A stretch of DNA of 63,997 nt, filler included, from Perkinsus olseni (taxonomy: Eukaryota): assembly GCA_013115125.1 (NCBI GenBank). It is 5 parts of 5 records of this genome, joined end to end, with 100 filler letters (N's around TTAATTAATTAA, not from the genome) between each part and the next. Parts side by side here need not be neighbours in the genome. Positions count along the whole stretch, not along the records: positions 41,440 to 55,133 come from JABANN010000749.1; 4 more parts are not named here. The stretch is one strand, 5' to 3'. Made by a program: the position numbers and the translations under genes. Positions 1 through 63,997 of the stretch are shown here, one piece after another. The notes under the pieces were generated by a model. The model had not been told where the DNA came from. It ran no database searches and saw only the letters and a list, made by a program, of their open reading frames with translations. Within the stretch, counting starts at the first letter, position 1. Every line of letters begins with the position of its first letter.

Positions 1-399
1 CCGTACTCGTCCAGGTGACAGTGCACGAGTCGAAAAACCGGATATGCTAAGAATTTGTGGAGGGGTGTAGTAGACTTCTCTCTAGCATCATAGCTAAGGG
101 GAGACAGCACACTCAGTGGTCGCACAGTCCTGTCCCGATAGTGATCAAAGTCGTCTACGGTGTCGACTGATGTGACATCAGTCACCGCCTCATTCAATAC
201 ATCATTCAATTCTCTGCTCAACACGATACTTCCTCTAATTTATGTGGATTCATTTATGTAGTAATTTTTGTCCTCCACTTGTGTAAGCATAATTGACGAT
301 GAATAATTGTCTTGTTGCCTTCGCGGCCGTGACGTCCCTCAGGGACAGTCACTGCCTCGAGTACTTCGCAGCGTCACTTCGTATCGCTATTACTCGTAG

Positions 400-2750
400 G
401 CCACTCAGTGGATTTATCGATCATAGCTACGGTGTCCGCAAGTACAATTCTGTTGGTTGGTGTATGGGGTTCCCAATGCTGGCAGTGACAGAGCTAAGGG
501 CTGAGAATGGTATCCTTGGTGCTGTCGCCCTTACATTGCGATGTTCTACCATAGTGGCGGCACCATCATCTCTGCGGTCTACACAGTTGCACGCATACGT
601 TGAGGATTTCGCCGCCCTTGTTCGCCTTCGTGTTGCAATCGGATGAGCATGGGACAGCAAGTGTTTCAAATAAACTTGCTGCCTGGAATTGAACCAGGGT
701 GCTTCGCTTCCAAAGCAGGTGCTCTAACCGACTAATCAATTCAGCCGCAATCTGCTTCACTGGAACTTGGAGTGCCGCCCCTGACCTTCCACGGCACATT
801 AATAATGATATAATTATGGGAACCAGAGTCTCTAAATTGAAATAACGATCTCGTAATTAAACTCTCTTATTTTGTCGGGGAAGGTGAAGGAGCGAAGAGT
901 TCATTTTTCGGGTGATGTGCCCGAATGGTTGATCGCGGGTGTCGATTGAAGCTTTCCTTACACATCGTGCTGTCCATGGTACAATCGTGGAGCAGAGGAA
1001 TGTGAGGAATGAAATCTCGGCCGCCTTGGCCAGAAATATAAGGAAGTTTAGTGAGTTCAGACGGCGGTAGACAAGTCCTCCGATTGAAACTGTCCTTAAT
1101 AACGAGCAATACATGACTTAATTATCACGTCTTCCTGCTCTTAGGTTTCGACCGACTTCTTCTGCGTCTTCCTCCATCCTCGCGGTCCGCTGGGTCACAA
1201 AAGAGCACTTGAACCTCAAAAAGATGGATTCGCTCCACAATCGTGAAGTTTCTCAGCACGAAGAGCTGCCACTCCGATAATACACAATTTTGGTCTTCAA
1301 AAACTCTTCCGAATGCCGGCCGCTGCGGTCTCCTTAGCGTTAAGTCCTATGATGAATGGCGCCACTGACACCGTGCCAGCGCCTCTCCTTTCGTGAAGAC
1401 GCTCTTTAACGTGTTGACCACAGCGCCTCTGTAATCTTCTTTTTCAGAGTTCTACTAGCGCCAGGGGCAGCGGCAGCACCGCCCTAGGTCGTAGATACTT
1501 CTGCGCTGCCTTTTTAGAATTGGACTCGTGGGCGTGCAAGTCGGCAGGTGCTATTTTGAAAAAGCTTGGTGGTGTGTTGCTTTGAGAATTGGGCGGTCTC
1601 CATCCAGTGGGGATCGTAGTTCGATCCCCGGCCATTGTTTCTCGAATTTTGCATTCGTCCAGATCCCTCCAGTGCTTCGTGACTCCATCGTATGGGATTG
1701 AGTTTGGGAGATCCCGAGTTCAATTCTCGCTGGTAACATCTCTATAGCCGCGGAATAAGAGGCTCGTCTTTTCCGAAGCTGTGAGTGAGACTTCTCAGTT
1801 TAACAAACTCGACACGCTGTCTCTCCCACACTGTAACTGAGAAGTATTCGAGTAAGAGTGTACGGGTCGGAGCTGTTGATTACGACCGGGGGCGCTGTTG
1901 TTGTTCAGGATTTAACGAGTGTTGTATATTATTTTCTTGCTCCATGTCCGCATATCAAACAACAGGAGCCCAGTACAGTTCCAAGCAGGATGAGGCGCAA
2001 GGTGATACAAACGGGAAGATGGGGCTGTCTAGCTCGGAAATTTCGCGGAAATTTTGTCACTGCGAGTTTTGAGGAATGCAGCTCGCCGTTGGCTTGTTCG
2101 AAATAAATGCCGACTTTCGTTGAATTTTTCATCTGTTTATTGCAAGCATCGGGCGAAGATAATTCTTCTTGTGCTTTTTGTCTTTCTCGGAGTGTACTGT
2201 ACGCGTCGCGCCGCCTCGTCGGTCTCTTCAACGAGATGAGCGCTTAAAACGAGCTCGTCGTCCTGAAGTGAGGACGACGAGCCACCTCATGCTTCATCGT
2301 GCTCGTGGCTCGAGGACGTTCCATCTCATGTTCAGTCTGAGTTACATGTGAAACATTTGACGGTAACATGAGCTACCTCATTTCACCTGACTTGACCTTC
2401 TTATTTCATCTCGACGGCTTCCTGAAGGCGATTGTTCCAACCTCAACCATACTGAATGATGTGAAGTTGGCAGCGCCGCTGGAGTATGCACTCGCGGCTC
2501 ATCTGTTGTTACAGGTCGAGCAGCTTAGGGTACACCTAACAGTGAGGTGGATGAACTCGAAAAAACCGCGAGTGTATTGAACTGAAGGCTTTAAGGATGG
2601 ACCCACCTAGTGGCCCGAAATGAAATCGTCGAGCTGGAACAAGTGGTTGTTGCTGTTCAGCCCAGGGGAGGGGTCCTGCCCGGGCTTGATAAATCGGCTC
2701 GAGCAGTGGATACGTGAGAAACGATCTAGTCCCTCGACGCTCCACTGCGA
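400..2750 (-). mobile_element. Highly degenerate non-LTR (LINE-like) RT/RNase H remnant
   Basis: Broken minus-strand motifs occur in LINE order: KPGQDP-like (~2680), GTVLG (~1965), KYL (~1495) and a possible RNase H-like segment (~620-660). Many stops and frameshifts; boundaries approximate. Confidence 0.3.
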
Positions 2751-3740
2751 ATGTGATTATTCATCGCTCATGATCCACAGCTGCTGCCAATAGTAGGGCC
2801 ATATCGTCTACGATTCCTGACTCCTTGCGAGCCCAGGTCTGCGCTGCGGGGTCGGTGGGCAGTCAACTGCTACTGCCCATGCCCACCACTACAGTGCGTT
2901 TACATTCGGTTGACAAATCACGGAGATTGGGTCATCTCCATGAGATACTCTTTGGAGGTAACTTACTCCCCTGTAGCCTGTCGACCGAGCGTAAACAACC
3001 TGTGTAAGTAGTGTGTCGCTGCAGCCCTTGAGATGCCGCGAGTGAATCAACAGTCGGAACTGGACGAATGATACAACCTATCAACTGAATGCACGCTTTA
3101 GGAGTTCGGCTGCATGCTCATCAGGGAAAAATTTTCATGAAATCGCGGATTGGTACGAGCTAGTACACATGATAGTCCTTACGACCGGATTTCCGAATGA
3201 GGCGCCATGACTCGGTGGTATCGGGGGTGACTTCGTCCACGTGAATTATTCGAAAACGAAGAAATGACTTGGTATTAGATCTCAAATTCAGCTGAGCGTT
3301 GTCCTGCTTTTGTGAAAAGTTTTCCACCATCGATGAACATCAGCGGTGACACACTATGAGTGTACCAATCCCAGTGGAGTCTTCCCAGAATCCGTACTCT
3401 CATTCTTTATCCTCAGGTTTGTCGCTCACCGGTGTCAACGCTACGGTTGTACGTCTTACAGCTGTCGAAGTCACAGCGAGGATGCTTCATGGTGAGGGCG
3501 GAGGCAACGGCGGTGATGGGCGAGAGAGTATGGTTGTTCCTGTCAGGCGAGACGCCATCTGATGCCATGCAGAGCGGCTTTAATGATGTTCAACAAGAGT
3601 ATCTTGACACTGCGCAGCTCCCTGCAGCAGCCTCGGAAGATCGGGCAACGGCAGCGAATCTGATAGAGAATGTGAGTTCTAAGTAGATGTCCAATCGCTA
3701 TGGTTCTCGAGAGCTTCTCTTTAAAAGGATGTCACTCTGA

Positions 3741-3830
3741 CTCAGGATTCCTGAGTAGTCCTCAGTATTACTCGGAATTCCTGAGTAGTCCTCAGTATTA
3801 ATCAGGATTCCTGAGTAGTCCTATTATTAA
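3741..3830. repeat. 30-bp tandem repeat x3 with internal palindrome
   Basis: The unit CTCAGGATTCCTGAGTAGTCCTCAGTATTA occurs three times with few substitutions. It contains the inverted repeat CTCAGGA-T-TCCTGAG. Confidence 0.9.
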
Positions 3831-6110
3831 CATTTCCTGTTTTAAGTGTGAGGATATCTCGTTCTCGGCATATACGAAACAGAATGATTCCTCTCAAGAA
3901 CTTCTTCATTTCAGTTGCCTGTATTATCGTCATCGATCTCAATAGTGTCAAGGAAGAGCGCCTCCGTAGTCAGTGAACTCGAAGATTTCATACTTGCACT
4001 CGAGAGGGATGCTGTTGCCGATGGCAAGTCTCGTGGGGTAATAGGGAGTAGCGTAATAGGCATGGGAAAGATCTGGCTGCGGTGGTGGTATTATATCTTG
4101 TCCACTCCTGAGCGCAGGGCTTGTTAAAGGTGAAAATCGCCGATGGCTGCCAAAATTTTCGCTGAGGATTGGCCGTGTTATGGAAAATTTTCGATAGTTT
4201 TTGAAAATTTCATAAAATCCTGCCTGTTCTGACCATCTTCTACATTCGCGATGAAGCTGATCAGTCGGCTGAGCAGTAAAATACTCAGACTGGGAGTCAT
4301 CACGTCGCGTGGACGAGGCGAAGTGGCACTGTAAGAAGCGCTCGTAAAATCTCAATTTTTTCGATCTCGCACAACGGTTTGGTTAACGCTGCTTTAGTAG
4401 TACATGTAGCTGTTTTCTCATCGACATCTATCATTCTTTTCTCGTTAACGCTGCCTCGTTAAGTATTCCGGGAAAATATCTCGCTGAGGCCTAGGTGGCT
4501 GCATCGATGAGTTCCTGTGCTCAGGGCATCATCAACGTCCCCACTACGGACGATTGCTTCGGAATCTACATGTCTTTCATTGATGCCGACTTGCCAATCT
4601 TCCCAGTGCTCTTCGATCCGCTATCGAGAGACAACAGACCGGCTGCTAGCTGTCTCTATTTCGACTCGGTAAGATGCGGAATCTAGCTTCTCTTGCATCA
4701 TCTTGCGGTTCCTTGACGCTGTTTTGACCTCTCAGAGTGTCGACTTGGCTGCGTTTATGGGGCAGCTGATGAGCAAACTGTCGAATGTGCATTTCAACTC
4801 TGTTTGCCCTCTGGAGGTGAGATCCGCGTATTTGAGACAGAGAAATCTGTCCTTGGGAGTTGCGCATTTTCAGGTACTAACTTTGCAACCAGCTGGCACG
4901 GCCGGGTTGGACTCGGAGCACCCGGTGGGGTGTGACGATCTCATTGAAGCACTGGGCTGGCCGAGACCGCAAGCGGCTCCTCAGGAAGATGAGCATTCAG
5001 CTGTGGAGAGTGATGGGGCGGAGCGAAGCGAAGGGAAAGCGGAAAAGGCATCCCCGAATGACGAGGAAATAGTGCCGGTAACCCCAGTGAAGGGAAAGGA
5101 GGGAACGCTCATGCAACTGGACACACCGGCAACGGTTGCCGGCAGCTGCGCGGATGATGAGCACCAGCAGCAGGGTTCGACGAGAGGAAAAGCCTTCCGA
5201 GTTGAAGGTGCCAGTGGTGACATGTAAGCCCAGTGTAGCCGAGAGTCTCCGGCCAGCTCATGGGTCGAGTAGGAACAAGCGTAGATTTTAAATCGCTAGT
5301 GTTTTGTTGCATATTGCTACGTGAAAATTTTCCCGCCTGAAATTTTCCCGCGGGAAAATTTTCCACCGGAAATTAGAGCGTGTTGGTGCAGATGGAAACG
5401 ACATTCTTGTTTTCTTCAGGGACCTTCCGGCAGAGGAGTTGCCGTCGGAAGAGTTGCCGGAGTTTTCTCTCCTACCTCCGGAGCCAGTCATCGAGGGCAA
5501 TGAAGATAACCAGTTTTGTGGCTTTTGCGGGTTCGACTGGCGTCGAGAGTTGCTGCCCCTCCACCAAAGGTTTTTCGGCAAAGAACAGCAGTAGCTCGAT
5601 TAGCAGGATTCATCCATTTTAAAGGCTTTTGTTCTCTTCTGTAGCTGACCAGATATTCAAAAATCGTTATATTTCCGAAAAAGTTTCTTGCGGGAGTTCG
5701 TTTGCTGTACGGTTCTCATGAGCTTTGAGTTCGCAGAGTTGACGAAACGCTGGTTAAGGGAAGAGGTTATCCGGAAGCCCTCTACTATGCTATGCATAGG
5801 TAATCCGTGTCGAGAGAGGGACTCTCTGTCGGGGATCTGTTGGAGCAGGGGGGCGGCATGGGAGGTATATCCAGCCTGATACGAAGGTGTGTGCTGGGGT
5901 TTCGAGTTGAACGCGGAAAACCGGCATAATCCGGCAGACCAGCATCGACGATGCATCTTGATCGAAGAGAAAATCTTGGAACATGGAGGATGAGCTTGAT
6001 ATTCTTATTATACTCTGTAACTTTCTTCTAGGCTGTATTCTTCGACTCATTCTTTTACTTAGATCGTGACTCTCCTGTCCTCATTCTGCTCCAGGCGATG
6101 GGTGGTAGAC

Positions 6111-7191
6111 CAGGGGCGGTATGCGGATACTGATTCGAGAATCACAGGCACTGATTCAACTCACTATCTGATTTCCGATTTTGATTCAACTCACACCATG
6201 ATTCGCAAGTGTTGATTCAGATTCCGTATTCATGAGTAAGATTCATGATTCGTGAGTATGATTCCTGATCCCTGATTTTTCTCAAGCGGTGATTCTGATT
6301 CTTGATTCAGAATCATGATTCTTGATTCAGAACCATGATTCCTGATTCAGAATCACGCTCAGCCACTGATTCTGATTCTGAGTCAATGAGTCATAGTATT
6401 TACTCAACCCAGTGAGTAAGAATCATGATCCTAGATTTTTTCAACGTGATTGTGATTCAAAACTCATACTCGTGAGTATTTTCCTCAACTCGAGAACGCC
6501 GCAGATTCAGAATCACATTTTTACTCCGCGTGTGATTCCGAATCATACTCACGTCGTGAGTATCCCCATTTTAGCACGTTAATTTCCCTTGATTCGTACC
6601 GGGAGTCCGGACCCCCGGTACCAAAGGCTGATTCAGATTCTCCACGCTGAGTATTCATGCAATTTTGAAAATTGAATTTTCCCGCACTGGCTTGACATCG
6701 GTTATGGTCGCTTTAAGAATTGAACTAGGGTGAAGAGGATGATGGGCCAAGTTGCTATCCGCTACACCAAATTCCCCGAGGAGTCGAACTAAGAGTCGTG
6801 ATTCGCGGAAGAAGGCCCCAAGGGCTTTCCGCCATCCGACATTTTTGGGCAATGAACAACGAAATTGTCTAAGTCGCTGGATCGCTCGTTTCGGCGAGCG
6901 CTAACCCACTTCCCATATTCCGCCTCAAGTGGGTGATTTAATTTAGTGATCGTGCGATACCGCGAATTGACCATCTGATTTTGAATCAGAGGTTCTGAGT
7001 AAAAATCGAGCAAAAAATCGGCTTCTGATTTTTGAATCACGGTCGAGATTCAACTCAAGCTCGAAAGATTCTGATTTCGTACTCTGGAGTAAAAAATCAC
7101 TGAATCACGGCGTATTACTCACCGTGTGATTTTTTTCTCTGAGTAAAAAATCTGACTCACCCCTCGAATCAGTATCCGCATACGGCCCCAG
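6111..7191. mobile_element. Non-autonomous TIR DNA transposon (MITE, hAT-like ends)
   Basis: 27-bp TIRs: GGGGCGGTATGCGGATACTGATTCGAG (6113-6139) versus the reverse complement of 7163-7189, with 1 mismatch. The subterminal regions are dense in TGATTC/GAATCA motifs. No transposase ORF and no clear TSD. Confidence 0.8.
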
Positions 7192-7534
7192 GTAACTTAC
7201 CTGGTTTACCTCGTTTTCAGAACACCCAACCGCCGGTACCGGTCGCTCTGAGACCGAGGCCGTGCGCAATGGGCTTGTCAGGCCTGTGCGAAGGTTGGCC
7301 AGCGGGCTGCTAGTAGCTGATATGCTACGGCCGGGTTCAACGGTAAATGAGTCACCATAGGAGCTGTTAGCTGAGACTGTCGTGCGCCACTGCACACCGA
7401 ATGATTAGCGACACTGATCCAACGGCGGGCGCCCGATTATTCTGCCAAATGAATTGCCCTTGACAATTTAATCAAGCAGTTACAGCCACTAGGAATGATG
7501 GACAGTCACTCACAGTAACTCACCTTCGGCTCTG

Positions 7535-7621
7535 TCAGAGGTGCCTCGAGGGCTCCCAGACACTAACAGCTCAGAGTCGCTCTGAACCGTTAGTGTCCGG
7601 GCGCCCTCGAGGCACCTCTGA
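7535..7621 (-). other. 87-nt near-perfect foldback hairpin
   Basis: 42-nt arms with 4 differences and a 3-nt loop. Confidence 0.85.
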
Positions 7622-8007
7622 GACTCTCAGACTGAGAGCTGAGCGTTCTGCCATGCATAAGGCAACTGTGGACATCGTTGTGGTGCAGCACCAGTGATGA
7701 CCACTGGTGCTACACAAAACGCGCAGCACAACGCGTTATTGGCTCACATAGTGGTTCAACAGAGGCTCAGCAAATTAATAACGGCAACACAAAGCAGGTC
7801 TTGTTCCGTAACATCCACAACCACAATGAACAACACTAAAAACTTTTTTGATGCGCAAGGTGCTGGTTAATGATAGTAATGACGAGTCCTTGACCATAAA
7901 CAGGTTGATGATGATCCGATATAGCCACTGGTTGCCGAGTTCCACTATTCGTTCACATGCGCTTGGTGAAGCACCCGGGGCCACTCACCTCCATTCGATA
8001 GAGTTTA

Positions 8008-10964
8008 TCACAACCCAGTCCTCGCTCGCTTAGCCGGGGTAGCTCCTTCGTCGCGAGTTGTTACCGACGCAGACCTCCGGCCGAGCACTCGACCAGCTGC
8101 AGTCCCCTGCGGAGTCTCAGCGAGTTGCTCTATTCCGTCTGAGGAATCGGCGGTAAGTGCGTCATCAATATAGTGTAATCGGATGACACTATCGGGGAAT
8201 GCCGCACCCTGCCCGTCAATCGTCGCACCTAACAACAGATCCCAGGCGGCTCTATCTCGCGACCAGTACATGACAGTAGTCCCAACCATGAAGTTGCTGA
8301 TTTCAAAGATATCCCCGGCGCGCTTGAAAGCTTCGTCAATTTCCCTCGCATCAGTTCGTCCAGCGGTGTCGGTCACGAAACATAACTCGTTGAATTGGAT
8401 GAGACTCAGTGTGGGAGGAGTGAATGCCAACCCATCAGTCGTATCCAGAGGCACCCTAGAGAAGTACCACAGCATATCGTTGCCGAGTGTACTCTGTGAG
8501 CAGCGAGCCGTGGTGCAAAAGATAATCAGGCTGGCCTCCAACGATTGCCGATCTCCAACGGATATTTCCAATGACACTTCGGTAAACTGCTCTGTTGCTT
8601 GCTCGTTGAGGTACAATCCTATCGCAGGGGTCGTCATAGGAGCCATAGAGGCTGTCGGGGCGCTCTGATAAGAGTTGGTCCCGTGAGGTTGTTGACCTGT
8701 GCTACTTGCCGCGGAGCCGTCTATGGTTGGCACTGGTAGCGTCCCTGTGGCGGTAGTTGAAGGTGCGTTTAACGGGGCAGCCTCATGCATAGTGATCATT
8801 GATGCATCCCTAGGAGGGTTGTAGTTGTTGTCGGCTCCTGCCGCGCGGCCTTCGTTTGCCTCATCGACCGCTCGAATACTTGATGGATGGATGACGGCCG
8901 AAGCTTCGAGGGACGGCCCATTCTCTTCAACCATGCTGCCGGCTGCGACTACCGGATTTGTTTGACGTTGATCTCCTTTTACGCTCATGACCACTGGCGA
9001 GCACCCTCCATTAATTCGCTGCTGGCATCTGCTTGGACTCTCGAGGAATAACACCCAATGTCCGTTCGTCCAACAGATGTGCAATGAGGGAGTCAATTGG
9101 TTATCTGGTTTCATTGAGAATGTACTGTAGACCTGTGAAACCATAGTCACCGTCGTTAGCTCCCTCGAAAGGGCCCAGCAGTTTCTTCGGGTGATATAAT
9201 ACATCTCATACCCTATAGTTGCTTGAATATTGCCTCCGCGTGATTTCCGCTTCAGCACAACGGTCGTATCTTCTTCTCTCGGCATCCTGTCACTCATAGT
9301 CGAGTTCCCAAATATGAACCAAGCATTGATATCTTCACCCCTTGATGGAAGCACGGTCATTTCTATCCACCCCAGCGTGCCGAAAGTTGAAGTCGCCCCA
9401 TAGTAAAGTCCCGGTTCCATCTTGTTGACCCCTCCTCCTGGCGGGTTTTCGGTAACGGCTTCAGTAGTTGAAGGTGATGACGTATCCTCCGTCGACATCA
9501 CTGGTGTTTCCCGCGGAGTGTCATCGTTGGTGGCTCCCGTAGCATGTCCTGGGGCTTTCACGGTGCCTTTGACCGGGGTTATAGGGTCTAGTACGCCTGA
9601 AAAAGCGGAAAGCCGGGTTGTTGGGAGAGGGTCTTCTTCGCCCAACGATACTACCATCTGTGGTTCTTGAGGATGGTCCTTCTACACCCCTGCGTTGTCT
9701 CTCCATGATTACCGGTGAAGAGACTTTCTCGACATTCTCGCGCACGCCTTCGCTGCCGAAGAAGATAACCCAATCATCCGAAGTTCGACAAAGACGAAAC
9801 AATGCAGTTACTACGAGGTTTTGCGCGATTGAGAATTTCTCGTACACAGGGCGGAGTTTTGTGACGTATTCTTTCTTCTTCCGGAATCCCCAGCAGTTGC
9901 TCGAAGGGATCGTCTCCGGCGCGCCCATAGATACTTGGATGTGATAGTGACCTCGTTTCCGCTTCAATGCAATCGTCGTGTGTTTTCGACGCTTTGCCTC
10001 AAGAGGCTCTCGTGGCATCCTCACTTTCTCATCCGAGTTGCCAAATAGGAACCAAGCCTTGACATCGTCATCCGCGCTCAGCAGGACATTCATTTCTATC
10101 CACTCCAGCGTGCCGATAGTGGTTGAGGCGGCCCCATAGTAAAGTCCCGGTTCCATCTTGTTGACCCCTACTCCTGGCGGGTTTTCGGTAACGGCTTCAG
10201 TAGTTGGAGGTGATGGCGTATCCTCCGTCGACATCACTGGTGTTTCCCGCGGAGTGTCATCGTTGGTGGCTCCCGTAGCATGTCCTGGGGCTTTCACGGT
10301 GCCTTTGACCGGGGTTATAGGGTCTAGTACGCCTGAAAAAGCGGAAAGCCGGGTTGTTGGGAGAGGGTCTTCTTCGCCCAACGATACTACCATCTGTGGT
10401 TCTTGAGGATGGTCCTTCTACACCCCTGCGTTGTCTCTCCATGATTACCGGTGAAGAGACTTTCTCGACATTCTCGCGCACGCCTTCGCTGCCGAAGGAG
10501 ATAACCCAATCATCCGAAGTTCGACAAAGACGAAACAATGCAGTTACTACGAGGTTTTGCGCGATTGAGAATTTCTCGTACACATGGCGGAGTTTTGTGA
10601 CGTATTCTTGCTTCTTCTCGAATCCCCAGCAGTTGCTTGTAGGGATCGTCTCCGACTCGCCCATAGATACTTGGACCCAAGAGTGACGTCGTTTCCGCTT
10701 CAATGCAATCGTCGTGTGCTCTCGACGCTTTGCCTCAAGAGGCTCTCGTGGCATCCTCACTTTCTCATCCGAGTTGCCAAATAGGAACCATGCCTTGACA
10801 TCGTCATCCGCGCTTGAAACGACATTCATTTCTATCCACTCCAGCGTGCCGATAGTGGTTGAGGCGGTCCCGTAGTAACGTCCTTGTTCTATCTTGTCCA
10901 CCTTTTTTCCTCTGGCGAAGATGAATGATATAATTAAACTGCTCGTCTTGAGTAGTCGTTGCAT
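8008..10964 (-). CDS. Putative secreted tandem-domain protein (~946 aa; exons 10964-10391, 10332-9655, 9596-8008)
   Basis: N-terminal signal-like MQRLLKTSSLIISFIFARG. Three domains start K(M/I)ExGxYYG..GTLxWIEM and are separated by S/T/P-rich linkers. Two identical 58-nt GTAGTA..TTTTCAG introns (10333-10390, 9597-9654) join the three ORFs in frame; the DNA repeat period is 736 bp. Confidence 0.75.
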
Positions 10965-13009
10965 CAAGAATGTCGCGTATTAGTAATAAGATATTACGAA
11001 AACTGAAGGAAAGTACTTTATCTGATTCCGCTGACGCCCCTTAGTGTTGGAACTATCCAGTCGCTCGAATTCGCCTTGGAATTTCGTGTTCTACTTGCAT
11101 AGTGCATTAAAGCGCAGCGGTTGGCGCGGCTACGCCCGAGCCGTCTCTTCAATCGAGCGGCGAGAAGCCCAGTTTCAGACAAGCAGTTTCTACCGGGCAC
11201 CCAAGCAGCAGCGGCAGCAGGGCTCGATACTGTCGAGTCGACAGCAGTACGGAACCGTGATACCTCTGGCTTGGGGGACGCGGGGTTGGGAAACTCGGCT
11301 GTCCTGGGAATCTGAGATAGCGGCGCTAACAATACACAATGCGCTGCGATAGGTTATCCTGTAACTGTGTGTTCTCTTTTGCCTTTTTCGAGTGATCTTG
11401 CAATGCTGCAGCAATTTGCTGTGATTTGCAGTGCAGTATAGGCAATTTGTGCAGCATAGGAAAGATGGTGCAATAATAAAATTATTGAATCATAATGTGT
11501 GCGCGACGCACAGTGCGGCGATTGGTGCCTAAGAACCCTAAACTGGCCCTTAGTCATGATTCGAAAGGGCAACATTTCTACCGTAACAACTTGTAACAAG
11601 TAACCTTTTACTCAGCCCCTTGCTATTACCTATCACACGGACGCTTCTGACACCTCCAGCGACACTAGCGACACAGCGAATCCTGTTAATAGTGAGATAC
11701 GGGAAAACTCTCGATGGATTCACAGTCCGTCTCACTTATTGCGTAGTACAATACGATACTATACCAGATATGATGGCACTTCCTAATGTTACAATGCGTT
11801 GTGTACATTCGAATGTGAATCAGATCTTATCTGGCCATTGGTTGTCTTTTACAGAAAAAGGTCTAGCAATGACACTGCACGTTTGAAAGACTCGAGTCTA
11901 ATGTGTTCTTCGGGAAAGACATGCGGAGAGAGCGAATTCCAAGAATCGAGTACACGGCACCAGCGGCGATGAATCGCCAAGTCGTTTTGTCTCTTCGCCA
12001 CGGCCAACTTGTATGGGTGCAACCGATACTTCGATCGTGTATTGTAACTGCCTCGGCTGCTGGTAACGACAAACCGCGTTTGTAGGGAAGGTGAACCACG
12101 CCTGAGCACTACTATTTTGTAAAGCAAACACATCATGCCAACGTGCCGGCGCTAACCATGATATTAGTCATAGATTATTCGATTGCCAAAAATATGAGAA
12201 TATTCGAATTCAATAGATCGGCTATTCTTGTATTGTGGCGGATAAAGACTTTGTTCGTGAAAAGTTTTCACTGAAAACACTATTAATGTCGCACGGTTCG
12301 TCACTTTAGCGAGAGGGTTATAGCTTTATACTATAAAGTTTATAGCATTATTATAGTCCTCTCCCTACTCCATTCCGTCGAATGGTTTACGGACCGTCAA
12401 AAAAAGGAGTGGGGAATCGCCCGATTGTGCCGCTCACTTGCAGCATACTGATGATGAATTCAACAGCGTTTTCTCAACCGGAGTAGAAGAGCTCGCCGGG
12501 GAAACTCCCCCAGCTGGGTTGCAATGCAACCCATGCAACCGTTGCATCAGGGGATTCGGAGTGGTAAAGTACTCGGCCGGAAGGTCACATCGGCAACAAG
12601 GCAGAACGAAGGAGCTTCCCCGGCTGAGCGAGCAAAGAGTCGATTGTGATAGACTCGATCAAATGGTGAGTGGCCATGGATAACTCACCCATCGAGCGCA
12701 TCACGTGCGCATGAGCTGCGAATGTGAACGGATAATTTAACTCGGCAACCGGTGACGGGATCTGATAACATCAGTGAAGGTCATTAGTGACAAATCATCG
12801 CCATTATTGATCAGCTGCCCCTAAAATGGAAGTGACATTTCCACAACTGACCAGTTTTGATATTGTGTTGATAACTTCACCACAACATTGTTGTAATGAT
12901 ATTCTTTTTGGTCGTGGTTGTTACAGAATGGGACTCGATTTGCGTTAGCGAAACTTCATGTCACTGATTCACCGGTGTTTGAGCCTCAAACTTGTTCCGG
13001 CCATGACGC

Positions 13010-13180
13010 TGTGACGTCCTTGGTCCGCACGCCCCGCGGGACCGCACGCCTGTGACGCCCCATGAGACGTGACGGACAGCGTGACGTGACGTACACCGTG
13101 ACGTACACCGTGATGTACGCAATCGGGACTCTCTTAGCTTTCATTGCTATGCTGCTCCTACTATTCACGCCTTTCCTCTC
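13010..13180 (+). repeat. GTGACGT-iterated segment, possible solo LTR or retroelement end
   Basis: Repeated (C)GTGACG(T) motifs followed by TATGCTGCTCCCTACT. This resembles the minus-strand LTR at 57263-57375 (GTGACGTGACG...TATGCTCTTCCTACT). Confidence 0.4.
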
Positions 13181-13590
13181 AGTTTTTACACCCCGGAATA
13201 CTTGTCTACTTTCGTTGTAAATCTCAACACATCTCCCTCATGCCCCCGTCTTTCCTTCGCTTTGGGTCTCCTATGTCTCCTACTCACCCACACAATTCCT
13301 GATATGCTCGGTTCAACCACGCTGAATCCTGAGGGGGCTTATGAATTCTATAGATCTCACGCGATGTGCGGGGATCATGAATACGACAGGCATAACGCGT
13401 GCTGCCGTGAAATGGAGGTTTCGGCAGTATGCTATCATTGTGCTTATGATATCTTCGCTGAGCCACAACACCGCCTACACGTCGACTGCTGTTACGACGC
13501 ACGGTGGCGCCAAAATTCAAAGTGCCCCAAGAAAAATACTGATTATAGATACTTATGTGTAAGACTCTTACACAAATAATTTGTGTAAGA

Positions 13591-13729
13591 GTACACTATC
13601 GGATAAACACCGAAAACTCGTACACTATCGCTTCGTACACGGCTCGTACACTGAAGACTCGTTCACTCATCGGATTCATACATCGTCATTTCGTACATTT
13701 GAGACTCGTACACGTAATACTCGTACTCA
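13591..13729 (+). repeat. Dispersed (TC)GTACAC motif array
   Basis: About 8 copies or variants of TCGTACAC with variable spacers, running into the contig end. Confidence 0.65.
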
Positions 13730-13829
13730 NNNNNNNNNNNNNNNNNNNNNNNNNNNNNNNNNNNNNNNNNNNNTTAATTAATTAANNNNNNNNNNNNNNN
13801 NNNNNNNNNNNNNNNNNNNNNNNNNNNNN
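13730..13829. other. Artificial contig linker
   Basis: N-run + TTAATTAATTAA (stop codons in all six frames) + N-run, 100 bp in total. Confidence 0.98.
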
Positions 13830-14242
13830 CCACCAGAGCTGCGAGCACGGGCGTGTATGTCGCTCTTCTTGCCAGTGGCTCTACACTAGTACCACTGTCA
13901 TTGAGCGAGGCGGATAAACTCGATCTAGCTACGAATAGCTGCACTTTATACTCTGGGCGGGACTTGAACCCGCAACCTTTGGAATAGAAGTCCAACGCTC
14001 TATCCGATTGAGCCACCAGAGCTGTTTAGATTACCTTGTATATTCCTTTCTGTGCGAATGGCTCTCAACACTACTACCACATGGCATGTGGCGAGGCGGA
14101 TGAACTTGGCTACAGCTACGAATAGCTGCATCTCCTGCTCTGGGCGGGACTCGACATTACCGTGCGTGTAGCGCCGCGTTTTACCTCGATCAAGCAACGA
14201 TAGTTACATCTGTTACTCTGGTCAGGACTTGATGCCGCGACT
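13830..14242 (-). repeat. Edge of a tandem tRNA-Arg(TCT) array (~185-bp unit) with decaying copies
   Basis: tRNA 5' end at 13830-13839, a full tRNA at 13949-14022, and 3'-end fragments at ~14137-14155 and 14214-14242. The two spacers are homologous. Confidence 0.8.
13949..14022 (-). tRNA. tRNA-Arg (anticodon TCT)
   Basis: GCTCTGG TG GCTC AATCGGATA GAGC G TTGGA CT-TCT-AT TCCAA AGGTT GCGGG TTCAAGT CCCGC CCAGAGT A; all four stems pair. Confidence 0.95.
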
Positions 14243-14407
14243 AGAAAAAAAAGACAGCTTCAGGACTCAATGATATAAGCCACAGCCGTCGCGACGATGA
14301 TATAAGCCACAGCCGTCGCGAGGGGTCGAGCCGCGCTTGCCAGGGGGGGGCCTTCAGACGGGACACCAACCGGTCCCTGTGATCGCCTCACGTAACCATC
14401 TGCTCAG

Positions 14408-15373
14408 ATATTGTCATTCATTCTGATATTCAAGTCTTCAAATCCCGAACGGAGGGCGCTCACGGGCCAGATGCCGCAGCAGAGCTCAAAACGTTTCCCT
14501 TGGTTGGGAAGGGGCCCTTCCTGTGCACTCAAGCGGCGGGCGGAAGTCTCACGCATTTTGCGCATGCAGGGACCAACTACGCTCTCGACTTCAGGTGTGA
14601 GGCAGGTAAGTCCTACTCAAAAGGAATCCACGGAACGGCCGCTGGCTAGGTACACCGGTCAGATCTGTCTGCGATGGCCGCGTTATTGATGTGCGAGCTG
14701 CCAACACTTGCGGAGGCATCGACGTCGACAGCCTGTACAAGTGGAATTCAATCACTATCCAATCTCTGAAGGACAGGTGGGTTAGTATTGAAGGACGGGT
14801 TCGTGGAAAACGCGGCATGTCCCGTTTAATCGCAGTCGTGACGAAAGGGCTCATGCCTTGAAGAATCGTAATAATCACCTTGCCTGCTCAATCACTGAGT
14901 CTGAGTCCGCTGATGAAGCTCTTCTTCTCGGTATTTGTTTCGCCTGTGTCGTCCTTGGACTGTCAACTCACACGCCCCTCCTGCCGCCAAAGCTCTTCTT
15001 CTCAGTATTTGTTTCGACTACGTACACCTCTCTGCCGATGGTATGACCGTAAAAGTCAATGACTTGGTCACAGAGGGGCAGATTATCGCCACATCAGGGG
15101 ACGTTGGGTTCACGCCGGGTGAGGAATCTCTTACCATTTTCAGGATGCTCCGCTATGTCAAACTCGCAAGTATTCATCGCAGAGCCGCCACGGCTTTGTT
15201 CCACAGATTGCGTGGCTCATCTTTCGGTCGTCTCAGAGCCCCACCTTCACTTTCAAGGCCTCAAGTCATCGGCACCCGATGCACCCTCCGTTCCTCTCAA
15301 GTTTCGCTTCGGATCAGAGTTGGCTGTCACCATCGAGGCTGGCCAATACTACCCTCCCCCAGCTGCTCCTTAG
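14408..15373 (+). CDS. Peptidase M23-family protein, multi-exon, 5' exon(s) not resolved
   Basis: Spliced reading: ..PFLCTQAAGGSLTHFAHAGTNYALDFRCEAGTPVRSVCDGRV..YVHLS..VTEGQIIATSGDVGFTPEPHLHFQ.. It carries the M23 (H)xxxD-type and HxH zinc motifs. Confidence 0.8.
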
Positions 15374-15539
15374 TAGAGAGCATCGATCGATCGCGCACGT
15401 TTCTATCACCGACAAGTCGCGATGTTTCATTCGGAGCGTTCGCGTGGTCAATGGGTTCTCCGGACTTCAAGCGGCGGGACTTTTGAGGAGGAGAGTCCGA
15501 GAACACAATGCCAGTCGAGCAGGAAGGATTCAATAATAT

Positions 15540-17140
15540 TTTAATATCAGTCCACCAAGCTCTGGGCACAACAATAGCATTGCTCGTCCCACCGGTGGTC
15601 GGCACAGCTTTGTGACCGCTGTTGTTGTACAAACAGCATGCAACGAAGCCATTATGCAGCAACTAAGAGGGGACACGCATAGAGATGATGGAAGGCTCTC
15701 TCACCTACCCTAGAATCCCCAGCCACTCGAGCGTCTTTCCGCACCAGTTGGCCGTTGATCCAGAACGTAACGTAGAGGTCAGACTTCGCCAGCTCGCACG
15801 GGGTCTCAGAATCGTGTATCCGATCGCGCTTGTTGCGGCAGGAGCATTTCTCGAGTGACGGCCACTTGAAGTCGACGGCGATATGATACCTACCACCGTC
15901 ACATGACCGGAGAATCTTCCGAGTGCGGAGCTGACCATTTCCTCGGCTCATACGCCCATGCCGGACATCCAGTGGCACTGATGCCGTTCTCCATGAACCC
16001 AATGACAAAGGCAGAGGCAACCGGACATAACGCTGAGGGAGGAGGTGGCTCCAAGTGGACGGAACCTCCGTGACCTACCGCCCCCTCTGGGTATGAGCTG
16101 TGACACGGCCGAGGCCTGCGCTGCGGGCGCCTGGTAAGGAGAGGCTTCTGAGGAAGGACATAGATCGTCTATGATAGGTGTTGGACCTTCTGAGGCTTCC
16201 TTATCTAACCCCACCACCCCGTCTTGGACCCGAGATGTGGGGGAAGGCAACTTACGTTGTGGCAGCGTCGAGAGCAAAGCGAGACAGCCTTGGCCTTGAT
16301 GCATCCGTCCACCTATACGGCATCTGAATTCCACCTAACAGGAAGATGGTTACGCTCCGCGATCGACGGTTCTCCGAACATGGCCAAACCGAACGCCAGA
16401 GACCACTATCATGACCACACGATGCGGGTTTTTGAGGAGTTCTGAGGCTAAAAGCACACCTAGCACCCTGCTCACCCTTCTCGGCTTCACTCCAGTGTTC
16501 TGTCTGATGGTATGCAGATATAGACCAGAGTAAGGGTAGCATGTCCTGTTCACTGGGCCTAGAATAGTCAGGCACTTCGATGAAGAGGGAGGACACGGGC
16601 TGGAGGGATCTCCAGCATCCTGAAGATTGCGCTGTTGGACGACGACTGCTTCGTAAGCTCCTCACATGCTCCTCGTCCGAGTTCTTCGTCATTTCCACTA
16701 CTTTACACTCTCGGAGGTCCACCGCCTGATTCTGCTCGTCGCTGCAGCAAGACGGCAGTTCACAGCAGTCGAACGGCGGATGGCGCTCTTATTACACCGA
16801 CAGCGGCCCTCGCAGCCACTTCTTCCCCCAGTCACTCGTCGTGAAGGTCTCTTCTATGTATACAGTTTCCAGCCGGTACATCGCACGCAACAGCTGGGCC
16901 TAGCAAGATGAGATCGCCACTGGTGCACGGCCTGGTCAGCACTACCGTCGAGGGCTTCACTTCCTTGCCATTCATCACTACGCTGGTTACTCTTATGCCT
17001 CTCGACTTGGCAATTTCCACGATCTCCCCCATCTCCAGTTTCGCTAACATCATCTTACACGTAGCGCGGGCCCTGTCACAGAGGATGAATTTTCACAGGA
17101 ACTCAGGCTTGGCAGAGGCCCTCATCAGTCTTACCTAGCT
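15540..17140 (-). CDS. Probable multi-exon hypothetical protein
   Basis: Exon-like ORF pieces (16832-17053, 15652-15940) flanked by GT..AG introns. No family recognised; boundaries uncertain. Confidence 0.3.
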
Positions 17141-17990
17141 ATGTCCTTGCCACCCAGGAACCAGCAGCAGAAGCTCAGCAGTGTGCAGCCCGTCTCCGTG
17201 GACCTCCAATTTCGCGGCACACGATTACGCAAGGGGAACGGCCTGCAATGGACGGTAGAAAGGAGAGCGACAACGGACAGCCCGCGAGCTCACCCGGATG
17301 GCGGTGCAGGTGGCGCGGCTTGAGATTGCGCGGGCCTCGCTACGGCAGCTCCCCGACCCGTCAGCAGCACCTAGAGTTGGATACCACACCTTCACGAGTT
17401 CTTAAAGGCGGCGCCCTCGCAGGATGCTCCTTCGAATGAGTATGCCTACCTTCCGCGGTGGTGCACCATAGAGCTGCTGGAGTTGGGGATTGGTAAAGGC
17501 CGAGGCATGGCCAAGCATGCTGGTCCAAACTGCGTAGGAGGTTGTTCTCACCGTACCATCTCGTCACCAACTCATCAACGCAACTCTGAGGGACTCATCA
17601 TGCAGGCAAAGACGGTCGTATGATAGTAGGCCTTAACAGCAGCAGCCGCAGGAGCAATCATGCAAAAGGGTGGTGGTGGTCTCCACGCGAGGGAGTTCTA
17701 TAACAACAGCAATCTAGTAGGAAAATGACAACTATTGGATACATCTATCGGGCTACTACCTAGGTTGAAAAATTACCACAGTGAGTGCAGAAATGAAGGA
17801 GAAAAACCTTGTGAGAATTCACAATCCAGAATCGGAGCAACGACTAGCCCGGTCCAGCCGCCCACCACGGTCGTTCAGAAATCGCTAGCCTCGCGGAAAA
17901 TAGATCCAGTAAAAATGAGACCAGCTGAAGCGATGACAATACCAAAACCCGACAGTCAAGTCGTAGGCAGCAGCTACGACTGCTGCAGAG

Positions 17991-19499
17991 TCAACGACCT
18001 CCCACGGATTCCGCAATGAGGATCCACTCGTCCTCCGAAGCCTTCGCCGGCGACTCTTCCCTCGCCTCGTTAATGCCGCTAGCGTCTTCATTCACGCCGA
18101 AAGTAATAACCTGTCCGTCCACATCCCAGTGAGTAGCAGCTCCAAGACGAGTACTCGGGGTATCAGCATCACGGTAAGAATTACCACCAACTGTAGTAGT
18201 CGACGTGGCGGTGTCCGAACTGGCAGATCTCTCACGAAGAGGACAGAGCTGCGAGCTCCACACCAACGTAGCCTTCTCACCGCAAACGCTCGGATCGTAA
18301 GCGTATCGAGAGGCGTTGCCGTTAAGACCGCAGACTAAAAGCGTGTTTGCACTCCCAAACTGCAGGGCCAGCTCGAGCTCCCCAGCAACTTGAGGAAGGT
18401 CAACGAAGCTCCAAAGGACCACTGAAGTTTTCGTCTTTCCCAAGGGCTTCTGTGCCGCCGAGGGAGAGCTGAGTCCAAATATTTTACCGGCGATGAACTC
18501 CGCCAACTCAGAACCTTCTCCGAACTCCCTCACTGTTGTCGTTACAATCTTGAATATGACAATTTGGCACCTCGCCCCGTCCACCCCGGCGACGAACTGC
18601 TCGCTCTCCGATATTACCAGTTCGCTAAGTCCCCTGCGTTTCAAGGGCAGGTCGTAGAATGCACGATTGCGGCTTCGCACGGCGTTGTCGGCCTTCCCCG
18701 GTTTGAAGCGGCCAATGACGCTGCACTGCTTGGGGTCGCCTTCGTTGACGGCTCCCAACACCCACAGACTTCCGTCCTCGAGCCCGCAGGCCGTAACGCT
18801 TCCGGTGGTCGCAACACTGCGAACGTGCTGATGGCGCCGCACCGGTAGAGTCATCCGAGACCCGTCCAAGCGGCCGCAGACGATGTGACCTACCCGAGGC
18901 TCCAAGGTGACTACTACGGAAGGTCGGCGGCGATCCTTGGCTGGCGCCAGAGCAACAGTACCGCAAATATTGGGGCACGTATCGAGCTTCATGATGAGGG
19001 TCACACTAAAGGAGTAGACCCTCAACGTAGCTTCCGAGGCCACCGCGAAGCACCGTGACCCCACGACCACGTTGAGAACTGGTTCGGTCATGACTATCTC
19101 GGTGACAATGGCTGGGGGGGTGTGGAGGTCGTAGAAGGAGACTTTGGTTGGTTCGAAGCGGCTCCCTTCCCCGCCGACGCCCACCAGTGCCATTACCTTG
19201 TCGCCGCTCGGCAAGGCGCTGAGGACGGCTTCTAACGACAAAGGCTTCGCTATTACGTACCCGTCGACACAGTTCGGAACTTCGATTACTTTCAACAGAG
19301 TGGCTTCGGGTGAGTCCAAGTCGCAGAAGGATATCTCGCCCGACTGATGGCCGAGCACCACGATGGCACTACCGGGCTTAGTGAGGGATGATAGAGTCGT
19401 GGGAGGAGGGCAAGGACGGCGACGAAGAATCGACAAACAGGTGACCGGAGAGGTGGGATGCTTTAGGGGCTTCTCGTCGGTGGAGGGGCATGCAGGCAT
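17991..19499 (-). CDS. PROPPIN/WIPI (Atg18/Hsv2-like) WD40 beta-propeller
   Basis: Single long ORF. ALVGVGG..FEPTKVSFYD and LDTCPNICGTVAL resemble WIPI3/4 motifs, and LKRRG resembles the F/LRRG lipid-binding motif. First ATG at 19499. Confidence 0.65.
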   Translation of the reverse strand: MPACPSTDEKPLKHPTSPVTCLSILRRRPCPPPTTLSSLTKPGSAIVVLGHQSGEISFCDLDSPEATLLKVIEVPNCVDGYVIAKPLSLEAVLSALPSGDKVMALVGVGGEGSRFEPTKVSFYDLHTPPAIVTEIVMTEPVLNVVVGSRCFAVASEATLRVYSFSVTLIMKLDTCPNICGTVALAPAKDRRRPSVVVTLEPRVGHIVCGRLDGSRMTLPVRRHQHVRSVATTGSVTACGLEDGSLWVLGAVNEGDPKQCSVIGRFKPGKADNAVRSRNRAFYDLPLKRRGLSELVISESEQFVAGVDGARCQIVIFKIVTTTVREFGEGSELAEFIAGKIFGLSSPSAAQKPLGKTKTSVVLWSFVDLPQVAGELELALQFGSANTLLVCGLNGNASRYAYDPSVCGEKATLVWSSQLCPLRERSASSDTATSTTTVGGNSYRDADTPSTRLGAATHWDVDGQVITFGVNEDASGINEAREESPAKASEDEWILIAESVGGR

Positions 19500-19882
19500 G
19501 TGATGGCAATACTGTGTGGTGACACCAGTACGTACCAGTAACAACGCGACAGTTCCTAGTAATGGTCAAAGAATCATCACGCCCGAGGTTGATAGGAGCA
19601 CAGCCCGATAAAGGGTGAATCTTCAGCCTGCGATGAGGCTGAGTCTTGCCTTGGCCACTTCAGTGAAAAGGTCTTCCCGTGAGCAACAGAGCGCGGACTT
19701 GGAGCCTGTGTGCTACGACGTGAGAGAATCTTCTGTCTCTCTAGTCGTGTTCCTACTCGTTAGAACTCTCACGTCTGGTCCGGAGCATCGTAAGAGCGCG
19801 TAAGTAGCGCGCGCCATCCTGATCGATCAATTGCTTCCTTGCAAGACCGTATTCTTCATCGGGAAGCAGCAGCAGCAGTGTA

Positions 19883-21052
19883 ATGGTTACTCGCCTGATC
19901 GCTTCACACCTGTTCCGTCGTCCTAGAGGGGCTCTCGCGCCTTCCCTTCGCGTCGGGGGGTGCATGGTGTCTCAGAGGAGAGCTTACAATGGAGGTAAGC
20001 CGAAGGCAAAGGAACAATGTCCGACTTGTGTATCGCGAAAAGAGTTTTCTGAACCCACGTCGTCGTTTGCTGCGGACGCTGTTGGCGAGTCGATCGGATC
20101 TTCATGGCAACGGAGAGGCGAAGATGGTTCTATTGTAGGTTACCCCTTCCACTACGTAGTGCAGTACGACGACCCGAACTACGACTGCGAGGCTGACTTC
20201 GAGTTCGAGGAGATCCCGAGAGATGAGTTCGGGGTGCCAGCGCACATCCCGCCGGAGCTATGTAGGGTCTGTGAGTTGCGAAAAAGTTGGTATTGGAATT
20301 GACATTCCCTCAGCTACTCAAATTCGTCACACTTACTACGTGCCGCCCCAGTATTACCCTTTTCTGAAGAAGTTAGGGGAGGACACCCCCGAGTTGAAGC
20401 CTTACACGGACAAGGTGCTCCACTAGGAGAGGTCCATGGTCATCAGCTTTCTCAGTTGATCATGGGAGATATGACCTATGATGATTACGAGGAAATGTTC
20501 TATAAGTTTGCCAAGCCTCTCAAGATTTATAGGAGCCGTCTGCCGCTGCCGTACAGGACGGATGCCGAGATAGCTCAGGAGAAATACGTAAGAGTGTACT
20601 GGGTCTTTGAGGTCCCAGAGGTACAGGACGAGTTTGAAGGGGCGAGATGAATGCAATGCTGCGTAGAGGGTCGGAGAGAACTACCTTCTACCGCTGCACT
20701 TTCATATTGAGTAGCGTTAGGCGGGCGTGCTCTTCCTCGCCCCGCTGCGATGGGATTAAGTCATCGGTTGTGCTGTTGTAGGTGGCTTGGTGTGGTAAGT
20801 GGTACTCCTATCGCCAGAGAGTTCAGGGCGACTATTATTCTCGTCATTACTTCCGCGACTGGCTCATAGGGATCTTGCTGGGCACGTATCTTGGCAACCT
20901 CTATGTCAAGCAACACAGACAGTACACTTAGGGAGAATCACTAGTTTGTGAGTGGAAGGGCTTCCCCTAGGTACCGCGTCGATATGAAGTTGTTCTACTT
21001 GGAAGCTCCCGAGCATAAGATAAACTGGGTGAAGCCGCGTGGTGATCTGTAG
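19883..21052 (+). CDS. Mitochondrion-targeted myzozoan-type protein, possibly a cytochrome c oxidase ApiCox30-like subunit
   Basis: Arg-rich presequence. Five GT-AG introns give a coherent protein with one TM segment (WLIGILLGTYLGNLYV) ending YLEAPEHKINWVKPRGDL. The family call is from recall and is unverified. Confidence 0.55.
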
Positions 21053-21266
21053 ACCATGATAGACATGATGGCGTTTTGTTGCTTTTTGTCACTATTATTC
21101 ACTTTTTACCGTACAGCGAGTTGGTCGCCCTTGGGTAACCTCTCGCAGGCTGTGATCGATTGCCGACGGGCTTCCTCGCCCGAGAAGCTACTGCACAGCA
21201 TATCAAGATTGGGATTTTCTCATTCCCTACATGGCTCGAGTTATAGTGGGGTATCATAGGTTGACT

Positions 21267-23607
21267 ATGGCCATCAGTGGATCTTCCTTTTCTTCGCTTC
21301 GCATCGGGGTGCAATCGCTGAGCCTTCCTCTGTAGTTTCTGCCCCTCTTTTTCTATCTTGCATCGAGTAGCTGAGGGCTTCCATGGCGGTGAGCGAGTTC
21401 TACCCAGCCACCACAGTGAGCAGGGCGGAGCTTCTGAGCCGACTGAAGACCGAGGATGGAGAGTCCAAGGCTGTCGAGGGGCGCTTGGAGAAATGCCGGT
21501 AGTGCCTTCAGGGTGTGCCGCCGCTCTGTGGCAGCCGATCTCCCGTAGTGTGCTTTCAGACGGAATCATCGAGTGAAGGTAGCCCATCTTTGCGAACTGC
21601 GACTGAACGAGAGGACCTTCCCGGCCGGAGTGCTCACCCTAGCTCATCTTAGGAGAGTTGATTTGAGCTACAACAACCTCAAACGTGTGCCCGGGGAGTA
21701 AATGGAGGGAGGTGAGGTCTTCTGGCGAGGTTTTGTGTCGATCATCAGGTTGGCCCGACTAGAAGCTCTACAAGAGATTTGGCTAGATGCCAATCCTTTG
21801 GAAGAAGTAGGAGGTGAATGGAAGCAACGAGAGGTGTCTGTTCGTGCTCAGCTCCCAGTGTCCCTGCATCGATTGAAGCACCTCCGGCTGCTGTCACTGC
21901 AAGAGCTGCCGAGGCTGAGGAACGTCCCTCGGGAATACGCGGAGCTTAGGCCTACGTTGGTGGACGTGGGAGGACTGGCGGGTGGGCAAGGATGACGTAC
22001 CGCTATCGTCGAACTGAAGGCTGCTTCGTGGGCGCTTCATGCAGACTACTGCTGTCTCTGCTAGAAGGATGGGGAGATAGCTACCGCGCTGCCTAGAAGA
22101 AATGCTTGTGGGGACCCCTCCCTTGTGTAGGGGTTTGCTTGCTGCTCAGACTGCCCCGCGATGAATGAGAAGCTGTTGGAGGCCCTTCATGAGGGAGGTA
22201 TAGATGGCTTCTTCAGAGTTCTGGAGATCAAGCATTTACGAAGGCAGCAGCAACATAAACTTGTACGTCGAGCTAGGTGTGGTCCAGCCAGGCCGTGTGA
22301 CGCCCGTACGTTTCCTATCAACGTTCGTTCGATTGGAGGATGCTCGCGCCCCTATCGGATTGGATTTATCCGGTCAAGTTTTGCTTATGCTGTGTCCAGG
22401 GCTCGACCATTGTTGCACTGGTCGGATATCTTGTCGAGCATTGATGTGGTTTACATCGTTTTGTGGTTGTAGATGAAGGTTCTTTCGGAAGGCCTCTACC
22501 CCTTTGAGGACCCCTCAGCCCTCCAAGCCTGTGTCCAGAGACTGACTAGGAAGATCAAGATCATCAACTCTGCCACTCCGGAAGCAGCTAAGCTGGCCAT
22601 GTCGCGTCTGATAAAGTGAGTAAAGGCCGACGGAGCGACTACTATCTAGGTGTGATGGTCTAGACACGGCGAACGGATCTTCCCGGCTGTCTTCTCGGAA
22701 CTGGACGAGGCCACGGTGCTCGAGAGACTCAAGCAGTTCGATGAGGAGCTGCAGTCCAGAGAGGAGGTGACAGTCAGCGGTCGAGAAGGTGGGCAGGCGA
22801 GGGTTGGAGGCCCTGAGTATGGTAGGTGACTGCTCTCGAGCTCAAGGTGAAGGCGGCCATGCCGGACCTTCCTGGAGATGTGGCCCATCGTCTGGCACTA
22901 GAAGTGAGGACAAGTGGTCTCAGGAGACTTGGGCGGCCTACGGAGAATTGTCGTTTCAGTTTAGATCTGTTCTATCGGCGGCTAAGATGGGATCGATCGT
23001 TCGTGACTGGAGGGAGCTATTCCCGCTGTCGAAGATGAGTAGACACGAGCAGGGGATATTATCCGCACTAGTTGGTTATGGTCAGGTACGTCAGAGATGC
23101 TGGGTAAAGGTATGTTCGGCGTGGGGTCTATATTGGAGCGACAAGCGGAGTTGCACCGCCTGCGAGAGCTCGAGCTCATCAGGTCTTTGCTCGGATGACG
23201 GGCCGTCAGCACTGCTCAGTTCAGGGCGACCTTCATGAGTGCCTACCGTCCTGCTTCAGAGGAGATCGTCAACCCATTGATTGATTACGTAATCTGCAGC
23301 GGGCTTGGGTTCTGCTTGAGCCATCTGTTGGCTCGCCAGTTCGTGTCCTCGGTGAGGTCTGAGGAGAGGAACGACGGCTGCGGCTGCTAGCTGAGAATGC
23401 GTTGAAGGAACGACTCCCTGGTGAGGTCTATGCCTGTATGAATTGGATTTCTCATACGGCCCTTCTTCAGCCACCGTAGAAGACAGCCTGAGATTGATGA
23501 AGGAGGGCCTGCCATTGGTAGTGACTGATGAGCCCTCTCCTGGCAGCCCTGATGGGAATGGGGTGGAGGTCAGGGCGGCTGTTGCTGCTGCAGTGGAAGA
23601 CGTGTAG
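21267..23607 (+). CDS. Leucine-rich repeat protein, multi-exon
   Basis: LRR motifs LAHLRRVDLSYNNLKRVP, LEALQEIWLDANPLEE and LKHLRLLSL lie across short introns. Start and stop are tentative. Confidence 0.7.
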
Positions 23608-23805
23608 TGCTGGTGAGCTCTATAGGCCCCCTCACCAACTCAGGCATGAACACACGATGCTATGAACCACTTGTTGTTTGTCATGAACAATTCTGTTGTT
23701 TTGGTGGGCTGGCGTTGGTCGTGATGGTCGTCCGGTCATCCTTTTCGCAGCTTTACCATTGGCTCTCGTTGTCGTTGCTTCCTCACCGTCGTCCCTCGGC
23801 TGTAA

Positions 23806-25033
23806 ATGTCAACTAACGTAGAAACCGGAGCTTTCGAAGGAGCTGTTAACGAGACAACCGCTGCTGCTGCTGCTGATGTCGTCGTCGTTGATGTCGAAGC
23901 TGATGGGCATCCCACTGTGGAGGGCAACGCGGAGAATGATCATGAGGTCGACGCGGATGACCTGGATTTGGGAATTGATGGTGATGATGAGATCATGGAG
24001 ATGCAGCACAAGATACAGGAGCTCGAGGATGAGGCTGAGCGACTGAGGCAAATGACCGAGCAGAGTAATGGCGCCGTGAAACGCTTGTTTACACGCTCGG
24101 CGTGGTGAGCTCGGCGTGGTGTGGGAATTTGTTCCTGCCAGGTGCGACGGGGAATGGTGACGCCGCCTCTGATCACGAGAGCGTGGAGATGACTCCTGAG
24201 CAGCAGGCGGCTCAAAGCCAAGAGCAGGACAGGCGATCGGTAAGGGCGAAAATGCTTTCCTCTGATCATGAAAGAATCCACTTGCCCGCCTCTTGTGTCA
24301 GATCTACGTTGGTAACGTCGATTACGGTTCAGCGCCGGAGGAGCTGCAGGAGCATTTCAAGAGCTGTGGCTCAATCCAACGGTACTGACGGGTGGCTAGC
24401 TTGTGTGAGGGCGGATCTCTGGGATGATTGAGCAAAGCTGCTTGACCGCGTCCCTCGCCTGACTTACCCTCATCCTCTGCTCAGGATAACGATCATGGTC
24501 GATAAGTACAGTGGGCACCCTAAAGGCTTCGCGTACATTGAGTTTGGTGACGAAGCTTCAGTAAGCGGGCAGCCAGCGAGTCTCGTTCGTAGTTCATGCT
24601 GTGGTTTCGGCACGAATGGTTGGCTCACAATGGTAGACTACTATTATCAAGTGCGATCGATGACTTTGCTCCTGTTGTTGACTTTGCATGCGGTAGGATG
24701 TTTGATGTTGTAGGTTCAAAACGCTCTTCTACTCAACGACACTATGTTCCGAGGTCGACAACTGAAGGTCCTTCAGAAGCGCACAAACTTACCCGGCTAC
24801 AACGCCAAGGGCAAGGGTTGGGGCAAGGGTAGGAAAGGGTTGGTATTACGCGTGCGTTTTGCGGAGGACTTTTAATTAAGTGCTTCGGGGCGGCTATAAT
24901 CGCTTATCTCATTGGTCGTTCATCTTCAGGCAAGGGATACTATGGCAGCTACAGAGGGTGGTACGGTAGCTCTAAGGGCAAGGGAAGCAGCAAGGGGAAG
25001 GGCAAGGGAGGCAAGGGATGGTCTCCCTATTAA
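23806..25033 (+). CDS. PABPN1: Nuclear poly(A)-binding protein 2 (PABPN1/Sgn1-like)
   Basis: Acidic N-terminus, coiled coil ([14 protein letters not shown]) and RRM ([44 protein letters not shown]). The KG-rich tail ends WSPY; five introns. Confidence 0.92.
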
Positions 25034-27542
25034 ATAGCGAGATTGTTGCTGAGAGTGATGATGCTGACGATTGTGAGATGATAATAAAAAAGAAGAAGAA
25101 TAGAAAAGATATATTAAAAGAGGTTGCGTAAAAAGAAAGAAGAGTAGAATTATCCCGAGCTTGCCGTATTTTGAGTTTAGTTAATCGATCTGCTTTATCT
25201 AAGTTGACAACGGGTTTATGAGTGTTGTGATTTGCTCAGTTGCATCAGACGTCGGAGCTGAATGACTGGAGCTCCGACCCAGTTCACTCGGTTGGGTCGG
25301 AGCTGAAGGGGGTTGTCACGGGGTTGTCACGGCCACAACGTGACGTCCTGACCACTAGACGATAGCGACTCGAATTTGAACGCCTGAAAGCGCGGCCCAC
25401 CACAGCGACTTCGATTTCACGATCGAACATCTCCTCATGCCAGCCATCCATTATCCCCTCTATTCCAACAACTCATCGTAATGGCTCGTGGCCGGAGAGC
25501 CGCTGGTATCAGCGAAACTCAGAAGCGAGCTCTCGCCAAGTTTTTCGTGGGGCTGTTCGGAGCGGCTCTTATCGTCACCGAGTGCGCTTTTGTGATTGGA
25601 GTACTGCAGGTAGGCCGCTACAACAATCCCTGCATGCGCCATTGATAAACCCTATCGTCGTTCTCAGAAGCTGATGCGGTCAGATGCTGTCTGACCGACT
25701 GATAAGGGACCCCTCCGCCCCCGGACCTCCGCAACCTATCATGCCCGCCGTGGCTAGATTCCGCTTTGATAATGATTTGAGTTCATCACGAATGAGTAGC
25801 AAAGAACGGTAGCTGATTCGATATCAAGGCGGCAGCTAAGGCCAGTACCGTTGGGATCTTTAGCTAGAGTGTTTAGACGTGAAGCTGTTTGCTCATGACT
25901 CGATGGGAATAAGCAACACTCAATGAGGCCGCCCTCGCATATCCATAGGTCGGTCGATTCTGGATGATACGAATGAGCATAGATTTGGATTTGTGGCAGA
26001 AAAAGTACGGTGAAGTTGACCGTCGAAATTTCGTTTGCTTCTCTACTCTTGATAAGCGTCGCTTACACTTCGTAGGTGGGTCCTCCTCACGAGTCGCGTG
26101 GGAAACAACATAGCGAAGGAATTCTGTATGCTTGCATATGCTAAGGCAAGCATTTTCCGCGTCGGGACAATTTTCTTCTTCGCCTGTGCAACTTTCTTCT
26201 CGCGCACCTCACTTGCTACTCTTACTCGTTTTTCTCCTAACTGAGCCAAATTGGCTCAGCCAATCTTAATGCTGTATTCCAGCTCAGTTGCTGCCACGGG
26301 TTGCCCTAATATTCTATGCCTCGCCCGGGAAGACCTCCTGGCAAATGGGCCGATCGTAAGAAATCTTGCTCTCGCACTCTCGATAGAGTCATAAGCCGGG
26401 GCAACTATATTCTCAACGAGGTGGAGGTGCACATATTGAAGCATCTCCCTCCTGATTTACAGCGTGATATCGCGCGCAGGTGGATCCGCTTGCTCACTCT
26501 ACATCCTGACGACGGCGGCATTAATTTCGCCGAGGGTACCAGATTGGGGCTCGCCACCCGTAGAGCCGATCTGGCTCGTGTTCGGAAGGAGGCTGCGAAG
26601 ATGGGATCGTATTTCTTGCGATGGTGCGAGACGAACTTAATAATGTGCCGTTCGACAGTCCCCAGGAGGCCTCGGAACGCCAGTGCTCAGTCGCGCTCCT
26701 CTCCGGTCCGCGACCGTGGGAGTTCTCCGGGCTCTCAACCAGCCGAGTCTCCGGTACCACTACCACCTGTAGAGGATCCCGACCATAAGGGAGGAGAGTT
26801 GGCTCTCTTGTTACCTTCCCGGTCTTCGCCAGCGCAAGAGGTAGCTGGAGGCAGCAAGGGGTTCGTCCCACATCTGGAGGAACTGCGCTCCGCAGCTCGT
26901 TCGCGTCCTGCGATGGCCCTTTTTCCTTAGGTGCTACACCCGGAGCAGACTAAAGACGTGGTGGTTGGGCCAGCGCCGCGTTTCCTTGGTCTGGGAAGAC
27001 ATAGGGTAGATTTATATGCTGCGCAGTCTCTGCTTTCGCGGCGATATCTTCAGCTCTCTTCTTTATTCTCGGAGACCGAGTCCGCCTCGGATGCTGACAC
27101 CGTCTCTTCTGATATTTCTTCCTGCGGAAGTCGTGGCTTACGTGGACAGGATTCCAACCAGAGCCCGTCATGCTGGAAGGTTCGGTTCGCTGCATCTCTC
27201 GCCTCCATGATAACTCGCTGATTCAGCTCCGATCCCCAGTTCACTCGATTCCGCCTTCCGACTCCGGTGAGCTCTCGGAGCTCAGAAGCATCAGGTCAGT
27301 GCGCAGCGGCGCCGAGTCGAGCCAGAAACGGCATGAGGTGAGCCAAACGTGGGGCGCCGTGGTATTGTCTCGTTGTCCGTCTGGTTCTAATTGGGCAGTA
27401 CTCCGGCTACGTGATCGGACGAGGAGTAGTGAGTTATTGGGGGTCTTTCAGATGTGCTCGATCTGGAAGGACTCAGATAGTGAGAGTGGCCTGCCGGAGA
27501 TCATTTGTGACCCTATACCTCGCGAATTGTGATTCCACCACG

Positions 27543-27642
27543 NNNNNNNNNNNNNNNNNNNNNNNNNNNNNNNNNNNNNNNNNNNNTTAATTAATTAANN
27601 NNNNNNNNNNNNNNNNNNNNNNNNNNNNNNNNNNNNNNNNNN
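27543..27642. other. Artificial contig linker
   Basis: N-run + TTAATTAATTAA + N-run. Confidence 0.98.
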
Positions 27643-27646
27643 CAGC

Positions 27647-27710
<64 letters not shown>

Positions 27711-27714
27711 GCAG
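27643..27714 (+). repeat. (CAA)n microsatellite, probably poly-Gln coding
   Basis: CAG(CAA)n CAGCAG continues in frame as PPGSIPFPADDG up to a GT donor. Confidence 0.85.
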
Positions 27715-29520
27715 CCACCAGGCAGCATACCCTTCCCCGCGGATGACGGTACTGACCTGGGAATCTACATCCAGGAGCAACTTCAGCATATAAGTGCGTC
27801 TAGGGGAGGCTGCTGCTTGACGACAGGGATGCCTGGTTAGGTCCTGCTCGAGGGGGATCCGGGGTCGAAGCTGGCGTTCGACAGAATAGCCTGGAGGAGA
27901 AGCAAAGTAGAGGGATGTCTCTTCGTCTCGTTATCGGACCGACGCCACCGCTGTGGGTGTTTGGCCTCCTTCCATCATGCCACTGTGTAGCGGGAACGTC
28001 GCCGCTCTCAATGACGACAGCCTTGGTCGTGTGATGTCCCTCGCTCAGGCAGTAGTAACCATCCTCCTTTGGGCCCATCCCATCCACAACACCCCCAGCG
28101 TACGGTCCGTCAGAGCACCGATGCACCAGTGGTTCCATACGGGAAGGAGGGCGGCGGCGGCGGTCCTGAGGGTAGTTGCTCTCTCGATTGTCTGATATCG
28201 GTGGTGTGGTACCGAATCTTTGCTCTTAGGGTTGGACCACCGCGTCCTCAGGGAGTAACTAATTCAAAGAGGGTGTTTATCATTATCATCGTCATCATGC
28301 AGAAGTCTGTGAAGGTCTCTGGCGGAGGTCTCCGACGGATTGTGTCGCTAGTCCTTGCTCAGTGTGGGGGGGGGCTTGACGGAGGCAACAGCCAGGGACT
28401 CTTGGCAGTGGGGTGTAGAGTGTGGCCGTCGTCGTGTGCTGAATTCTTACGGAATGGGTTCGTGGCTTGAGCCCGAGTAGGTATCAATCGACCGTGACTG
28501 CCTCCTTCGTGCCAATTGTCGTCGCTGTAGTTTCGTTTTCTGTTGATGGCGCCACATCTCCCGTTCCTGCAGTATGGAAGGCGACCCTTGGAAGCCTCGC
28601 TCCGGCTTTTTTCGTCCCCAAAAAAAGGAGGGTTCCTGAGGATTCGGCATTCCCTTACCACTCGGAGCACTGTGGTATGATTCTGGAGGCATGGCTGAGC
28701 GGCATGACTGTTCCCACCAGTTTTTGTACCTGTAGCAAAGCCGCAGGAGAGAAGTGTACTTTTTGTTGGGCTTGGGAACCTAGTGAAGCTGAGAGCAGCA
28801 TGCCCCCCAGTTTGTTTGGGTGAAAACAACTGGCCGTAAAAACTAGAGGAGGTCTTCCGTCGGGAGACTGGGATCTGTCGGTGTGTTTCACTGGTCGAAT
28901 GCTGCAGGGTTCGTTGCCGATAGCAGTCATAGACACAGAGGTGGTACCACTGGCAAGCTAAACGCTTCTCGCGTTGTGATGAGCTCCCAGGGCCGCTTTG
29001 GCTTCAGGTCTCGCCATGCAGTTCACTTCAGGGTGGCTGTCGAGTCTGTAGAACGGGTTATCAGAGGATAGGATTGAAGGGAAATAATCGCGGTCATTAC
29101 GACGTACGTCTTTGGTGTGGACCTGTTGGAGGACTTCTTTCCGGTGCTCATGATCTCGTTATTCTTCTCCTTGCGTTCCGTTGGGACGAGAGCCTATCAA
29201 GATTGATCATTATTAATGATTCATCTCGAGAGGCGCGTGCAAAACGACTAATGAGTAGAGCCTGTTCCATAACTTTCTCAGAAGGGTGTTTTGGATGATG
29301 ACTCGTGGCGGACATTGGGGTCGTTATCGTCATCCCATTCTTGCCGCAGGACGTCTTTGCTGCAGTATCAGCCAGAAGGCAGCAGTCGAGTACCCTTGGC
29401 AATACTGGACTATCCTATTCCGGAGTAACGTCTCGTTAGCCTTCATAATTCCCTGCACTAGGTTCGGGTCGTATGATCATCATTATCATCATGCAGAAAT
29501 CCGTAAGTATCGGGAGTGAT
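27643..29520 (+). CDS. Partial multi-exon protein with Cys-rich CxC-x7-Cx2C motif (paralog A)
   Basis: PTSFCTCSKAAGEKCTFCWAWEPSEAESSMP at 28713-28805. The coding frame is supported by synonymous divergence from paralog B; the remaining exon structure is unresolved. Confidence 0.5.
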
Positions 29521-30337
29521 CTCTGGCAGTCAGTCTCGGGTTTGCGTTAGGAGTGTTTGCTCAATACCTGATCCTTGGTGAGAGATTTTATTCCCAACTA
29601 CGGCATAGGTGTGTGGACCACGGTCTGAAACTTATTTATTCTTGTAGTTATTCGAGATGCCCTGTTACATGTATGGTAGGGTTTCAGTGTTGGTGCAATC
29701 AGTGTTGTTATAACTATGTCACCATCTCCACCTAAACTGGAATCAGCGGATGATAAGAAACCGCGGCAGCCTGCTGCACAGCCCAGACGTGTCTCGTCTG
29801 GGTCACAGTCCAATGAGAGGAACAACGATATGTTCTCGATGCTGGAGGTGATGCTGGGGGCTTACGCCTGGTGTAGGGAGACTGCGCGGTCTTATGGGCG
29901 AAAAATCCAACGCTCGATGCTTGCAGGATGCGGAATATCTCATGTGGTGGTTTCAGTCGCGTGAGAGAGAAAGGATTCCCTTAGTATGCTAAAATTAAAG
30001 AATATGCTCGAGTGAGGCCGCTATGCCAGTACGAGGCGCGAGAACGGCGGTCGAACGATTGAAGCACTGCGCCAGAATTGCCCCAGCTGCGGCAGCTGGG
30101 GCTGAAGGCTCCAGCCTCGCGCCTCGTACTGGCCTAGTAGCCTCACTTTTGCATGTTGCATCTTCGTCGCTACGGACTGTCTCGTCCCCAGGCTACCCTC
30201 GAGAACCCTGCCCCGGCATTCTTCGTCCCAAACGCTCCCCAAGTTCCACATTCCCTCGCCGCTCAGACTAATGTGGTAAGCAATGGCATAGTGGAGCGGT
30301 GAGCGCTCTACTGTACACTGTGTTTCAGACGAATCCT

Positions 30338-31569
30338 ATGTCGGCCCTGGCACGTGACGGTCCGGCCTCCCTTGAGCCGTCCAAGCCCAGCGGTCCCCTC
30401 GCAGCCATGCCTACCAGTTTTTGTACTTGCGATAGAGCGGCTGGCGAAAAGTGTACATTTTGTTGGGCGTGGGAACCCAGTGAAGCTGGCAGCAGCATGC
30501 CTAGCGTGTGGTCGCAGGTGAGCAGTCGAGCATCATCTGCTTCTCCTGTGATCAGTCTCTGTAGGCCACTTCGAGATTGACGAGCGGTGCCTTGTCGAGT
30601 GGGGTGTATTCTAAGATATCCCTCTCCAGTGGAGTTACTATATCGGGCAACTGGCTGCAGGGTCAGCGTATACACTATGTCAAACCTGATTGTATCCCGT
30701 CAAAGGGCGGAGCGACTGTGGTAGGCTCTCGGAACCATTCAATTCAGGGATGCAGTGTAAAAAATCTATGTCGAGTTGAACCGACGAGCTTTCTGTTCCT
30801 TCCGGGCATCATTGCCTCACTTGTCAACCGCGCTTTTCTATTGTGTGGTTCAGGTTGTGGGGGTCAAGAAAGAGATACCGCAGGACATGTGGAACGCGTT
30901 GGAGATTGTTTTCCGGCGGCATGACCGTAGACCCACCACTCGCAACAGTGAGCTCAGTGAATGCAGCGGCTAGTCTCACGATGGTTGCTCAGGCCCGCAG
31001 CTTGGCACGGCTCGGCCACCGGACAGTCCACAAGCGATCCCGGCCGGATTTGTGAAAACCTTTAAACCTGAGGGGATAAGGAAAGGTGCTACTTCCGAGA
31101 AAATTGGTCGATTGGCGTAACTCGTTTGGGTCAGGGAAAAAGTTGGCTGTGAAAATCAGAGGAGATTTTCCGCCCGGAGACTACGACGTGTCGGTGTGCT
31201 TCGCGGGCCGCATGCTACACGGCACGCTGCCCATCGAAGTGGTGGAGAGGAAGGAGCTCAATGATCGGGATAACGAATCTGGTAAGTCCGCCGATGATGG
31301 CGCTGTCGCCGCGAGACCACTGTCCGCTCGGTCAGGCACGAAGCCCAGGGCGGACGCGTCATCGTCGAGCTCTCATCACTCCACACCGGGGATGCCGCCA
31401 GCGCTGGCCTCTCTTCTCGGTAAGCCAGGTTCGAATCAGGAGAGGGATCAAGTTTGGTTTTGTAGGCACGACCAATAGCATTCCCGAGGGCGGTCAGCTG
31501 GAGAATCCGCTGATGAGAGCGCTGGGAGGATCCGGGCTGCCGCCGGCTGCCACGGACGAGTCGAAGTGA
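30338..31569 (+). CDS. Multi-exon protein with the same Cys-rich motif (paralog B; 5' end uncertain)
   Basis: PTSFCTCDRAAGEKCTFCWAWEPSEAGSSMP at 30410-30502. A later exon PPGDYDVSVCF is homologous to GHYDVRLWC in paralog A; ends LPPAATDESK*. Confidence 0.55.
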
Positions 31570-32146
31570 TGGGCTGTACATTTAAATACTGTGTTTCAGT
31601 GTCAACGCTAATTCTTGCGTCATCACTGGAAATTCCGTGAGGACCCACACGGAATTGTAGAGAACGATGCGTTGGAACGCTGAAAAGTCTCAGAAAAAGG
31701 GTGTTGGACGAACGCAGTCTAGCATAAGGGCTCACCAGACCATGCTCTCATGCCCCTAGAATTCACGTGTGGCATTTCTCGCACCTGCCGAGGTTTTTTG
31801 TTGACTACGGGAGCCGACAAAAAGCTCTACAGGTACATCATTCTCCGTAGAAAAATCTGTATTGAACACTTGGCTGTCAGCCAAGTATCATATAGTGGAA
31901 GTCACTGACGTCCGTCTGCTACACCATCTACAGTAGGGCCGCAGCTGACTTACGGGGGTCTATCACTTCGTCGTGGAACACCCGGCGGGTCGACAAACAG
32001 TCCGTGTTATGGCAGGCGTCATCCCAGGGCACCACACCATAACGGATAAAGAAACAGATCGTATTATGCCCTGCGCTCGCTGCTAGGCCCACCGCGATAA
32101 TTTCAAGTCGTTGACGATCGAAGTTCTTTTGTCATTCACTATTCAC

Positions 32147-32860
32147 ATGCTCTTCGTGTTACTAGCGGCAGTTGTGGCGGCCAAGTGAGTGCTGCCGAAA
32201 CGCTGGGAATAACCTGTCGAGTTGTGCTAAGATCTCCCCTGGACGTTGCTGCTGGCTGGGCTGAAGATGTCATTGACTGGGTGGGCGACTTCAACCATTC
32301 CAAAGCTCTGGCATGGAGTGAGTCCTTCGGTGGCCGGTAACCATCCCAAATTCTACCGCCAACTGCCAAGTACTCGAGGTTGTGAGAATAGGTGCGCATA
32401 AGCCGATATTGGCCATGGTCCATCAACGGTGGTCCTCAGCGAGCCTCCAGTTAGCGCGGAGAATTCGGAAATCGGTCGACCTACAGACAGCAGCTGGGTG
32501 AGCTAGCTCGCCTCATTCTTCGGAAGAGACGCATAGATCTCATCAGGCATTTTATCATGCTGGACGCCGGCAACCTGCGAGAGCTGCCTGACCATCTGTG
32601 AGCTCATCCCTTGTGGTTGGGTTGAAAGTGCTTTTAGGACTCCCGTCGTCAACGTCAGTAAATATTACCCGCGAGTTTACTTCTTCTATCCGGACGGTAA
32701 GTTGATGGAAGATGTGACCAGTGGTCGGGAAGACAAGTTTCCCTACTTCTACGCTGACGAAGAAGAGGTGGGGTGACGAAACTGTGATGGTGATCGCCGT
32801 CTCGGTCGTGTCCATCAGTTAATCGCTTCTATGAAACGAGCACTGAGACAGACTCGGTAA
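32147..32860 (+). CDS. ERp18/TXNDC12/AGR-like ER thioredoxin-fold protein with SxxS in place of CxxC (copy 1)
   Basis: Signal peptide MLFVLLAAVVAA. The spliced KPILAMVHQRWSSASLQL..HFIML..YYPRVYFFYPDGKL..FPYFY parallels the ERp18 pattern PLMVIIHKSWCGACKAL..YIPRILFLDPSGKV..YKYFY. Confidence 0.7.
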
Positions 32861-35379
32861 AGCATGTGCCATGATTGACTCCACACTCACATAAGGGGGT
32901 TGAGTTTGTAGTCTGTATGCCACTCGGACTAACGGCAGGTGTCTTTACCGCAGCATAACACGCATGCGCTAATCCAGCGCCGCTGTAATGCTGAATATCA
33001 GCAATTGAGTTAGCAATTATCGCTTCTTTTCGGCGTAGGTGAGCAAACCTATTCCACTTTGGAAGAACTGAGCCTCCAGCCACATTCCGAACTCGACGAA
33101 GTACGAGCTCGACGTGGCACGCCTCTAATGGAAGCCCTCGTGACTCTCGTGACACCAACACAGTCGCCCACCAGTTCAAGTGATGCACTTTCTATCAAAA
33201 CAACCCGACTAGGGGCGAATATCACAAAAAAAGCCACTAGCATCGTTTTCTATAATCGATTTACGACCGATTCCATCTTGGCGGATAGGCCTGCACTGCA
33301 GACACTCGGCTCGGCCGACAAACGAAAGAGGCGCACCCCCGAAATTCGAAGTATCGCTCAAGGGGTGGTGTTCGCAGCATCAAAACGTTATGCATTTGTG
33401 GTGGCATTATTGTGCCGTGGTTTGACACTCTCCGAGACACAAACCAATTCCATATGTGAAAAGAAAATGTAAAAAAAACTCACTTTACGCTGAGTCATCC
33501 TCCATCAATCATTGATCATTGATCCTCCATAAGAGATCCCTGTTTCATGTGGTTTGCATATGTACCAGTCGTAGTTGGGAGGACTACATCGCAATTCGTT
33601 CGTTCATTGTATCATAACAACACTTTTATAACGATGTATAAAGGGTAGAAGTTGATTGCGTTGGGAGAAATACTGGGAGATGGATGTACCGCGGTAGCTT
33701 CTTCTAGTTGTGAAATGGAAGACTTCGTCAGATGCCAGCGGCTGCACGAGCTTGGCGTAGATGTCGACGCCGCGTAGATGTCGACGCCGCGTACGAGGAG
33801 GCAAGGGCGGCATACAAGAGGTTGAGTGAGTGCTCTGGGGTTGGCGACGCGTGTAGGTTCTTCACGATACACTAAATACCCTTTAGACCCAAGGCTTTAG
33901 TATCCACAACGTTTGTAGCGATACAGTGGAGATGCACCCGCGGAATGGAAAACGCCGGTAAAATTAAAATTGGTGAACCCAGAAGGCACATGTGAATGCC
34001 AGGGTTGTTCAATCCAATATGATAACTAAGACTTGCAGTGCGGAGTGGGAGACATTAAGAACACCGTAACTGATCCCTCGGGCGATCGCTTTTTACTCGA
34101 CAGTAATAGCAGTGTTGGTGACGTCACTGAGGAGCTGTCCCAGATTCAACACCCAGAGATATTATAGATATACCAATAGAACTGTGTGTGCCAGTTTGAT
34201 ATGCAGGGTGACCCTTCGTCAGCAGTCCACCGTATCTTGCGTTCCACAAGTACGTCTCCGCAAACCCACATTACCTGTTGTAACTAATGTGACATTAGTT
34301 ACAACAGGGTCGTAGTGCACGTGTAGTGTACGTGCGCACAAACTGCGTCGTATGCCACAAACACATTGCGTGTAGTAGAAAACACAGTCTTGTACGATAC
34401 CAGCTTTGCGAGCCTTCGCTCATGTTCATTTTTCTCAGTCCTGACTTACCGCCCGGACAAGAGTGGGGGTCAGAGCACGTGTGAGCGATTCCGCGAGGTG
34501 AGTCTTTTGGGTGGATCATTCGCTGGAAATTCAGCTGCTCGTACGCTGAAAGTTCTACTTCTTAGGTGCAGAATATCTGGGATAATCTCAAGGATATTCT
34601 TCCTCGCGGTGTTCCTCCACCGCCTGCCACCGGCTGCTGACGAGTCTAAGTGACGGTCTGTACATTTAAATCCTGTGTTTCAGTGTCAACGCTAATTCTT
34701 GCGTCATCACTGGAAATTCCGTGGGGTTCTCCGCGGTATGGTAGAGAGGCGAGGCGTATGTGCACCGGATTCTGCCAAACCCCGTCCCATCCAATCCCAG
34801 CACTGGTGATAGTCCCATCGTAGTTTACCTTTTGACTGAAGCCGCAATCATCACCTTAGTGAACGATGCGTTGGAACGCTGAAAAGTCTCCAAAAAACGT
34901 TGTTGTTAGACGAACGGAGGGGCCTACGTACAGTGGCATAAGGGCTCACCAGACCATGCTCTCATGCCCCTAGAAGTCACATGTGGCATTCTCGCATCTG
35001 CCGAAGTTTTTTGACTACGGGAGCCGACAAAAAGCTCTACGGATGCATCATTGTCCGTAGAAAAATCAATATTTGAACAGCCAAGCATCATATAGTGGAA
35101 GTCACTGACGTCCGTCTGCTACACCATCTACAGTAGCCTACTGTCAGTAGGGCCGCGGCTGACCTACGGGGGTCTATCATTTCGTCGTGGAACACCGGGC
35201 GTGTCGACAAGCAGTCCGTGTTATGGCAGGCGTCATTCCAGGGCTTCTCACCATATTATGGTTATGGTGACCATAACGGATGAAGAAACAGATCATATTC
35301 GGCCCTGCACTCCATGCTACGCCCACCGCGATAATTTCAATGGTTGGCGATCGAAGTTCCTTTGCCGTCAACTATTGAC

Positions 35380-36110
35380 ATGCTCTTCGTGTTACTAGCG
35401 GCAGTTGTGGCGGCCAAGTGAGTGCTGCCGAAACGCGGGGAATTAAGTGACGAATTTGCCCAGATCTTTTCTGGACGTCGGCGCTGGCTGGGCTGAAGAT
35501 GTCATTGACTGGGTGGGCGACTTCAACCGCTCTAAAGTGCTGGCGCGGAGTGAGTCCTTCGACGACCGATAACAATCCGAAATTCTACCGCCAACTGCCA
35601 AGTACTCGAGGGCGTGAGGATAGGTACGCATAAGCCGATATTGGCCATGGTCCATCAACGGTGGTCCTCAGCGAGCCTCCAGTTAGCGCGGAGAATTCGG
35701 AAATCGGTCGACCTACAGACAGCAGCTGGGTGCGCTAGCTCGCCTCATTCTTCGGAAGAGACGCGTTGGTCTCATCAGGCATTTTATCATGCTGGACGCC
35801 GGCAACCTGCGAGAGCTGCCTGACCATCTGTGAGCTCATCCCTTGTGGTTGGGTTGAAAGTGCTTTTAGGACTCCCGTCGTCAACGTCAGTAAATATTAT
35901 CCGCGAGTTTACTTCCTCTATCCGGACGGTAAATTGATGGAAGATGTGACCAGTGGTCGGGAAGACAAGTTTCCCTACTTCTACGCCGATGAAGAAGAGG
36001 TGGGATGACGAAACTGTGATGGTGATCGCCGTCTCGGTCGTGCCCATCAGTTAATCGCTTCTATGAAACGAGCATTGAGACGAAATCGGGAAAGCATGTG
36101 CCATGATTGA
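35380..36110 (+). CDS. ERp18/TXNDC12-like protein, SxxS (copy 2)
   Basis: Duplicate of 32147-32860 with conserved splice sites and a slightly different C-terminus. Confidence 0.7.
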
Positions 36111-36959
36111 CTCTAAACTCACATAAGGGGGTTGAGTTGGAAGTCTGCACACCACTTGGATTAACGACAAGTGCCTGTACCGCAGAATAACACGCATGCG
36201 CTTATTCAGCGCCGCTGTAATGCTGAATATCAGCAATTGAGTTGAGAATTATCGCATCTTTTGGCGTAGGTGAGCAAACCTATTCCACTTTGGAAGAACT
36301 GAGCCTCCAGCCACCTTCCGAACTCTCAAAGTACGAGCTCGACGTGGCACGCCTCTAATAGAAGCCCTCGTGACTCTCGTGACACCAACACAGTCGCCTA
36401 CCAGTTTAAGTGATGCACTTTCTAAGAAAACAATGCTAAGAAAACTTTCTAAGAAAACTAGCATCGATTTCTATAATCGATTTACGACCGATTTCATCTT
36501 GGCGGATAGGCCTGCACTGCAGACACTCGGCTCGGCCGACAAACGAAAGAGGCGCACCCCCGGAATTCGAAGTATCGCTCAAGGGGTGATGTTCGTAGCA
36601 TGAGAACGTTATGCATTTGTGGTGATTTCGCTGCGATTATTGTGCCGTGGCTTGACACTTCCCGAGACACAACGCCGTAGTGAAAAGAAAATGTAAAAAA
36701 ACTCACATACATGCCGAAACGAAGAGTTGTCTGCATACACTGGCACACTGCCCTACAACAAGTTTGGTGTCTCGACTATCAATCAAGCCATCGTCACGGA
36801 TGAGCGACGTATCTGTCAAGGTAGTCCAGCAAGCAGTCGAAAACAGCGATTACCTTCAAAGGCCTTGGTGGCCTCTGGCCATTGGAAACGGAACGTGAAA
36901 TCTAGACAGGCCACTGTGGGCGATGGTGGTAGACTCAACTGCCGCAGAAAACACTATGA

Positions 36960-38240
36960 TTTTATTGAACTAGAGGCCTACCGTGCCCGATCTCCGGCTT
37001 CTTGATGCACTCTTGATGAACTGGTTTCCTGTGACAATGGCGATCTTGGGTGCCTTAAGCAGATGCAGCTTCCGGTAGAACTCGGCGCTTGCACGGTCGT
37101 CCTCGTTGGCGACTTCTTTGGCGTGGACCACCACAAGACAGTGATGACGTAATCGCGAGTTCTTCTTATTCAACACTTTCAGGAAACGCACCTGCCCAAT
37201 CGAACTCACTTGTCGGGGCCGTCCCTCGATATCAACGACAGCTACAGGGAGCCCCGGCAATTTCACACTGCCACTTTTTGACAGGTTTTTCATTCACCAC
37301 ATTGCGTGCTATTCCCAAACTCTGTGAACAGTAGCAACGAATCACGACTAGCCAAGAAGATAATCAAACTGGCCATAAGCTCGCAGAAAGCGATCCAGCC
37401 GATGATACTGGACGGCCTAGTGCTCAGCCGAGGGTAATCGACTAGGAGTATGTCGTATCGCTTGGTCACAGTAAATAGTCCTTGGATGCGCGCCTAGCCC
37501 TTGTATAATACTCAAAGTGTTTCAGGAAAGCTCTTAACAAAGGGAAATTCCCTTAGGGAATCATCGATGTACCCTCCCCCACCCCCTTCCGGGCATCCTC
37601 GGCAGACAGATCGTCCGTGCAGCCAACGATGAGGGCGATATGACCGCCGCTGGCTGTGAGCTGGCCAAAACCGATCAAAAGGGACTGAGGACACGGCAAG
37701 GAACTTCAAAGGAGGCTGCGTGAGTTGTCCATCACCCTGCCGGTGGTGGGCATAAACTCTTTGAAGCCGTCCTGAAAGCCCTTCGCGAGCAGTTGATCCA
37801 AGAGCTGAGACCATGCACTGACGACTAGACGAAAAACAACTCCACCGTCCCCACCTCTTTCGCGTTCCTCGGGGAGTGCTCAGCGCGTCCGACCGACTCG
37901 AGCTCCACCGGCACGGCGCTTTTGAACCTTTGGCAATGCACTTCCGTCAACCGCCTTAACATAGCAATAGCAGCTTGCTCCACATGGAGCGGTACGGGGC
38001 CTTGGTGCCCCTCAGGAAGCGGCGACATCTGGTCCGACACGCCTGAGACAATGCTGCTCTCAGGCAGGCCCTTGAGTACCGGCAGCATGACCTACCACTG
38101 GTGGTCGTATGGACGACAGCTCCCCCCAGGTCCTGTGCAGTGACGACCTCCCCTGTCGCCGCCCTCACGAGAGGAGGCCCGGCTAGATAAATCGTACCGT
38201 TCGTCTCACACATCACGATCTCATCGCACATGGCGGGTAT
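36960..38240 (-). pseudogene. Partial methylcrotonyl-CoA carboxylase beta / carboxyltransferase gene
   Basis: [47 protein letters not shown] is diagnostic of the MCCB-type carboxyltransferase. The N-terminal part is not seen upstream and the downstream exons are divergent. Confidence 0.7.
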
Positions 38241-41200
38241 CTGGTTATGAGTGGCCATATCAACGACCAAGATGTCCACCACTTTGCTGAGTACTCCGAT
38301 GGTTGTCCAGAGCGTATTGTTGACTACCACGACGAAGCATTCAAAAGAACAGTATTTCTATTACTGACCACGCGAACGATAGCATTCTATTGAATACTCC
38401 CATACAGTCCCCTGTGGAGAACGAGTGCCCCTACTATCACGAGCATCGCCGTGCTCGCCCGAGACAGGTCAAGCAACAAGGGGAAGGCCAGTCTTATGTA
38501 TATGCCGAGTGCTCCCTCGAAACCCTCGTCATTGGCTTTGCTCGGCTTTTAACACGTAGCGTAGTGTATCAATTCGCCCGAGTAATTTCTTTCTCATACG
38601 AGAGACGGAGCACTAAGTTCTCACATAAGCTCCGCCGGCTGTGGACATCCCGACCACCGCTGCCAGCTGCGGGCGCCCCTGAGCCTGAGCACGAGAAAAT
38701 ACGAAAGCTGCCAAAGCACTACGAACAAGGACTCACAGACATCTTCGCTTCGTTAGCAAAAATACGGCCGAACTTTTCCGGAAAAGTCTCCGCCTGCGTG
38801 TGGAGGAAAGCTCCACCGGAATCCACGATGTACCTGCAGGTTGTCTGAAAGAACGGCCAGTGCGCGGAGCGAGAGCGTACAAGGTAGGAAGACCCAGCTT
38901 CATCGCAATCTCTTGAAGGCGCAGGGCCTGAGGAAGGAAGAGAGATCCACAGACTCGGACTAGATAAATATACATCGATGAGGTCATGAATAATATATGA
39001 AACTAATGATAATGTATCAATTATTAATAGACGTATACCCCAGTCAAGATCAGGTACTATGGAGTATTCTACAGGATCAAGGCGGCCAGGACAGAGCGCT
39101 GAAGACGGCTGTCATCACCTTCTCACAGGAGAGGCCTATCCATGTGCCCCCCATGGTGGCCCCCTCGTTAATAATAACAGCGCACCAAACACCGCAGACC
39201 TGACCAGCCTGACCGTCTCCCGGCCCGACCAGCGACTTAACGGTTTACCCTCGCCACAGCGGTCACCAGGCCAGCGCTCGGAAAGCGACCATCGTGGAGA
39301 CCATCAGCGGCCAGTGGACTGAGCTCCAGGATCGAACCCGGATCGGGATCGCACAGACACGACAGACGGTCGCGAGCAAGCATCTTCCCTCGGCTCTCTG
39401 CAGGAGGCGCATCGACCTTCTTTCCATTCGTTCACACTTACTCAACTTCTCCTTCGCTGCAGAGCTTGTGTTCATAACCGCCGCAAGCTTTTCTCCCAGC
39501 TTCGACTGTCCTGTCCCGCAGCCCTCACTAGACATTGCTGACTAAAGGCAACTGCCGAAGCGCCCTTGATGAGAGTGACGTTCAGTAGAGGGTATCTTTA
39601 TGAATATCCTTTTTCGTCATGCCCCCTTCAATGATATTACTCTTGTTGCCGCCTCCGCGAGTGTACAGCTTTTCAAAGGTGTATTCATATCGTTGCAACG
39701 AATAGCGTGCTAAAAAACAGGTTCAAACTCTCTGTAACTGAGGCTAAATTAACTTTCTTGACAAAAAAGTTTACTGTTGACTTTCGAAATTTATTTGGAG
39801 CACCGTAGCAATACCATCACGATTCCCATTCCGCCCCTCAGTCGATCGGGCTGCAAAATCAATTTACGCTTGTCATTAATGACAACAGGCTGAACATGCT
39901 AACTGCCATATAGACTCAGGCGCTGCGTCTGACTCAGGCGGTCTGAGAGACTCCCCTCGTCCAACACCTCAGGAGCATTACAAACACTCCTGACGCAACG
40001 CTACGCGGTAACAATGGTGAAAGGGCCTGAGAGCCAGTTGGCAGTCGATGATGATGCAGGACAGGAACGCATCTTAGTGTACCAGGTCATAGAGAAGGTG
40101 ATACCCAGAAACGCAGTCCGACCCTCGTACGATTCTCGGAACTGATATTTTAGGAGAGCTTCTACTAAACCGAACACGGGTGTAAACCGAAACTCTTGCG
40201 CAACTTGCATCTTCTGTAGCTGACATGCCCACCACAGCCCTTAGAATCTTACAGGGAACCCTCAGTCATCGACTCATCCGCGACGGTGTGGTATAACGAC
40301 CGAGGTCGCGGGCGGAGGGAGATAGTGCCCTACCCACATACGGTGTCTTGCTACTTGGCGAACTCCTCCGCCCAGTTATCAACTTTTACTCGCTTCTGCT
40401 CGCTACCATGAATGACCATCAATCGATCGTTCCGAGCATACAGCAGCATGAGTAAAAACACTGAGACGAGGGAGCCCGCCACCACCGAGTCCAACTTCCT
40501 CCTCTTACCTGAGATTTCACATTCAGTACCACTCTTTCGCCCATTCACATCATCATCATCACTGCCCTTCCTTCCATGCTGTCAGCCTTTTTGGATTATG
40601 CAAGTATGGCGCTTCGAAAGATTGAGCCAACGTCGACTTGTAACATTGAGGAATTTTCGTGAACCGCTCGTGGAGGCTGAGTCGCGATCGGCCTACACCT
40701 ACTCGTCACAGGCCGCCTACCAGATATCCCTCCCTTGAACTTTTCAGAAATCATTCCGTGAGAACAGAAAATTTGTAGGGAAGCGCGGAAAAATTGGTAC
40801 GGCAAAGGCGATTCGAGACCTTCTAAGAGGCGACTTGGATTGCAAAAAATGCCCACAGGCCTCCCCGTCGACGAGGGTTCTTACGTATCCCATCAACATC
40901 AGCATCGGCGCCGTCTATGAAAGGTTCCCTCGTCTGTCCTTTCGGTGACGAGAGCTGCCAATCGGACCACCCCATGGGCTTGGAGAACTTCTCGTACACA
41001 GACCGAACCTTCCCCAATACCGGCCGGACATGAGGACGCCGAGCGAACATGATGGTCAGCGAATCGCCAACCCGGGAGCAAACTGACTCTCAAAATCGAT
41101 TCTGGAGATTGGTCTTTTGAAAGAGCGCAAGAAAAAAAGCGCGCGCCCGAGAAGCTCGAAACGCAGTTTTCCGTTTTCAACCCATCACTGTGATAAGAAA

Positions 41201-41339
41201 TGTTTGTGAATGTTGGCCACCACTGCCCTTTACTGTGGAGGATTTCATCTCGGTCTCCCCTGGCTGCGTACCTCCACCTTCAACGGAAACAAGTGTAAAC
41301 CGAGCCGTCCTTAAACGGAAACACGTCCAGCTTCTACTA

Positions 41340-41439
41340 NNNNNNNNNNNNNNNNNNNNNNNNNNNNNNNNNNNNNNNNNNNNTTAATTAATTAANNNNN
41401 NNNNNNNNNNNNNNNNNNNNNNNNNNNNNNNNNNNNNNN
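41340..41439. other. Artificial contig linker
   Basis: N-run + TTAATTAATTAA + N-run. Confidence 0.98.
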
Positions 41440-42078
41440 TGTGCGCTGAGGCACGTCTGGGCAACGTGACCTAAAGTTGCGACGAGCAAAGTTGCCGAAT
41501 TGTATCATGCCCCTTCCAAACGTCCCTGGTGTTCACCAGACTGAATCGAGTTTCAAGATTCTCCGCCTTCCCGAGTTGAATTGGACCTCAAAGGCCCCCT
41601 AATCTCCAGAAAAGGCATCAGTCTATTGTTGAACACCCCCATCCCGAAAGACTACCGTCAACACGCCGAGCGCCAAGATCGACACGTGACGAGTAGCAAG
41701 AGAACATAACGCTACCGCTACACGACAGCCTCGTAGAACTCAGCTTTCTTGCATTTTCCGCTATTACAGAGCACACGATAATGAGCATAGAAAGAGATGC
41801 CATGAAGGTTGACCCTACTGCAGTTCCACGGCAGATCTCGCGTTGAGGAATGCACGAGGTAAGCCAAGGTCGCAAGATTTTTCTAGCTTTTAGTTGTCAT
41901 CATCATCTTCTAGAACTGCTCAGTGTGTTTCCTTTGAGGACTCAGTCGCTTGAGGGGCTCGTCGGCGAAGCAGCAACTTGCTCACCACTTCTTCGAGTCG
42001 AGGTGGGAATCTTAGGTCGACTTTGGTAAGATACAAATTGAGTCAACTCCCTGCTCACAGCCTCTTTAATCGATCAAC

Positions 42079-43589
42079 ATGGCTGACGTCTCTTTCGGCG
42101 TTGGTATTCTCTGTACCCTTCTCGCCGCCTTTTTCTACGGTATCCAATACGTGCCCTGTAAACAATACACCACCTTCGACGGTGCCGTCTTCCAATGGTT
42201 CATGTGCAGCGGTATTCTCTGGGGCGGCATCGTTCTTCAACTCATCCTGATGCTCGCTTTCGACTGGCCCGGTCCGCAGGTCATCCTCTACGGCGTCCTC
42301 TCCGGCATGCTCTGGGGCTCGGCGAATTTCCTGGTAATTCCTCTGGTCAGGATCTGCGGGCTGGCCTTGGGCTTTTCCCTATACCACATCATCAACTTAT
42401 CCTGGGGGTACTGTCTCAGTCGTTTCGGCCTCTTCGGGATGGACCAAGACGTCGGTCGGATACCCGTCCTTAGAGACGTTGGTGTCTTCGTGCTCCTAGC
42501 CTCCTTCGTTATGCTGTTCTGGGTTGAACCAGAGGAGGCGAAGGCCACCACCGCTCCCCTGAAGACCAAAGAAAGACCGTCGCAGAGCGTTCGTCACAAG
42601 GCTACGGCGCCGACCCAGTCCGATGAAACCTCTCCCATGGGCCAGGAGAATGATGACGACGTTGAAGTCGTTAAGAGCCCAACAGCAGGACAGCCGTCGA
42701 GGAAATATCTCTTTGGTCTGAGTCGCGTGCACGCCATTAAACTAGCAGGTAAATCGCCACTTAAATCTCTCCATTCCTCATTGCCGGGTCATTCAGGTAT
42801 CGCCTTAGCCATCGCCGCGGGAGTGCTGACTGCCATGAATGGATGGCCGTATGCTCTGTGGGCTCAGACCCAACAAGGGAAGGACATGATGGCGGTAGTA
42901 CACGGGAAGAGGTTGGGGGGCGCGGATACCAAATTTTGGAACTCTAATCGTTACTTCTAATTTCGCTTGTTAACTCGAACCGAAATTCTACCCTCGCGAT
43001 TCTAATCGTTCCAAATACCAAATTTCGCCCGAATCATTTGCATCTCGAATTAGCACTGTTCGCGCTATCTACACCCATTGCCACCATATTCTGTTCACCA
43101 GTGACCCCACGTCATGCGTCTCTGCAGGTGCAATTTGTATTCTCCCAAACCATTGGTATCTACGCCGTCTCCAGTATCTGGTACTGGCTCTCATCGACCA
43201 TCCGACAATTCGCTTTTAAAAAGCGTACCAATCACTCAGTTATTCGTCCAGCCTTCATTGCCGGTAGTGCCGTCTGTGGGATAGAACCTCTGCGGGATGT
43301 GATACAGCGGGTTTCAGGTCTCTTCTGGGTCATCGGTGATGTCAACATGCTTTACGGAATCGATGGTATCGGCTACGCGGCAGCTTACACTTTAGACGCT
43401 GTCGGACCGGTCATGGTCGCTAGTGTCCTCAGCCTTTTGTGGTTCAAGGAGATCAAGGAAACAAGGTGAATAAAATACCGTCGCCGGGGTTCGAACCAGA
43501 GACCTCTATTTCTCAGGCAGCGTCTATGGTTCACCGGTTCATTCGTCACTCAAGTCGCAGGTTGTATAATGGTAGCCGTAGGCGCCTAA
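42079..43589 (+). CDS. TMEM144: TMEM144-like (DMT superfamily) membrane protein, 5 exons
   Basis: FYGIQYVPCKQYTTFDGAVFQWFMCSGI, GMLWGSAN..GLALG..W..SRFGLFG and GPVMVASVLSLLWFKEIK match the TMEM144 pattern. Introns include 43264-43317 and 43466-43516. Confidence 0.85.
43268..43292 (-). pseudogene. tRNA 3'-end fragment (Lys-like) at the 5' end of TMEM144 intron 3
   Basis: Minus strand GGTTCTATCCCACAGACGGCA resembles a T-loop plus the CCCAC AGACGGC-N end of tRNA-Lys(TTT). Confidence 0.5.
43472..43507 (-). pseudogene. tRNA 3' half with T4 terminator inside TMEM144 intron 4
   Basis: AGAGGTC TCTGG TTCGAAC CCCGG CGACGGT A TTTT. Confidence 0.75.
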
Positions 43590-43957
43590 GAGTGCATCTA
43601 CTGCACCCAATACATTTTCCAGTCGAGTATCATTTAACAAAGGTGTGGTATGAAAAAATCCACACGCCTGCGCAGAAAATCATCCTAGGTATCTTGTAGA
43701 CTTGTAGTAGTAAAATATCTTTATTCCGTCAGTGTCACCCAGAGAAGCTTTCGCTGCCGTCCCGAATCCTTCGACGATTGCTCCTCTGACGTCTTGTGTT
43801 ACGCTATTTATCGACTACCAGCCAGCTTTGTTGTCCCCCTCCTACGAGGAGAAGACCACACGACTTTGCGGCTGTTTACGTTTTCCGACTCTTCGGTGGT
43901 TGGGTTGACGATCGCTGTTAATGGACTGCAAGAAGGAGAGAATAGCTTTTCATTAGC

Positions 43958-45151
43958 ATGTCGGACGGCGTGGAGGAGGACAGGGAGATCACACGCGATA
44001 TCTACGCCCTTTTAGCGGACAGCAGGGCCGAGCTATTCGATGACACAGTCGAAAGGTGAGCTCCTAATGGGTTCGAGTGACTGTAACAATGACTCTCTAA
44101 CTCGTGGAAGTAGCTGAGCTATGGAGACATAAGGGAGCAACTGTAGAGGAGAGTTAGGGCACCCAGCGTAGGGCGACGACCAACAGCGATTAGCTACGGA
44201 TCCTATGCTGCACATAAATGTCCGCATAATACCGTAACAAACTCCCTCTCTCGGTGCAATCAGTTCTCGGAGCGATCGTCTCGTCGGTGGTCAGTCGTCT
44301 CTCCGCCGCTCTGGCCCGTCTGCTGGCGAGGTTGCGTCAGAACAGCGGTGATCAGTGGATCGGGAATCGAATTGTAAAGGAGGTCCTGCTAGAAAATGGT
44401 AGGTCCTGGGATTCGAACCTGCGTCCAATATCCTCGACCATCAGGTACCGATCTCTTAATTAGAGTCATGAAGCGCTTCCCGGACCTCGCTGAACTGGCT
44501 GGCGAATGCATCGCCGCGGCAACCTCAGAAAATGTCATCTGCGGTTCCGGGGCGCCAACAACCGTCACTTTCGGCACTCCACCTCACGACGTTCAATTTC
44601 ACATGCAAACCGCCGACTACTACGGCGCTGGTCTCGGCTATAAAATATGGCCCGCCGCGATCGCGCTGGCCCGAGCAATCTATCAACATGATGTATCCCT
44701 CGGAGACCATCCGAAGGTTGTAGAGATCGGTGCAGGAGTCGGGCTAGCGGGCATTGCTGCGGCTAAATTCGGCGAAGCTTCTTCCGTCTGCTTCACGGAC
44801 AGGATGGCCGGGTCGTTGGAAGTCGCCATGAGAAACGCCAAGAGGAACTGCCTCAGCGGCAGATTTAGTAGTAAAGTCGTGGACTGGCGTGACGCTGATG
44901 GCCTGCCTGATGACGCTGATGTGATGCTCGGCGCGGATGTCATTTACGAGGAGGCACACGCCGAGCTGATCATGCAGCTGTTGAGGAACTTCCACGGCAA
45001 GAAGGCAGTACTAGCACTCATGCCACAGAGGCCAGGGTATAGGGAATTCATCTCGAAATTGAGGAATCTCAAGAGTGTGCAAGTTGCCAAGATGTCCGTG
45101 TCTACTCCGATAGGAGAATGTTCAATATTGGAGATCTCGGTGATTGACTGA
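43958..45151 (+). CDS. SAM-dependent methyltransferase, Methyltransf_16/METTL21-like; 5' exons tentative
   Basis: GYKIWPAAIALA, VVEIGAGVGLAGI, FTD, VDW and LGADVIY motifs. The intron 44399-44444 joins ..EVLLENG to TDLLIRVMK in frame. Confidence 0.85.
44399..44427 (-). pseudogene. tRNA 3'-end-like fragment at the 5' end of the methyltransferase intron
   Basis: Minus strand GGACGCAGG TTCGAAT CCCAGGACCTAC has a perfect B-box GGTTCGAATCC. Confidence 0.55.
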
Positions 45152-45641
45152 AGTCTCCATTCAATAATCTTCGCTGTGCGCGTAGGAAGATACGACTTTA
45201 TAAGATCGTTTTACCATCTCAAAGTGTCTCTGCCGTTTTCATTTTGATGGGTTAACTGTCGAGCTCATCAATCGTTCAAGAATTGTCGCTGCACACGCCG
45301 GCCAATATATCATGGAAAATTTACCGCAGAAATAAAACGGAAAGAGAATACGATGCACCGATGGCCAACACTCTCATGTGGAATTGGATCATTTCGTGCG
45401 TGTGTCTGAATAGCATCCAAAGCGTATATGAAGCCAACACGCACACCAAAGGGATCCACTTTGTCTCAGCACCTTGGGAAAATTAATGAAACTGCTCGAC
45501 ACGGTTTACCTCGTGACTTATGCGCAAAAGCCATCTCTTGACGAAAAATGCCGGGCCTGGAGTTGCACCTGAGGCTGCACTGGCTATCTCGAGTTGACGG
45601 CTTCGCTTCGCCACGAAGGCCTAGCGATCAACCCAACGCAC

Positions 45642-47131
45642 TCACGAGACGTTCCTTTCCTCACTGACACCGCGACTGCCGTAATAACTCAACACTCCTT
45701 CCTCCGGTGTTTGCACTAATTCTTTCATTCGCTACATTCACATCATCACGCTGCGGGGTCCTTCACTTGTGGGGAGGCCGCTGTCATACTCGACGAGGCC
45801 GCTCCTTTAATACCACTCCCTGCGCAAATCACAGCTGCACAGGGACACCCGAGGAGATAATCCAAACCCCACCTTTATAGCTCTCCTGCATGGCACCTTC
45901 ACCTCTACTCGTCGGCGGGGCTCGAGCGCTCTTCCCCAAGGCATTCTCCAACTCTTGATAAGCAGACCGCTGTATGTTTTGGGTGTTTTGAAGCCGCTAA
46001 AGAGAAGCAGCCGCTGAAAAATTCCAACGCCGTCCTCCGATCGTCACTTGGATGAGTTCCATCTCCTCCTTCTCCATGGCCGACACCAACGCCTCCGTGT
46101 GGGCTCGTAGCGTCTCCTCCTGCTGCACTTTATTTTCATAGTCCATTCGGCAGCTCTCCAGCTTTCGGAACTGATACCACAACATACGCAACTCCCAAGC
46201 CCGTCGGCCCCCCTCATCACCTTCTCTTGTTCGATCCTCTTCTTAGCATTGTCCCTCTGGCTTCGTATCGCCGTCGCCCTGCTCGTGTTGGCACCCCTGA
46301 AGCACGGCCTCCCACCACCCCTCTGCCCCTCCCTCCCACATGTCCCTCATCCACTTCTCCTGTCTCTGCCTTTCAAGCTTCATCTGCTCCTCCCGCCCCT
46401 CACGGACAAGATGCCGCTTCGATTCGAGCATCGCAGATCTCGTCGCCTGACAACACGCCATCGGAACCCCACAGCAGCGTCTTCTCGTCCCACCTCTCGC
46501 TGCTGCTTGGCCTTGTCCTTCATAAACGCATTCCTCGCCTGGCTGGCCCGAGCTGCCTCCCACTTCTTTTTGTGCATCTGACGACGCCCCAACGGTGCAT
46601 GACCGACCAGCGGACGCACTAGTGACGGTCACCTGCTCTTTGGCGATGACTTTTGCTTCATTCTCAGCTCGCAGTGTGTTGATTTGCTCAGCCCTGAAGC
46701 ATATCTTAGGTCGGCCCGTGAAAGATACCGAATAGGTCCGGCTTACTTTCTACGAGTCTCCTGTATCTTTTTCCAAGCCTTCTCCTCCTCTTGCTTCAGT
46801 AGTGCTATGCGGTTGGCAAGCAGCTGGGCGTCGAGTTCGGATCTCTTTCGAGATTCCTTCGCGACCTGATAACTCACTCGTGCAGCCCACTTTGCCCTAC
46901 TGGGAAGACCGACTTACCGTCAGAGTCGCGCGCATCTGGCTCACTTCGCCTTGCAGCTGCGACGTCGCCGTACTGGTATTGTGCAAATGCTGACCTGAGA
47001 ACAGCTCTGACCTGTTTTGAGTTCTGCATGGTTCGACCTAAGATACACCTACCACCTCCAGCTGATCCATGCAGAACGCTCTGGGACTGCTCTTGGGCGC
47101 TGTTATCGACCGAGACAGGCTGGTTCTCCAT
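45642..47131 (-). CDS. Multi-exon coiled-coil hypothetical protein
   Basis: Spliced exons AQLLANRIALLKQEEEKAWKKIQETRR..ALVSAMEKEEMELIQRLQNTQNIQRSAYQELENAL. The 3' end is uncertain. Confidence 0.65.
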
Positions 47132-48103
47132 TAGACAATGCAAAACTGCCAACCACCGCCGACGCGTTGCGATGATTCCCGCAAACTTCAAAGCATCCTT
47201 CTCTCGACAACCCACGACGAGCTCATGTGATGCCAGAGGTGACCGCTGTCCGGGGCTCCTCTACCCTCTGCCTCATCGTCATCACCTCGTCGCCTTCGAT
47301 AGAATGCCGACGCTTCCTGCGAATACCAAATCTTCACCGCCACTCGAATGGCACCTACATGCTCATCCGCCTTGCCGCGCTACAAAGAGCCGCAGCCGAC
47401 ACGCAGAGGTCGCCGTCGAGCGAGTCGGAGTCTAGGTCCGCACACCACACTAGCCGACGGGGTAGACGATAGCCTGAAGCGTTCGATGAAGGGTTACTCT
47501 GGAGACGAATACTCACCATGAGGAGTACAGAATGGCTCCGGTCCGAGAGTGAGGTGCCCCTTCCTCGGGAAACACTCCCTGAGCGATCGCTCGGAGTTGC
47601 AGCGCCTGATCGAGGCAGTAGGGATCGTCAAGGGGACGACATGGGTCTTCCTATCCGACCTCAACCGTCTCGAGGAGGTGGTGTCCGATGACAAGCTTGA
47701 AAGGCGGCCTGAGGTTTGGGAAATACGGCTGGCCCGTCGCTGTTGATGGACCGACGGAAAATTCCGAGAGGAGTCCGTCCTCTCTGCAGAATAGTCGGAG
47801 TCTCCTTCAGCTCTTCTCGCCGCGCTATGCGCTGCTCGAAATCTTCAACTAGATGACGGAAGTGAACAGCGTCGGAGGACAAGACATGCTGTTTAACCAT
47901 AAAGAGGAAACTATCGGTGAAGAATCAACGAGATTGTACCTCCTGTAGCGTTCGAACCGGCGACCTGTCGCATCTAGGACGAACACCATGTCCAGCTGAG
48001 CCACGCCGCTCACGGCACACACTGAAAACCTCCCAATGAAGCGACGGCCATTGACAAAATCGGAGCATCCCTCTTCATAGAAAAGGAGTAACATAACCAC
48101 CAA

Positions 48104-50049
48104 TCACTGAATTCTCTCGATGACCACACTCGTCGCCCCTCCTCCGCCATTACATATTGTCGCACAACCGACACTGTAATCATTCTCACCCAAAATTCTC
48201 GTCAAAGTCCCCACCAGACGGGCTCCTGAGGCTCCAATGGGGTGCCCGAGAGCCACCGCCCCTCCGTCCACGTTAACCCTCGACGGATCTAGGTCCAATA
48301 ATTTCATATTGGCGATGGCCACCGACGAGAAGGCCTCGTTAATCTCCCAGACGTCAACGTCCCTGAAAACAACAAGGCGTCTAAACTGAGATAATCGCAA
48401 CTAGTTTACAAGTGAGACCATCCTGTTTGGAAAAACATCTCTTCACAACGGAAACCAACTCAAGCAAGACCGCCAGCTCTCCACTGTGGAGGACGCATGC
48501 ATGCCGCCCCCGCCGCCGCCGCCGCCGCGCGGATGAGGCGGAATGGCTCCCCCATGATGCTCACTTCGGCGTCATCCCTGCCTTCTGCAGTGCCACCCTC
48601 GCTGCCCCGGCCGGTGAGATCGAATAATCTATGGGGTCCTGCTCGAAATCTGCCCAGGAGATGATCCTGATCAGCCAGGCCACTTCAACAATCGATCAGC
48701 CGGGCGGGCGCTTCTATCACCGAGCCAGCGGGGTCAAGCCTTGTTCCCGAGAGAATTCCTCACTGACGACGACGAGTGCCGCTGCACCATCGTTGAGCTT
48801 GGAGGCGTTGGCGGCAGTAATGGTGCCATCTTTGATGAAGGCTGGTCGGACCGCTGCCACCCGCTCGATCTTCAAGTTCGTGAACCTGAATTCGACAAGT
48901 TGTTTCCAACAACCACGAGAGGTGAGACTCACTCCTCATCACTGTAAAAAATTTTAGGTTCGCCACCCTTGACTGTTGGGGGGACTTCAACTGGGAACGC
49001 CTAGGGAACGCTAACGCGTTGCGGATCTCGGGACGTGCGCAGCAACATTCGAGTTGGACTGGAAAGTGATGCACCGAACCTCCGAAACTTGCCTCATTCT
49101 TCATCTTTCCTTTACTCCACGCCGCGGCCGCCCTCTGATAGGACTGGATGGCGTAGTCATCCTAACGCACGAAGCAGCATTCAACTCGTAGCGGCGGGCC
49201 AAGACAGCACTTGCTCCTCTCGAGTAATGCCAAACTCTTTAACGGTCTTCTCAGCACACTTGCCCATGTGGATGTCGTTATAGACATCCCAGAGCCCATC
49301 TCTCAAGACTAGATCTACCAGCTGGCCATGGCCGTATCTAAAACACTCATCGCCCGATTAGTTCAGCTGGATAGAATGTCTGCCTACGGAGCAGATGGTC
49401 GTAGGTTCGAATCCTGCATCGGGTACTTACTTATACCCGCCACTCCTAGCCTCCGTCAATGCATGTGGCGTATTGCTCATCGACTCCATCCCTCCAGCAA
49501 CAATCTGCCATCATTCTATACCACCATCCACTGAGGAGTCACCTACCACATCGGCCTCCCCCACAGCGATGGAAGTAGCCGCGATAGAGACCGCCCTCAT
49601 ACCACTGCTGCACACTTTATTAACACTCATCACAATCGTGGACGAGGGAAGCTTGGCCGCCAAAGCTGCCTGACGTGCCGGGGCCTGACATAGATAGACA
49701 AACCGCAGTCGCACAGAACGAACCCACGACCACTGGCAGCGTAGGGGTGAAGATTAACCACTCGCCCATACTACCTGTCCACAAGCCGCTGAGAGTACAT
49801 GCCCCATGATAACCTGATCCACCTCTCCACCATCGACCTTCGCTTGAGCCAATGCTCGCGTGATGGCCTGAGGCGATCAAACATATCCCCTCAATCGCCT
49901 GTTAATGCTTTCCCAAAACCACCCACATGAGCTGCTAGTTGAGGCGCCTTGAACGACGACAACCTCCCCAAAAAAGAACCGATCGGAGTTCGAGCATAGC
50001 CGACTATCACCGCCGACCGAGGCAGGGAGAGGGGACGTATGATAGGCAT
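48104..50049 (-). CDS. Acetyl-CoA C-acetyltransferase (thiolase), multi-exon
   Basis: [73 protein letters not shown] and CNGGGG. Includes a GC-AG intron at 49001-49092. Confidence 0.95.
49352..49425 (+). tRNA. tRNA-Arg (anticodon ACG), antisense within a thiolase intron
   Basis: GCCCGAT TA GTTC AGCTGGATA GAAT G TCTGC CT-ACG-GA GCAGA TGGTC GTAGG TTCGAAT CCTGC ATCGGGT A; all stems pair. Confidence 0.95.
49704..49774 (-). pseudogene. Degenerate full-length tRNA (Ser-like) forming a thiolase intron
   Basis: GTAGTATGGGCGAGTGGTTAA...GGTCGTGGGTTCG..GCGACTGCG retains an A-box, a partial B-box and GTAGT/ACTGC acceptor pairing. The anticodon arm has decayed. Confidence 0.55.
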
Positions 50050-50579
50050 GAAAAATGAAGCCCCCAGCCACTAGACCCGCGCAAGTTCGATCCCCAGGTC
50101 CGCAACCCAACGCCATTGACCAGCATTAAGCCGCTGACACGCATCTGCCCGAACGACCTCCACAACTAACCAGCCTGCTTGCACAGAATTGACGGTATTC
50201 AACCACAGGAAGAGGCGCTTGCAGCGGCGGAGGCGGCAATATCCCCACTAACAGTAGGAGTATGATAAATGTGATAATAATTGAGCAATGACAACGTGAT
50301 TTTGAGAAGTGCTATTATTACTACCGATAGAGCATCAATCAACATCAACAACGGTATGGCATCAACCGCTATTACAGGTTTACTGACATCACCACCTTCA
50401 TTAGAGATGCATCAAGGAGATACAAAATGGTAATTCGCAATGACGACGACCATCGTGCACAGCCGGATGAATAGGTAGAAGAACAAACTCAGAAATTATT
50501 GATAAGTATCTAAGGTGGAACCACGAAAGATACAGAACAGCTCAAGACTGGAATGCAGTATTCGTAGAGCCTGGCTTAC

Positions 50580-51590
50580 TCATTGCACTGTTCCTTCAAC
50601 TGTCGGTGTTCGCCCTTCAGGAGGGAACGGGGCGAAGGGTATCGGCAAGGCTTCTTCCTCCAGCACTGGCGCCTACGCAGGAACAGCACCCCAACCTGAT
50701 GGCACCGCAGAGTATCCAAACCCGGGCATACGTTAGGCATGGATCCTCCTCCTCCGGTCGGCCCTCCACCAGCCCCAGCGCTCATCATCGGAGTTGATAG
50801 TTCCCTTTGACGTGCCGTAGAATTGAAGAGCGAGAACCCCTTATACTGAGAGCCAGCTCTCCCGCCTCAACGCTATGCCCTCCCTATCCTAACCTTAATA
50901 GCGTAGTAGAGTGTGAGTGCTCCTGTAGATATCATAAACATGCCCGACAGGACACAGAAGAACGACCAGAACCTGACCAGGAGTGGGTCGGAGCGATCGC
51001 AGACTCCCTAACGGCCTACCCAGAGTTGACCTTGACTCCGTCGTCTTCTCCCAGTAACGCCATCAGCATCCTGGCCTCGCCCTCTTCACGACTGCCCTCT
51101 GTTACCGATCGAACCGACTTGTACGTATAATTGCCACTACACAGCATTCCTATTACCTGAAAAAGGGGGGAAACCTTTAGCGGAGCGAAGCTCTTCGAAT
51201 GTTATTACTATGTAGAAGACAGCACGACCGATGAATGAAGTCATGAAGGGTAGAACAGCCCGTATAACTTTATGAGCCTTCGAGTCTCGGGGCCTGACAA
51301 CAAACGCTGACTCTCCATCCAAAGGTCCCCGGATCGATCCCTGCAGCCTGCATTTTCATACCACAACTCCGCAATCATCCCGGCAACACCCAAGCCACCA
51401 AACAAGGCAAGGTCAGCCAAATTACGTAATAACCTCCACAACGAATACTGAGGACAGAAAATGTACCTGAGAAAATACAAATACCCCTCCCGGGGTTCGA
51501 ACCCGGGACCTCCTACGATAACGAATGCACCACCATCAATAAGCATGAGCCGCTCCCACTGAGGCGAAGGATGTGCTCGATGCTAGCCAT
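50580..51590 (-). CDS. COPI-associated/TVP15-like small membrane protein, 6 exons
   Basis: Spliced MASIEHILRL..GMIAELW..VLPFMTSFIGRAVFYIVIGML matches the COPI-associated pattern (FxxxxxGRxxFY). Confidence 0.7.
51317..51356 (+). pseudogene. tRNA 3' half with T4, antisense in COPI-gene intron 2
   Basis: ATCCAAAGGTC CCCGG ATCGATC CCTGC AGCCTGC A TTTT. Confidence 0.6.
51482..51516 (-). pseudogene. tRNA 3' half forming COPI-gene intron 1 (sense)
   Basis: GTAGGAGGTC CCGGG TTCGAAC CCCGG GAGGGGT A followed by TTTGTATTTT; the T-arm is perfect. Confidence 0.8.
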
Positions 51591-51767
51591 AATTACAACA
51601 AACTCGATGAAAGCAGTAGAACATTTTCCCCTAAACGCAAGCCTCGGAGGAAACGATAAAATCACTCCATCGTTCTCTCCACTAATAACAAGCCCGCATA
51701 CGAAGGCTTTCGCAGAGGCCCGAAAATGACTGGTAAAAATCTGAAAGGACCGCTGATGCAATGATGG

Positions 51768-52645
51768 TCAGAGGAATCCTGACGCGCACCCGGAAGATTT
51801 TCTCCCTGGATGTCTGCGAATTGAATCTTTATACGTTTCTCCTTTGCAAAGTAGCCAACAATGGAGGCCGACGTTTGGGACCTGACAGGTTCGATCGTGA
51901 TGGCCTGGGTTGGATCTGCGATATGGCACTACTACCGCTGATACTATCCCGACGATGGATGCCAATACTAAGGCTAACGACGCCCAAGGGAGTCTCCGGC
52001 TGATGGCGAAAAACAAGTACCTGACACAACAAACCGTTCTCAAGCACCGTCCTCCAACCCGAAGGTCTCCGGATCGAATCCTTGCTGTGATATCTCGAAG
52101 CCTCCTTATTACACCACGACGATCCCTCCGGCAGCCGCTGTCCCGATCCACATTTGACACATCCGAGGCAATGCAGAGCGTGATAATAAAAACAATATGA
52201 TACTGACCGCGACAGCACAACAGACCTGAGACAACCATCACTACCACCGACGTCACTCCCCACCAACCACTATCCATGCAACCGGTATGGGAACTATCGT
52301 CCTCCCTCGGTCATCATCAGTAGCGAAGGCCACGCAGGCACAGACCCCCACTCCTACGCTGAGGAGCATGTAAATGCTGCATACCACAACAAACAGTATC
52401 TGATGGCAGAGCAGATGGTCTCGGATCTATCACCCACCGTCTTACGAAGGCTCGTCTGTTCCGCAGTCCGATGCAGTTGTTCACCACCGCACAGTGATGA
52501 TCGAACTCTCGAATACAGTAGCCGCACTCGGAGCCTGTCTTGAAGGAGCCTCAGGGGTAGGACGAGGAGAGAGTACCCTTACAGTGACTCCATCCATCCA
52601 GGCGATAAATCTTGCAAGTGCTGCAGAAACGGACGTCATGACCAT
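51768..52645 (-). CDS. Hypothetical multi-pass membrane protein, multi-exon
   Basis: Splicing 52021-52112 gives [53 protein letters not shown]. The start is tentative. Confidence 0.55.
52056..52092 (+). pseudogene. Initiator tRNA-Met-like 3' half, antisense in an intron
   Basis: AACCCGAAGGTC TCCGG ATCGAAT CCTTG CTGTGAT A has the GGATCGAA T-loop and TGATA end typical of eukaryotic initiator tRNAs. Confidence 0.7.
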
Positions 52646-53209
52646 TGGAAAGGGCTTTGGCCGTATCCAGGTCTAGACGGGTGTTCACATAGAGGGCGTA
52701 ACTGATGGTGATTTGGGGAAGAGATGGTATGGCAACGATGAATCACCTGCCGTCATTGAAGCTCTGCCCCCTCACGTCCCGTATCTCGCGCTGATACCTG
52801 GCAAAACGCAAGATACGATCCCGAAAATCCAAGCCACGGAGTTGGGCATCGTGCCACGAAGTGGCAGCCGAGCTGCTGGCCTACGCTTCATCGGGGCCTT
52901 GACCTGTCCTCGACAACACTTCCAATGGCGGCACGGCGCCGGGGTCCGAGAGTGCTGTATCAAGGAAAAGTACTACTGTAGAGACGAAGAGGGTCTGAAG
53001 GGACGATGGTGGAGGGAAGGGGATCGACGAGGGTTCACCAGGCTGCCTGCCTCCAGGCCCGGATGAGGCTCTGGGAGATCATAGAAGAGGGAGAGGAGGA
53101 CTAGGCCCAGGTGGAGGAGGAGGCCCGACCCTGTTAGAAGGAGGAGCGAGGGGGCTGAAAATGACATCACTAAATTAACGCATACAGGTGGCGACGGAGC
53201 CGTGCCCAA

Positions 53210-53312
53210 GATACTCTACGAGTCGACCTCAAGATACACTTCACGAGTCGACCTCAAGATACACTTCACGAGTCGACCTCAAGATACACTTCACGAGTCG
53301 ACCTCAAGATAC
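53210..53312. repeat. 25-bp tandem repeat, ~4 copies
   Basis: ACGAGTCGACCTCAAGATACACTTC starts at 53218, 53243, 53268 and 53293. Confidence 0.92.
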
Positions 53313-54150
53313 TCCTAGGACCGATCTTAAGGTGGCGTATAAATCGACGTCGAAGTGCCCTCGTACAGCTCTTCCTTCGGGGTGCATACATCCAGGGCGT
53401 CAGTGACTGGAGCATATCTTGGGCATGAAGGTGACCGAAGGTAATCATTCAACTCGCAGCAGCCATTGTATCGCCACCACCGTCGTCCCCAATTGCTCCC
53501 CTCGAACGTTTTTCCCCACAAATATAATCGTTCATCATTATATAATCGTTCATAACCGTGCGTGCGGCGGACCGCGAACGGGAATCGATGCCCGTGCCCC
53601 ACCGTTTCTTCTGGCGCTCATCCGAGGTACCCGTACTCGAGCGTAGCAAAACTGTATATCCTCTTCGTTGTATGCATGTTCATCAGCGATAAACGCGAAC
53701 GCTCGAAACTTCGATTTCCATGATCCACGTGAACAATGTGTCGGGCACGGAAACAGAAACAATTACATCGATCACCCCGAGCAACGGAGTAAGGGACCGT
53801 GCGAGGCCACTAGTAGTCCTTGTGGAGCATATCTTAACTCGGAGCTTGACCTTCACTGGGGAGAGCACGCTTCGACCAAAGATATGCCTTGGTGAAAATT
53901 GATAATTGGTGGAATGATCACATCGTGGCGGCTGTGAGTGAAAGTCTATCGCAACGCAAAACAACCTTGCTAGTGAATTGAGTTAACACCACACTGGATA
54001 TGATAGCAAGGGAATGCCTTAGAAAGCCTGATTTAACTTGATTGTTGGGGGTAAGCCGCCCTGGACTGAACTCAGTGCCATTAAGGTCTCAAGAAAAAGG
54101 CTAACTTGAATAAGTATAGGTCGGGTCTAGGATAATATCTAATATTCTGA

Positions 54151-55133
54151 CTATTCAACTGATCTTCCTAAGCTAATACAGCGGCTGCACGCATACTCAG
54201 GTTCCTTGCTGGAGCGAGGTGGCGCGCGGAGCTTGTTGTCTACACGTAGACAACACAGAAAAATCAGGGACTCTCTCTCCATAGACACCACCCGTGATGC
54301 CATGAACACGGTAGACCTCGCGTCCATAGCTGCCACCGCCCATGGGGCTAGGCGTGAACACGAGTACCTCCGCACCGACCTTGGGTGGTCCACGTCTAGG
54401 GACGAACCTTCTTGCCGAAGAAGTAGTTGTAGAAGCCTTAATAGCGTCAGCGACGAGGCGATCCAAGTAGTCACCGTCCTCCCGCCTTTGACGAGCTTGC
54501 TCGGCGTCGGCTGGGGTAGGGGCTACAGAACCTGGGCTCTGAAGAGCATTCTCCACCGGGAAACGTCGTGGCCTCGCGAAGAATATCTCGTGCGGTGAAA
54601 GATCCACCCCATCCAAAGGCTTGGCATTGAGACGAGCGATCACCCGATGGATCTGCGTCGACCACGCACGCTTGGAAGCCAGCTGACGAGTGATGAACTT
54701 GATGGCGGACACCGACCGTTCTACGAGACCATTCGAGAAGGCCGCATAGGGGGGTAGTTGCTGATGAACCACCCCTTGGGAGGCCATGAATTCCATAAAC
54801 TTTCTCCCGCGGAAACAGGGTCCACGATCCGATCTCAGCCGGCCCATTGGGCCAAAGATGCTGATGAAGGTTGACAGGGCGCCGATGACCGAAGAGGAGG
54901 AGCTACTGCGCAGTGGAGCCACTAAGGCAAAGCGGCTGAAGTGATCCACCAGGAATAACGCAGAGGTATAAGTGCCCTTCCTGTCAGGACCCATCTCCGC
55001 GAGGTCAGCCGACACTATGTCCCAGCATCCATGGGCACCCTGTGAGAGGTTCCGACCACTGTCGCGGAGAGAGTAATATCGCTTGTTGTGGGCGAACTGA
55101 CATTGATCACAAGAACGGCAGACCTCAATGGCA
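54151..55133 (-). mobile_element. Ty3/Gypsy-like integrase (3' end of an LTR retrotransposon, cut by the contig end)
   Basis: CxxC Zn-finger end, SADL, LVDHFSRF, SDRG, PYAAFSNGLVER and SPHEIFF form a DDE integrase core. Confidence 0.88.
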
Positions 55134-55233
55134 NNNNNNNNNNNNNNNNNNNNNNNNNNNNNNNNNNNNNNNNNNNNTTAATTAATTAANNNNNNNNNNN
55201 NNNNNNNNNNNNNNNNNNNNNNNNNNNNNNNNN
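55134..55233. other. Artificial contig linker
   Basis: N-run + TTAATTAATTAA + N-run. Confidence 0.98.
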
Positions 55234-57262
55234 AAGCAGAGCTTTGAGAAGTTGATTGCCATGCAATAAAGCATCGGCAAGGCTACTATTGATTGTTACG
55301 GGGCCGGTATTCGACACAATACAGTGTTTGCCTCAAAGATCTTGACTCTGATTCTCGTGTTAAGATCGCGGCGACGTTCTACTGGAGCACTTTGCGCAGA
55401 CTCAAGCTGTCAAGCAGAGCTATGGCATGTGGTCGGCCTTGGTTCTCAGAGAGCGGGCCCTGACAAAATCCATTGATCTCACTCGTCCACTGTTCAAAGT
55501 GGAGGATGCCAGTATTTAAACTCAAGCACAGAACCAGGGGGATTGGGTGCTGTCGCATCGGTTTCTACCGAGGGCCAGTACTCGTATCGCGGCAAGAAAG
55601 GTGGCAAGGGCTCGAAAGGGGATGGTCTTCTAGTGGGTCTTTCGGTAAAGGAGCCAACTATTGAGAAGGAAAAGGAAAGGCCAGGAGAAGAGGCAAAGCT
55701 GTGAGGAGCTCTCCGTACCCACAGTATTGTGGCTGGCCTAACTAACAGCAATGTTGCACGTGTGGAGGCTTTGTCCATTGGGCCAATGTGTCTTCTTCCC
55801 GACAGCTCGTGGATGACAGGCAAGAAACAAGGCATCGGAGGCAAATGCATTCGCTTTTCAGAGAACCAGTCTATGATTGATCTTCTCGAGTCGAGATCTC
55901 CTGAGACGTACGCCTCGCGATAATTTCTGCTCTGTGAGTTACAATATTCTCTTTACCACTGACACAACTAGGTGTCACGTTGGGGCACAAGTTACCTTGG
56001 GAGACCAGTGACTCGCGTGTGAATTTTACGCGTCAAATGTAAGTACCGGTTACGAAGTAGGCGTGTTTAGTTTGGGGACGAAGACAAACTGAACAGCCGC
56101 TACAGAATAGCACAATCAGGCCTGCGAACTTCTTGTGAGCTCTGGGGAGGCTAGCTGGTCGAGGAATTCAACAGCTAATCTGTCTACAAGGCACAGTAGC
56201 TTGTCAGTTGCAGTTCATTTCAATTTGAAGTCAAATATCGACATCCTCAACACAGTCCCGTGTACCTCCGACGTAACACCTCTTCCCCGTCGCCGTAGTG
56301 AGCAGCGTTATCTGGTGGTCCCAGGCGGCCTGAGGTAGCCCACAACCTCTCCGGCAGTTGGCGTCTGCCATGCAAGACGGCCGTGCTGACCCCCTTGTTG
56401 GCGCGGCCGACCTGTCCGCTCTCGGCAAAGGTGGAAGGTGGACGATCTCGTCTTTCTGCCTCTTGTTGGCCATCTACTTTACCACCCACTGCTGGGAGTT
56501 GGCTCTGGTCTTCGCTGCTGTCGCTATCAACCAGTTGTCGCGTTTGGCGGCTTAACCGCAGAGACTGGCGGCGTCGTTGCAAAGCAGCGCAAGCTTGCCA
56601 CCGGCACGGATATTACAGTAACCCGGTTGCCACTATCTTTCACACAACCGACACCGGTGCCCTGGTGGAACGCATATCGCTAGAACAGGCCCAACGGGTA
56701 CTAAGTTGATTACAGCAGGCTGTTGCCTGAGACGGAGTCAGGCGTTGACGGCGAAGTCCTGCTTCTTGGCCTATAGGGAGCTGGCAGACGGAGCGTCAAA
56801 TCGTCGCCGTTGCAAATCGATGTCTACTCTCCGGGACTGCGCTAGGAGCGAGATAAAATATGCTTCGCTGGTTCCCTGTTGTCGCGCGCCTGAGGCACCC
56901 CCTGCTACCGTCGTCGTTGTTCACGGGCTGAGGACGCTGTTTCCGCTCGGCGCTATCTAAGCGGCTCTGAGGATGGCGGACTGATAACATCTCCCGACCT
57001 CATCCGCTACTGCTTCGTAAGTGTTGTGGTGGTGCTGTTTTCGTCCTTCACCATAAAGCAACCCATTCCTCTCGAACGCTCGCGTCACTCTACTAGCTGA
57101 GTCCTTACCTAAGGCTCTTCGTTCAACTGTCAACAACCAGGACAAAGCTCGCCTGGCTCCCCGTTGCGAGTTTGCTTCCCTTGGCTCCAGGACATTCACC
57201 TTCTCCCCGCTCTCCGGTTGGCGCCGTGGCGGCAAGTTCTTCTTAGATCAGCACTACTTCAA

Positions 57263-57375
57263 CGCGATTAACCAACGCGATTGCAAAGTTACAGCGGGAT
57301 AACTCGTTTTAGAGAGTAGGAAGAGCATAAAAATGCCTTGGATCTCGTTTCGGAGTGGTGCGTCACGTCACGTGA
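57263..57375 (-). repeat. 3' LTR-like direct repeat
   Basis: Matches 61149-61261 at 104 of 113 positions (manual count). Confidence 0.85.
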
Positions 57376-60300
57376 GGAAAGAAAGGGTAACGGATGAATG
57401 AGTGTGAGAAAAAATCATTGTGTTGTGATCAACTTGTAGAGAGGTTGCTGCATCTCCTTATTAGTAGATAACTCACGAAGAAAGTACGTCTGACCCCGAA
57501 TCTCCTCCACAATGTAGGGTCCTCTTGCTAGGGCTCCAAGTTTGATAGGGGAAGGAGTACGAAGGTAGACTTTGTCGCCGATGTTGACTTGCTTGGCAGT
57601 ATCTCCGAGTCGTTCCCCGTGTACGATCTCAATCATCTTTCCATTGTCCCCCAATCCATTCTTCGAGTAGGCCTTCTGGACGAGGTGCGCAGAGTTGATA
57701 GGTGTGTAGTAGATCCCATGAAGATATGGTACCCCATCTCGGACGACCATTAGCCAAGGAGACGGCCTCGGAAACGATAGTCTTCCAATCCAGTCGAGGT
57801 TTGGTCGATCGCAGCATCTTGAGGTTCTCGTTCAGCGGCCCGTGGGATCAACATTTTCCACCATAGCGTGGGCTACCTGGTGGTATCAAATGGTGCTGGA
57901 CGTTTATGGATGAAGTATAGAGACGAAATATACCACTCAGATAACTCTGTCCTCTGTCGGAACATATACGCCTCGGAGTTCCCGCGCGAGCAAGGATTCG
58001 TTTCACGGCAGTAACCAATTGAGCCCCATTGGTTACGGGTTGACGGCTAGTTACAGGTTGAGCCCCATTGTTGTGATAGCCCGTAAGAAGATCAGTACAC
58101 ACCACAAGATATTTTTGTTGATCACCATTATTGTCGTATGCGCCGCAGTGATCGATCCCGACGCTCGACCAAGGCACTCTGTCGATCTTCTTGGCAGTCG
58201 ATCCTTGGATAGCAAGTCTTCGAGGACGTGTCCTTATACATCTACCGCAAGCAGTAACCAGTCTCGCCACCATGGGTCTCATTAAAGGCCAGTGGAAGTG
58301 CTTCACCAGCTCATTGTAGTGCTTCCATCCTCGGAGCAGTAGGTGACGATCCAGCCGGTGTCACGAAGCCTCGTGCCCATATTCTTCTGCCAGTGAGAGT
58401 CTCGACGACGATTGCTGAGGCTTTATTCGATGCGTCGATGTAGGCTATGATGGTATCGTAGTCGACATTACTTGGGTAGAGCTGTCTCGGCGAAGATGGT
58501 GCTTGACGAAGAGAGAGTTCACCCACTGTTCAATGATATGCAACTGCTTCGGGCACAGAGCCGAAGCCTTGCCAGTCAGTGCAGCTTGCTGTAAATGTAA
58601 CCGAGCTTTAATCAGGTGTTCAAGATAGAGATCACAGGGATCAAAGAAGGTAGCCAAGAACCGACGGTAATCATCAACGGTAACCAGTGGTCTCGACTCG
58701 GACTCTCTCGTAGCAGATATGGATAGAGTGTCGTCATCAGCAGACCAGCGATATCCCAGCATAGAGCCTGATTTCTTCGACGTACCATGAGACTCGACTC
58801 TCTTGGCTTCATCGAATGGCCAACATGAAGTTCATTCTCTTCGAATCCTCGTTTGTTGGCGTCGCTCAGAACCACGGATGAGACTTGATGGGCGAGGCGT
58901 CGAGACGATGCTGCCACGCTTAGGTCATCCATCAGGATTCGCACGCCGTAGTTGGCTACGTTGTCGACTTGTACAGTATGGTGAAGCTCATCAAAACTCT
59001 CCGCGAGGTTGTCGTTCAGCGCATGTATCAGCGCCCCTGGACTATCGGGTAGGCCAAATAATACTCGTTGATAGGAGTAGAGGACGTTGCGCCACCAGAA
59101 ACATAGCTGCTTTCGGTCTTCTTCTAATGCGTACTCGGCTTGCAGGAAAGCAGACTGAAAATCACAGGATATGAAGTAGGGGAACCGCCGTAGTAGGTAG
59201 ATGGAGCTTGTCACATGCTGCTTGTCGATGTCGGTGAGATTTGGACTGACGATACCTCGTAGGCTGCTACCGTCGAAAACGGGTCTGACCTTCATGCTGC
59301 TCAGCTCATTGCCATGCTTTCGAACACCAGAAAAATGGTTCAGACAAAACTTAGCATCCTTCGGAGAGATGGGTTTGATGTAGCCCTTCTCGCGGAACTT
59401 CTCGATCTCGGCGTCGTAAAGATGGAATATGCCATCTCGACGGAGTCTACTCTCCAGCTTTTCTGCCAGTTTGCGGAAGGCCTCGACATTATTGGTAGGT
59501 TCGGGCTTCAACCATTTGATGGTGTGCTTGTACCGATAGGGAGAAGACGTATCGGCCAAGGCACTCGGGTCGTTGTCAACCGTGGATACCGCATGAAGGC
59601 ATTGGTCCTCGTCGATAGAGTCGGCAGTGAAGTCTTCTGTGGTAACTCCACAGATGATTGATGAGTGAGGAAGATCATGAATGTCATCTTTGTTGCTCGT
59701 AACGCTAGACACCAGCTTGTCTTCTTGAGAGTCTTGGTCAGATGATGATGAAGATTCACTCGTCGGCACCGGACGAGAGGAGAGTAACCGAGAGTAGAAA
59801 GCATCCCATAAGGACTTGAGTTCGGGATCTAAGGAGCCGATGTTGAGTAGACGATCTTTATTCTTCGAAAATAGCCATATAGTAGGATCTGTGAACTGTC
59901 GGGAAAGGTGAGCACTGACCAGTATGTACGTCTCTGCTGAGGTCTTTGATAACAACCACTGGAGCTGAGATACGACGATGACCGTGGATGAAGACCATGT
60001 CGTAGATAGGACAATTCTTGAGAGGTTTACCATCTGCCATGATTGCTGTACATATTGCCTTCGGGTGTGGGACCTCAACACCGCTCTGTACCAACCGGTC
60101 AATTGTTGCTTGGCTCACTGCTGTCATCTCGGCACCAGTATCAATAAGACCTGTGATAGGAACAGGACCAGTCTTGCCGGCTATTTGCAGAGCCTTCGAG
60201 CTCAATGGTGATGAGACGAGTAGTACTACTTGAGTAGTAGTACCCGCGATGAGGGCATTCTCCAATGTTAAGTGTGGTAGTAGCTGTTTTGCTGGTAGAC

Positions 60301-61148
60301 GCTTCAGTAGTGGACGTTGTAAGCGGACCAGGACAAAAGGGTGATGTTTACCTTCTGCAGAGCAACGTGGGCATCTCCGATTTGTGCTTGCAGTACAGCG
60401 AGTGGGATCTTGACAGCAGTTCTTCCCAGAGCCGATCCTTCTGTTACATTGAAGACACCGACCATCCTTCTCGACATGGTTTGGGCTTGGACAATTGCGG
60501 TGATGATGGCCTGGTGGATCCACAGTGTCAAGACATCTCAAACAACTCCACCGTCTCGGTTTGCCAGGGCCCTTGTTCCCTCGCGGACGGGATGGCGGAC
60601 GATCCACAAAGGCGTTGTTGTTGGTGTCGACTGTATTGATGAACTTGGGATTATTAGCTTGATGACCAGTCTTTCGGTGAGCGTTGGCGAGTTGTTGCAC
60701 TCTGTCCAGTTGAATAAGTTCATGTAGAAGCTCGTGATAACCAACCGACGCCATCTTATTGAGACCAACTTCCCTATGCACTGTTGGCAGGGTCATAAGG
60801 AGTTTATGCTTGAGAACTCGCTCGTCGATAGGGGTCTGCCTTGGATACCGATGTTCTTGCCGATGGGGACTGTCTCTAGGCTGATGCGCCACTGTGTCTT
60901 ATGAGAGCTAGGGATCCATGCACCGAGGAAAGGACGGTTGTCCAGATTTAAGTAGTGTACCGAATCACCGAGGAGAGGAGCGCAGACCGTGGCAATGTGA
61001 GCTTCCACTATGATGAACATTGCATGACCCGACTCAGAGCTTCGTAGGAACTAGAGCGGTAGCATATCTGTCCTTGCTGGGGAGCTTGAAGTACTGTAGA
61101 GCAGGAGTAGGCGTAGTTGTAGAAGGCATATCCCGGTAGAAGAAATGT

Positions 61149-61261
61149 CGCGATTAACCAACGCGATTGCAAGGTTACAGCGAGATAACTCGTTGTAGAG
61201 AGTAGGAAGAGCGTAAAAAACCCTAGGATCTCGTTCCGGAGTGGTGCGTCACGTGACGTGA
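61149..61261 (-). repeat. 5' LTR-like direct repeat
   Basis: Direct repeat of 57263-57375, immediately upstream of the gag ATG (~61130). Confidence 0.85.
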
Positions 61262-61699
61262 CGTGACCTCGTCACGTGCGTTGCGCGTGCGCCGAGCTGA
61301 CGCGCAGGACGTACGGAGCTATGATCAGCACACTATCTTGTTCAACAGGACAGGAAGAAGTTTCGAAGAACCTTCACTTTGAGGGTAATTGGTAGTAGGC
61401 TCCGTGCCACTGTCGGTATCGTCCGCTCCGGCGACGTAAGCCGTTCGTATTCTGCCCCGGCGAATGCGTCTATCGATATCATCTGCTCCAACGTCTCAAG
61501 CCGCTCGTAATTTGCTCCGCCAAACCTATGTAGGCGCTCACCACAGTGACCATATCAGTCCAGACTGAGCTCTTCAGTTATTTGCTGCTCCGACAGCATC
61601 CTAAGCAGCTCTCAGCGATATGTGGTGCCCTCTGAGCAAGGAACAGCCCGTCTGACTTAGCCGAAGATAATCCTCAGGTCTTGAATGGATGGAGTAGAT

Positions 61700-62700
61700 C
61701 TACAACTACATTTGGGAGCTGTTCATGGGCGCGGCATTTTGCGCGGACCAGCTTCTTGTTTTGAAGTGTTCTGATGATACGTATTCTATCATTCTGATGT
61801 CTTGCGATTCAAGATACGGCGAGCAACACAGATAGGCGGAGTTCGCCAACTGGCGTTTTACAGCTAGTATTGCGTCAGCGGCACAAGCCCCTACGGTCTC
61901 GAGCTGCTGCTCGGCCATCTTTACTGACGCTGTCGTGCTCTCCTCTGCTGAGACGGTCTTATGGCTGAGCGCTTGGCCCTCGTGGTCGGCTTCGACGCGG
62001 TTGCCGACCACGGTAGTACCATAACGGAACTTATACGCTGCGCCGTACAGGTGCTTTACTCCTACACCGTCATTGGCTGGCTGGTTAGCCAGCGTTTATA
62101 AGAACTGGGGCTTCGCATCTCTGCTCTCCTCCGCCCGTTAGTGCGTTGACTGGCTGTGTTCGTTGCGGTTGTGACATAACCAGTCTGTCATCTGGACCTT
62201 CGGTCTGTAAAGTCGGGTTCAGCAGCTGGGAGGCTCTGGGACGCTTCGACGTCGCCAAGGTCTCAAGGAGCTCATCGTGCCTCAGCAAGCTCCGCATGTC
62301 TGCTGCTATGGGTAGCAGCATTTGCAGGATACTGTCATGATCATGGGGATGACATGAGTGTTTCAGCAGAGATGCAAGCTGACCAAGATTTGTTGGTCAT
62401 CTCGAAATCTTCATAGTGCCGATCGAAGATGAACCGGTAGCGCTGATTTAGGTAGCGCTGATTGTATTTCGAGCTCGGTCTCCTAAATCTTCGATCTTCT
62501 TCAAAGTACAACGATAATCAGAAGCATTAGATACTCGATGCCAGCCAAAGTTCGGAAACCTCTCCAAAGCTTTTCAATGTTTCTGAAAGAAGTAACGACA
62601 GGTGTAATATTGGAGTAAGCGGGATGTGCAAGAGACCGTTTGAGAATACTTCTTTACTCAAGTCGAACAATGCCATATCATCATCAGCAGCAGAACTCAG
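61700..62700 (-). mobile_element. Degenerate Gypsy-like pol remnant
   Basis: FDLSK..NGLLHIPL (RT-like), then YKFRY..ADHE..AL and YLESQDIRMIEYVS (RNase H-like), in the expected order. Confidence 0.4.
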
Positions 62701-62809
62701 AATGCTGCCATTCAACGATGAACCATTGCGTTCTTTAACATCAGAATCAATGTGTCAAACCTGTATATCTTTCTAGCACAGAAAGATATATAGATATATC
62801 GCACTGCAA

Positions 62810-62940
62810 ACTCGTGCACGGCAGTTTAGTACACTCAATAGTGGTACAACGTAAGCAAGTACACTGAGATATAATGCACAAATACTGGTACACTGCTAAG
62901 TCGTACACTTTCGATTCAGCTCACAGTTCGTACACTCCTC
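62810..62940 (+). repeat. Dispersed GTACAC(T) motif array
   Basis: About 7 copies or variants of GTACACT with variable spacers, similar to 13591-13729. Confidence 0.6.
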
Positions 62941-63165
62941 ATTCACGAAGGGCATCGAATAACTCAAAAGCCGCACGGAGCAGGCAAACGCAAGGAAAAT
63001 AACCCGAGGATTGATGCTCGGCTTAGATACTACGGGCCACCCGAATGTTGCTCATCGAGTAGATGAATCGACGATGTATAATACAGCAGTGTGACTCGCA
63101 GAACCAAACGAGCGGTATGGATATTGCATAATTCCAGCACTTCGTGCACGCTTTCTGCTACATAG

Positions 63166-63238
63166 AACATACTGGCATAGTGGTATGCGCCTCTGCTTCC
63201 ACGCGCACGGTCGCTGGTTCGAGCACAAGAGGCCGAAT
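63166..63238 (+). pseudogene. tRNA-like A/B-box element (pseudo-tRNA or SINE head)
   Basis: A-box TGGCATAGTGGT and B-box GGTCGCTGGTTCGAG at tRNA-like spacing; the stems do not pair. Confidence 0.45.
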
Positions 63239-63997
63239 TGACGTCAGGCAGTTAGACACCGGAGTCCCAGCGCCACCTGAGCCGGCGTGAGAATTTTTAC
63301 ACGCCAGGCGCGGGGCCGCTCTGCGACTGGTGTGCAAACGAGATTTCAGTGTACGGATCGTTCAATCTAACTGGTGAACAATATATGCTCGTGAGAGCTC
63401 ATCGTTGACGGCTCGACTCAATGCACTGCGGTTCTTCCTGGCATGCGGAGCAAACCTTGTTTTTCTCCTCACTCTTGAAAAAATGCCCTTCCTCCACCCG
63501 GTTTGTTCCCTTTTTGTGATTGTGCTCCCTACGATCGAACATCTGGTACTTGAGTGGTCACACCTAGCGTATTTATGAGCATAATACCTGCCTTTTAACG
63601 TCCTTGCCCACGATTCAGAGCGCTTCTTAACTCATCTTCTCTACTCATCAGAGGAATCTTTGCGCCAAACTGTATTTATAGTCCGATCATCTCGCCGCAA
63701 AGTTTGATAGAAATACTATGTTCGTATACCATTTTCTGCCTTCTCGGTCTATTCATCTTCCATCATGTACTATCTGCGGTTCTGTCTAGCTCTATCGGCT
63801 TCCGCTAGCGCGGGACGTATATAGGGCTATGGGCTTACGCCCGTAAAGCCTGGGAAGAAGTTTCGAAGTCACCCGAGACGGCCGAGATTTCGTTCCTCGC
63901 ATTTCTAACCTTCGACTCAGAAATCCGATTTCACTCCTTATTTTGGCGTTCGAAGAAAAAATGTTTAATGTATATTTTGGGTGCGCGTGTCGCACGG

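What the first reader, a model, noticed from the sequence alone, without database searches (positions are those of the whole stretch)
43264..52112. Spliceosomal introns built from tRNA genes: at least 8 cases in 5 genes of one contig
Seen: introns placed independently by restoring protein frames are largely tRNA sequence. They are TMEM144 43264-43317 and 43466-43516; methyltransferase 44399-44444; thiolase 49338-49430 and 49685-49774; COPI gene 51294-51361 and 51467-51516; and membrane gene 52021-52112. They derive from different tRNAs (Arg, Ser-like, iMet-like, Lys-like, others), occur in both orientations, and range from intact through degenerate to 3' half. In the six antisense cases the tRNA 3' end lies 0-20 nt after the GT donor. 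Several keep a genomic T-run and lack CCA. Established: tRNA genes can lie in long introns, and introner transposons create introns. Inference: here tRNA gene copies themselves become short introns and then shrink towards the ~50-nt norm, a tRNA-driven intron-gain route I do not recognise as described.
Basis: partly seen in the sequence, partly recalled or inferred. Interest (0 to 1): 0.95.

Follow-up and report, generated by a model that had tools for sequence, protein, structure and literature searches.

The report
Short introns made of tRNA genes
In a shellfish parasite's genome, about a quarter of the short introns in five neighbouring genes are tRNA genes or their worn-down remains, which hints that copied tRNA genes can seed new introns.

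Summary
The window is Perkinsus olseni DNA: exon translations are 100% identical to deposited P. olseni proteins.

All eight claimed introns are real GT-AG introns. Five appear as joints in all 4 of 4 laid RNA-type runs. Three rest on spliced models that match deposited proteins.

Seven of the eight carry tRNA-derived sequence beyond chance. One is an intact antisense tRNA-Arg(ACG) that fills 74 of 93 intron bases. Six are fragments, mostly 3' halves, and three are followed directly by a T-run. Intron 43264-43317 is not supported.

Of the 26 introns in the five genes, 7 beat every shuffle against an E. coli-only tRNA profile. None of the 31 exon segments comes close.

Rfam does not call the fragments.

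One tRNA-like intron sits at the same position in P. marinus, so it is not recent.

Introns 51294-51361 and 52021-52112, in neighbouring genes, share the same tRNA core and the acceptor-side tail.

I favour intron creation by DNA-level insertion of tRNA-gene-sized units (0.45) over insertion into older introns (0.3). No whole genome or sister-species DNA was available to decide. No paper reporting this was found.

The parts
49338..49430 (-). Thiolase (Erg10) intron 4, 93 nt. It reads GTAAG, then the antisense intact tRNA-Arg(ACG), then 14 nt ending TTTTAG.
   Evidence: It is the only frame-keeping GT..AG solution between the flanking exons. The full model is collinear with P0017.
49352..49425 (+). 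Intact tRNA-Arg(ACG) gene with a perfect B box. No T4 run follows it within about 40 nt.
   Evidence: ARAGORN; Rfam 61.8 bits; own covariance model 73.7 bits.
49685..49774 (-). Thiolase intron 2, 90 nt. It holds a sense-oriented, degenerate tRNA of class-II look. The donor GT falls on what reads as tRNA bases 1-2, and a T-rich trailer precedes the AG.
   Evidence: Profile score 21.1, reached by 0 of 1000 shuffles. Junction. The profile aligns only columns 39-58; the full-length reading is by eye.
43466..43516 (+). TMEM144 intron 4, 51 nt. It holds an antisense tRNA 3' half (profile columns 44-74) with TTTTATT directly after the discriminator base.
   Evidence: RNA joint in 4 of 4 runs. nhmmer E 0.026. 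Profile score 22.6, reached by 0 of 1000 shuffles. Alignment.
44399..44444 (+). Lysine-methyltransferase intron 2, 46 nt. It holds an antisense tRNA 3' half with an exact B box; its best E. coli match is tRNA-Lys. The intron is shared with P. marinus.
   Evidence: Spliced model equals P0136. nhmmer E 0.008. 0 of 1000 shuffles reach its score. Pairwise match. P. marinus read-through ORF P0139.
51294..51361 (-). It holds an antisense tRNA, profile columns 29-74, with a GGATCGA T loop and TTTT after the discriminator base.
   Evidence: RNA joint in 4 of 4 runs. Profile score 22.4, reached by 0 of 1000 shuffles. Alignment.
51467..51516 (-). Intron 1 of the same gene, 50 nt. It holds a sense tRNA 3' half with a perfect 5-bp T stem and an exact B box, then TTTGTATTTT and CTCAG.
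   Evidence: RNA joint in 4 of 4 runs. Profile score 24.6, reached by 0 of 1000 shuffles. Own covariance model 21.1 bits over 51482-51572.
52021..52112 (-). DHHC palmitoyltransferase intron, 92 nt. It holds an antisense tRNA, profile columns 23-64 or further, of the same type as 51294-51361. The two share the tail GTTTGTTGT(GT)CAG.
   Evidence: RNA joint in 4 of 4 runs. Profile score 24.5, reached by 0 of 1000 shuffles. Pair alignment. DHHC domain.
43264..43317 (+). TMEM144 intron 3, 54 nt. The intron is real, but its tRNA origin is not supported.
   Evidence: RNA joint. 86 of 1000 shuffles reach its score. The same intron position exists in P. marinus.
47951..48010 (-). tRNA fragment (model positions 1-60) outside the annotated introns, just beyond the thiolase mRNA 3' end.
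   Evidence: nhmmer E 0.011. Own covariance model 17.9 bits. Profile score 33.5.

Best explanation
These are short spliceosomal introns of Perkinsus olseni whose interior is a tRNA gene or the decayed remnant of one.

The copies came from tRNA genes at the DNA level. They carry the acceptor 3' end followed by a Pol III T-run, and they have no CCA and no poly(A).

I propose that a tRNA-gene-sized unit of about 90 nt (tRNA plus a few flanking bases) was inserted into coding sequence. It survived because it could be spliced out at once.

- Antisense orientation: the reverse complement of the 3' trailer supplies GT(A/G). The reverse complement of the 5' end and D arm supplies a CTRAY-like branch site (CTGAACTAATC in the intact copy). 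The reverse complement of the A/C-rich 5' flank supplies a G/T-rich tract plus AG.
- Sense orientation: the T-run serves as the pyrimidine tract before AG.

Internal deletions then trim the intron toward the local norm of about 50 nt, usually leaving the T arm and acceptor 3' strand. The intact tRNA-Arg(ACG) is probably still a working tRNA gene.

SHOWN: real introns, tRNA-gene origin, strong intron enrichment, and persistence since before the P. olseni / P. marinus split.
INFERRED: that insertion created the introns, which sequences act as splice signals, and the direction of size change.
For: ENRICHMENT.
- 7 of 26 introns score 21.1-52.0 against an E. coli-only tRNA profile, and 0 of 200 shuffles reach them. 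The other 19 score 8.7-15.8. The best of 31 exon segments (5455 nt) scores 15.3.
- Over the whole window, loci scoring >=21.8 are 7 in the 2027 nt of introns and 4 in the remaining ~62 kb. Five shuffled windows each gave about one such locus, with top scores 21.0-23.7.
- nhmmer gives 10 hits at E<1, against a mean of 0.83 in 40 shuffles. It gives 6 hits at E<0.05, against 0.025.
- The heptamer GGTTCGA/TCGAACC runs at 3.45 per kb in introns, 0.18 per kb in exons and 0.14 per kb in the rest of the window.

ANATOMY.
- A T4 run sits directly after the discriminator base in 3 copies: 43466, 51294 and 51467.
- Size: the intact copy leaves 5 + 14 nt of non-tRNA sequence in a 93-nt intron, while the shortest intron here is 42 nt. 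The three fullest copies are 90, 92 and 93 nt.
- Introns 51294-51361 and 52021-52112 lie in two unrelated neighbouring genes. They share the tRNA core, and their shared 9-mer GTTTGTTGT next to the acceptor is the longest 3'-end match among all 325 intron pairs. Their global alignment score is 51, against a shuffle maximum of 19 in 500.

CONTEXT. P. marinus is reported to hold hundreds of copies of single tRNA types (PMC3706591, sections 10 and 13 read).
Against: - No target-site duplication. The letters repeated at the two junctions number 2-3 for the tRNA introns and 0-6 for the others.
- The only case I could compare across species (44399-44444) is present, tRNA-like core included, in P. marinus. 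TMEM144 introns 1-3 are shared too. No gain event is therefore caught in the act.
- The curated Rfam model calls none of the fragments.
- MAFFT aligns only the core and the acceptor tail of the 51294 / 52021 pair. The donor-side homology depends on cheap gaps.
- All 7 cases lie within 9 kb. I found at most one unverified candidate elsewhere in the window (31420-31465).
- The sample is one 13.7-kb stretch. No whole genome was available.
Confidence: 0.45

Rival explanations
1. tRNA genes, which are hugely amplified in Perkinsus, landed in introns that already existed. Deletions then removed nearly all of the old intron sequence. The tRNA sequence is a passenger, and no intron was gained.
For: - tRNA fragments also lie outside introns in this window: 677-745, the 13949-14022 locus with partial duplicates, 25314-25369, 47951-48010 and 63174-63275.
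- The 44399 intron is old, being shared with P. marinus.
- No target-site duplication is seen.
Against: - Density in these short introns is about 50 times that of the rest of the window. Insertion into a 50-nt intron should usually break it.
- The intact copy leaves only 19 nt for all splice signals.
- None of the three fullest copies sits in an intron longer than 93 nt.
- The acceptor tail shared by 51294 and 52021.
Confidence: 0.3
2. The fragments are kept because they do something in place. Examples would be B-box (TFIIIC-type) sites or T-arm hairpins within genes, alongside one ordinary nested tRNA gene. How they originated would then be secondary.
For: - Exact B boxes persist in 4 introns.
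- In the truncated copies it is the 3' half with the B box that survives.
- The core is compatible at 15 of 16 specified positions with the P. marinus intron.
Against: Two other introns compared between the same species in the same way are as well conserved. They show 26 compatible against 7 incompatible positions, and 33 against 2; the tRNA-like intron shows 28 against 5. No extra constraint is therefore needed. Nothing here measures binding or function.
Confidence: 0.1
3. An already tRNA-bearing intron spread as RNA. The excised intron reverse-spliced into another transcript and was copied back into the genome.
For: 51294-51361 and 52021-52112 are similar, have the same orientation relative to their host genes, and lie in neighbouring genes on the same strand.
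Against: The similar pair 43466 / 51467 has opposite orientations relative to its host genes. The copies come from several tRNA types. Both points favour DNA-level events.
Confidence: 0.07
4. The resemblance to tRNA is chance or a composition artefact, apart from one nested tRNA gene.
For: Rfam reports only the intact tRNA. Three fragments (49685, 51294, 52021) fall below E 10 with my own covariance model.
Against: 0 of 1000 shuffles reach the score for each of the 7. No exon segment is comparable. The exact 11-mer B box occurs at 4 loci, all intronic. T-runs sit exactly at the predicted tRNA 3' ends.
Confidence: 0.03

Closest known systems
Introners / introner-like elements: transposon-derived introns of algae, fungi and dinoflagellates. 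Sources: PMC9860276 and PMC12130899 (passages read) and review PMC11282704 (passages read).
   Same: An intron-sized unit fills the whole intron. Related copies sit in unrelated genes. Copies decay toward ordinary short introns.
   Different: - Those elements are families of DNA transposons, retrotransposons, helitrons or cryptons with many near-identical copies and usually TIRs or TSDs.
- Here the units are copies of several different tRNA genes with Pol III signals. No TSD was seen and no transposase link is known.
- Only two look-alike pairs were seen in the one window.
- The main texts searched do not contain 'tRNA', 'SINE' or 'Perkins'.
tRNA genes nested in introns of protein genes, as in Caenorhabditis (PMC3342880, search listing and abstract only).
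   Same: An intact tRNA gene lies inside a host-gene intron, as tRNA-Arg(ACG) does in the thiolase gene.
   Different: By my recollection, nested tRNA genes occupy a small part of long introns. Here the gene takes 74 of 93 nt, and six further short introns are tRNA remnants.
tRNA-derived SINEs (general knowledge, recalled).
   Same: Pol III-promoter-bearing, tRNA-related sequence is dispersed into genes.
   Different: SINEs have a tRNA-like 5' head, an unrelated body and an A-rich or LINE-like tail, and they carry retroposition marks. These copies run to the true tRNA 3' end plus a T-run, and it is the 3' half that survives.
Amplified tRNA genes and tRNA-targeting Dada transposons of Perkinsus marinus (PMC3706591, sections 10 and 13 read).
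   Same: Same genus, with exceptional tRNA gene copy numbers: 349 tRNA-Leu-CTT and 116 tRNA-Gly-GGA copies are reported.
   Different: That paper is about transposons that insert into tRNA genes. In the passages I read, which were found by searching the text for 'intron', it says nothing about tRNA genes lying in or forming introns.

Membership tests
tRNA gene (Rfam RF00005) | Cloverleaf scoring at or above the gathering score of 29 bits. | tested here: met
   49352-49425 scores 61.8 bits. This holds for the intact copy only.
tRNA gene (Rfam RF00005) | The same score criterion, applied to the six fragmentary intron copies. | tested here: not met
   No RF00005 match at E<=10 in 9.4-kb, 0.84-kb or 1.2-kb searches. 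They are remnants, not tRNA genes.
tRNA gene (Pol III type 2) | B box GGTTCGANTCC, and a T-run terminator after the 3' end. | tested here: inconclusive
   The exact B box is present in 4 introns. A T4 run directly follows the discriminator base in 3 copies. The intact tRNA-Arg(ACG) has no T4 run within about 40 nt downstream, and neither does the free-standing tRNA-Arg(TCT).
Introner | The element coincides with a whole, spliced intron. | tested here: met
   RNA joints. tRNA ends lie 0-21 nt from the splice sites.
Introner | Many near-identical copies in unrelated genes. | tested here: inconclusive
   Within the window there is one pair of the same type with a shared tail (51294 / 52021) and one pair sharing the T arm and T-run (43466 / 51467). 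blastn found no further copies in the window. No genome was available for counting.
Introner | Terminal inverted repeats or target-site duplications. | tested here: not met
   Junction repeats of 2-3 letters, no more than in the other introns (column 'both'). TIRs were not specifically searched for.
Introner | Lineage-specific presence, showing recent gain. | tested here: not met
   The one testable case (44399-44444) is present in P. marinus. The other six could not be tested.
tRNA-derived SINE | tRNA-like head plus an unrelated body plus an A-rich or LINE-like tail. | tested here: not met
   Copies end at the acceptor 3' strand, the discriminator base and a T-run. No body and no A-tail are present.
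Nested tRNA gene in a long host intron | The intron is much longer than the tRNA gene. | tested here: not met
   A 93-nt intron holds a 74-nt tRNA.

The most novel reading that the evidence does not exclude
Perkinsus carries tRNA-gene-derived 'introners'. These would be Pol III gene copies of about 90 nt that are duplicated at the DNA level into nearby genes. They would be spliceable in either orientation because their terminator, 5' flank and D arm mimic splice signals. They would have supplied a sizeable share of the genus's short introns, linking its extreme tRNA-gene amplification to its intron richness.
Probability: 0.35. Interest if true: 0.85.

Novelty: new variant of a known kind. Interest (0 to 1): 0.72.

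Why it matters
How new spliceosomal introns arise is a long-standing question. The best-documented route is insertion of transposons ('introners').

If ordinary tRNA genes can become introns, that would add a new and very simple source. It needs no transposase. It also explains how an insertion can be spliceable from day one: Pol III signals doubling as splice signals.

It would also tie two oddities of Perkinsus together, namely hundreds of copies of single tRNA types and many short introns.

The question is directly testable with public Perkinsus genomes and RNA-seq.

Even under the rival reading, a quarter of the introns in five genes being tRNA remnants is an unreported feature of this parasite's genome.

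Tried and rejected
- WHOLE GENOME. None is held, so no genome-wide census was possible.
- Read laying. I re-sent the N-free stretch 41440-55133.
- NAIVE GENE MODEL. A longest-ORF dynamic-programming model gave a wrong thiolase. I replaced it with anchor-guided junction solving.
- HOME-MADE INTRON FINDER. I built one from codon usage plus splice PWMs to annotate the rest of the window. Its coding signal was too weak and its PWMs were over-fitted, so I did not use it for counts.
- RELAXED ARAGORN. It gave mostly noise: 14 calls at 85% threshold and 58 at 80%.
- B BOX WITH ONE MISMATCH. It gave 12 matches against 2-10 in shuffles, which is not informative.
- tRNA COPIES RUNNING INTO EXONS. My covariance model suggested this for 43476-43538 and 51482-51572. 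I rejected it for TMEM144 because that exon is conserved coding sequence in distant homologues. It remains unresolved for the first exon of the 228-aa protein gene.
- SELECTIVE CONSTRAINT ON THE T ARM ACROSS SPECIES. I considered this. I dropped it after two control introns proved equally conserved.
- END-TO-END HOMOLOGY OF 51294 AND 52021. I weakened this claim after MAFFT supported only the core and the acceptor tail.
- PFAM ON SPLICED PROTEINS. I used stored protein ids and single-exon references instead. The 'COPI' label of the 228-aa protein could not be checked because its exons are too short.
- EARLIER FINDINGS OF THIS SCAN. Nothing exists for this genome or sequence.
- LITERATURE. Searches for tRNA-derived introns found none.


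Full report
WHAT THE WINDOW IS

The DNA is eukaryotic and comes from Perkinsus olseni.
- A TMEM144 exon, a thiolase exon and a methyltransferase ORF translate to sequences 100%, 100% and 96% identical to deposited P. olseni proteins.
- RNA contigs carry the loose end CTTGGCTCA at mRNA 5' ends (42059, 51604, 53454). This fits the Perkinsus-type spliced leader, which has TCTT where dinoflagellates have TTTT (PMC3101222, passages read).
- No whole genome is held for the window.

ARE THE INTRONS REAL?

I laid contigs of four runs on 41440-55133. X13 is on record as RNA; X7, X10 and X17 are guessed to be RNA. Fifteen of 46 joints were displayed. All fifteen are GT..AG (or CT..AC on the minus strand) and are present in 4 of 4 runs.

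- 44399-44444: contig pieces stop at 44444 in three runs. The spliced model is identical to P0136 over 302 of 302 aa.
- The two thiolase introns: anchor-guided solving of every exon junction gave nine introns, one of them GC-AG. The resulting 405-aa protein is collinear with P0017, with 5 substitutions and no indel.
- P0017 matches both thiolase domains end to end.
- My TMEM144 model equals P0001.
- Pfam confirms TMEM144, a lysine methyltransferase, thiolase and a DHHC palmitoyltransferase.

In total I have 26 introns (2027 nt) and 31 exon segments (5455 nt) in five genes.

IS THE INTERIOR tRNA?

Results that do not support the fragments:
- ARAGORN and Rfam find two intact tRNAs in the window. 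They are tRNA-Arg(TCT) at 13949-14022 and tRNA-Arg(ACG) at 49352-49425. The latter lies antisense inside the 93-nt thiolase intron.
- Rfam reports none of the fragmentary cases, even in sub-windows of 0.8-1.2 kb at E<=10. This counts against calling them tRNAs by the curated standard.

Results from my own models, built from 27 distinct E. coli tRNAs fetched for the purpose:
- An HMM (which also included the two window tRNAs) gave 10 hits at E<1, against a mean of 0.83 in 40 dinucleotide shuffles. It gave 6 hits at E<0.05, against 0.025.
- A covariance model run with filters off found the two tRNAs. It also found a degenerate tRNA at 677-745 (31.9 bits), 51482-51572 (21.1 bits), 47867-48010 (17.9 bits), 43476-43538 (12.1 bits) and 44409-44419 (8.8 bits). 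It missed 49685, 51294 and 52021.
Intron 43264-43317 did not: 86 of 1000 shuffles reached it.
- Across all 26 introns the result is bimodal. Seven score 21.1-52.0 and nineteen score 8.7-15.8. The best exon segment scores 15.3.
- The exact B-box 11-mer occurs at four loci in 64 kb, all in these introns.
- The T-loop heptamer is about 20 times denser in introns than in exons or in the rest of the window.

ANATOMY

- Five copies are antisense to the host gene (43466, 44399, 49338, 51294, 52021). Two are sense (49685, 51467).
- The intact copy leaves only 5 nt on the donor side and 14 nt on the acceptor side of its 93-nt intron.
- Copies 43466, 44399 and 51467 keep only the part from the variable loop to the 3' end.
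- 51294 keeps profile columns 29-74. 52021 keeps columns 23-64 or further.
- A T4 run follows the discriminator base directly in 43466, 51294 and 51467.
- None shows an unambiguous encoded CCA. At 44399 the letters CCA-TTTT would run into the exon, which I read as chance.
- These features mark copies of tRNA genes, not of mature tRNAs and not of SINEs.
- The GGATCGA T loop of 51294 and 52021 matches what I recall as the hallmark (A54) of eukaryotic initiator tRNA.

RELATEDNESS AMONG COPIES

- Introns 51294-51361 and 52021-52112 lie in neighbouring, unrelated genes. They share the tRNA core and the longest acceptor-side match of all 325 intron pairs, GTTTGTTGT.
- A gap-tolerant global alignment gives 57 identical of 62 aligned positions. 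Its score is 51, against a shuffle maximum of 19 in 500.
- MAFFT supports the core and the acceptor tail but not the donor third.
- The shorter intron looks like the longer one with internal pieces missing.
- Introns 43466 and 51467 share the T arm and T-run but differ in the acceptor strand. They may come from different tRNA genes.

AGE

- P0139 is a 251-aa ORF that clusters with a named P. marinus protein. It reads through the orthologous methyltransferase intron.
- Its back-translation is compatible with the P. olseni core CTGGGATTCGAACCTGCG at 15 of 16 specified positions. The annotated P. marinus protein splices at the same place.
- This tRNA-like intron therefore predates the split of the two species.
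- Two control introns compared in the same way are equally conserved. I infer no special constraint.
- TMEM144 introns 1-3 are also shared. Intron 2 is 51 nt in P. marinus against 233 nt here.

WHERE ELSE?

tRNA fragments also lie outside annotated introns:
- 677-745;
- tandem partial copies beside tRNA-Arg(TCT) at about 14.1-14.2 kb;
- 25314-25369;
- 47951-48010;
- 63174-63275.

All seven intronic cases lie within 9 kb. The only further candidate, 31420-31465, is unverified.

READING

The tRNA-gene origin and the intron enrichment are solid. Whether insertion created the introns is not settled.

For creation:
- the 50-fold excess in short introns over the rest of the window;
- the 90-93 nt size of the three fullest copies;
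- the 19-nt non-tRNA remainder in the intact case;
- the shared acceptor tail of the 51294 / 52021 pair.

Against creation:
- no target-site duplications;
- no gain caught between species;
- the small, clustered sample.

I put creation at 0.45 and insertion into older introns at 0.30.

NOVELTY

Seven full-text searches and passages read in nine papers found no report of tRNA-gene-derived spliceosomal introns. They also found no report of the intronic location of Perkinsus tRNA genes. The papers are PMC3706591, PMC3101222, PMC11282704, PMC9860276, PMC7789003, PMC9550989, PMC12130899, the preprint 10.1101/2020.10.14.339549, and PMC3342880 (listing only).

Noticed in passing
window 42059, 51604, 53454: RNA contigs carry the same 9-letter loose end (CTTGGCTCA, or its reverse complement) at the 5' ends of three mRNAs. 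These look like spliced-leader trans-splice acceptor sites.
   Followed up: partly
window 13830-14240: The intact tRNA-Arg(TCT) at 13949-14022 is followed by two partial tandem copies of its 3' end plus flank, near 14117-14160 and 14205-14235. Neither this tRNA nor tRNA-Arg(ACG) has a T4 terminator close by.
   Followed up: partly
window 677-745 (-): A degenerate tRNA with a UGG-type anticodon loop. It scores 31.9 bits with my model and 21.7 bits in Rfam, below the cut-off. It lies in sequence that does not look coding.
   Followed up: partly
window 25314-25369 (-) and 63174-63275 (+): Further weak tRNA-like fragments in apparently noncoding DNA. The first is a 5' part with a GTG anticodon loop. 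The second is a T-arm-bearing piece with a TCC-type loop.
   Followed up: partly
window 42895-43127: TMEM144 intron 2 is 233 nt with internal repeats. The P. marinus orthologue reads through only 51 nt at the same position. This is an expansion here or a deletion there.
   Followed up: partly
window 49001-49092 and 48363-48564: The thiolase gene has a GC-AG intron (92 nt, with a weak T-arm-like GGAGGTTCGG near its start). It also has a 202-nt intron holding a (GCG/GCC)n run.
   Followed up: partly
window 31420-31465 (+): A possible 46-nt GT..AG intron containing GGTTCGAATC in a gene outside the RNA-covered stretch. Splicing it keeps one frame open, but this is unverified.
   Followed up: partly
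window 53779-55133: Contig depth in run X7 rises to 20,000-72,000, with odd back-joints near 54226-54286 and several base differences. It could be a very highly expressed or repeated sequence.
   Followed up: no
window 7532-7624 (-): A long, near-perfect hairpin that draws weak Rfam matches to unrelated hairpin families (E 0.17-0.33).
   Followed up: no
window 51517-51574 (-): The first coding exon of the 228-aa membrane-protein gene aligns, in my covariance model, as the 5' half of the tRNA whose 3' half is intron 51467-51516 (21.1 bits overall). It may be chance or exonised tRNA sequence.
   Followed up: partly

Follow-up and report, generated by a model that had tools for sequence, protein, structure and literature searches.

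How spliceosomal introns arise is still unsettled, introners being the chief mass source documented so far. tRNA retropseudogenes and SINE-like fragments are dispersed, truncated tRNA copies, and tailless retropseudogenes keep the 5' part. In C. elegans, 44-47% of the tRNA genes are intronic and 56% of these lie in sense orientation (PMC4999229). Within the genus Perkinsus, P. marinus has very many tRNA genes, and its Dada DNA transposons insert into the tRNA-gene A-box TAGCTC (PMC3706591). A search of titles and abstract openings, among which the paper on the P. olseni genome did not appear, yielded no account of introns composed of tRNA 3' halves; the available part of PMC3101222 gives intron frequency and lengths only.

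We find that the last intron of a TMEM144-family membrane-transporter gene of Perkinsus olseni, 51 nt long (43466-43516), carries a tRNA 3' half in antisense orientation, a relic that bears on the construction of tiny introns in this shellfish parasite. By analogy, intron 4 appears to behave like a decaying nested intronic tRNA gene. As in C. elegans, tRNA genes and pseudogenes lie within the introns of protein genes in either orientation, yet here the tRNA sequence fills nearly the whole of an intron of about 50 nt, is present as a 3' half only, mostly antisense, and stands against the donor (PMC4999229). The introners of Micromonas, Aureococcus and Amoebophrya likewise provide intron bodies from repeated DNA and affect many introns (here 5 of 15 tested), but our elements have many tRNA isotypes as sources and no terminal inverted repeats, and the position is apparently old rather than species-specific (PMC7789003); the ends of intron 4 are unpaired in the sense-strand fold and share only a 3-nt AG|G overlap, overlaps of this type in the gene's other introns being 3-6 nt. 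Like ETC and isolated B-box sites, intron 4 has a B-box consensus without an A-box; unlike them, its B-box derives recognisably from a particular tRNA and comes with an acceptor strand and a T-run (PMC3159450). Dada is found in the same genus, and its target motif TAGCTC is present in the Phe homologs of the element, but no Dada sequence or footprint is identified at intron 4 and Phe is absent from the targets reported in the available part of PMC3706591, in whose four text supplements a term search found no Perkinsus tRNA sequences. Compared with tRNA retropseudogenes, the dispersed truncation is alike, whereas intron 4 has neither a poly(A) tail nor a target-site duplication and keeps the 3' half. 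We give a probability of roughly 0.5 to the reading in which the interior of intron 4 descends from a complete tRNA-Phe(GAA) gene, nested antisense, whose 5' half has been lost.

The window, by which we mean the whole stretch of DNA analysed (63,997 nucleotides), consists of five separate pieces divided by four identical N-TTAATTAATTAA-N spacers (13730-13829, 27543-27642, 41340-41439, 55134-55233), so that neighbours across spacers mean nothing. On the piece at 41440-55133, the TMEM144-family gene (42079-43589, plus strand) has five exons (42079-42748, 42797-42894, 43128-43263, 43318-43465 and 43517-43589) that encode 374 aa, as indicated by Pfam PF07857, by alignment to the annotated P. olseni protein P0001 and by RNA joints. 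Intron 4 is a phase-2 GT..AG intron (GTGAAT...CTCAG) whose sequence and coordinates are just as the original prediction had quoted them. Its splicing is seen directly: in four of four sequencing runs, one recorded as RNA, two guessed to be RNA and one of a kind not recorded, a contig skips its 51 bases together with the gene's three other introns, and these contigs carry no information on strand, level or antisense small RNA. P0001, which reads KEIKETRQRLWF...GA, shows a 17-codon gap against the window at the same site and letter-for-letter identity within the aligned blocks. The predicted junction is thereby confirmed, and with GT..AG ends, absence from the mRNA and a restored reading frame the segment qualifies as a spliceosomal intron. 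One of the contigs has a poly(A) end at 43888.

Read on the minus strand, intron 4 contains a variable loop (43505-43501), a T-stem and T-loop (43500-43484), the 3' strand of the acceptor stem (43483-43477) and a discriminator (43476), directly followed by TTTT (43475-43472); CCA is absent. The stretch at 43476-43505 corresponds to tRNA positions 44-73, and within it an intact B-box (43487-43503) fits GTCnnnnGTTCRAnYC (consensus from PMC3159450). The best match in a panel of 88 tRNAs, which is rich in Phe and contains no Asp, Trp or Tyr, is the tRNA-Phe(GAA) gene L001, over 33 of 40 columns and over 27 of 30 at positions 44-73. Phe still ranks first when the loci found by pattern are excluded (83-tRNA panel), and none of 1000 shuffles reaches the alignment score. 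A profile of tRNA 3' halves scores the element at 13.9 bits, and 10 shuffled windows reach 10.3 at most; at 12 bits or more it has eight matches in the window and none in the shuffled ones. The original claim of an antisense tRNA 3' half in this intron is thus borne out. Chance resemblance might have been argued, since neither ARAGORN, which calls no tRNA at the element, nor Rfam, which has nothing there whether run on the whole window or on 371 bases, reports it; we reject it as having next to no probability on the shuffle, shuffled-window profile and intron-panel tests. The lack of a complete cloverleaf and of a 5' half argues that this is not a functional nested tRNA gene.

A degenerate pattern taken from the element has six metagenome matches, all six of them tRNA-Phe(GAA) with the 5' end GCCGTTG; the pattern derives from the element itself and Phe is over-represented in the panel. 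These closest tRNAs lie on marine metagenome contigs, not from Perkinsus as far as can be told, and the same pattern has no match in viral contigs. With 27 of 30 identities, 0/1000 shuffles and 6/6 Phe matches, the homology to tRNA-Phe is directly seen, and it supports Phe(GAA) as the isotype of the parent. The search for a parent thus succeeded as to isotype by homology, but the expected 5' end, near GCCGTCG or ACCGTCG, is not that of the closest tRNAs found, which start with GCCGTTG. Over positions 44-73 the element differs from L001 at three places, namely one G.T pair, T-loop position 59 and T72. Given that T72 is also found in both intact tRNAs of the window, and that a T51.C63 mismatch is common to the element and the L001 gene, positions 44-73 may be almost free of mutation. 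Positions 32-43 (43506-43516, the acceptor end of the intron) are much less alike and differ at four letters and one gap.

What kind of molecule was copied? The absence of CCA, together with TTTT following the discriminator in two of six elements considered from RNA-shown introns (against a background of 0.4% per position, P ~3e-4), upholds the view that the source was a gene or a pre-tRNA and not a mature tRNA. In the same direction, a retropseudogene of a mature tRNA does not fit an intron with TTTT after the discriminator, no CCA and no duplication. Reading the T4 as the site where Pol III stopped on the parent gene is plausible, but for P. olseni no more than plausible, because neither of the two intact tRNA genes in the window has a T4 directly after its discriminator. 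A few bases past the T-run are common to the intron 4 element and the intron at 51467-51516, and we therefore lean towards a DNA-level copy rather than a pre-tRNA origin; no CCA, a T4 and shared bases past the T-run are what is expected of gene copies.

Intron 4 is not alone. Among 15 RNA-shown introns (the joints listed, 15 of 42), five contain tRNA 3' halves, each with 0/100 shuffles, four antisense and one sense, and two further ones match tRNA 3' halves at p 0.01-0.02. Intron 3 of the same TMEM144 gene (43264-43317, plus strand, 54 nt) carries an antisense tRNA-Ser(TGA)-like 3' half that begins in the anticodon loop and has a broken B-box. The 68-nt intron at 51294-51361 (minus strand) carries an antisense 3' half with T4, and the likeness of layout that had been proposed for it, donor, A4 and reversed tRNA 3' end, is there in an intron shown by RNA. 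The 50-nt intron at 51467-51516 (minus strand, also RNA-shown) holds a 3' half in sense orientation with a perfect B-box consensus. It forms with intron 4 the best look-alike pair among 16 introns of one window, in which 32 of 39 columns agree, the T-rich trailer being part of the match; the two lie in opposite orientation, and tRNA homology explains their likeness.

Several further sequences on this piece resemble tRNAs. The minus-strand introns at 52400-52445 and 51882-51935 contain older-looking antisense tRNA relics, the former sharing 12 identical bases with the tRNA-Arg(ACG) of the window. In the introns at 51294-51361 and 52021-52112, tRNA position 54 is an A (GGATCGA); the two match along 46 columns, resemble each other in their GT-rich acceptor ends and may represent one isotype. 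In a predicted methyltransferase-gene intron (44349-44444, plus strand), whose acceptor at 44444 fits RNA pieces and whose donor is predicted, an antisense T-arm with an intact TTCGAAT loop is followed by CCA and TTTT (about 44388-44426).

All clear elements retain the acceptor strand to position 73, and their 5' end varies. No tRNA 5' half is found in the 15 RNA-shown introns, the lowest p being 0.11 (panel alignment, 60 tests). Planted 5' halves were recovered in 117, 103 and 74 of 120 cases at 0, 10 and 20% mutation, and planted 3' halves in 120, 106 and 74 of 120; detection power is equal for the two halves. The comparison of 5' with 3' halves was made by panel alignment with this power test. 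A profile HMM of 5' halves was dropped, as it missed even both intact tRNAs of the window.

This bias is the strength of a competing explanation, in which a copy that lacked the 5' half at the outset moved into an intron already there and took the place of most of its interior. Such a copy could have been reverse-transcribed from a U-tailed pre-tRNA with truncation at the 5' end, or could have been a piece of tRNA-gene DNA captured at a break. We regard it as unlikely, though it has several points to commend it. Besides the constant acceptor strand, the variable 5' end and the lack of 5' halves at equal power, 3'-only copies occur outside introns too, as tRNA 3'-end-like pieces on the plus strand at 1609-1632, 1703-1738 and 50080-50097 (the last in the interval from a transcript end to the start of the thiolase gene) and at 14136-14253. 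The 5' part is lost in both orientations and outside introns as well, which is the main argument for such a copy; the absence of 5' halves from the sense-oriented 51467 intron and from the copies outside introns speaks against a nested gene. Retroelement ORFs lie within the window, and the position of intron 4 looks old. Random decay does not predict missing 5' halves, whereas 3'-anchored copying or retention of the B-box does. On the other side, full-length copies, both intact and decayed, have the same donor-side geometry, no target-site duplication extends past the AG|G overlap, which the gene's other introns have as well, and the bases shared with 51467-51516 reach slightly beyond the T-run. 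Arrival as a ready-made half, as the original prediction had implied, is held less likely than loss of the 5' half by a whole nested gene.

The nested-gene reading draws on a series of neighbours, directly seen on one 13.7-kb contig, in which all elements are antisense and the tRNA 3' end lies 2-20 nt from the donor. It runs from an intact tRNA-Arg in a 93-nt intron through full-length decayed copies to introns of 68, 54 and 51 nt. Its first member, a thiolase intron 6 kb from intron 4 (49338-49430, minus strand, boundaries from sequence), contains an intact antisense tRNA-Arg(ACG) (49352-49425, plus strand) whose 3' end lies 5 nt from the donor, and may serve as a model of the starting state. 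Its joint is not one of the 15, out of 42, that were listed. Contigs of RNA runs leave this tRNA at 49418-49425 into differing flanks, so further copies of tRNA-Arg(ACG) exist; none of the flanks shown starts with a T-run. The RNA-shown 92-nt intron at 52021-52112 (minus strand) holds an antisense relic of full-length size that aligns to a tRNA from end to end, with a clear 3' half, an eroded 5' half and a partly retained 5' strand of the acceptor stem. A decayed full-length tRNA-like sequence (44058-44129, minus strand) lies antisense in a longer intron predicted for the methyltransferase gene and has its 3' end at the donor; its 5' start is best kept, and its likeness (2-3 of 300 shuffles) is weak, since the segment was chosen after a scan. 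Full-length decayed tRNA genes are found at 672-750 and 47925-48000 (both minus strand, 0/150 shuffles each) in what is apparently intergenic DNA. The series does not account for the 3'-only copies outside introns, and it includes no full-length version of intron 4 itself.

On the nested-gene reading, a whole tRNA-Phe(GAA) gene would have come to lie backwards in an older intron, with its 3' end and T-run by the splice donor, and its sequence would have been conserved for as long as the gene worked. An internal deletion would then have removed the 5' half, perhaps directed by the resemblance of the acceptor TCAG to the reversed anticodon loop; Dada transposons, which hit A-boxes, might be another cause of the 5' loss. 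Intron 4 would thereby have shrunk to the usual size of about 50 nt, and the remnant, which is spliced out normally, is probably neutral. An old site with young-looking contents is most simply explained in this way, by a long period of function and a late loss.

Did the tRNA sequence enter an intron, or did it create one? If an antisense tRNA 3' half had landed in an exon, the reversed C32-U33-G34 of its anticodon loop could have served as the CAG acceptor and its trailer side as the GT donor. The tRNA alignment indeed reaches the acceptor at 32/33 in introns 3 and 4, ending in intron 4 exactly at the 3' end of the intron, at C32; the match of intron 3 is good past the forced letters, and tRNA-like sequence covers up to about 46-48 of the 51 nt of intron 4. 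However, TCAG forms the terminal bases of 12 of the 15 RNA-shown introns (joints listed, 15 of 42), so that CTGA is nearly forced and the coincidence of acceptor and anticodon loop, where AG may fall on C32-U33, is demoted to a match that is mostly forced. Furthermore, the four differing letters and the gap at positions 32-43 contrast with the near-pristine positions 44-73, and in the 51294 and 52021 introns the acceptor falls well outside the anticodon loop. We consider such a birth of the intron quite improbable.

The age of the position bears on the same point. Its signs come from partial or mis-spliced protein models, one model per site. Among 36 matches, no ORF of other Perkinsus reads into intron 4. 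In the P. marinus model P0004, exon 3 runs on into the last exon, read in the +1 frame, exactly at the intron-4 acceptor, and the tail of the model agrees with the last exon in that frame at 11 of 16 residues; as AAG would stand there even without an intron, this evidence is moderate. A partial model of a paralog, P0059, breaks off with the final complete codon ahead of the intron-4 site, P0078 begins with the first complete codon that follows intron 3, and P0009 extends into intron 1. This paralog shows 52% identity, and both P. marinus and P. chesapeaki have counterparts of it. Seven cut ends of partial models (P0007, P0056, P0058, P0059, P0078) include two exactly on intron sites and one two codons past, and we infer that the contigs of these models end inside introns. 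Together these models suggest that the intron-4 position is also present in P. marinus and in the older paralog, which argues against a recent fragment having created the intron. What favours creation is that the nearest TMEM144 relatives outside Perkinsus (P0011-P0013, P0015, P0070-P0076; 42-46% identical) have unbroken ORFs across all four intron sites, on metagenome contigs of up to 103 kb, but these intronless relatives may themselves have lost introns. A pattern scan of prokaryote genomes and viral contigs gives no match to P0013 or P0070.

Whether the relic of intron 4 is neutral can be approached through its neighbour, intron 3. Orthologs of the P. marinus type also have intron 3, as their read-through peptides reveal; there it is 8 nt shorter, and its B-box is broken in the same way. 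Its tRNA part agrees between species at 35-36 of 39 positions in the best case, an upper bound derived from peptides, compared with 32/45 for intron 1 and 74/99 for the most variable exon stretch (Fisher p 0.03 and 0.04) and 141/168 for the whole loop (p 0.26). This is a hint against pure neutrality. Conceivably, such relics are retained by selection as stand-alone B-boxes (TFIIIC sites, ETC-like) or as splicing elements, which would be compatible with any origin. The perfect consensus in intron 4 and in the 51467 intron (consensus from PMC3159450), the persistence of 3' halves only, the conservation of intron 3 and the ability of isolated B-boxes to function in Dictyostelium (PMC3159450) are consistent with this. 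Yet the conserved intron 3 has a broken B-box in both species, decayed copies form a continuum, and folding shows nothing unusual (nine sequences, z -1.95 to 1.25; intron 4, z 0.24 sense and -0.41 antisense), so we hold retention by selection to be doubtful.

Positions 44-73 are also still compatible with a working tRNA, and the element could in principle supply the 3' half of a split, permuted or long-intron tRNA gene, with the 5' half added at the level of RNA. Since the window holds no Phe-like 5' half, the 3' anticodon stem is degraded, and the elements comprise many isotypes at many stages of decay, this is very improbable.

More generally, tRNA-gene remains with a fixed geometry make up at least one third of the tested introns (5/15; joints listed, 15 of 42), and TMEM144 intron 4, with its apparently old position and young-looking contents, is a rare handle on timing. 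If this holds, nested tRNA genes that come and go would renew the interiors of Perkinsus introns, and the presence of tRNA sequence would not by itself be proof of intron gain. If the sites prove to be empty in relatives instead, tRNA genes would be a new source of introns. A wider and tentative proposal, which we put well short of even odds, is that a large part of the mini-introns of Perkinsus are made or remade out of tRNA genes, whole or as 3' halves, that enter exons or introns; a reversed anticodon loop or T-run would then supply splice signals for a 50-nt intron, and some of the relics would perhaps be TFIIIC sites. Introns built from tRNAs in this way would amount to intron gain or interior replacement without a dedicated transposon.

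Other features of the window may be recorded. At 25369-25270 (minus strand) lie the 5' two-thirds of a tRNA-His(GTG) gene, broken in the T-stem at a short tandem duplication and followed by a hairpin, of which a 12-base motif recurs at 1864-1875; it looks like an element inserted into the tRNA gene, and the 3' part is not found in the window. The tRNA-Arg(TCT) gene at 13949-14022 (minus strand) sits within a tandem unit of about 190 nt at the end of a piece (13830-14253), and at the edge of this array 14136-14155 and 14214-14253 are copies of the 3' end only. The intact gene is not followed by a T4. The retroelement ORF pieces (integrase, aspartyl protease) at 54197-60898 (minus strand) are spread over two pieces of the window. 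Two tandem ORFs at 8008-10417 (minus strand) have no Pfam match and are near-identical in their N-terminal 90 residues, and 7532-7624 forms a long hairpin with sub-threshold Rfam matches.

What the first reader, a model, noticed from the sequence alone, without database searches (positions are those of the whole stretch)
49338..49430. A 93-nt thiolase intron that is essentially one intact antisense tRNA-Arg(ACG)
The intron reads GTAAG + reverse complement of the 74-nt tRNA + GATGAGTGTTTTAG. The last T of the GTAAGT donor is the complement of the tRNA discriminator A. Removing the intron restores [12 protein letters not shown]. The cloverleaf is perfect, but no TTTT terminator follows it, so Pol III would read antisense into thiolase exons, or the copy is a very recent insertion. 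This may be the youngest stage of the tRNA-to-intron series.
Basis: seen in the sequence. Interest (0 to 1): 0.88.

Follow-up and report, generated by a model that had tools for sequence, protein, structure and literature searches.

The report
Spliced intron made of antisense tRNA
In the mollusc parasite Perkinsus olseni, a 93-base intron of a thiolase gene is almost entirely an intact arginine tRNA gene on the opposite strand; RNA data show the intron is cleanly spliced out, but whether the tRNA created it is still open.

Summary
A high-scoring tRNA-Arg(ACG) gene (+ strand, 49352-49425; Rfam 61.8 bits against a cut-off of 29) fills 74 of the 93 bases of intron 4 (49430..49338, - strand, GTAAGT..TTTTAG, phase 2) of a 10-exon, 405-aa acetyl-CoA acetyltransferase. 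Transcript contigs from three runs in three studies skip exactly these 93 bases and the eight other introns. The one DNA run laid does not.

Exon 10 is 100% identical to an NCBI protein named Perkinsus olseni, so this is an alveolate, not a fungus.

The tRNA sequence has many copies in the genome. Summed contig depth over it is about 240 times the single-copy level. Some other copies share the 3-5 bases just upstream and 4 bases of trailer.

The missing TTTT terminator tells us little. The window's other tRNA and four other Arg(ACG) copies lack one too.

The 19 non-tRNA bases are too few to be an intron. I therefore favour intron birth by insertion of a tRNA gene (about 0.45) over an old intron remodelled around a nested tRNA (about 0.3). 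The deciding comparison with other Perkinsus genomes could not be run here.

The proposed "tRNA-to-intron series" rests on weak relics. This is a new variant of a known kind, nested intronic tRNA genes.

The parts
49338..49430 (-). Intron 4 of the thiolase gene: 93 bases, GTAAGT..TTTTAG, phase 2
   Evidence: Skipped exactly (both = 0) in contigs of X11, X8 and X13, and not in DNA run X2. Its removal gives an open 405-aa frame.
49352..49425 (+). tRNA-Arg(ACG) gene, 74 bases including the discriminator A, antisense to the thiolase
   Evidence: ARAGORN. Rfam RF00005 at 61.8 bits against a cut-off of 29, full-length match with all pairs standard. The sense strand folds close to a cloverleaf, z -2.18.
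49386..49388 (+). Anticodon ACG
49359..49370 (+). A-box-like internal promoter stretch (tRNA positions 8-19)
   Evidence: Coordinates. The match to the A-box consensus is judged from recalled knowledge, not from a tool.
49404..49414 (+). B-box-like stretch GGTTCGAATCC in the T arm
   Evidence: Coordinates. The B-box consensus is recalled.
49425..49430 (-). 5' splice site GTAAGT. Five bases are tRNA trailer (complement of CTTAC); the sixth is the complement of the discriminator.
49338..49351 (-). 14-base 3' end of the intron (T-run and AG), which is also the 5' flank of the tRNA gene
   Evidence: Other family copies match the window down to 49347 or 49349, so they share the 5 or 3 bases next to the tRNA (loose ends).
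49357..49361 (-). CTAAT, the intron's only YTRAY branch-point-like motif. It is the complement of tRNA positions 6-10, and its branch A lies 20 bases from the intron end.
   Evidence: Weak: only 3 of the gene's 9 introns have a YTRAY motif within 4-34 bases of the 3' end.
49431..49504 (-). Thiolase exon 4
49211..49337 (-). Thiolase exon 5
48104..50049 (-). Whole acetyl-CoA acetyltransferase (ERG10-type thiolase) coding region: 10 exons, 9 introns (59, 90, 42, 93, 49, 92, 47, 54 and 202 bases)
   Evidence: Model. All 9 introns are skipped in RNA contigs. Thiolase_N and Thiolase_C hits on 6 of 6 exons scanned, two of them below the cut-off on their own. The 405-aa NCBI Perkinsus olseni protein P0002 is nearly identical.
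49685..49774 (-). Intron 2 (90 bases), with a 28-base stretch resembling this tRNA from anticodon loop to T arm, in sense orientation. Possible relic; not shown to be one.
   Evidence: Local score 27, reached by 1 of 20,000 shuffles and by 2 of 2,804 non-self 90-base windows of the window. No tRNA hit from Rfam at E up to 10.

Best explanation
What is shown. This is an ordinary, efficiently removed GT-AG spliceosomal intron whose body is one member of a highly amplified tRNA-Arg(ACG) gene family of Perkinsus olseni, lying on the opposite strand. On the thiolase strand the tRNA trailer supplies five of the six donor bases, and the tRNA's 5' flank supplies the T-run and the AG.

What is inferred about present function. 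The branch site most likely lies in the antisense tRNA, since little else is available. On the other strand the tRNA keeps an intact cloverleaf and internal A and B boxes. It can therefore be an independent Pol III gene that shares DNA with a Pol II gene running against it.

What is inferred about origin. The intron was most likely born when a tRNA gene copy, with about 14 bases of 5' flank and about 5 bases of trailer, was inserted into a Lys codon of a formerly continuous exon. The copy survived because, read backwards, it happened to offer usable splice signals at its very ends.
For: Shown:
- tRNA identity and integrity.
- Exact splicing in three RNA-type runs from three studies, with none in the DNA run laid.
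- An open 405-aa frame, colinear with the Pfam profile and with the annotated P. olseni protein.

Family size:
- Summed contig depth in DNA run X2 is 18,559.6 over 49328-49411 against 78.1 beside it. 57 contig pieces were laid, many carrying foreign flanks.

For birth by insertion:
- 74 of the 93 bases are tRNA. The remaining 19 are far below the shortest intron of this gene (42) and below the 39-base minimum reported for P. marinus (PMC3101222, passages).
- The intron's only YTRAY motif lies inside the tRNA.
- Other family copies match this locus beyond the tRNA: to 49347 in 3 of the 7 loose-end groups listed at the 5' end, to 49349 in 2 of 7, and to 49429 in one trailer. At least 83 of the 93 bases therefore look like family sequence rather than older intron sequence.
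Against: - No orthologous locus from another Perkinsus species could be fetched, so the age of the intron and of the tRNA in it is untested.
- An inserted piece that begins exactly with GT and ends exactly with AG, with no target-site duplication (both = 0), needs luck or a special mechanism.
- The junction peptide is identical in P. marinus. The coding sequence therefore gives no sign of a recent disturbance.
- Intron gain is rare in general, while tRNA genes nested in existing introns are common elsewhere (PMC5040776, PMC4999229).
- The shared flank bases are few. The X2 consensus flanks are mixtures (agreement 0.66-0.67).
- The branch-site argument is weak, because 6 of the gene's 9 introns have no YTRAY motif in a plausible place.
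- Pol III activity of this copy is not shown. No T-run terminator follows for 875 bases.
Confidence: 0.45

Rival explanations
1. An old intron remodelled around a nested tRNA. An ancestral short intron at this codon received a tRNA gene copy with its near flanks. Deletions then trimmed everything not needed by the tRNA or by the splice sites, leaving a minimal intron.
For: - Nested tRNA genes in introns are well documented. 16 of 167 predicted tRNAs of Pleurotus ostreatus lie in introns (PMC5040776, passages). In C. elegans many tRNA genes are intronic, in both orientations (PMC4999229, passages).
- Perkinsus introns are mostly under 100 bases (PMC3101222), which fits pressure towards short introns.
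- Exact GT and AG ends without a target-site duplication come for free under this model.
- The junction peptide is conserved between P. olseni and P. marinus.
Against: - At most about 10 of the 93 bases could be left from the old intron. Its own branch site would have had to be lost.
- The donor hexamer overlaps the tRNA by one base, which is the tightest packing possible.
- No relative with an intron at this site was seen, but none could be examined.
Confidence: 0.3
2. A copy of a mobile, intron-like unit. tRNA-bearing introns of this form would occur in many genes and spread as units, either by reverse splicing of an excised intron into another mRNA followed by reverse transcription and recombination, or as an introner-like element.
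For: - The unit has exact GT..AG ends and no target-site duplication, as expected for intron transposition.
- Three of the 7 listed 5' flanks of other copies contain an AAAAC stretch 10-20 bases upstream of the tRNA. Read backwards this gives a T-run near a possible acceptor.
- Introns 2, 4 and 6 of this gene are all 90-93 bases long while five others are 42-59.
Against: - No second example was seen. No genome is held for this window.
- The exact tRNA core gave 0 matches in metagenome contigs.
- The trailers of other copies shown do not carry the same donor sequence.
- The AAAAC stretch could equally be a Pol III upstream element.
- Rfam does not see a tRNA in intron 2.
Confidence: 0.1
3. A silent passenger. 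The tRNA sequence is intact by recent descent or gene conversion but is not transcribed by Pol III at this locus. It matters only as intron filler. This concerns present function and can hold together with any of the origin stories.
For: - No T-run terminator for 875 bases.
- Only 14 bases of non-coding DNA lie upstream of the tRNA.
- Pol II traffic from the expressed host gene runs against it.
- In C. elegans, intronic tRNA genes show lower Pol III occupancy than others (PMC4999229, passages).
Against: - Other tRNA genes seen here also lack T-runs, so the terminator argument does not single out this copy.
- The internal promoter boxes and all stems are intact.
- In the same C. elegans study, copies on the strand opposite the host had higher occupancy than same-strand copies.
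Confidence: 0.35
4. The gene model or the assembly is wrong: there is no intron, or the tRNA lies between two genes.
For: Logan contigs of the DNA run break inside the tRNA (pieces end at 49376 and start at 49400), as they do at any repeat.
Against: - One mRNA contig per RNA run bridges the junction, with 30 to 74 matching bases on the shorter side of the joint and no ambiguity. Those contigs also carry the neighbouring exons.
- The annotated 405-aa P. olseni protein and the P. marinus ortholog read straight across it.
- The Pfam profile is colinear across the junction.
Confidence: 0.02

Closest known systems
tRNA genes nested in introns of protein-coding genes (C. elegans, PMC4999229; Pleurotus ostreatus, PMC5040776)
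   Same: An independent Pol III-type tRNA gene lies inside an intron of a Pol II gene. Both orientations occur: 56% of intronic tRNAs are on the same strand as the host in C. elegans. In P. ostreatus 16 of 167 predicted tRNAs are in introns.
   Different: In those cases the tRNA is a small guest in a larger intron. Here the tRNA is 74 of 93 bases, its flanks are the splice sites, and the intron could not exist without it. The host is a perkinsid alveolate, for which my eight literature searches found no such report.
nimtRNAs, mitochondrial-derived tRNA look-alikes in human introns that enhance splicing (PMC7722341, abstract read)
   Same: A tRNA-shaped sequence inside an intron that can influence splicing of its host.
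   Different: nimtRNAs need their cloverleaf for the effect on splicing (abstract), which I take to mean that it folds in the pre-mRNA. Here the pre-mRNA carries the antisense strand, which does not fold better than shuffles (z -0.30). The origin is a nuclear multi-copy family, not mitochondrial DNA.
Antisense Pol III unit (MIR, a tRNA-derived SINE) in the first intron of mammalian Polr3e, acting by transcriptional interference (PMC5358760, search listing only)
   Same: A Pol III-type unit lies antisense inside an intron of an expressed Pol II gene. This is a possible model for cross-talk between the tRNA and the thiolase.
   Different: That unit sits in a long intron and was shown to be occupied by Pol III. 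Here occupancy is untested and the unit fills the whole intron.
Introners and transposon-derived introns of algae, fungi and dinoflagellate relatives (PMC11282704 and PMC7789003, search listings only)
   Same: The idea that a repeated genomic element creates a new intron on insertion, by carrying or completing splice signals.
   Different: Introners are families of near-identical introns, often with target-site duplications or terminal repeats. Here there is one example, no duplication at the ends, and the element is a functional-looking tRNA gene, not a transposon.
Amplified tRNA gene families of Perkinsus (noted with Dada transposons in P. marinus, PMC3706591, passages)
   Same: tRNA gene numbers unusually large for a parasitic protist. 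This fits the roughly 240-fold depth excess over this tRNA in the DNA run.
   Different: The paper describes transposons inserted into tRNA-Ile, Leu, Gly and Tyr genes, not tRNA genes inside introns. No Dada element is seen at this locus.

Membership tests
tRNA gene (Rfam RF00005) | Cloverleaf and sequence score above the family's gathering threshold | tested here: met
   61.8 bits against 29, full-length, with no non-standard pair marked. ARAGORN calls Arg(ACG).
tRNA gene (Rfam RF00005) | Internal Pol III promoter (A and B boxes) | tested here: met
   Stretches at 49359-49370 and 49404-49414 fit the consensus as I recall it. No tool scored them.
tRNA gene (Rfam RF00005) | Run of T as Pol III terminator shortly downstream | tested here: not met
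   First TTTT is 875 bases downstream, first TTT 191 bases. The same holds for the Arg(TCT) gene (none in 109 bases) and for the 4 trailers of other copies shown, so this feature may not define tRNA genes in this organism.
tRNA gene (Rfam RF00005) | Transcribed and processed into a mature tRNA from this locus | not testable with these tools
   Only assembled contigs were available. A LOTTE-seq data set for P. olseni exists (PMC9550989), but its tables are supplementary and closed.
U2-type GT-AG spliceosomal intron | GT..AG ends, with removal restoring the reading frame | tested here: met
   GTAAGT..TTTTAG. The frame is open after removal and colinear with the Thiolase_N profile.
U2-type GT-AG spliceosomal intron | Absent from mRNA, present in DNA | tested here: met
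   Skipped in 1 contig in each of X11, X8 and X13. Present with no joint in DNA run X2. Caveats: the RNA and DNA are not shown to come from one strain, and X8 and X13 are RNA by guess.
U2-type GT-AG spliceosomal intron | Branch site upstream of the acceptor | tested here: inconclusive
   One CTAAT with its branch A 20 bases from the end. However, only 3 of the gene's 9 introns have such a motif in range, so the local consensus is unknown.
Introner / transposon-derived intron | Many near-identical introns in unrelated genes | not testable with these tools
   No genome is held. Other tRNA copies exist, but their gene context is unseen.
Introner / transposon-derived intron | Target-site duplication or terminal repeats at the intron ends | tested here: not met
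   The joint has no ambiguity (both = 0). The only inverted repeat near the ends is the tRNA acceptor stem.
nimtRNA-type intronic splicing enhancer | tRNA-like cloverleaf formed by the pre-mRNA strand | tested here: not met
   The intron strand folds at -20.9 kcal/mol, z -0.30, with no cloverleaf in the minimum-energy structure.
tRNA-derived SINE | tRNA-related head followed by an unrelated body and a tail | tested here: not met
   The unit is a complete 74-base tRNA with 14- and 5-base flanks and nothing more.
Thiolase (Pfam PF00108 / PF02803), host gene | Thiolase_N and Thiolase_C domains in order | tested here: met
   Exons 1, 3, 4, 5 and 8 hit Thiolase_N at increasing profile positions. 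Exon 10 hits Thiolase_C at E 3.3e-32. The host protein is 94% identical to the P. marinus ortholog.

The most novel reading that the evidence does not exclude
In Perkinsus the massively amplified tRNA genes act as seeds of new spliceosomal introns. A tRNA gene copy dropped backwards into an exon brings enough signal (trailer as donor, 5' flank as T-run and acceptor, interior as branch region) to be spliced out at once. tRNA gene spread and intron gain would then be coupled, and decayed tRNA-like introns such as intron 2 of this gene would be older products of the same process.
Probability: 0.25. Interest if true: 0.8.

Novelty: new variant of a known kind. Interest (0 to 1): 0.5.

Why it matters
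How new spliceosomal introns arise is a long-standing question, and clear single-step cases are few. This is a verified, cleanly spliced intron that is almost nothing but an intact, multi-copy tRNA gene on the other strand.

If relatives lack an intron at this codon, it would be a concrete example of intron birth from a non-transposon gene copy, in a lineage near the base of the dinoflagellates. Several Perkinsus assemblies are public, so the test is cheap.

The locus is also a compact natural case of a Pol III gene and a Pol II gene sharing the same 93 bases head-on. In addition, the tRNA genes seen here lack the usual T-run terminator, which is itself worth checking genome-wide.

If relatives share the intron, this is simply an extreme but ordinary nested tRNA gene.

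Tried and rejected
1. Whole-genome search for other copies: no genome is held for this window.

2. Exact 39-base tRNA core against JGI metagenome contigs: 0 matches.

3. Thiolase protein P0002 against metagenome contigs, to find relatives with introns. 587 of 596 candidate stretches were confirmed and the best 80 kept. All 80 had contiguous matches at 46-58% identity with no introns, so they say nothing about intron position.

4. Translated tRNA frames against the protein database, to find gene models that read through tRNA copies. The antisense frame was too short (27 aa), and a longer reference held stops. The sense frame gave 8 ORFs from ENA metagenome contigs and none named Perkinsus.

5. 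Earlier notes of this scan: 3 look-ups, nothing on this genome or this theme.

6. The idea that the antisense tRNA folds and brings the splice sites together: the fold is no better than shuffles (z -0.30). Rejected.

7. The idea that CTAAT in the tRNA is the branch point: kept only as a possibility, because most introns of the gene lack such a motif.

8. Rfam at permissive settings on intron 2, on 43350-44550 and on 51200-51800: no tRNA hit at E up to 10. The "relics" rest on short sequence likeness only.

9. My first reading that the host is a fungus: rejected by the 100% match to a Perkinsus olseni protein.

10. A one-residue insertion near the junction relative to 10 homologs (alignment A1) looked like a possible scar of insertion. 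It is shared with P. marinus and lies in a variable loop, so it carries little weight.

11. Fourteen further runs hold 0.41-0.49 of the sampled words. That is about the exon share, but only three of them were laid, so I draw nothing from the rest.

12. Literature: eight searches found no paper describing an intron made of a tRNA gene, or tRNA-derived intron gain in Perkinsus. The library lacks most subscription journals. I did not see the P. olseni genome paper, which I only recall. Supplementary tables were closed, for example the tRNA list of PMC9550989.
Full report
**The sequence**

ARAGORN finds two tRNA genes in the window. One is tRNA-Arg(ACG) at 49352-49426 on the + strand. The Rfam tRNA model matches 49352-49425 over its full length at 61.8 bits (gathering score 29; E 1.1e-11 in a 12-kb search and 5.7e-11 for the whole window), with no non-standard pair marked. 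The sense strand folds close to a cloverleaf, z -2.18.

Read on the - strand, 49430..49338 is five bases, then the reverse complement of the 74-base tRNA, then 14 bases. It begins GTAAGT and ends TTTTAG.

**The host gene**

From the - strand reading frames I built a 10-exon model:
- exons 50049-49927, 49867-49775, 49684-49547, 49504-49431, 49337-49211, 49161-49093, 49000-48933, 48885-48721, 48666-48565 and 48362-48104;
- 1218 coding bases, giving 405 aa without a stop;
- introns of 59, 90, 42, 93, 49, 92, 47, 54 and 202 bases.

Six exons scanned alone all hit the thiolase families at increasing profile positions. Exon 4 falls at Thiolase_N 107-129 and exon 5 at 133-173, so nothing is missing across intron 4. 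The intron lies after the second base of a Lys codon.

**RNA evidence**

I laid four public runs on 47900-50400. In X11 (RNA on record), X8 and X13 (RNA by guess), which come from three studies, one contig each joins 49337 to 49431. The skip is 93 bases, with ends CT..AC on the + strand and no positional ambiguity. The same runs skip the other eight introns exactly as modelled, including a GC-AG intron (intron 6).

The DNA run X2 covers the whole stretch and shows no joint. Two caveats apply. These are assembled contigs, and the RNA and DNA runs are not shown to come from one strain. An intron-less allele in the RNA strains is therefore not formally excluded.

**Organism**

Exon 10 is 100% identical to a 405-aa NCBI protein named 'Perkinsus olseni' (P0002). 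That protein differs from my model at a handful of residues and reads straight across the junction.

The P. marinus ortholog (P0129) is 94% identical, with an identical junction region. So this is a perkinsid alveolate, a parasite of molluscs, and not a fungus as I first assumed. P. marinus introns are reported as 39-1622 bases, most under 100 (PMC3101222, passages).

**A large tRNA family**

In X2 the summed contig depth is 18,559.6 over 49328-49411, against 78.1 in the bins beside it. 57 contig pieces were laid, and the locus's own contigs break inside the tRNA, at 49376 and 49400. The tool warns that summed depth is not a copy number. It does show many near-identical copies.

The loose ends give flanks of other copies. 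Of the 7 groups listed at the tRNA 5' end:
- 3 match this locus down to 49347, sharing 5 upstream bases;
- 2 match down to 49349, sharing 3 bases;
- 2 stop at the tRNA itself.

One trailer matches to 49429, sharing 4 bases. Three of the 7 upstream strings contain AAAAC 10-20 bases from the tRNA, as this locus does. Six further loose ends were not shown. The X2 consensus strings are mixtures (agreement 0.66-0.67).

**The terminator argument**

On the + strand the first TTTT after the tRNA is at 50300 (875 bases away) and the first TTT at 49616.
- The Arg(TCT) gene at 13949-14022 (- strand) sits in a tandem array of full and partial copies and has no TTTT in the 109 bases before the next copy.
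- None of the four trailers of other Arg(ACG) copies shown has one in the 30 or fewer letters given.

The lack of a T-run is therefore no sign of recent arrival. How Pol III terminates in this organism is an open side question.

**How it works now**

Splicing is shown. For the signals:
- The donor is the best of the gene's nine (GTAAGT).
- The acceptor follows a T-run.
- The only YTRAY motif is CTAAT at 49361..49357, the complement of tRNA positions 6-10, with its branch A 20 bases from the intron end.

Only 3 of the 9 introns of this gene have such a motif in a plausible place, so I hold the branch-site assignment loosely.

The intron strand does not fold better than shuffles (z -0.30). A structure-assisted splicing model like that of human nimtRNAs (PMC7722341, abstract) is therefore not supported.

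On the other strand, the tRNA keeps intact stems and A- and B-box-like stretches (the consensus is recalled). It could be transcribed, but nothing here shows it.

**Origin**

Three facts favour birth of the intron by insertion of a tRNA gene copy:
- The 19 non-tRNA bases are far too few to have been an intron.
- At least 83 of the 93 bases match other family copies.
- The likely branch region is tRNA sequence.

Several facts weigh against it:
- The ends are exactly GT and AG, with no duplication.
- Intron gain is rare in general.
- Nested tRNA genes in existing introns are common elsewhere. In P. ostreatus 16 of 167 are in introns (PMC5040776). In C. elegans they occur in both orientations, with host-gene pairing conserved across species (PMC4999229).
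- I could not examine any orthologous locus.

My estimates are about 0.45 for insertion-born, 0.3 for an old intron trimmed around a guest tRNA, and 0.1 for a mobile tRNA-bearing intron. Whether the tRNA is active or silent is a separate question.

**The 'series'**

Intron 2 (90 bases) has a 28-base stretch like this tRNA from the anticodon loop to the T arm, in the sense orientation. Its local score of 27 was reached by 1 of 20,000 shuffles and by 2 of 2,804 non-self 90-base windows of the window. The other such window is at 44408-44467, a T-arm-like stretch at the 5' end of a + strand methyltransferase-like ORF.

The tRNA covariance model sees none of these. Introns 2, 4 and 6 are all 90-93 bases long while five others are 42-59. 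This is suggestive but far from a demonstrated series.

**What could not be done**

- No genome is held.
- Both metagenome scans were uninformative.
- The protein-database searches gave orthologs but no DNA.
- Eight literature searches found no description of such an intron or of tRNA-derived intron gain in Perkinsus. The library is limited and supplements were closed.

**Verdict**

This is an extreme variant of the known nested-tRNA arrangement. It has a real chance of being a clean case of intron birth, and the test needs only a comparison of public Perkinsus assemblies.

Noticed in passing
window 13830-14260, - strand: tRNA-Arg(TCT) (13949-14022; Rfam 72.3 bits) sits in a head-to-tail array. 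Two upstream fragments repeat its 3' part (14232-14214 and 14151-14138), the spacer sequence recurs, and a next copy starts at 13839 where the masked N block begins. No TTTT lies between copies.
   Followed up: partly
window 49685-49774, - strand (thiolase intron 2): A 28-base stretch resembles tRNA-Arg(ACG) from anticodon loop to T arm, in the sense orientation of the host gene. The score was reached by 1 of 20,000 shuffles. Rfam does not recognise it.
   Followed up: yes
window 44408-44467, - strand: A stretch like the 3' half of a tRNA (T arm, then an acceptor-like end finishing in CCA). It lies antisense at the 5' end of a + strand ORF (44393-45151) that looks like a SAM-dependent methyltransferase. 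The ORF stays open through it, so I cannot tell whether it is coding, untranslated or intronic.
   Followed up: partly
window 677-745, - strand: Weak tRNA-like match (Rfam 21.7 bits, below the cut-off of 29; E 6.3). ARAGORN does not call it. Possibly a decayed tRNA.
   Followed up: no
window 49001-49092, - strand (thiolase intron 6): A GC-AG intron (GCAAGT..CCCTAG), skipped in the RNA contigs of all three RNA-type runs.
   Followed up: yes
thiolase introns, window 48363-49926: Intron lengths fall into two groups: 90, 93 and 92 bases (introns 2, 4, 6) against 42-59 bases (five others), plus one of 202. Six of the nine introns have no YTRAY branch-like motif in a plausible place.
   Followed up: partly
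protein P0002 residues about 139-146; alignment A1: Both Perkinsus thiolases carry one extra residue within three residues of the intron-4 site, compared with 10 homologs from other organisms.
   Followed up: partly
window 13730-13829, 27543-27642, 41340-41439, 55134-55233: Eight blocks of 44 N in four pairs spaced about 13.8 kb apart. They look like masking, not assembly gaps.
   Followed up: no
proteins P0121-P0128 (ENA metagenome ORFs): Spurious ORFs that translate a very similar tRNA-Arg core. One holds two tandem copies about 84 residues apart, and another also holds translated pieces of other tRNAs. Similar tRNA-Arg genes therefore stand in arrays in other, unidentified organisms.
   Followed up: no
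thiolase homolog list: Outside Perkinsus the best matches are only about 60% identical. The named ones mix an apicomplexan (Cardiosporidium, 56%) with Bacteroidota (Fulvivirga, Marivirga and Roseivirga, 54-56%). The origin of this thiolase was not examined.
   Followed up: no

Follow-up and report, generated by a model that had tools for sequence, protein, structure and literature searches.

The second intron of a thiolase gene of Perkinsus olseni is an ordinary, efficiently spliced U2-type spliceosomal intron and, judging from its sequence, it is probably a tRNA-like copy on the sense strand, much decayed and no longer functional. In the account that we favour, one copy of a class-I-type tRNA gene would have been inserted in sense orientation. 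The first 72 bases of the intron, together with the last exon base, would be the worn remains of this copy; the donor GT would now fall on tRNA positions 2-3 (or 1-2), and T-rich sequence flanking the copy on its 3′ side would serve as the pyrimidine tract ahead of the acceptor AG. The window referred to below is the whole stretch of DNA that was analysed, 63,997 nucleotides with its filler letters, and the features under discussion are located in Table 1.

Read from 49774 to 49685 on the minus strand, intron 2 has the sequence GTAGTATGGGCGAGTGGTTAATCTTCACCCCTACGCTGCCAGTGGTCGTGGGTTCGTTCTGTGCGACTGCGGTTTGTCTATCTATGTCAG, in which GTAGTATGGGCGAGTGGTTAATC...GTGGGTTCGTTCTGTGCGACTGCGG is followed by TTTGTCTATCTATGTCAG. 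The strings quoted in an earlier, sequence-only reading of this DNA are therefore present on that strand, and the 90-nt GT..AG intron that it had drawn is borne out by contigs from RNA-type sequencing runs. It is a phase 0 intron that separates ...SAACGQ from APARQAAL... in a thiolase reading frame of 405 codons. A skip of 90 nt was seen in the contigs of all three RNA-type runs (X11, a declared RNA library, and the other RNA-type runs X17 and X12). The joint runs from 49683/4 to 49774/5, with CT..AC on the plus strand corresponding to GT..AG on the gene strand. The eight other introns of the gene (59, 42, 93, 49, 92, 47, 54 and 202 nt) are spliced in contigs of the same three runs, and the DNA run X1 contains neither their joints nor that of intron 2. 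The exons flanking intron 2 belong to one conserved domain: exon 1 covers positions 2-29 of the Pfam Thiolase_N profile, exon 2 positions 30-60 and exon 3 positions 62-106, so that the domain is continuous once intron 2 is removed. The last exon matches Pfam Thiolase_C (E=3e-32). Intron 2 thus combines the GT..AG ends of a U2-type intron with precise removal from RNA.

Table 1. Location of thiolase exons and introns, putative tRNA-like segments and tRNA genes in the window.
Feature	Position	Strand	Description and basis
Thiolase exon 2	49775..49867	(-)	Ends ...HVLSAACGQ; contig joints and Pfam match
Thiolase intron 2	49685..49774	(-)	90 nt, GT..AG, phase 0; RNA-run contigs
Thiolase exon 3	49547..49684	(-)	Contig joints and Pfam match
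Putative tRNA-like unit	49703..49775	(-)	73 nt, indel-free class I register; D-arm block and GGTTCG anchor
D-arm/A-box-like block TGGGCGAGTGGTT	49756..49768	(-)	tRNA positions 8-20; 12/13 to Ser D-arms
27-nt block CCTACGCTGCCAGTGGTCGTGGGTTCG	49719..49745	(-)	21/27 to positions 32-58 of the window's tRNA-Arg(ACG)
Anticodon-loop-like CTACGCT	49738..49744	(-)	C32, T33, A34-C35-G36 in register
3′ acceptor-like strand GACTGCG	49704..49710	(-)	Pairs 5/7 with G/GTAGTA (slash, exon-intron border)
Tail TTTGTCTATCTATGTCAG	49685..49702	(-)	18 nt, T/C-rich, with acceptor AG; sequence
Intact tRNA-Arg(ACG)	49352..49425 (49352-49426 in the ARAGORN call)	(+), antisense to thiolase	ARAGORN; Rfam 61.8 bits; class I covariance model R1 71.3 bits
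tRNA Arg-TCT	13949-14022	(-)	ARAGORN

Laid out without indels, the putative unit has the final base of exon 2 (49775) as its position 1 and the donor GT as its positions 2-3. Its start at the exon-intron border, within 1 nt of the donor, agrees with the earlier proposal that the 5′ end of a tRNA supplies the splice donor directly; in the register of the sequence-only reading, in which the unit starts at the GT itself, one base has to have been lost. The landmarks kept in the indel-free register are T8, the D-arm block, C32, T33, A34-C35-G36, a 5-nt variable loop and G52 to G57; position 37, usually a purine in tRNAs, is C. The 27-nt block spans the anticodon loop, this variable loop, the 5′ strand of the T-stem and the start of the T-loop. 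Across the acceptor, anticodon-stem and T-stem, 11/17 in-register pairs can form if G-T is included: 5/7 between the acceptor-like ends, 4/5 in the T-stem (three of them G-T) and 2/5 in the anticodon stem. RNAfold, however, pairs the acceptor-like GACTGCG with GTGGTCGT instead. The A box carries one mismatch to the consensus TRGCNNAGTGG. The B box is broken: G53 to G57 are kept, and A58 and C61, both invariant in the 135-tRNA alignment built here, are replaced by T. No run of four T was found in the sequence 3′ of the unit; T-rich tails of a similar kind also lie 3′ of other tRNA relics in the window.

Two blocks carry the case for tRNA descent. Local alignment of intron 2 to the tRNA-Arg(ACG) gene of the same window yielded an ungapped match of 21/27 between intron positions 30-56 and tRNA positions 32-58, a score reached by 5/2000 shuffled introns and, in a repeat, by 0/500. 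The sequence-only reading had staked its claim on the existence of a significant alignment to some genomic tRNA, and this one is nominally significant; because the 27-nt block had played no part in that reading, it constitutes an independent test. Local alignments of the intron to Arg-TCT and to the reverse complements of both tRNAs were not significant. With GGTTCG as an anchor, 15 of the 21 nt upstream are identical to tRNA-Arg(ACG), compared with 11 at the next-best of the window's other GGTTCG sites, and the null obtained from random window positions gave P(>=15) = 2.5e-5.

The second block, TGGGCGAGTGGTT, was compared with a library of 204 tRNAs (187 distinct) from 115 prokaryote loci. 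It is identical at 12/13 sites to positions 8-20 of four real bacterial tRNA-Ser, and it is the window's only match to the motif TGGCCGAGTGGTT with at most one mismatch. Among 127420 other 13-mers in the window, only eight differ at no more than one site from at least one of the library's 126 D-arm 13-mers. The distance from this block to GGTTCG is 44 nt, which is the class I distance.

To assess the joint occurrence of the two blocks, 400 windows were simulated with a first-order Markov model; on their two strands they contained 13109 GGTTCG sites. A D-arm match with at most one mismatch at 42-47 nt arose four times and an upstream match of at least 15/21 at 18 sites, and both together were found in 0/400 windows. 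A looser pair (at most two mismatches, at least 13/21) arose twice in the 400 windows. In the real window the looser pair occurs at four sites, namely the true tRNA-Arg, intron 2 and two relics, one at 63216(+) and one at 47958(-). Because block lengths and thresholds were chosen after the data had been seen, the tight figures make the evidence look stronger than it is; the loose figures (about 0.005 per window) are independent of that choice. Weaker support came from comparison with all 187 distinct tRNAs: averaged over its ten highest values, the local score of the intron was equalled in 1/500 shuffles and the semi-global score in 1/400. Intron 2 therefore shows similarity to a tRNA of its own genome beyond that of shuffles, in blocks of canonical order and spacing, as a tRNA relic should.

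An ordinary intron might carry an A-box-like 13-mer and a stretch with GGTTCG by chance and be picked out by eye from among many introns. Several observations fit such a coincidence. The maximum score against any single tRNA is weak, being equalled in 7/500 shuffles in local and in 27/400 in semi-global alignment, and the tile containing intron 2 ranks 33rd of 2842 window tiles, mostly behind tiles with other relics. The window shows no enrichment of GGTTCG (33 sites, 31 expected), and the 5′ GTAGTA fits the other donors of the thiolase gene, such as GTAGGT and GTAAGT. We nevertheless regard coincidence as unlikely, given two independent blocks separated by precisely the class I distance, which none of the simulated windows reproduced at the tight thresholds, the resemblance of the 3′ block to the window's own tRNA-Arg(ACG) upstream of the anchor, and a T33 followed by an anticodon-like triplet in register.

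Profile searches and folding gave a different picture, and their noise-level results (covariance, HMM and fold alike) are further points that coincidence would account for. The Rfam tRNA model RF00005 (gathering score 29 bits) found no match at E<=10 in either 2301 nt or 121 nt around intron 2. Two covariance models were built here, a class I model (R1) from 135 tRNAs and a Ser model (R2) from 36 Ser tRNAs, bacterial and not eukaryotic. With filters off, R1 scored the two real tRNAs of the window at 71.6 and 71.3 bits and decayed tRNA units in the window at 29.1, 20.8, 17.9, 14.4 and 13.3 bits; intron 2 was absent from its 19 window-wide matches at E<=10, as it was from the window-wide matches of R2 at the same threshold. 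Applied to intron 2 alone, the models returned 2.0 bits (R1) and 2.2 bits (R2), with meaningless alignments. The covariance score, which the sequence-only reading had put forward as the check on its claim, thus lends it no support. An nhmmer search with a class I HMM gave 2.3 bits (E=9.6) on the piece GTGGTCGTGGGTTCG, and a Ser HMM gave nothing in intron 2 at E<=1000. General tRNA profiles, whether HMM or covariance model, hence leave intron 2 within the noise. ARAGORN reported two tRNA genes in the whole window, neither of them in intron 2, and was silent on a 141-nt excerpt both by default and with -ps. Once its thresholds were lowered to 80% or less, it returned only a 96-nt 'tRNA-Ile', which was rejected as an artefact: it lies in another register and begins in the exon. 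The minimum-energy fold of the 72-nt segment consists of two hairpins with no cloverleaf (z-score -1.1; 24/200 shuffles equally stable).

Intron 2 accordingly has none of the marks of a functional tRNA gene, be it covariance score, cloverleaf or an intact A box and B box together. We take the copy to be non-functional as a tRNA gene: a cloverleaf does not form, the B box has lost A58 and C61, and a run of four T is lacking on the 3′ side. The near-consensus A box, with its single mismatch, is what a still-functional element would display, such as a Pol III/TFIIIC site or an intron-borne small RNA under selection. We hold this to be highly improbable, in view of the loss of A58 and C61 from the B box, the missing four-T run and a fold that is neither stable nor tRNA-like. 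Contig depth points the same way, although weakly and from contigs only: it is 0.16, 3.06 and 2.88 over the intron 2 bin, compared with values of about 5 to 125 in the bins of the adjacent exons.

Part of the sequence-only reading is upheld by these results: tRNA-like blocks do lie in register on the sense strand. The part that fails, besides detection by covariance models, is the identity of the tRNA, which had been given as Ser from the ends of the intron. The 44-nt spacing from T8 to GGTTCG is that of class I and, with only 5 nt for the variable loop, could not accommodate a long variable arm; ACG stands where the anticodon would be, and the 3′ block best matches Arg(ACG). The Ser tRNAs of the library are 83-92 nt long. 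A class II tRNA-Ser is accordingly not supported as the source: the long variable arm and a Ser anticodon are both missing, and the Ser covariance model and HMM were negative. Only the D-arm of the unit is Ser-like, in a comparison made with bacterial Ser genes only, and a class I tRNA-Cys in the library carries nearly the same D-arm as TGGGCGAGTGGTT, with two mismatches.

The two blocks also rank their closest relatives differently. For the 5′ block, all of the top six matches are Ser, followed by His, Cys and Tyr. For the 3′ block, ranked against 189 tRNAs (183 with a usable T-loop anchor), the best two are both Arg(ACG), the window's own gene with 15 identities and a bacterial gene with 14. 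Outside the 27-nt block, reading of the sequences places the similarity of intron 2 to tRNA-Arg(ACG) at chance level, and the 5′ third is unlike Arg(ACG). Compared with ten other relics in the window, the unit gave no significant match, the best being equalled in 9/500 and 11/500 shuffles. From these comparisons, the parent of the unit would be either another tRNA family of the organism or two fragments.

Two fragments would mean a composite of a Ser/Cys-like 5′ part and a tRNA-Arg(ACG) 3′ part, brought together by recombination or by one insertion after another. No one parent among the tRNAs compared accounts for both blocks, with their TGGCCGAGTGGTTAA-type D-arm and CCTACG...TGGTCGTGGGTTCG 3′ half, and the split in best matches is what a composite would leave behind. 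On the other hand, the exact class I spacing without an indel and the 5/7 pairing of the ends are as one copy predicts, and such a D-arm and an ACG anticodon may occur together in the organism's own eukaryote-type tRNAs. A composite origin is therefore, in our estimation, quite improbable, and we retain a single decayed copy as the preferred reading.

The same thiolase gene contains a second association between an intron and a tRNA. The intact tRNA-Arg(ACG) sits within the 93-nt intron 4 (49338-49430), which is spliced in RNA-run contigs and consists of the antisense tRNA plus 19 nt. This gene is an instance of tRNA genes nested in introns, and its likeness to intron 2 is that a tRNA-type unit fills a short spliced intron in both (73/90 and 74/93 nt). 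The unit of intron 2 is in sense orientation, has decayed beyond the reach of tRNA finders and overlaps the donor, whereas intron 4 holds an intact tRNA in antisense orientation, which is present in multiple copies in the DNA run and lies 4 nt inside the donor. In DNA-run depth, the intron 2 unit stands at 203, the same as its flanks, and is thus single-copy at >=90% likeness; the tRNA-Arg gene reaches 92066, a value summed over many matching contigs. No second copy of intron 2 was found in the window, where the longest other match is 12 nt. A scan with the two motifs of intron 2 gave 0 matches in viral sequences and 120 loci in metagenomes. Most of these loci belong to a repeated tRNA-like family, with ARAGORN tRNAs in 3/120; from its many near-identical copies, this family apparently represents SINE heads, and the loci were therefore set aside as tRNA comparators.

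If the unit does derive from a tRNA, we consider it about equally probable that its insertion created the intron and that it landed in a small older one. Without the tRNA-like unit, 17-18 nt of intron 2 are left, as are 19 nt of intron 4 without its tRNA, while the other short introns of the thiolase gene measure 42-59 nt. Remainders of this size speak against a copy that simply landed in an older intron of normal length, unless loss of sequence followed, and are those expected of introns born by insertion. CAGG is present at both ends of intron 2, where it coincides with the usual letters of splice sites; four ambiguous letters are found in two of the nine introns of the gene. It is possible, if doubtful, that a sense tRNA copy was inserted at CAG/G in the thiolase coding sequence (the slash marking the point of insertion) and gave rise to a new intron in one step. 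In such an event, the first bases of the tRNA would have become the donor GT, the T-rich flank of the Pol III terminator would have provided the pyrimidine tract, and a duplicated CAG would have supplied the acceptor.

Several known systems invite comparison. tRNA pseudogenes and the tRNA-derived heads of SINEs resemble intron 2 as decayed sequences with A-box and partial B-box blocks in register. The unit of intron 2 differs from them in occurring as a single copy, in lacking a SINE body and tail, and in being confined to a spliceosomal intron that it nearly fills. Introners, or introner-like elements, are transposon-derived introns (PMC9860276, PMC3609843). Measured against that description, intron 2 would likewise be inserted DNA that is precisely spliced, with CAGG at both ends as a possible short direct repeat; it differs in its single-copy DNA depth at >=90% likeness, in the lack of a second copy in the window, and in showing neither known inverted repeats nor a transposase context. 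Being single-copy and without a second window copy, it was not assigned to an active introner family.

In Perkinsus marinus, tRNA genes are unusually numerous and are targeted by the Dada DNA transposons (PMC3706591). Dada offers a likeness in the association of tRNA genes with mobile DNA in a Perkinsus genome; the elements, however, are 4.7-11 kb long and insert into tRNA genes, and nothing of the kind is seen at intron 2 (PMC3706591). The words 'tRNA' and 'Perkinsus' are both absent from the main text of PMC9860276, and PMC7789003, in the passages that name Perkinsus, does so in comparisons unrelated to introns. Literature searches on Perkinsus introns and tRNA, on intron gain, on tRNA-gene insertion and on the genome of Perkinsus olseni yielded no description of a tRNA-derived intron.

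Taken together, introns 2 and 4 bear on intron gain in a genome with very short introns. The origin of new spliceosomal introns is a long-standing question, and the known sources are mostly transposon-like introners. The case of intron 2 is statistical and old, and its value lies in what would be a near-full-length sense copy of a tRNA. Were the one-step origin true, introns 2 and 4 would be two tRNA-born introns in one gene, and would point to tRNA genes as supplying introns in perkinsids much as introners do. The two introns thus provide a testable case in which dispersed tRNA genes may supply ready-made introns.

Scanned with the class I model (a covariance model from 135 class I prokaryote tRNAs) and with nhmmer, the window carries several decayed tRNA-like units; nhmmer also returned additional partial tRNA 3' halves. 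T-runs follow several of these units, and a CAG or TAG lies a short way downstream of some of them. The window also holds 352 N, in paired runs about 44 long and spaced at roughly 13.8 kb (13729-13829, 27542-27642, 41339-41383 and further), which are probably masked stretches.

Features of the thiolase region and decayed tRNA-like units in the window
Feature	Position	Strand	Length or score
Thiolase intron 4	49338-49430	-	93 nt
tRNA-Arg(ACG)	49352-49425	+	
Thiolase intron 6	49001-49092	-	92 nt
Separate transcript contig	50130-50300	-	
tRNA-like relic	677-745	-	class I model 29.1 bits
tRNA-like relic	51483-51571	-	class I model 20.8 bits
tRNA-like relic	25314-25369	-	class I model 17.9 bits
tRNA-like relic	47955-48010	-	class I model 14.4 bits; nhmmer 18 bits, E=1e-4
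tRNA-like relic	43476-43538	-	class I model 13.3 bits
Weaker tRNA-like unit	44402-44438	-	
Weaker tRNA-like unit	52040-52087	+	
Weaker tRNA-like unit	63176-63223	+	
Weaker tRNA-like unit	8107-8143	-	

The relic starting at 47955 has a D-arm 13-mer identical to that of one library tRNA. It lies on the same strand as the thiolase gene, about 100 nt beyond the stop codon, and the RNA contigs end just before it. Just upstream of the gene, on the same strand, lies the end of a distinct transcript contig that is covered to greater depth.

When metagenome contigs were scanned with the two motifs of intron 2 at class I spacing, the loci returned (L001-L120) comprised more than 100 copies of a single tRNA-like repeat family, whose head reads GGGCGCGCGGTGGCGTAGTGGTTAAGGC... 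This family resembles a SINE from the genome of a host organism and is without relation to the window.

Splicing of thiolase intron 4 was seen in three runs (X11, of RNA, X17 and X12), and the same spliced contigs support intron 6, which has GC..AG ends. The start of intron 6, GCAAGTTTCGGAGGTTCGGTGC, is T-arm-like but very weak (nhmmer 0.8 bits). Intron 4 consists of an intact antisense tRNA-Arg(ACG) plus 19 nt. With 133 contigs of the DNA run placed on the stretch, summed depth reached 92066 over this tRNA versus approximately 200 on its flanks; the tRNA-Arg(ACG) of intron 4 therefore appears to be highly multi-copy.

Follow-up and report, generated by a model that had tools for sequence, protein, structure and literature searches.

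Gene structure and splicing of a 50-nt intron

The window analysed is a stretch of 63,997 nucleotides, filler included, from the mollusc parasite Perkinsus olseni. On its minus strand it carries a gene that encodes a 228-aa membrane protein and is expressed as a spliced-leader mRNA. A DHHC palmitoyltransferase gene lies upstream of this gene, and a thiolase gene is found 2 kb away. The public annotation is wrong at this locus, as it fuses the membrane-protein gene to its neighbours and places three genes in one model; the splice evidence given below corrects it. Local introns are typically 42-54 nt in length. The first intron described here, of 50 nt, reads GTAGGAGGTCCCGGGTTCGAACCCCGGGAGGGGTATTTGTATTTTCTCAG (the reverse complement of 51467-51516). 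It is flanked by coding exons on both sides, with no adjoining transposon. The features of the locus and of its neighbourhood are collected in Table 1.

Table 1. Introns, exons and tRNA-like features of the window
Feature	Position	Strand	Description	Basis
50-nt intron	51467..51516	-	GT-AG, phase 2; 228-aa membrane-protein gene	RNA contigs and ORF test
Putative trailer	51467..51481	-	TTTGTATTTTCTCAG; pyrimidine tract and 3' splice site CAG	Sequence
tRNA-like core	51482..51511	-	Variable loop AGGTC, T-arm, acceptor 3' strand GAGGGGT, discriminator A
Host exon 1	51517..51604	-	Acceptor AG 51604-51603; ATG 51590-51588; codes to ...VVHSL-S(TC)
Host exon 2	51362..51466	-	Begins G|TAC ATT..., YIFCPQYSLWRLL...
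Intron A	51294..51361	-	68 nt; same host gene	Joint in 4/4 runs
Intron B	52021..52112	-	92 nt; DHHC palmitoyltransferase gene	Joint in 4/4 runs
Intron F2	43466..43516	+	51 nt; TMEM144-family gene	Annotation/homology; P0004 threads exactly through GT-AG gap
Thiolase intron, 93 nt	49338..49430	-	5 nt + reverse complement of tRNA-Arg(ACG) + 14 nt	Annotation/homology
Live tRNA-Arg(ACG) gene	49352-49425	+	Antisense to thiolase	ARAGORN; Rfam tRNA 61.8 bits
Thiolase intron, 90 nt	49685..49774	-	Weaker sense tRNA-Arg(ACG)-like remnant	Annotation/homology
F5	47937..48002	-	Decayed tRNA-Arg-like pseudogene; past thiolase stop codon, outside known introns

Splicing of the 50-nt intron was followed in RNA-derived contigs of four runs from four studies (of 24 runs listed), two of which are recorded as RNA (X1 and X17). 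In all four runs, with one contig each, position 51517 is joined to 51466 with an exact 50-nt skip bounded by GT and AG; the contig joint itself runs from 51463 to 51514, skips 50 nt and shows CT..AC at cut +3. The contigs crossing the intron end loosely in spliced-leader and poly(A) sequence. In run X1, the loose end TGAGCCAAG at 51604 marks the spliced-leader acceptor, and when reverse-complemented it matches PmaSL1 (printed in PMC3101222) in its 3' part. Contigs of this kind are also compatible with a minority of intron-retaining transcripts.

From the first ATG past the spliced-leader site, the long open reading frame of 228 aa is obtained solely when the 50 nt are removed. Retention of the intron leads to a stop after 25 codons, and the 69-nt alternative intron of the annotation leads to a frameshift. 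The serine codon at the junction is split TC|G, and the same join, HSLSYIFCPQY, is present in P0040, a transcript-derived protein (MMETSP) of a related organism. The intron begins with GTAGGA and ends with CTCAG; the donor GTAGG[AC] begins three of the 15 RNA-defined introns of the window. Together, the contigs and the reading frame show that 51467-51516 is an ordinary U2-type GT-AG intron, spliced from a spliced-leader-capped mRNA. An earlier sequence-only reading had proposed both this intron and the junction VVHSLS|YIFCPQY; the intron is real, and the junction was correctly placed.

The tRNA-like core and the T-rich trailer

The same reading had divided the intron into the 3' half of a tRNA and a Pol III T-run, and the sequence parse behind this division holds on the minus strand, from 51516 to 51467. 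The first five nucleotides, GTAGG (51512-51516), make up the 5' splice site today and would correspond to the 3' strand of the anticodon stem. The T-arm, CCGGG/TTCGAAC/CCCGG, has Watson-Crick pairs at 5/5 positions, or seven pairs with the flanking T-A and C-G, so that a stable hairpin of 7 bp occupies the intron centre. A B-box-like stretch in the T-arm, GGTTCGAACCC, is intact. The 3' part of tRNA type reads ...CCGGGTTCGAACCCCGGGAGGGGTA; its 3' end is GAGGGGTA and the trailer TTTGTATTTT.

The motif AGGTC-N5-[AT]TCGANN-N5-N7-A, which was set post hoc from general tRNA conventions after the sequence had been viewed, has five occurrences in the window; 200 dinucleotide shuffles average 0.085, and none of them reaches five. 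The T-arm alone is not significant: 5-pair hairpins with a TTCGANN loop were observed twice, in the 50-nt intron and in a tRNA-Arg, against 0.86 expected per window. When 121 nt were searched, the Rfam tRNA model gave only a local T-arm match to the intron (12.1 bits, E 5.1, model positions 43-63); a 2-kb search returned no match, and no match was full-length. The intron contains no cloverleaf or 5' half, and ARAGORN is empty at its default and 95% thresholds. The calls made at the 80% threshold (58 without introns and 135 with introns), among them a 'tRNA-Asn' at 51482-51574, were rejected as noise. The intron is at best a tRNA 3' remnant, and it is no tRNA gene.

The last 20 nt of the core, from T-loop to acceptor (one position is Y), were found at 19 metagenome loci. 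At ten of these the 20-mer ends a tRNA gene called by ARAGORN (six Glu-TTC and four Leu-CAG), and these ten tRNAs all have discriminator A and the 5' strand [GA]CC[CT]CT[CT]. At the other nine loci ARAGORN calls no tRNA, and the exact 29-mer of the intron has no match in the metagenomes. Within the window, the 22-mer GGTTCGAACCCCGGGAGGGGTA matches only itself with up to three mismatches, and the 64 kb hold no parent copy. A tRNA origin of the core appears well supported, because the motif statistics, the presence of the 20-mer in real tRNAs, and the sibling remnants and live gene in nearby mini-introns (see below) all point to it; the proposed tRNA 3' half would then be correctly named.

It is most unlikely that the core is a chance or non-tRNA hairpin, that is, an ordinary intron, or a small palindromic repeat like those of Amoebophrya introner elements, around the self-complementary GGTTCGAACC. 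Such an origin would suit the palindromes GGTTCGAACC and, in intron A, GGATCGATCC, the expected number of T-arm-like hairpins, the low Rfam score, and the fold energies of four introns, which equal those of shuffles (z -0.03 to -0.78). However, the likeness has the asymmetry of a tRNA: AGGTC stands on the 5' side only, and seven nucleotides, an A and a T-run stand on the 3' side in four of five copies (B and F5 are without the T-run). The 20-mer also ends real tRNAs, and a neighbouring intron holds a live tRNA gene of the same layout. No terminal inverted repeats were seen, and end-to-end pairing does not exceed that of shuffles. A selected RNA structure in the introns was rejected on the same fold energies.

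Other lineages have split tRNA genes, as well as TFIIIC sites with only a B box, and the intact B-box-like stretch, the perfect T-arm and the T-run after the piece would be in keeping with a half-gene of a split tRNA, or a TFIIIC site, that still works as a Pol III-related element and is kept for that role. This explanation is scarcely credible, however, as no A box or D arm is present upstream of the intron, the T-stems of the sibling remnants are broken as decay would break them, and no matching 5' half ([GA]CCCCTC and then a D arm) occurs in the whole window. Also, no D-arm 5' half was found in the window after the partner 7-mers of the other remnants.

The trailer has TTT and then TTTT within 11 nt. 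In F2 and A, TTTT comes directly after the discriminator, although these remnants are antisense to their hosts. The start of the trailer, ATTTGTATT, aligns with ATTT-TATT of F2; the alignment of the two remnants has 39 columns, 32 of them identical, and one gap (z 10), and the likeness extends into the trailer. Since F2 and A carry T-runs in an orientation in which a pyrimidine tract is useless, there is indirect support for the T-run of the 50-nt intron being the tRNA unit's own trailer. In contrast, the two live tRNA genes of the window are followed by no TTTT in the next 200 nt (tRNA-Arg(ACG)) or about 120 nt (tRNA-Arg(TCT)). F2, A and the shared trailer favour the sequence-only reading of the T-run as a putative Pol III tract, and the live genes count against it.

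tRNA-like remnants and a live tRNA gene in neighbouring introns

Intron A carries its remnant on the plus strand (51323-51352), antisense to the host, as AGGTC..GCA followed by TTTTCATAC. Read in reverse complement, the remnant trailer gives the host its 5' splice site, GTATGA, and a 35-nt alignment of the intron to the reverse complement of tRNA-Arg(TCT) has a best-of-4 dinucleotide-shuffle p of 0.016. The remnant in intron B bears the motif and is likewise antisense (plus strand, 52063-52092); it is 83% alike to that of A over 24 nt, with z 8.3 for the A-B alignment. In F2, the remnant is again antisense to its host (minus strand, 43476-43505) and is followed by TTTTATTCAC. P. marinus, P. 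chesapeaki and one more distant homologue run without a break across the F2 join, KETR|QRLWF.

Two introns of the thiolase gene belong to the same set. The 93-nt intron, which holds the live tRNA-Arg(ACG) gene, was placed by protein threading, and its join GGYK|YGHG aligns gap-free with the PDB thiolase 6bn2_A. The remnant in the 90-nt intron reads CCTACG...TGGTCGTGGGTTCG and then TTTGTC...CAG. A 27-nt alignment to tRNA-Arg(ACG) has p 0.004, with an nhmmer E of just 8.2, and the intron is collinear with the 50-nt intron up to CAG (z 2.7; 9/500 shuffles). The pseudogene F5 contains the motif and matches tRNA-Arg(ACG) over model positions 9-68 (nhmmer E 0.059), while an Rfam tRNA search of F5 and of a piece at 63208 gave no match. 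Introns of 46 and 49 nt contain tRNA traces only. The T-stems of the sibling remnants are broken, with three to four of five pairs.

Likeness to the two live tRNAs at p<=0.05 was found in 6/26 introns and in 1/32 exon 60-mers; the p values of the weaker remnants, 0.004-0.05, are to be read among 26 introns. Within 10 kb there are four strong intron remnants, three weak ones and one live gene. The remnants resemble different tRNAs, some being Arg(ACG)-like, some Arg(TCT)-like and one of neither type, and alignment of the copies revealed no common body among them. Intron length tracks the completeness of the remnant in these eight introns of one 10-kb neighbourhood: 93 nt with the live gene, 92 (B) and 90 nt with nearly full remnants, 68 nt in A, 51 nt in F2, 50 nt in the membrane-protein gene, and 46 and 49 nt with traces.

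Several other tRNA-like pieces lie in the window. A candidate intron at 44399-44444 joins two ORFs (13.7 bits, E 0.33). In regions without clear ORFs, a piece at 1709-1738 scores 21.4 bits with a model built here, and another at 677-745 scores 21.7 bits with the Rfam tRNA model, under its cut-off of 29. The tRNA-Arg(TCT) gene was considered as intron-borne and rejected, as it sits in a non-coding tandem array, which also holds truncated 3' copies of it (~14138-14242).

Possible origin of the introns

The 50-nt intron is probably a dead, trimmed tRNA gene copy at near-minimal intron size, the trailer of which now serves as pyrimidine tract. Most of it would derive, in sense orientation, from the 3' portion of a dead tRNA gene (approximately positions 39-73) and the T-rich trailer belonging to that gene. 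The site may once have had a mini-intron occupied by a complete tRNA gene copy, which then died; the thiolase gene still shows such an arrangement with its live tRNA-Arg(ACG). Deletions would have shortened the intron towards the 42-54 nt of local introns, and the part kept would be that needed for splicing, namely GT at the truncated edge and the trailer T-tract with CAG. The intron may have been created when the tRNA arrived, or the tRNA may have colonised an intron already present; the two are nearly evenly balanced, with a slight lean to creation, because about 19-25 nt are non-tRNA-like in the fullest introns and about 20 in the 50-nt intron and F2.

The sequence-only reading had regarded the fragment as pre-adapted to act as an intron. 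This is an interpretation, and a whole tRNA gene trimmed later fits at least as well. The nearest explanation to it is that the fragment was inserted as a fragment into a coding exon, either as a 5'-truncated retro-copy of the 3' part of a pre-tRNA with its U-tail or as break-repair filler, and was spliced from the start, with no full-length stage, because it brought a GT, a T-tract and a CAG. A reading as tRNA followed by trailer covers all 50 nt. Also, the remnants keep their 3' end, mostly with a T-run (none in B and F5), and vary in 5' reach, to about position 39 in the 50-nt intron and 32 in F2, further upstream in A, and nearly to full length in B and the 90-nt intron; a constant 3' end with varied 5' reach is the pattern expected of 5'-truncated retro-copies, and such truncated copies of tRNA-Arg(TCT) do exist in the tandem array. 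However, the live gene in the 93-nt intron and the gradient of lengths fit stepwise trimming as well or better, and the constant 3' end is partly a matter of ascertainment, since a T-arm-based search would miss 5'-only remnants. No target-site duplication is present. A GTA repeat at the 50-nt intron, B and others is not pair-specific; 11/27 exons start with GT, and permuting the downstream exons gives P 0.19 for the repeat, which is attributed to a general GT(A) preference after acceptors. Insertion as a fragment is rather unlikely.

A broader and more tentative proposal, for which the case is at present weaker than even, is that tRNA gene copies, whole or 5'-truncated, are an intron-generating class in Perkinsus. 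They would land in exons in either orientation and then decay to a minimum of about 45 nt, and a sizeable share of mini-introns would come from Pol III genes. The exons would tolerate them because splice signals come with their flanks: a sense copy would supply the trailer T-run and CAG, and an antisense copy would supply a GTRWGW donor, the reverse complement of the trailer.

The origin of new spliceosomal introns is a long-standing question. To our knowledge, documented sources are few, consisting of transposon-like introners and rare organellar or filler captures. Here, within 10 kb, a live tRNA gene makes up almost a whole intron and is accompanied by a graded series of dead copies that ends near the 50-nt intron. 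This hints that introns may be seeded or filled by tRNA genes. On this evidence, the sequences flanking a Pol III gene can supply a very short intron with all of its splice signals. If the pattern were genome-wide, Perkinsus would make the question of intron origin testable, because tRNA genes are easily recognised and dated and several genomes and many RNA-seq runs are public. Gain and colonisation could be told apart from presence or absence at orthologous sites.

Several known systems are comparable in part. tRNA genes are nested in protein-gene introns of animals and plants, where a long intron carries the tRNA as a minor part of its length. tRNA-Arg(ACG) is such a case, a Pol III gene in a Pol II intron, and either strand is used in both settings; in contrast, the hosts here are 50-93 nt, so that the tRNA unit takes up nearly all of the intron and provides the splice signals from its flanks or trailer. 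Spliceosomal introns have also arisen from captured DNA, by mitochondrial-DNA origin or as break-repair filler, in single events. In these, too, unrelated cellular DNA in a coding region is removed as an intron, whereas here a nuclear tRNA gene would be the source, and such events appear to have recurred. tRNA-derived SINEs are likewise dispersed and tRNA-related, carry a B box and end in a T-rich stretch at the 3' side; unlike them, the present copies lack an A box, a body unrelated to tRNA and a tail in common, and show no sign of a master sequence. A literature search, supplements aside, returned no tRNA-derived spliceosomal introns and no tRNA-filled mini-introns in Perkinsus.

Introner elements of Amoebophrya are intron-generating repeats, according to PMC7789003. 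They resemble the present introns in being short, in having an inserted unit as the body, and in occurring in several genes and both orientations. The unit here, however, is a tRNA gene or remnant and not a transposon-like repeat; the copies are divergent, as the 50-nt intron and F2 show, splice sites are canonical GT-AG, and terminal inverted repeats and target duplications are absent. An origin by splitting of a tRNA gene by a Dada DNA transposon was rejected, as the 50-nt intron is cut 3' of the anticodon arm, beside the variable loop, with no transposon adjacent. In the same genus, as PMC3706591 describes, Dada elements of 4.7-11 kb target P. marinus tRNA genes at TAGCTC in the D arm. That species has >500 copies of five tRNA gene types (PMC3706591), and the Dada elements show both how abundant its tRNA genes are and that mobile DNA disrupts them.

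Splicing and host gene of the 50-nt intron

Read on the minus strand, 51467-51516 is GTAGGAGGTCCCGGGTTCGAACCCCGGGAGGGGTATTTGTATTTTCTCAG, exactly as the sequence-only reading had written it. Logan contigs from four runs in four studies (X1 and X17, RNA-seq on record; X2 and X4, RNA by guess) were placed on 50400-53500. In 4/4 runs, one contig per run carries the joint 51463 -> 51514, which skips 50 nt with CT..AC at cut +3; these contigs thus lack 51467-51516, whose minus-strand ends are GT..AG. The contigs are also compatible with some retention. At least 14 further joints listed in the same 3.1 kb, of 42-92 nt, are all GT..AG on the minus strand. When the exons were joined by script, a 228-aa open reading frame (ORF) ran from the first ATG at 51590 to the TGA at 50580-50582. 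The proposed frame MASIEHIL...VVHSLS|YIFCPQY is the right one, and retention of the 50 nt gave a stop after 25 codons. The transcript-derived MMETSP protein P0040 (...LLMVIHSLSYIFCPQYSFWRLL...) has the identical join.

Just past the intron, 19 nt (51448-51466, GTACATTTTCTGTCCTCAG) resemble the intron's final 12 nt and include a second CAG. The 69-nt intron that uses this CAG in the annotation of the sister copy P0003 is absent from the RNA contigs and shifted the frame in the ORF test. With donor GTAGGA and tail TTTGTATTTTCTCAG carrying the acceptor CAG, 51467-51516 works like any short GT-AG intron. Its central hairpin (7 bp, -13.3 kcal/mol centroid) is no better than shuffles. Among 27 introns at 42749-53038, nearly all acceptors are CAG and the CAG|GT preference is strong, the following exon starting with GT in 11/27 (exon background 6.7%) and with G in 18/27.

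The window is of eukaryotic DNA. Its exons are 100% identical to annotated Perkinsus olseni proteins wherever tblastn pieces are uninterrupted (P0002), and the protein P0004 threads exactly through the window DNA. The public model P0002 (907 aa, 47191-53448, minus) fuses a DHHC palmitoyltransferase, the 228-aa membrane protein and a thiolase (acetyl-CoA acetyltransferase). Loose ends of X1 contigs at 51604 and 53454 read TGAGCCAAG, and an X4 contig has TTTTTTTT at 51655. Reverse-complemented, TGAGCCAAG matches the 3' part of PmaSL1, the spliced leader of Perkinsus given in PMC3101222. The two spliced-leader ends and the poly(A) end at 51655 thus indicate two minus-strand mRNAs arranged head to tail. 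The first encodes the DHHC palmitoyltransferase (Pfam PF01529), from ~53454 to the poly(A) site near 51655; the 228-aa gene begins ~50 nt beyond this site, so that only ~50 nt separate the mRNA end from the next acceptor. The COPI_assoc match of the 228-aa protein is sub-threshold (E 0.002 with P0003, 0.0009 with P0002). A 70-nt intron (50510-50579) directly follows its TGA, in the 3' UTR, and a 25-nt unit is repeated four times (53213-53312) just downstream (plus strand) of the first annotated coding stretch of the DHHC gene.

tRNA likeness of the intron core

On its own, a perfect T-arm is no rarity in the window (2 observed, 0.86 expected). The longer motif AGGTC, 5 nt, [AT]TCGANN, 5 nt, 7 nt, A, chosen post hoc from tRNA conventions after the data had been seen, has five copies versus 0.085 in 200 dinucleotide shuffles, none of which (0/200) reached five. 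Rfam tRNA model positions 43-63 align to AGGTCCCGGGTTCGAACCCCGG in a 121-nt search (12.1 bits, E 5.1); 2-kb and whole-window scans gave no match at this site, and ARAGORN called no tRNA there at default or 95% thresholds. The core (F1) has no tRNA 5' half, and no 5' halves were found elsewhere in the window.

The exact 29-mer of F1 had no metagenome match, and the 20-mer GTTCGAAYCCCGGGAGGGGT occurs at 19 metagenome loci. At 10 of these an ARAGORN tRNA gene ends with it (six Glu-TTC, four Leu-CAG). Nine of the 10 (L014 left out) were aligned and have the 5' strand [GA]CC[CT]CT[CT] and discriminator A. Hence, tRNAs with GAGGGGT-A ends exist, the examples shown here being metagenomic. The observation on 51467-51516 is confirmed, and its interpretation is supported in its main points.

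Live tRNA genes, and putative tRNA remnants in neighbouring introns

Live tRNA-Arg(ACG) lies at 49352-49425 on the plus strand (ARAGORN; Rfam 61.8 bits), apparently antisense inside a 93-nt thiolase intron (49338-49430, minus) predicted by threading the thiolase part of P0002. This consists of 5 nt, the tRNA gene (74 of 93 nt) and 14 nt, and the join GGYK|YGHG aligns gap-free to the solved thiolase 6bn2_A. The complement of the tRNA trailer is GTAAGT, that of the A-rich leader is TGTTTTAG, and that of the tRNA 5' end holds CTAAT, which we take to be branch-site-like. The intron shows how an antisense tRNA unit may supply splice signals. Live tRNA-Arg(TCT) lies within a non-coding tandem array (13830-14250) that has truncated copies of its 3' part at ~14138-14156 and ~14214-14242. 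Yet another copy begins immediately ahead of an N gap, which holds a TTAATTAATTAA linker.

Motif copies and introns resembling the live tRNAs
Feature	Position	Strand	Description	p (live-tRNA likeness)
F1	51482-51511	minus	core of intron 51467-51516	0.050
F2	43476-43505	minus	motif copy	0.10
A	51323-51352	plus	motif copy, antisense within RNA-confirmed intron 51294-51361 (68 nt)	0.016
B	52063-52092	plus	motif copy, antisense within RNA-confirmed intron 52021-52112 (92 nt)	0.050
F5	47937-47966	minus	motif copy	
90-nt intron	49685-49774		weaker remnant, sense	0.004
46-nt intron	52400-52445			0.016
49-nt intron	51741-51789			0.038

Apart from the live-tRNA intron, 26 introns were aligned to each live tRNA, forward and reversed, using 500 dinucleotide shuffles per intron; 6/26 reached p<=0.05, versus 1/32 exon 60-mers. 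In the 46-nt intron, 12 nt match exactly the anticodon-stem and variable-loop part of the live gene in reverse complement. F2 scores less well here, its parent being a tRNA other than Arg. It appears to lie antisense within a 51-nt gap with GT-AG ends (43466-43516) in a TMEM144-family gene on the plus strand. Threading of P0004 passes exactly through this gap, and the join KETR|QRLWF is unbroken in P0008 of P. marinus, in the paralogues P0011 and P0013 from P. olseni and P. chesapeaki, and in a more distant homologue (P0014). Beyond the stop codon of the thiolase gene, F5 is a putative tRNA-Arg-like pseudogene in decay (nhmmer E 0.059; no Rfam match).

Elsewhere, a 46-nt GT..CAG gap (44399-44444, plus; GTAGGTCCTGGGATTCGAACC...) connects a pair of long ORFs in a plus-strand gene, methyltransferase-like as judged by eye; the T-arm-like core of this gap is weak (13.7 bits, E 0.33). 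tRNA-like pieces at 677-745 (minus; Rfam tRNA 21.7 bits, cut-off 29) and 1709-1738 (plus; own 3'-half model, 21.4 bits) lie in a stretch without clear ORFs.

Probable origin of the tRNA-filled introns

Intron length follows the amount of tRNA left, from 93 nt (live) through 92 and 90 (about full tRNA length), 68, 51 and 50 to 49 and 46 (traces); most of the remaining introns nearby measure 42-54 nt. A whole tRNA gene within the intron would have died and then been trimmed, a course which this gradient favours over the main rival, insertion of an already truncated tRNA piece. The non-tRNA-like remainder is ~19-25 nt in the fullest cases (93, 92 and 90 nt) and ~20 in F1 and F2. An older intron would need more than this, so we lean slightly towards the tRNA's arrival having created the intron rather than colonised one. 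No target-site duplication was found, GT exon starts being general (11/27; pair-specific test P 0.19), nor were terminal inverted repeats or unusual fold stability.

The tail TTTGTATTTTCTCAG would be the tRNA unit's own trailer, since TTTT directly follows the discriminator in F2 and A, both antisense, giving AAAA beside the host donor (GTGAATAAAA, GTATGAAAA), and the F1-F2 alignment extends into the trailer (39 columns, 32 identical, z 10). Weighing against a simple reading of the T-run as a Pol III terminator, live tRNA-Arg(ACG) is followed by no TTTT within 200 nt and live tRNA-Arg(TCT) by none within ~120 nt.

Interest lies in the apparent wider pattern of tRNA-filled introns rather than in the single intron. 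Neither a tRNA-derived spliceosomal intron nor tRNA-filled mini-introns in Perkinsus were reported in the literature searched. As in introners, the whole intron would be an inserted unit, but this one lacks their repeats with terminal structure. It also resembles the intron-nested tRNA genes of animals, although in this case almost the whole intron is tRNA unit. Dada transposons target tRNA genes in P. marinus, and their break point, as described in PMC3706591, does not fit. The same paper puts five tRNA gene types at over 500 copies in P. marinus, a number that fits the many remnants here (PMC3706591).
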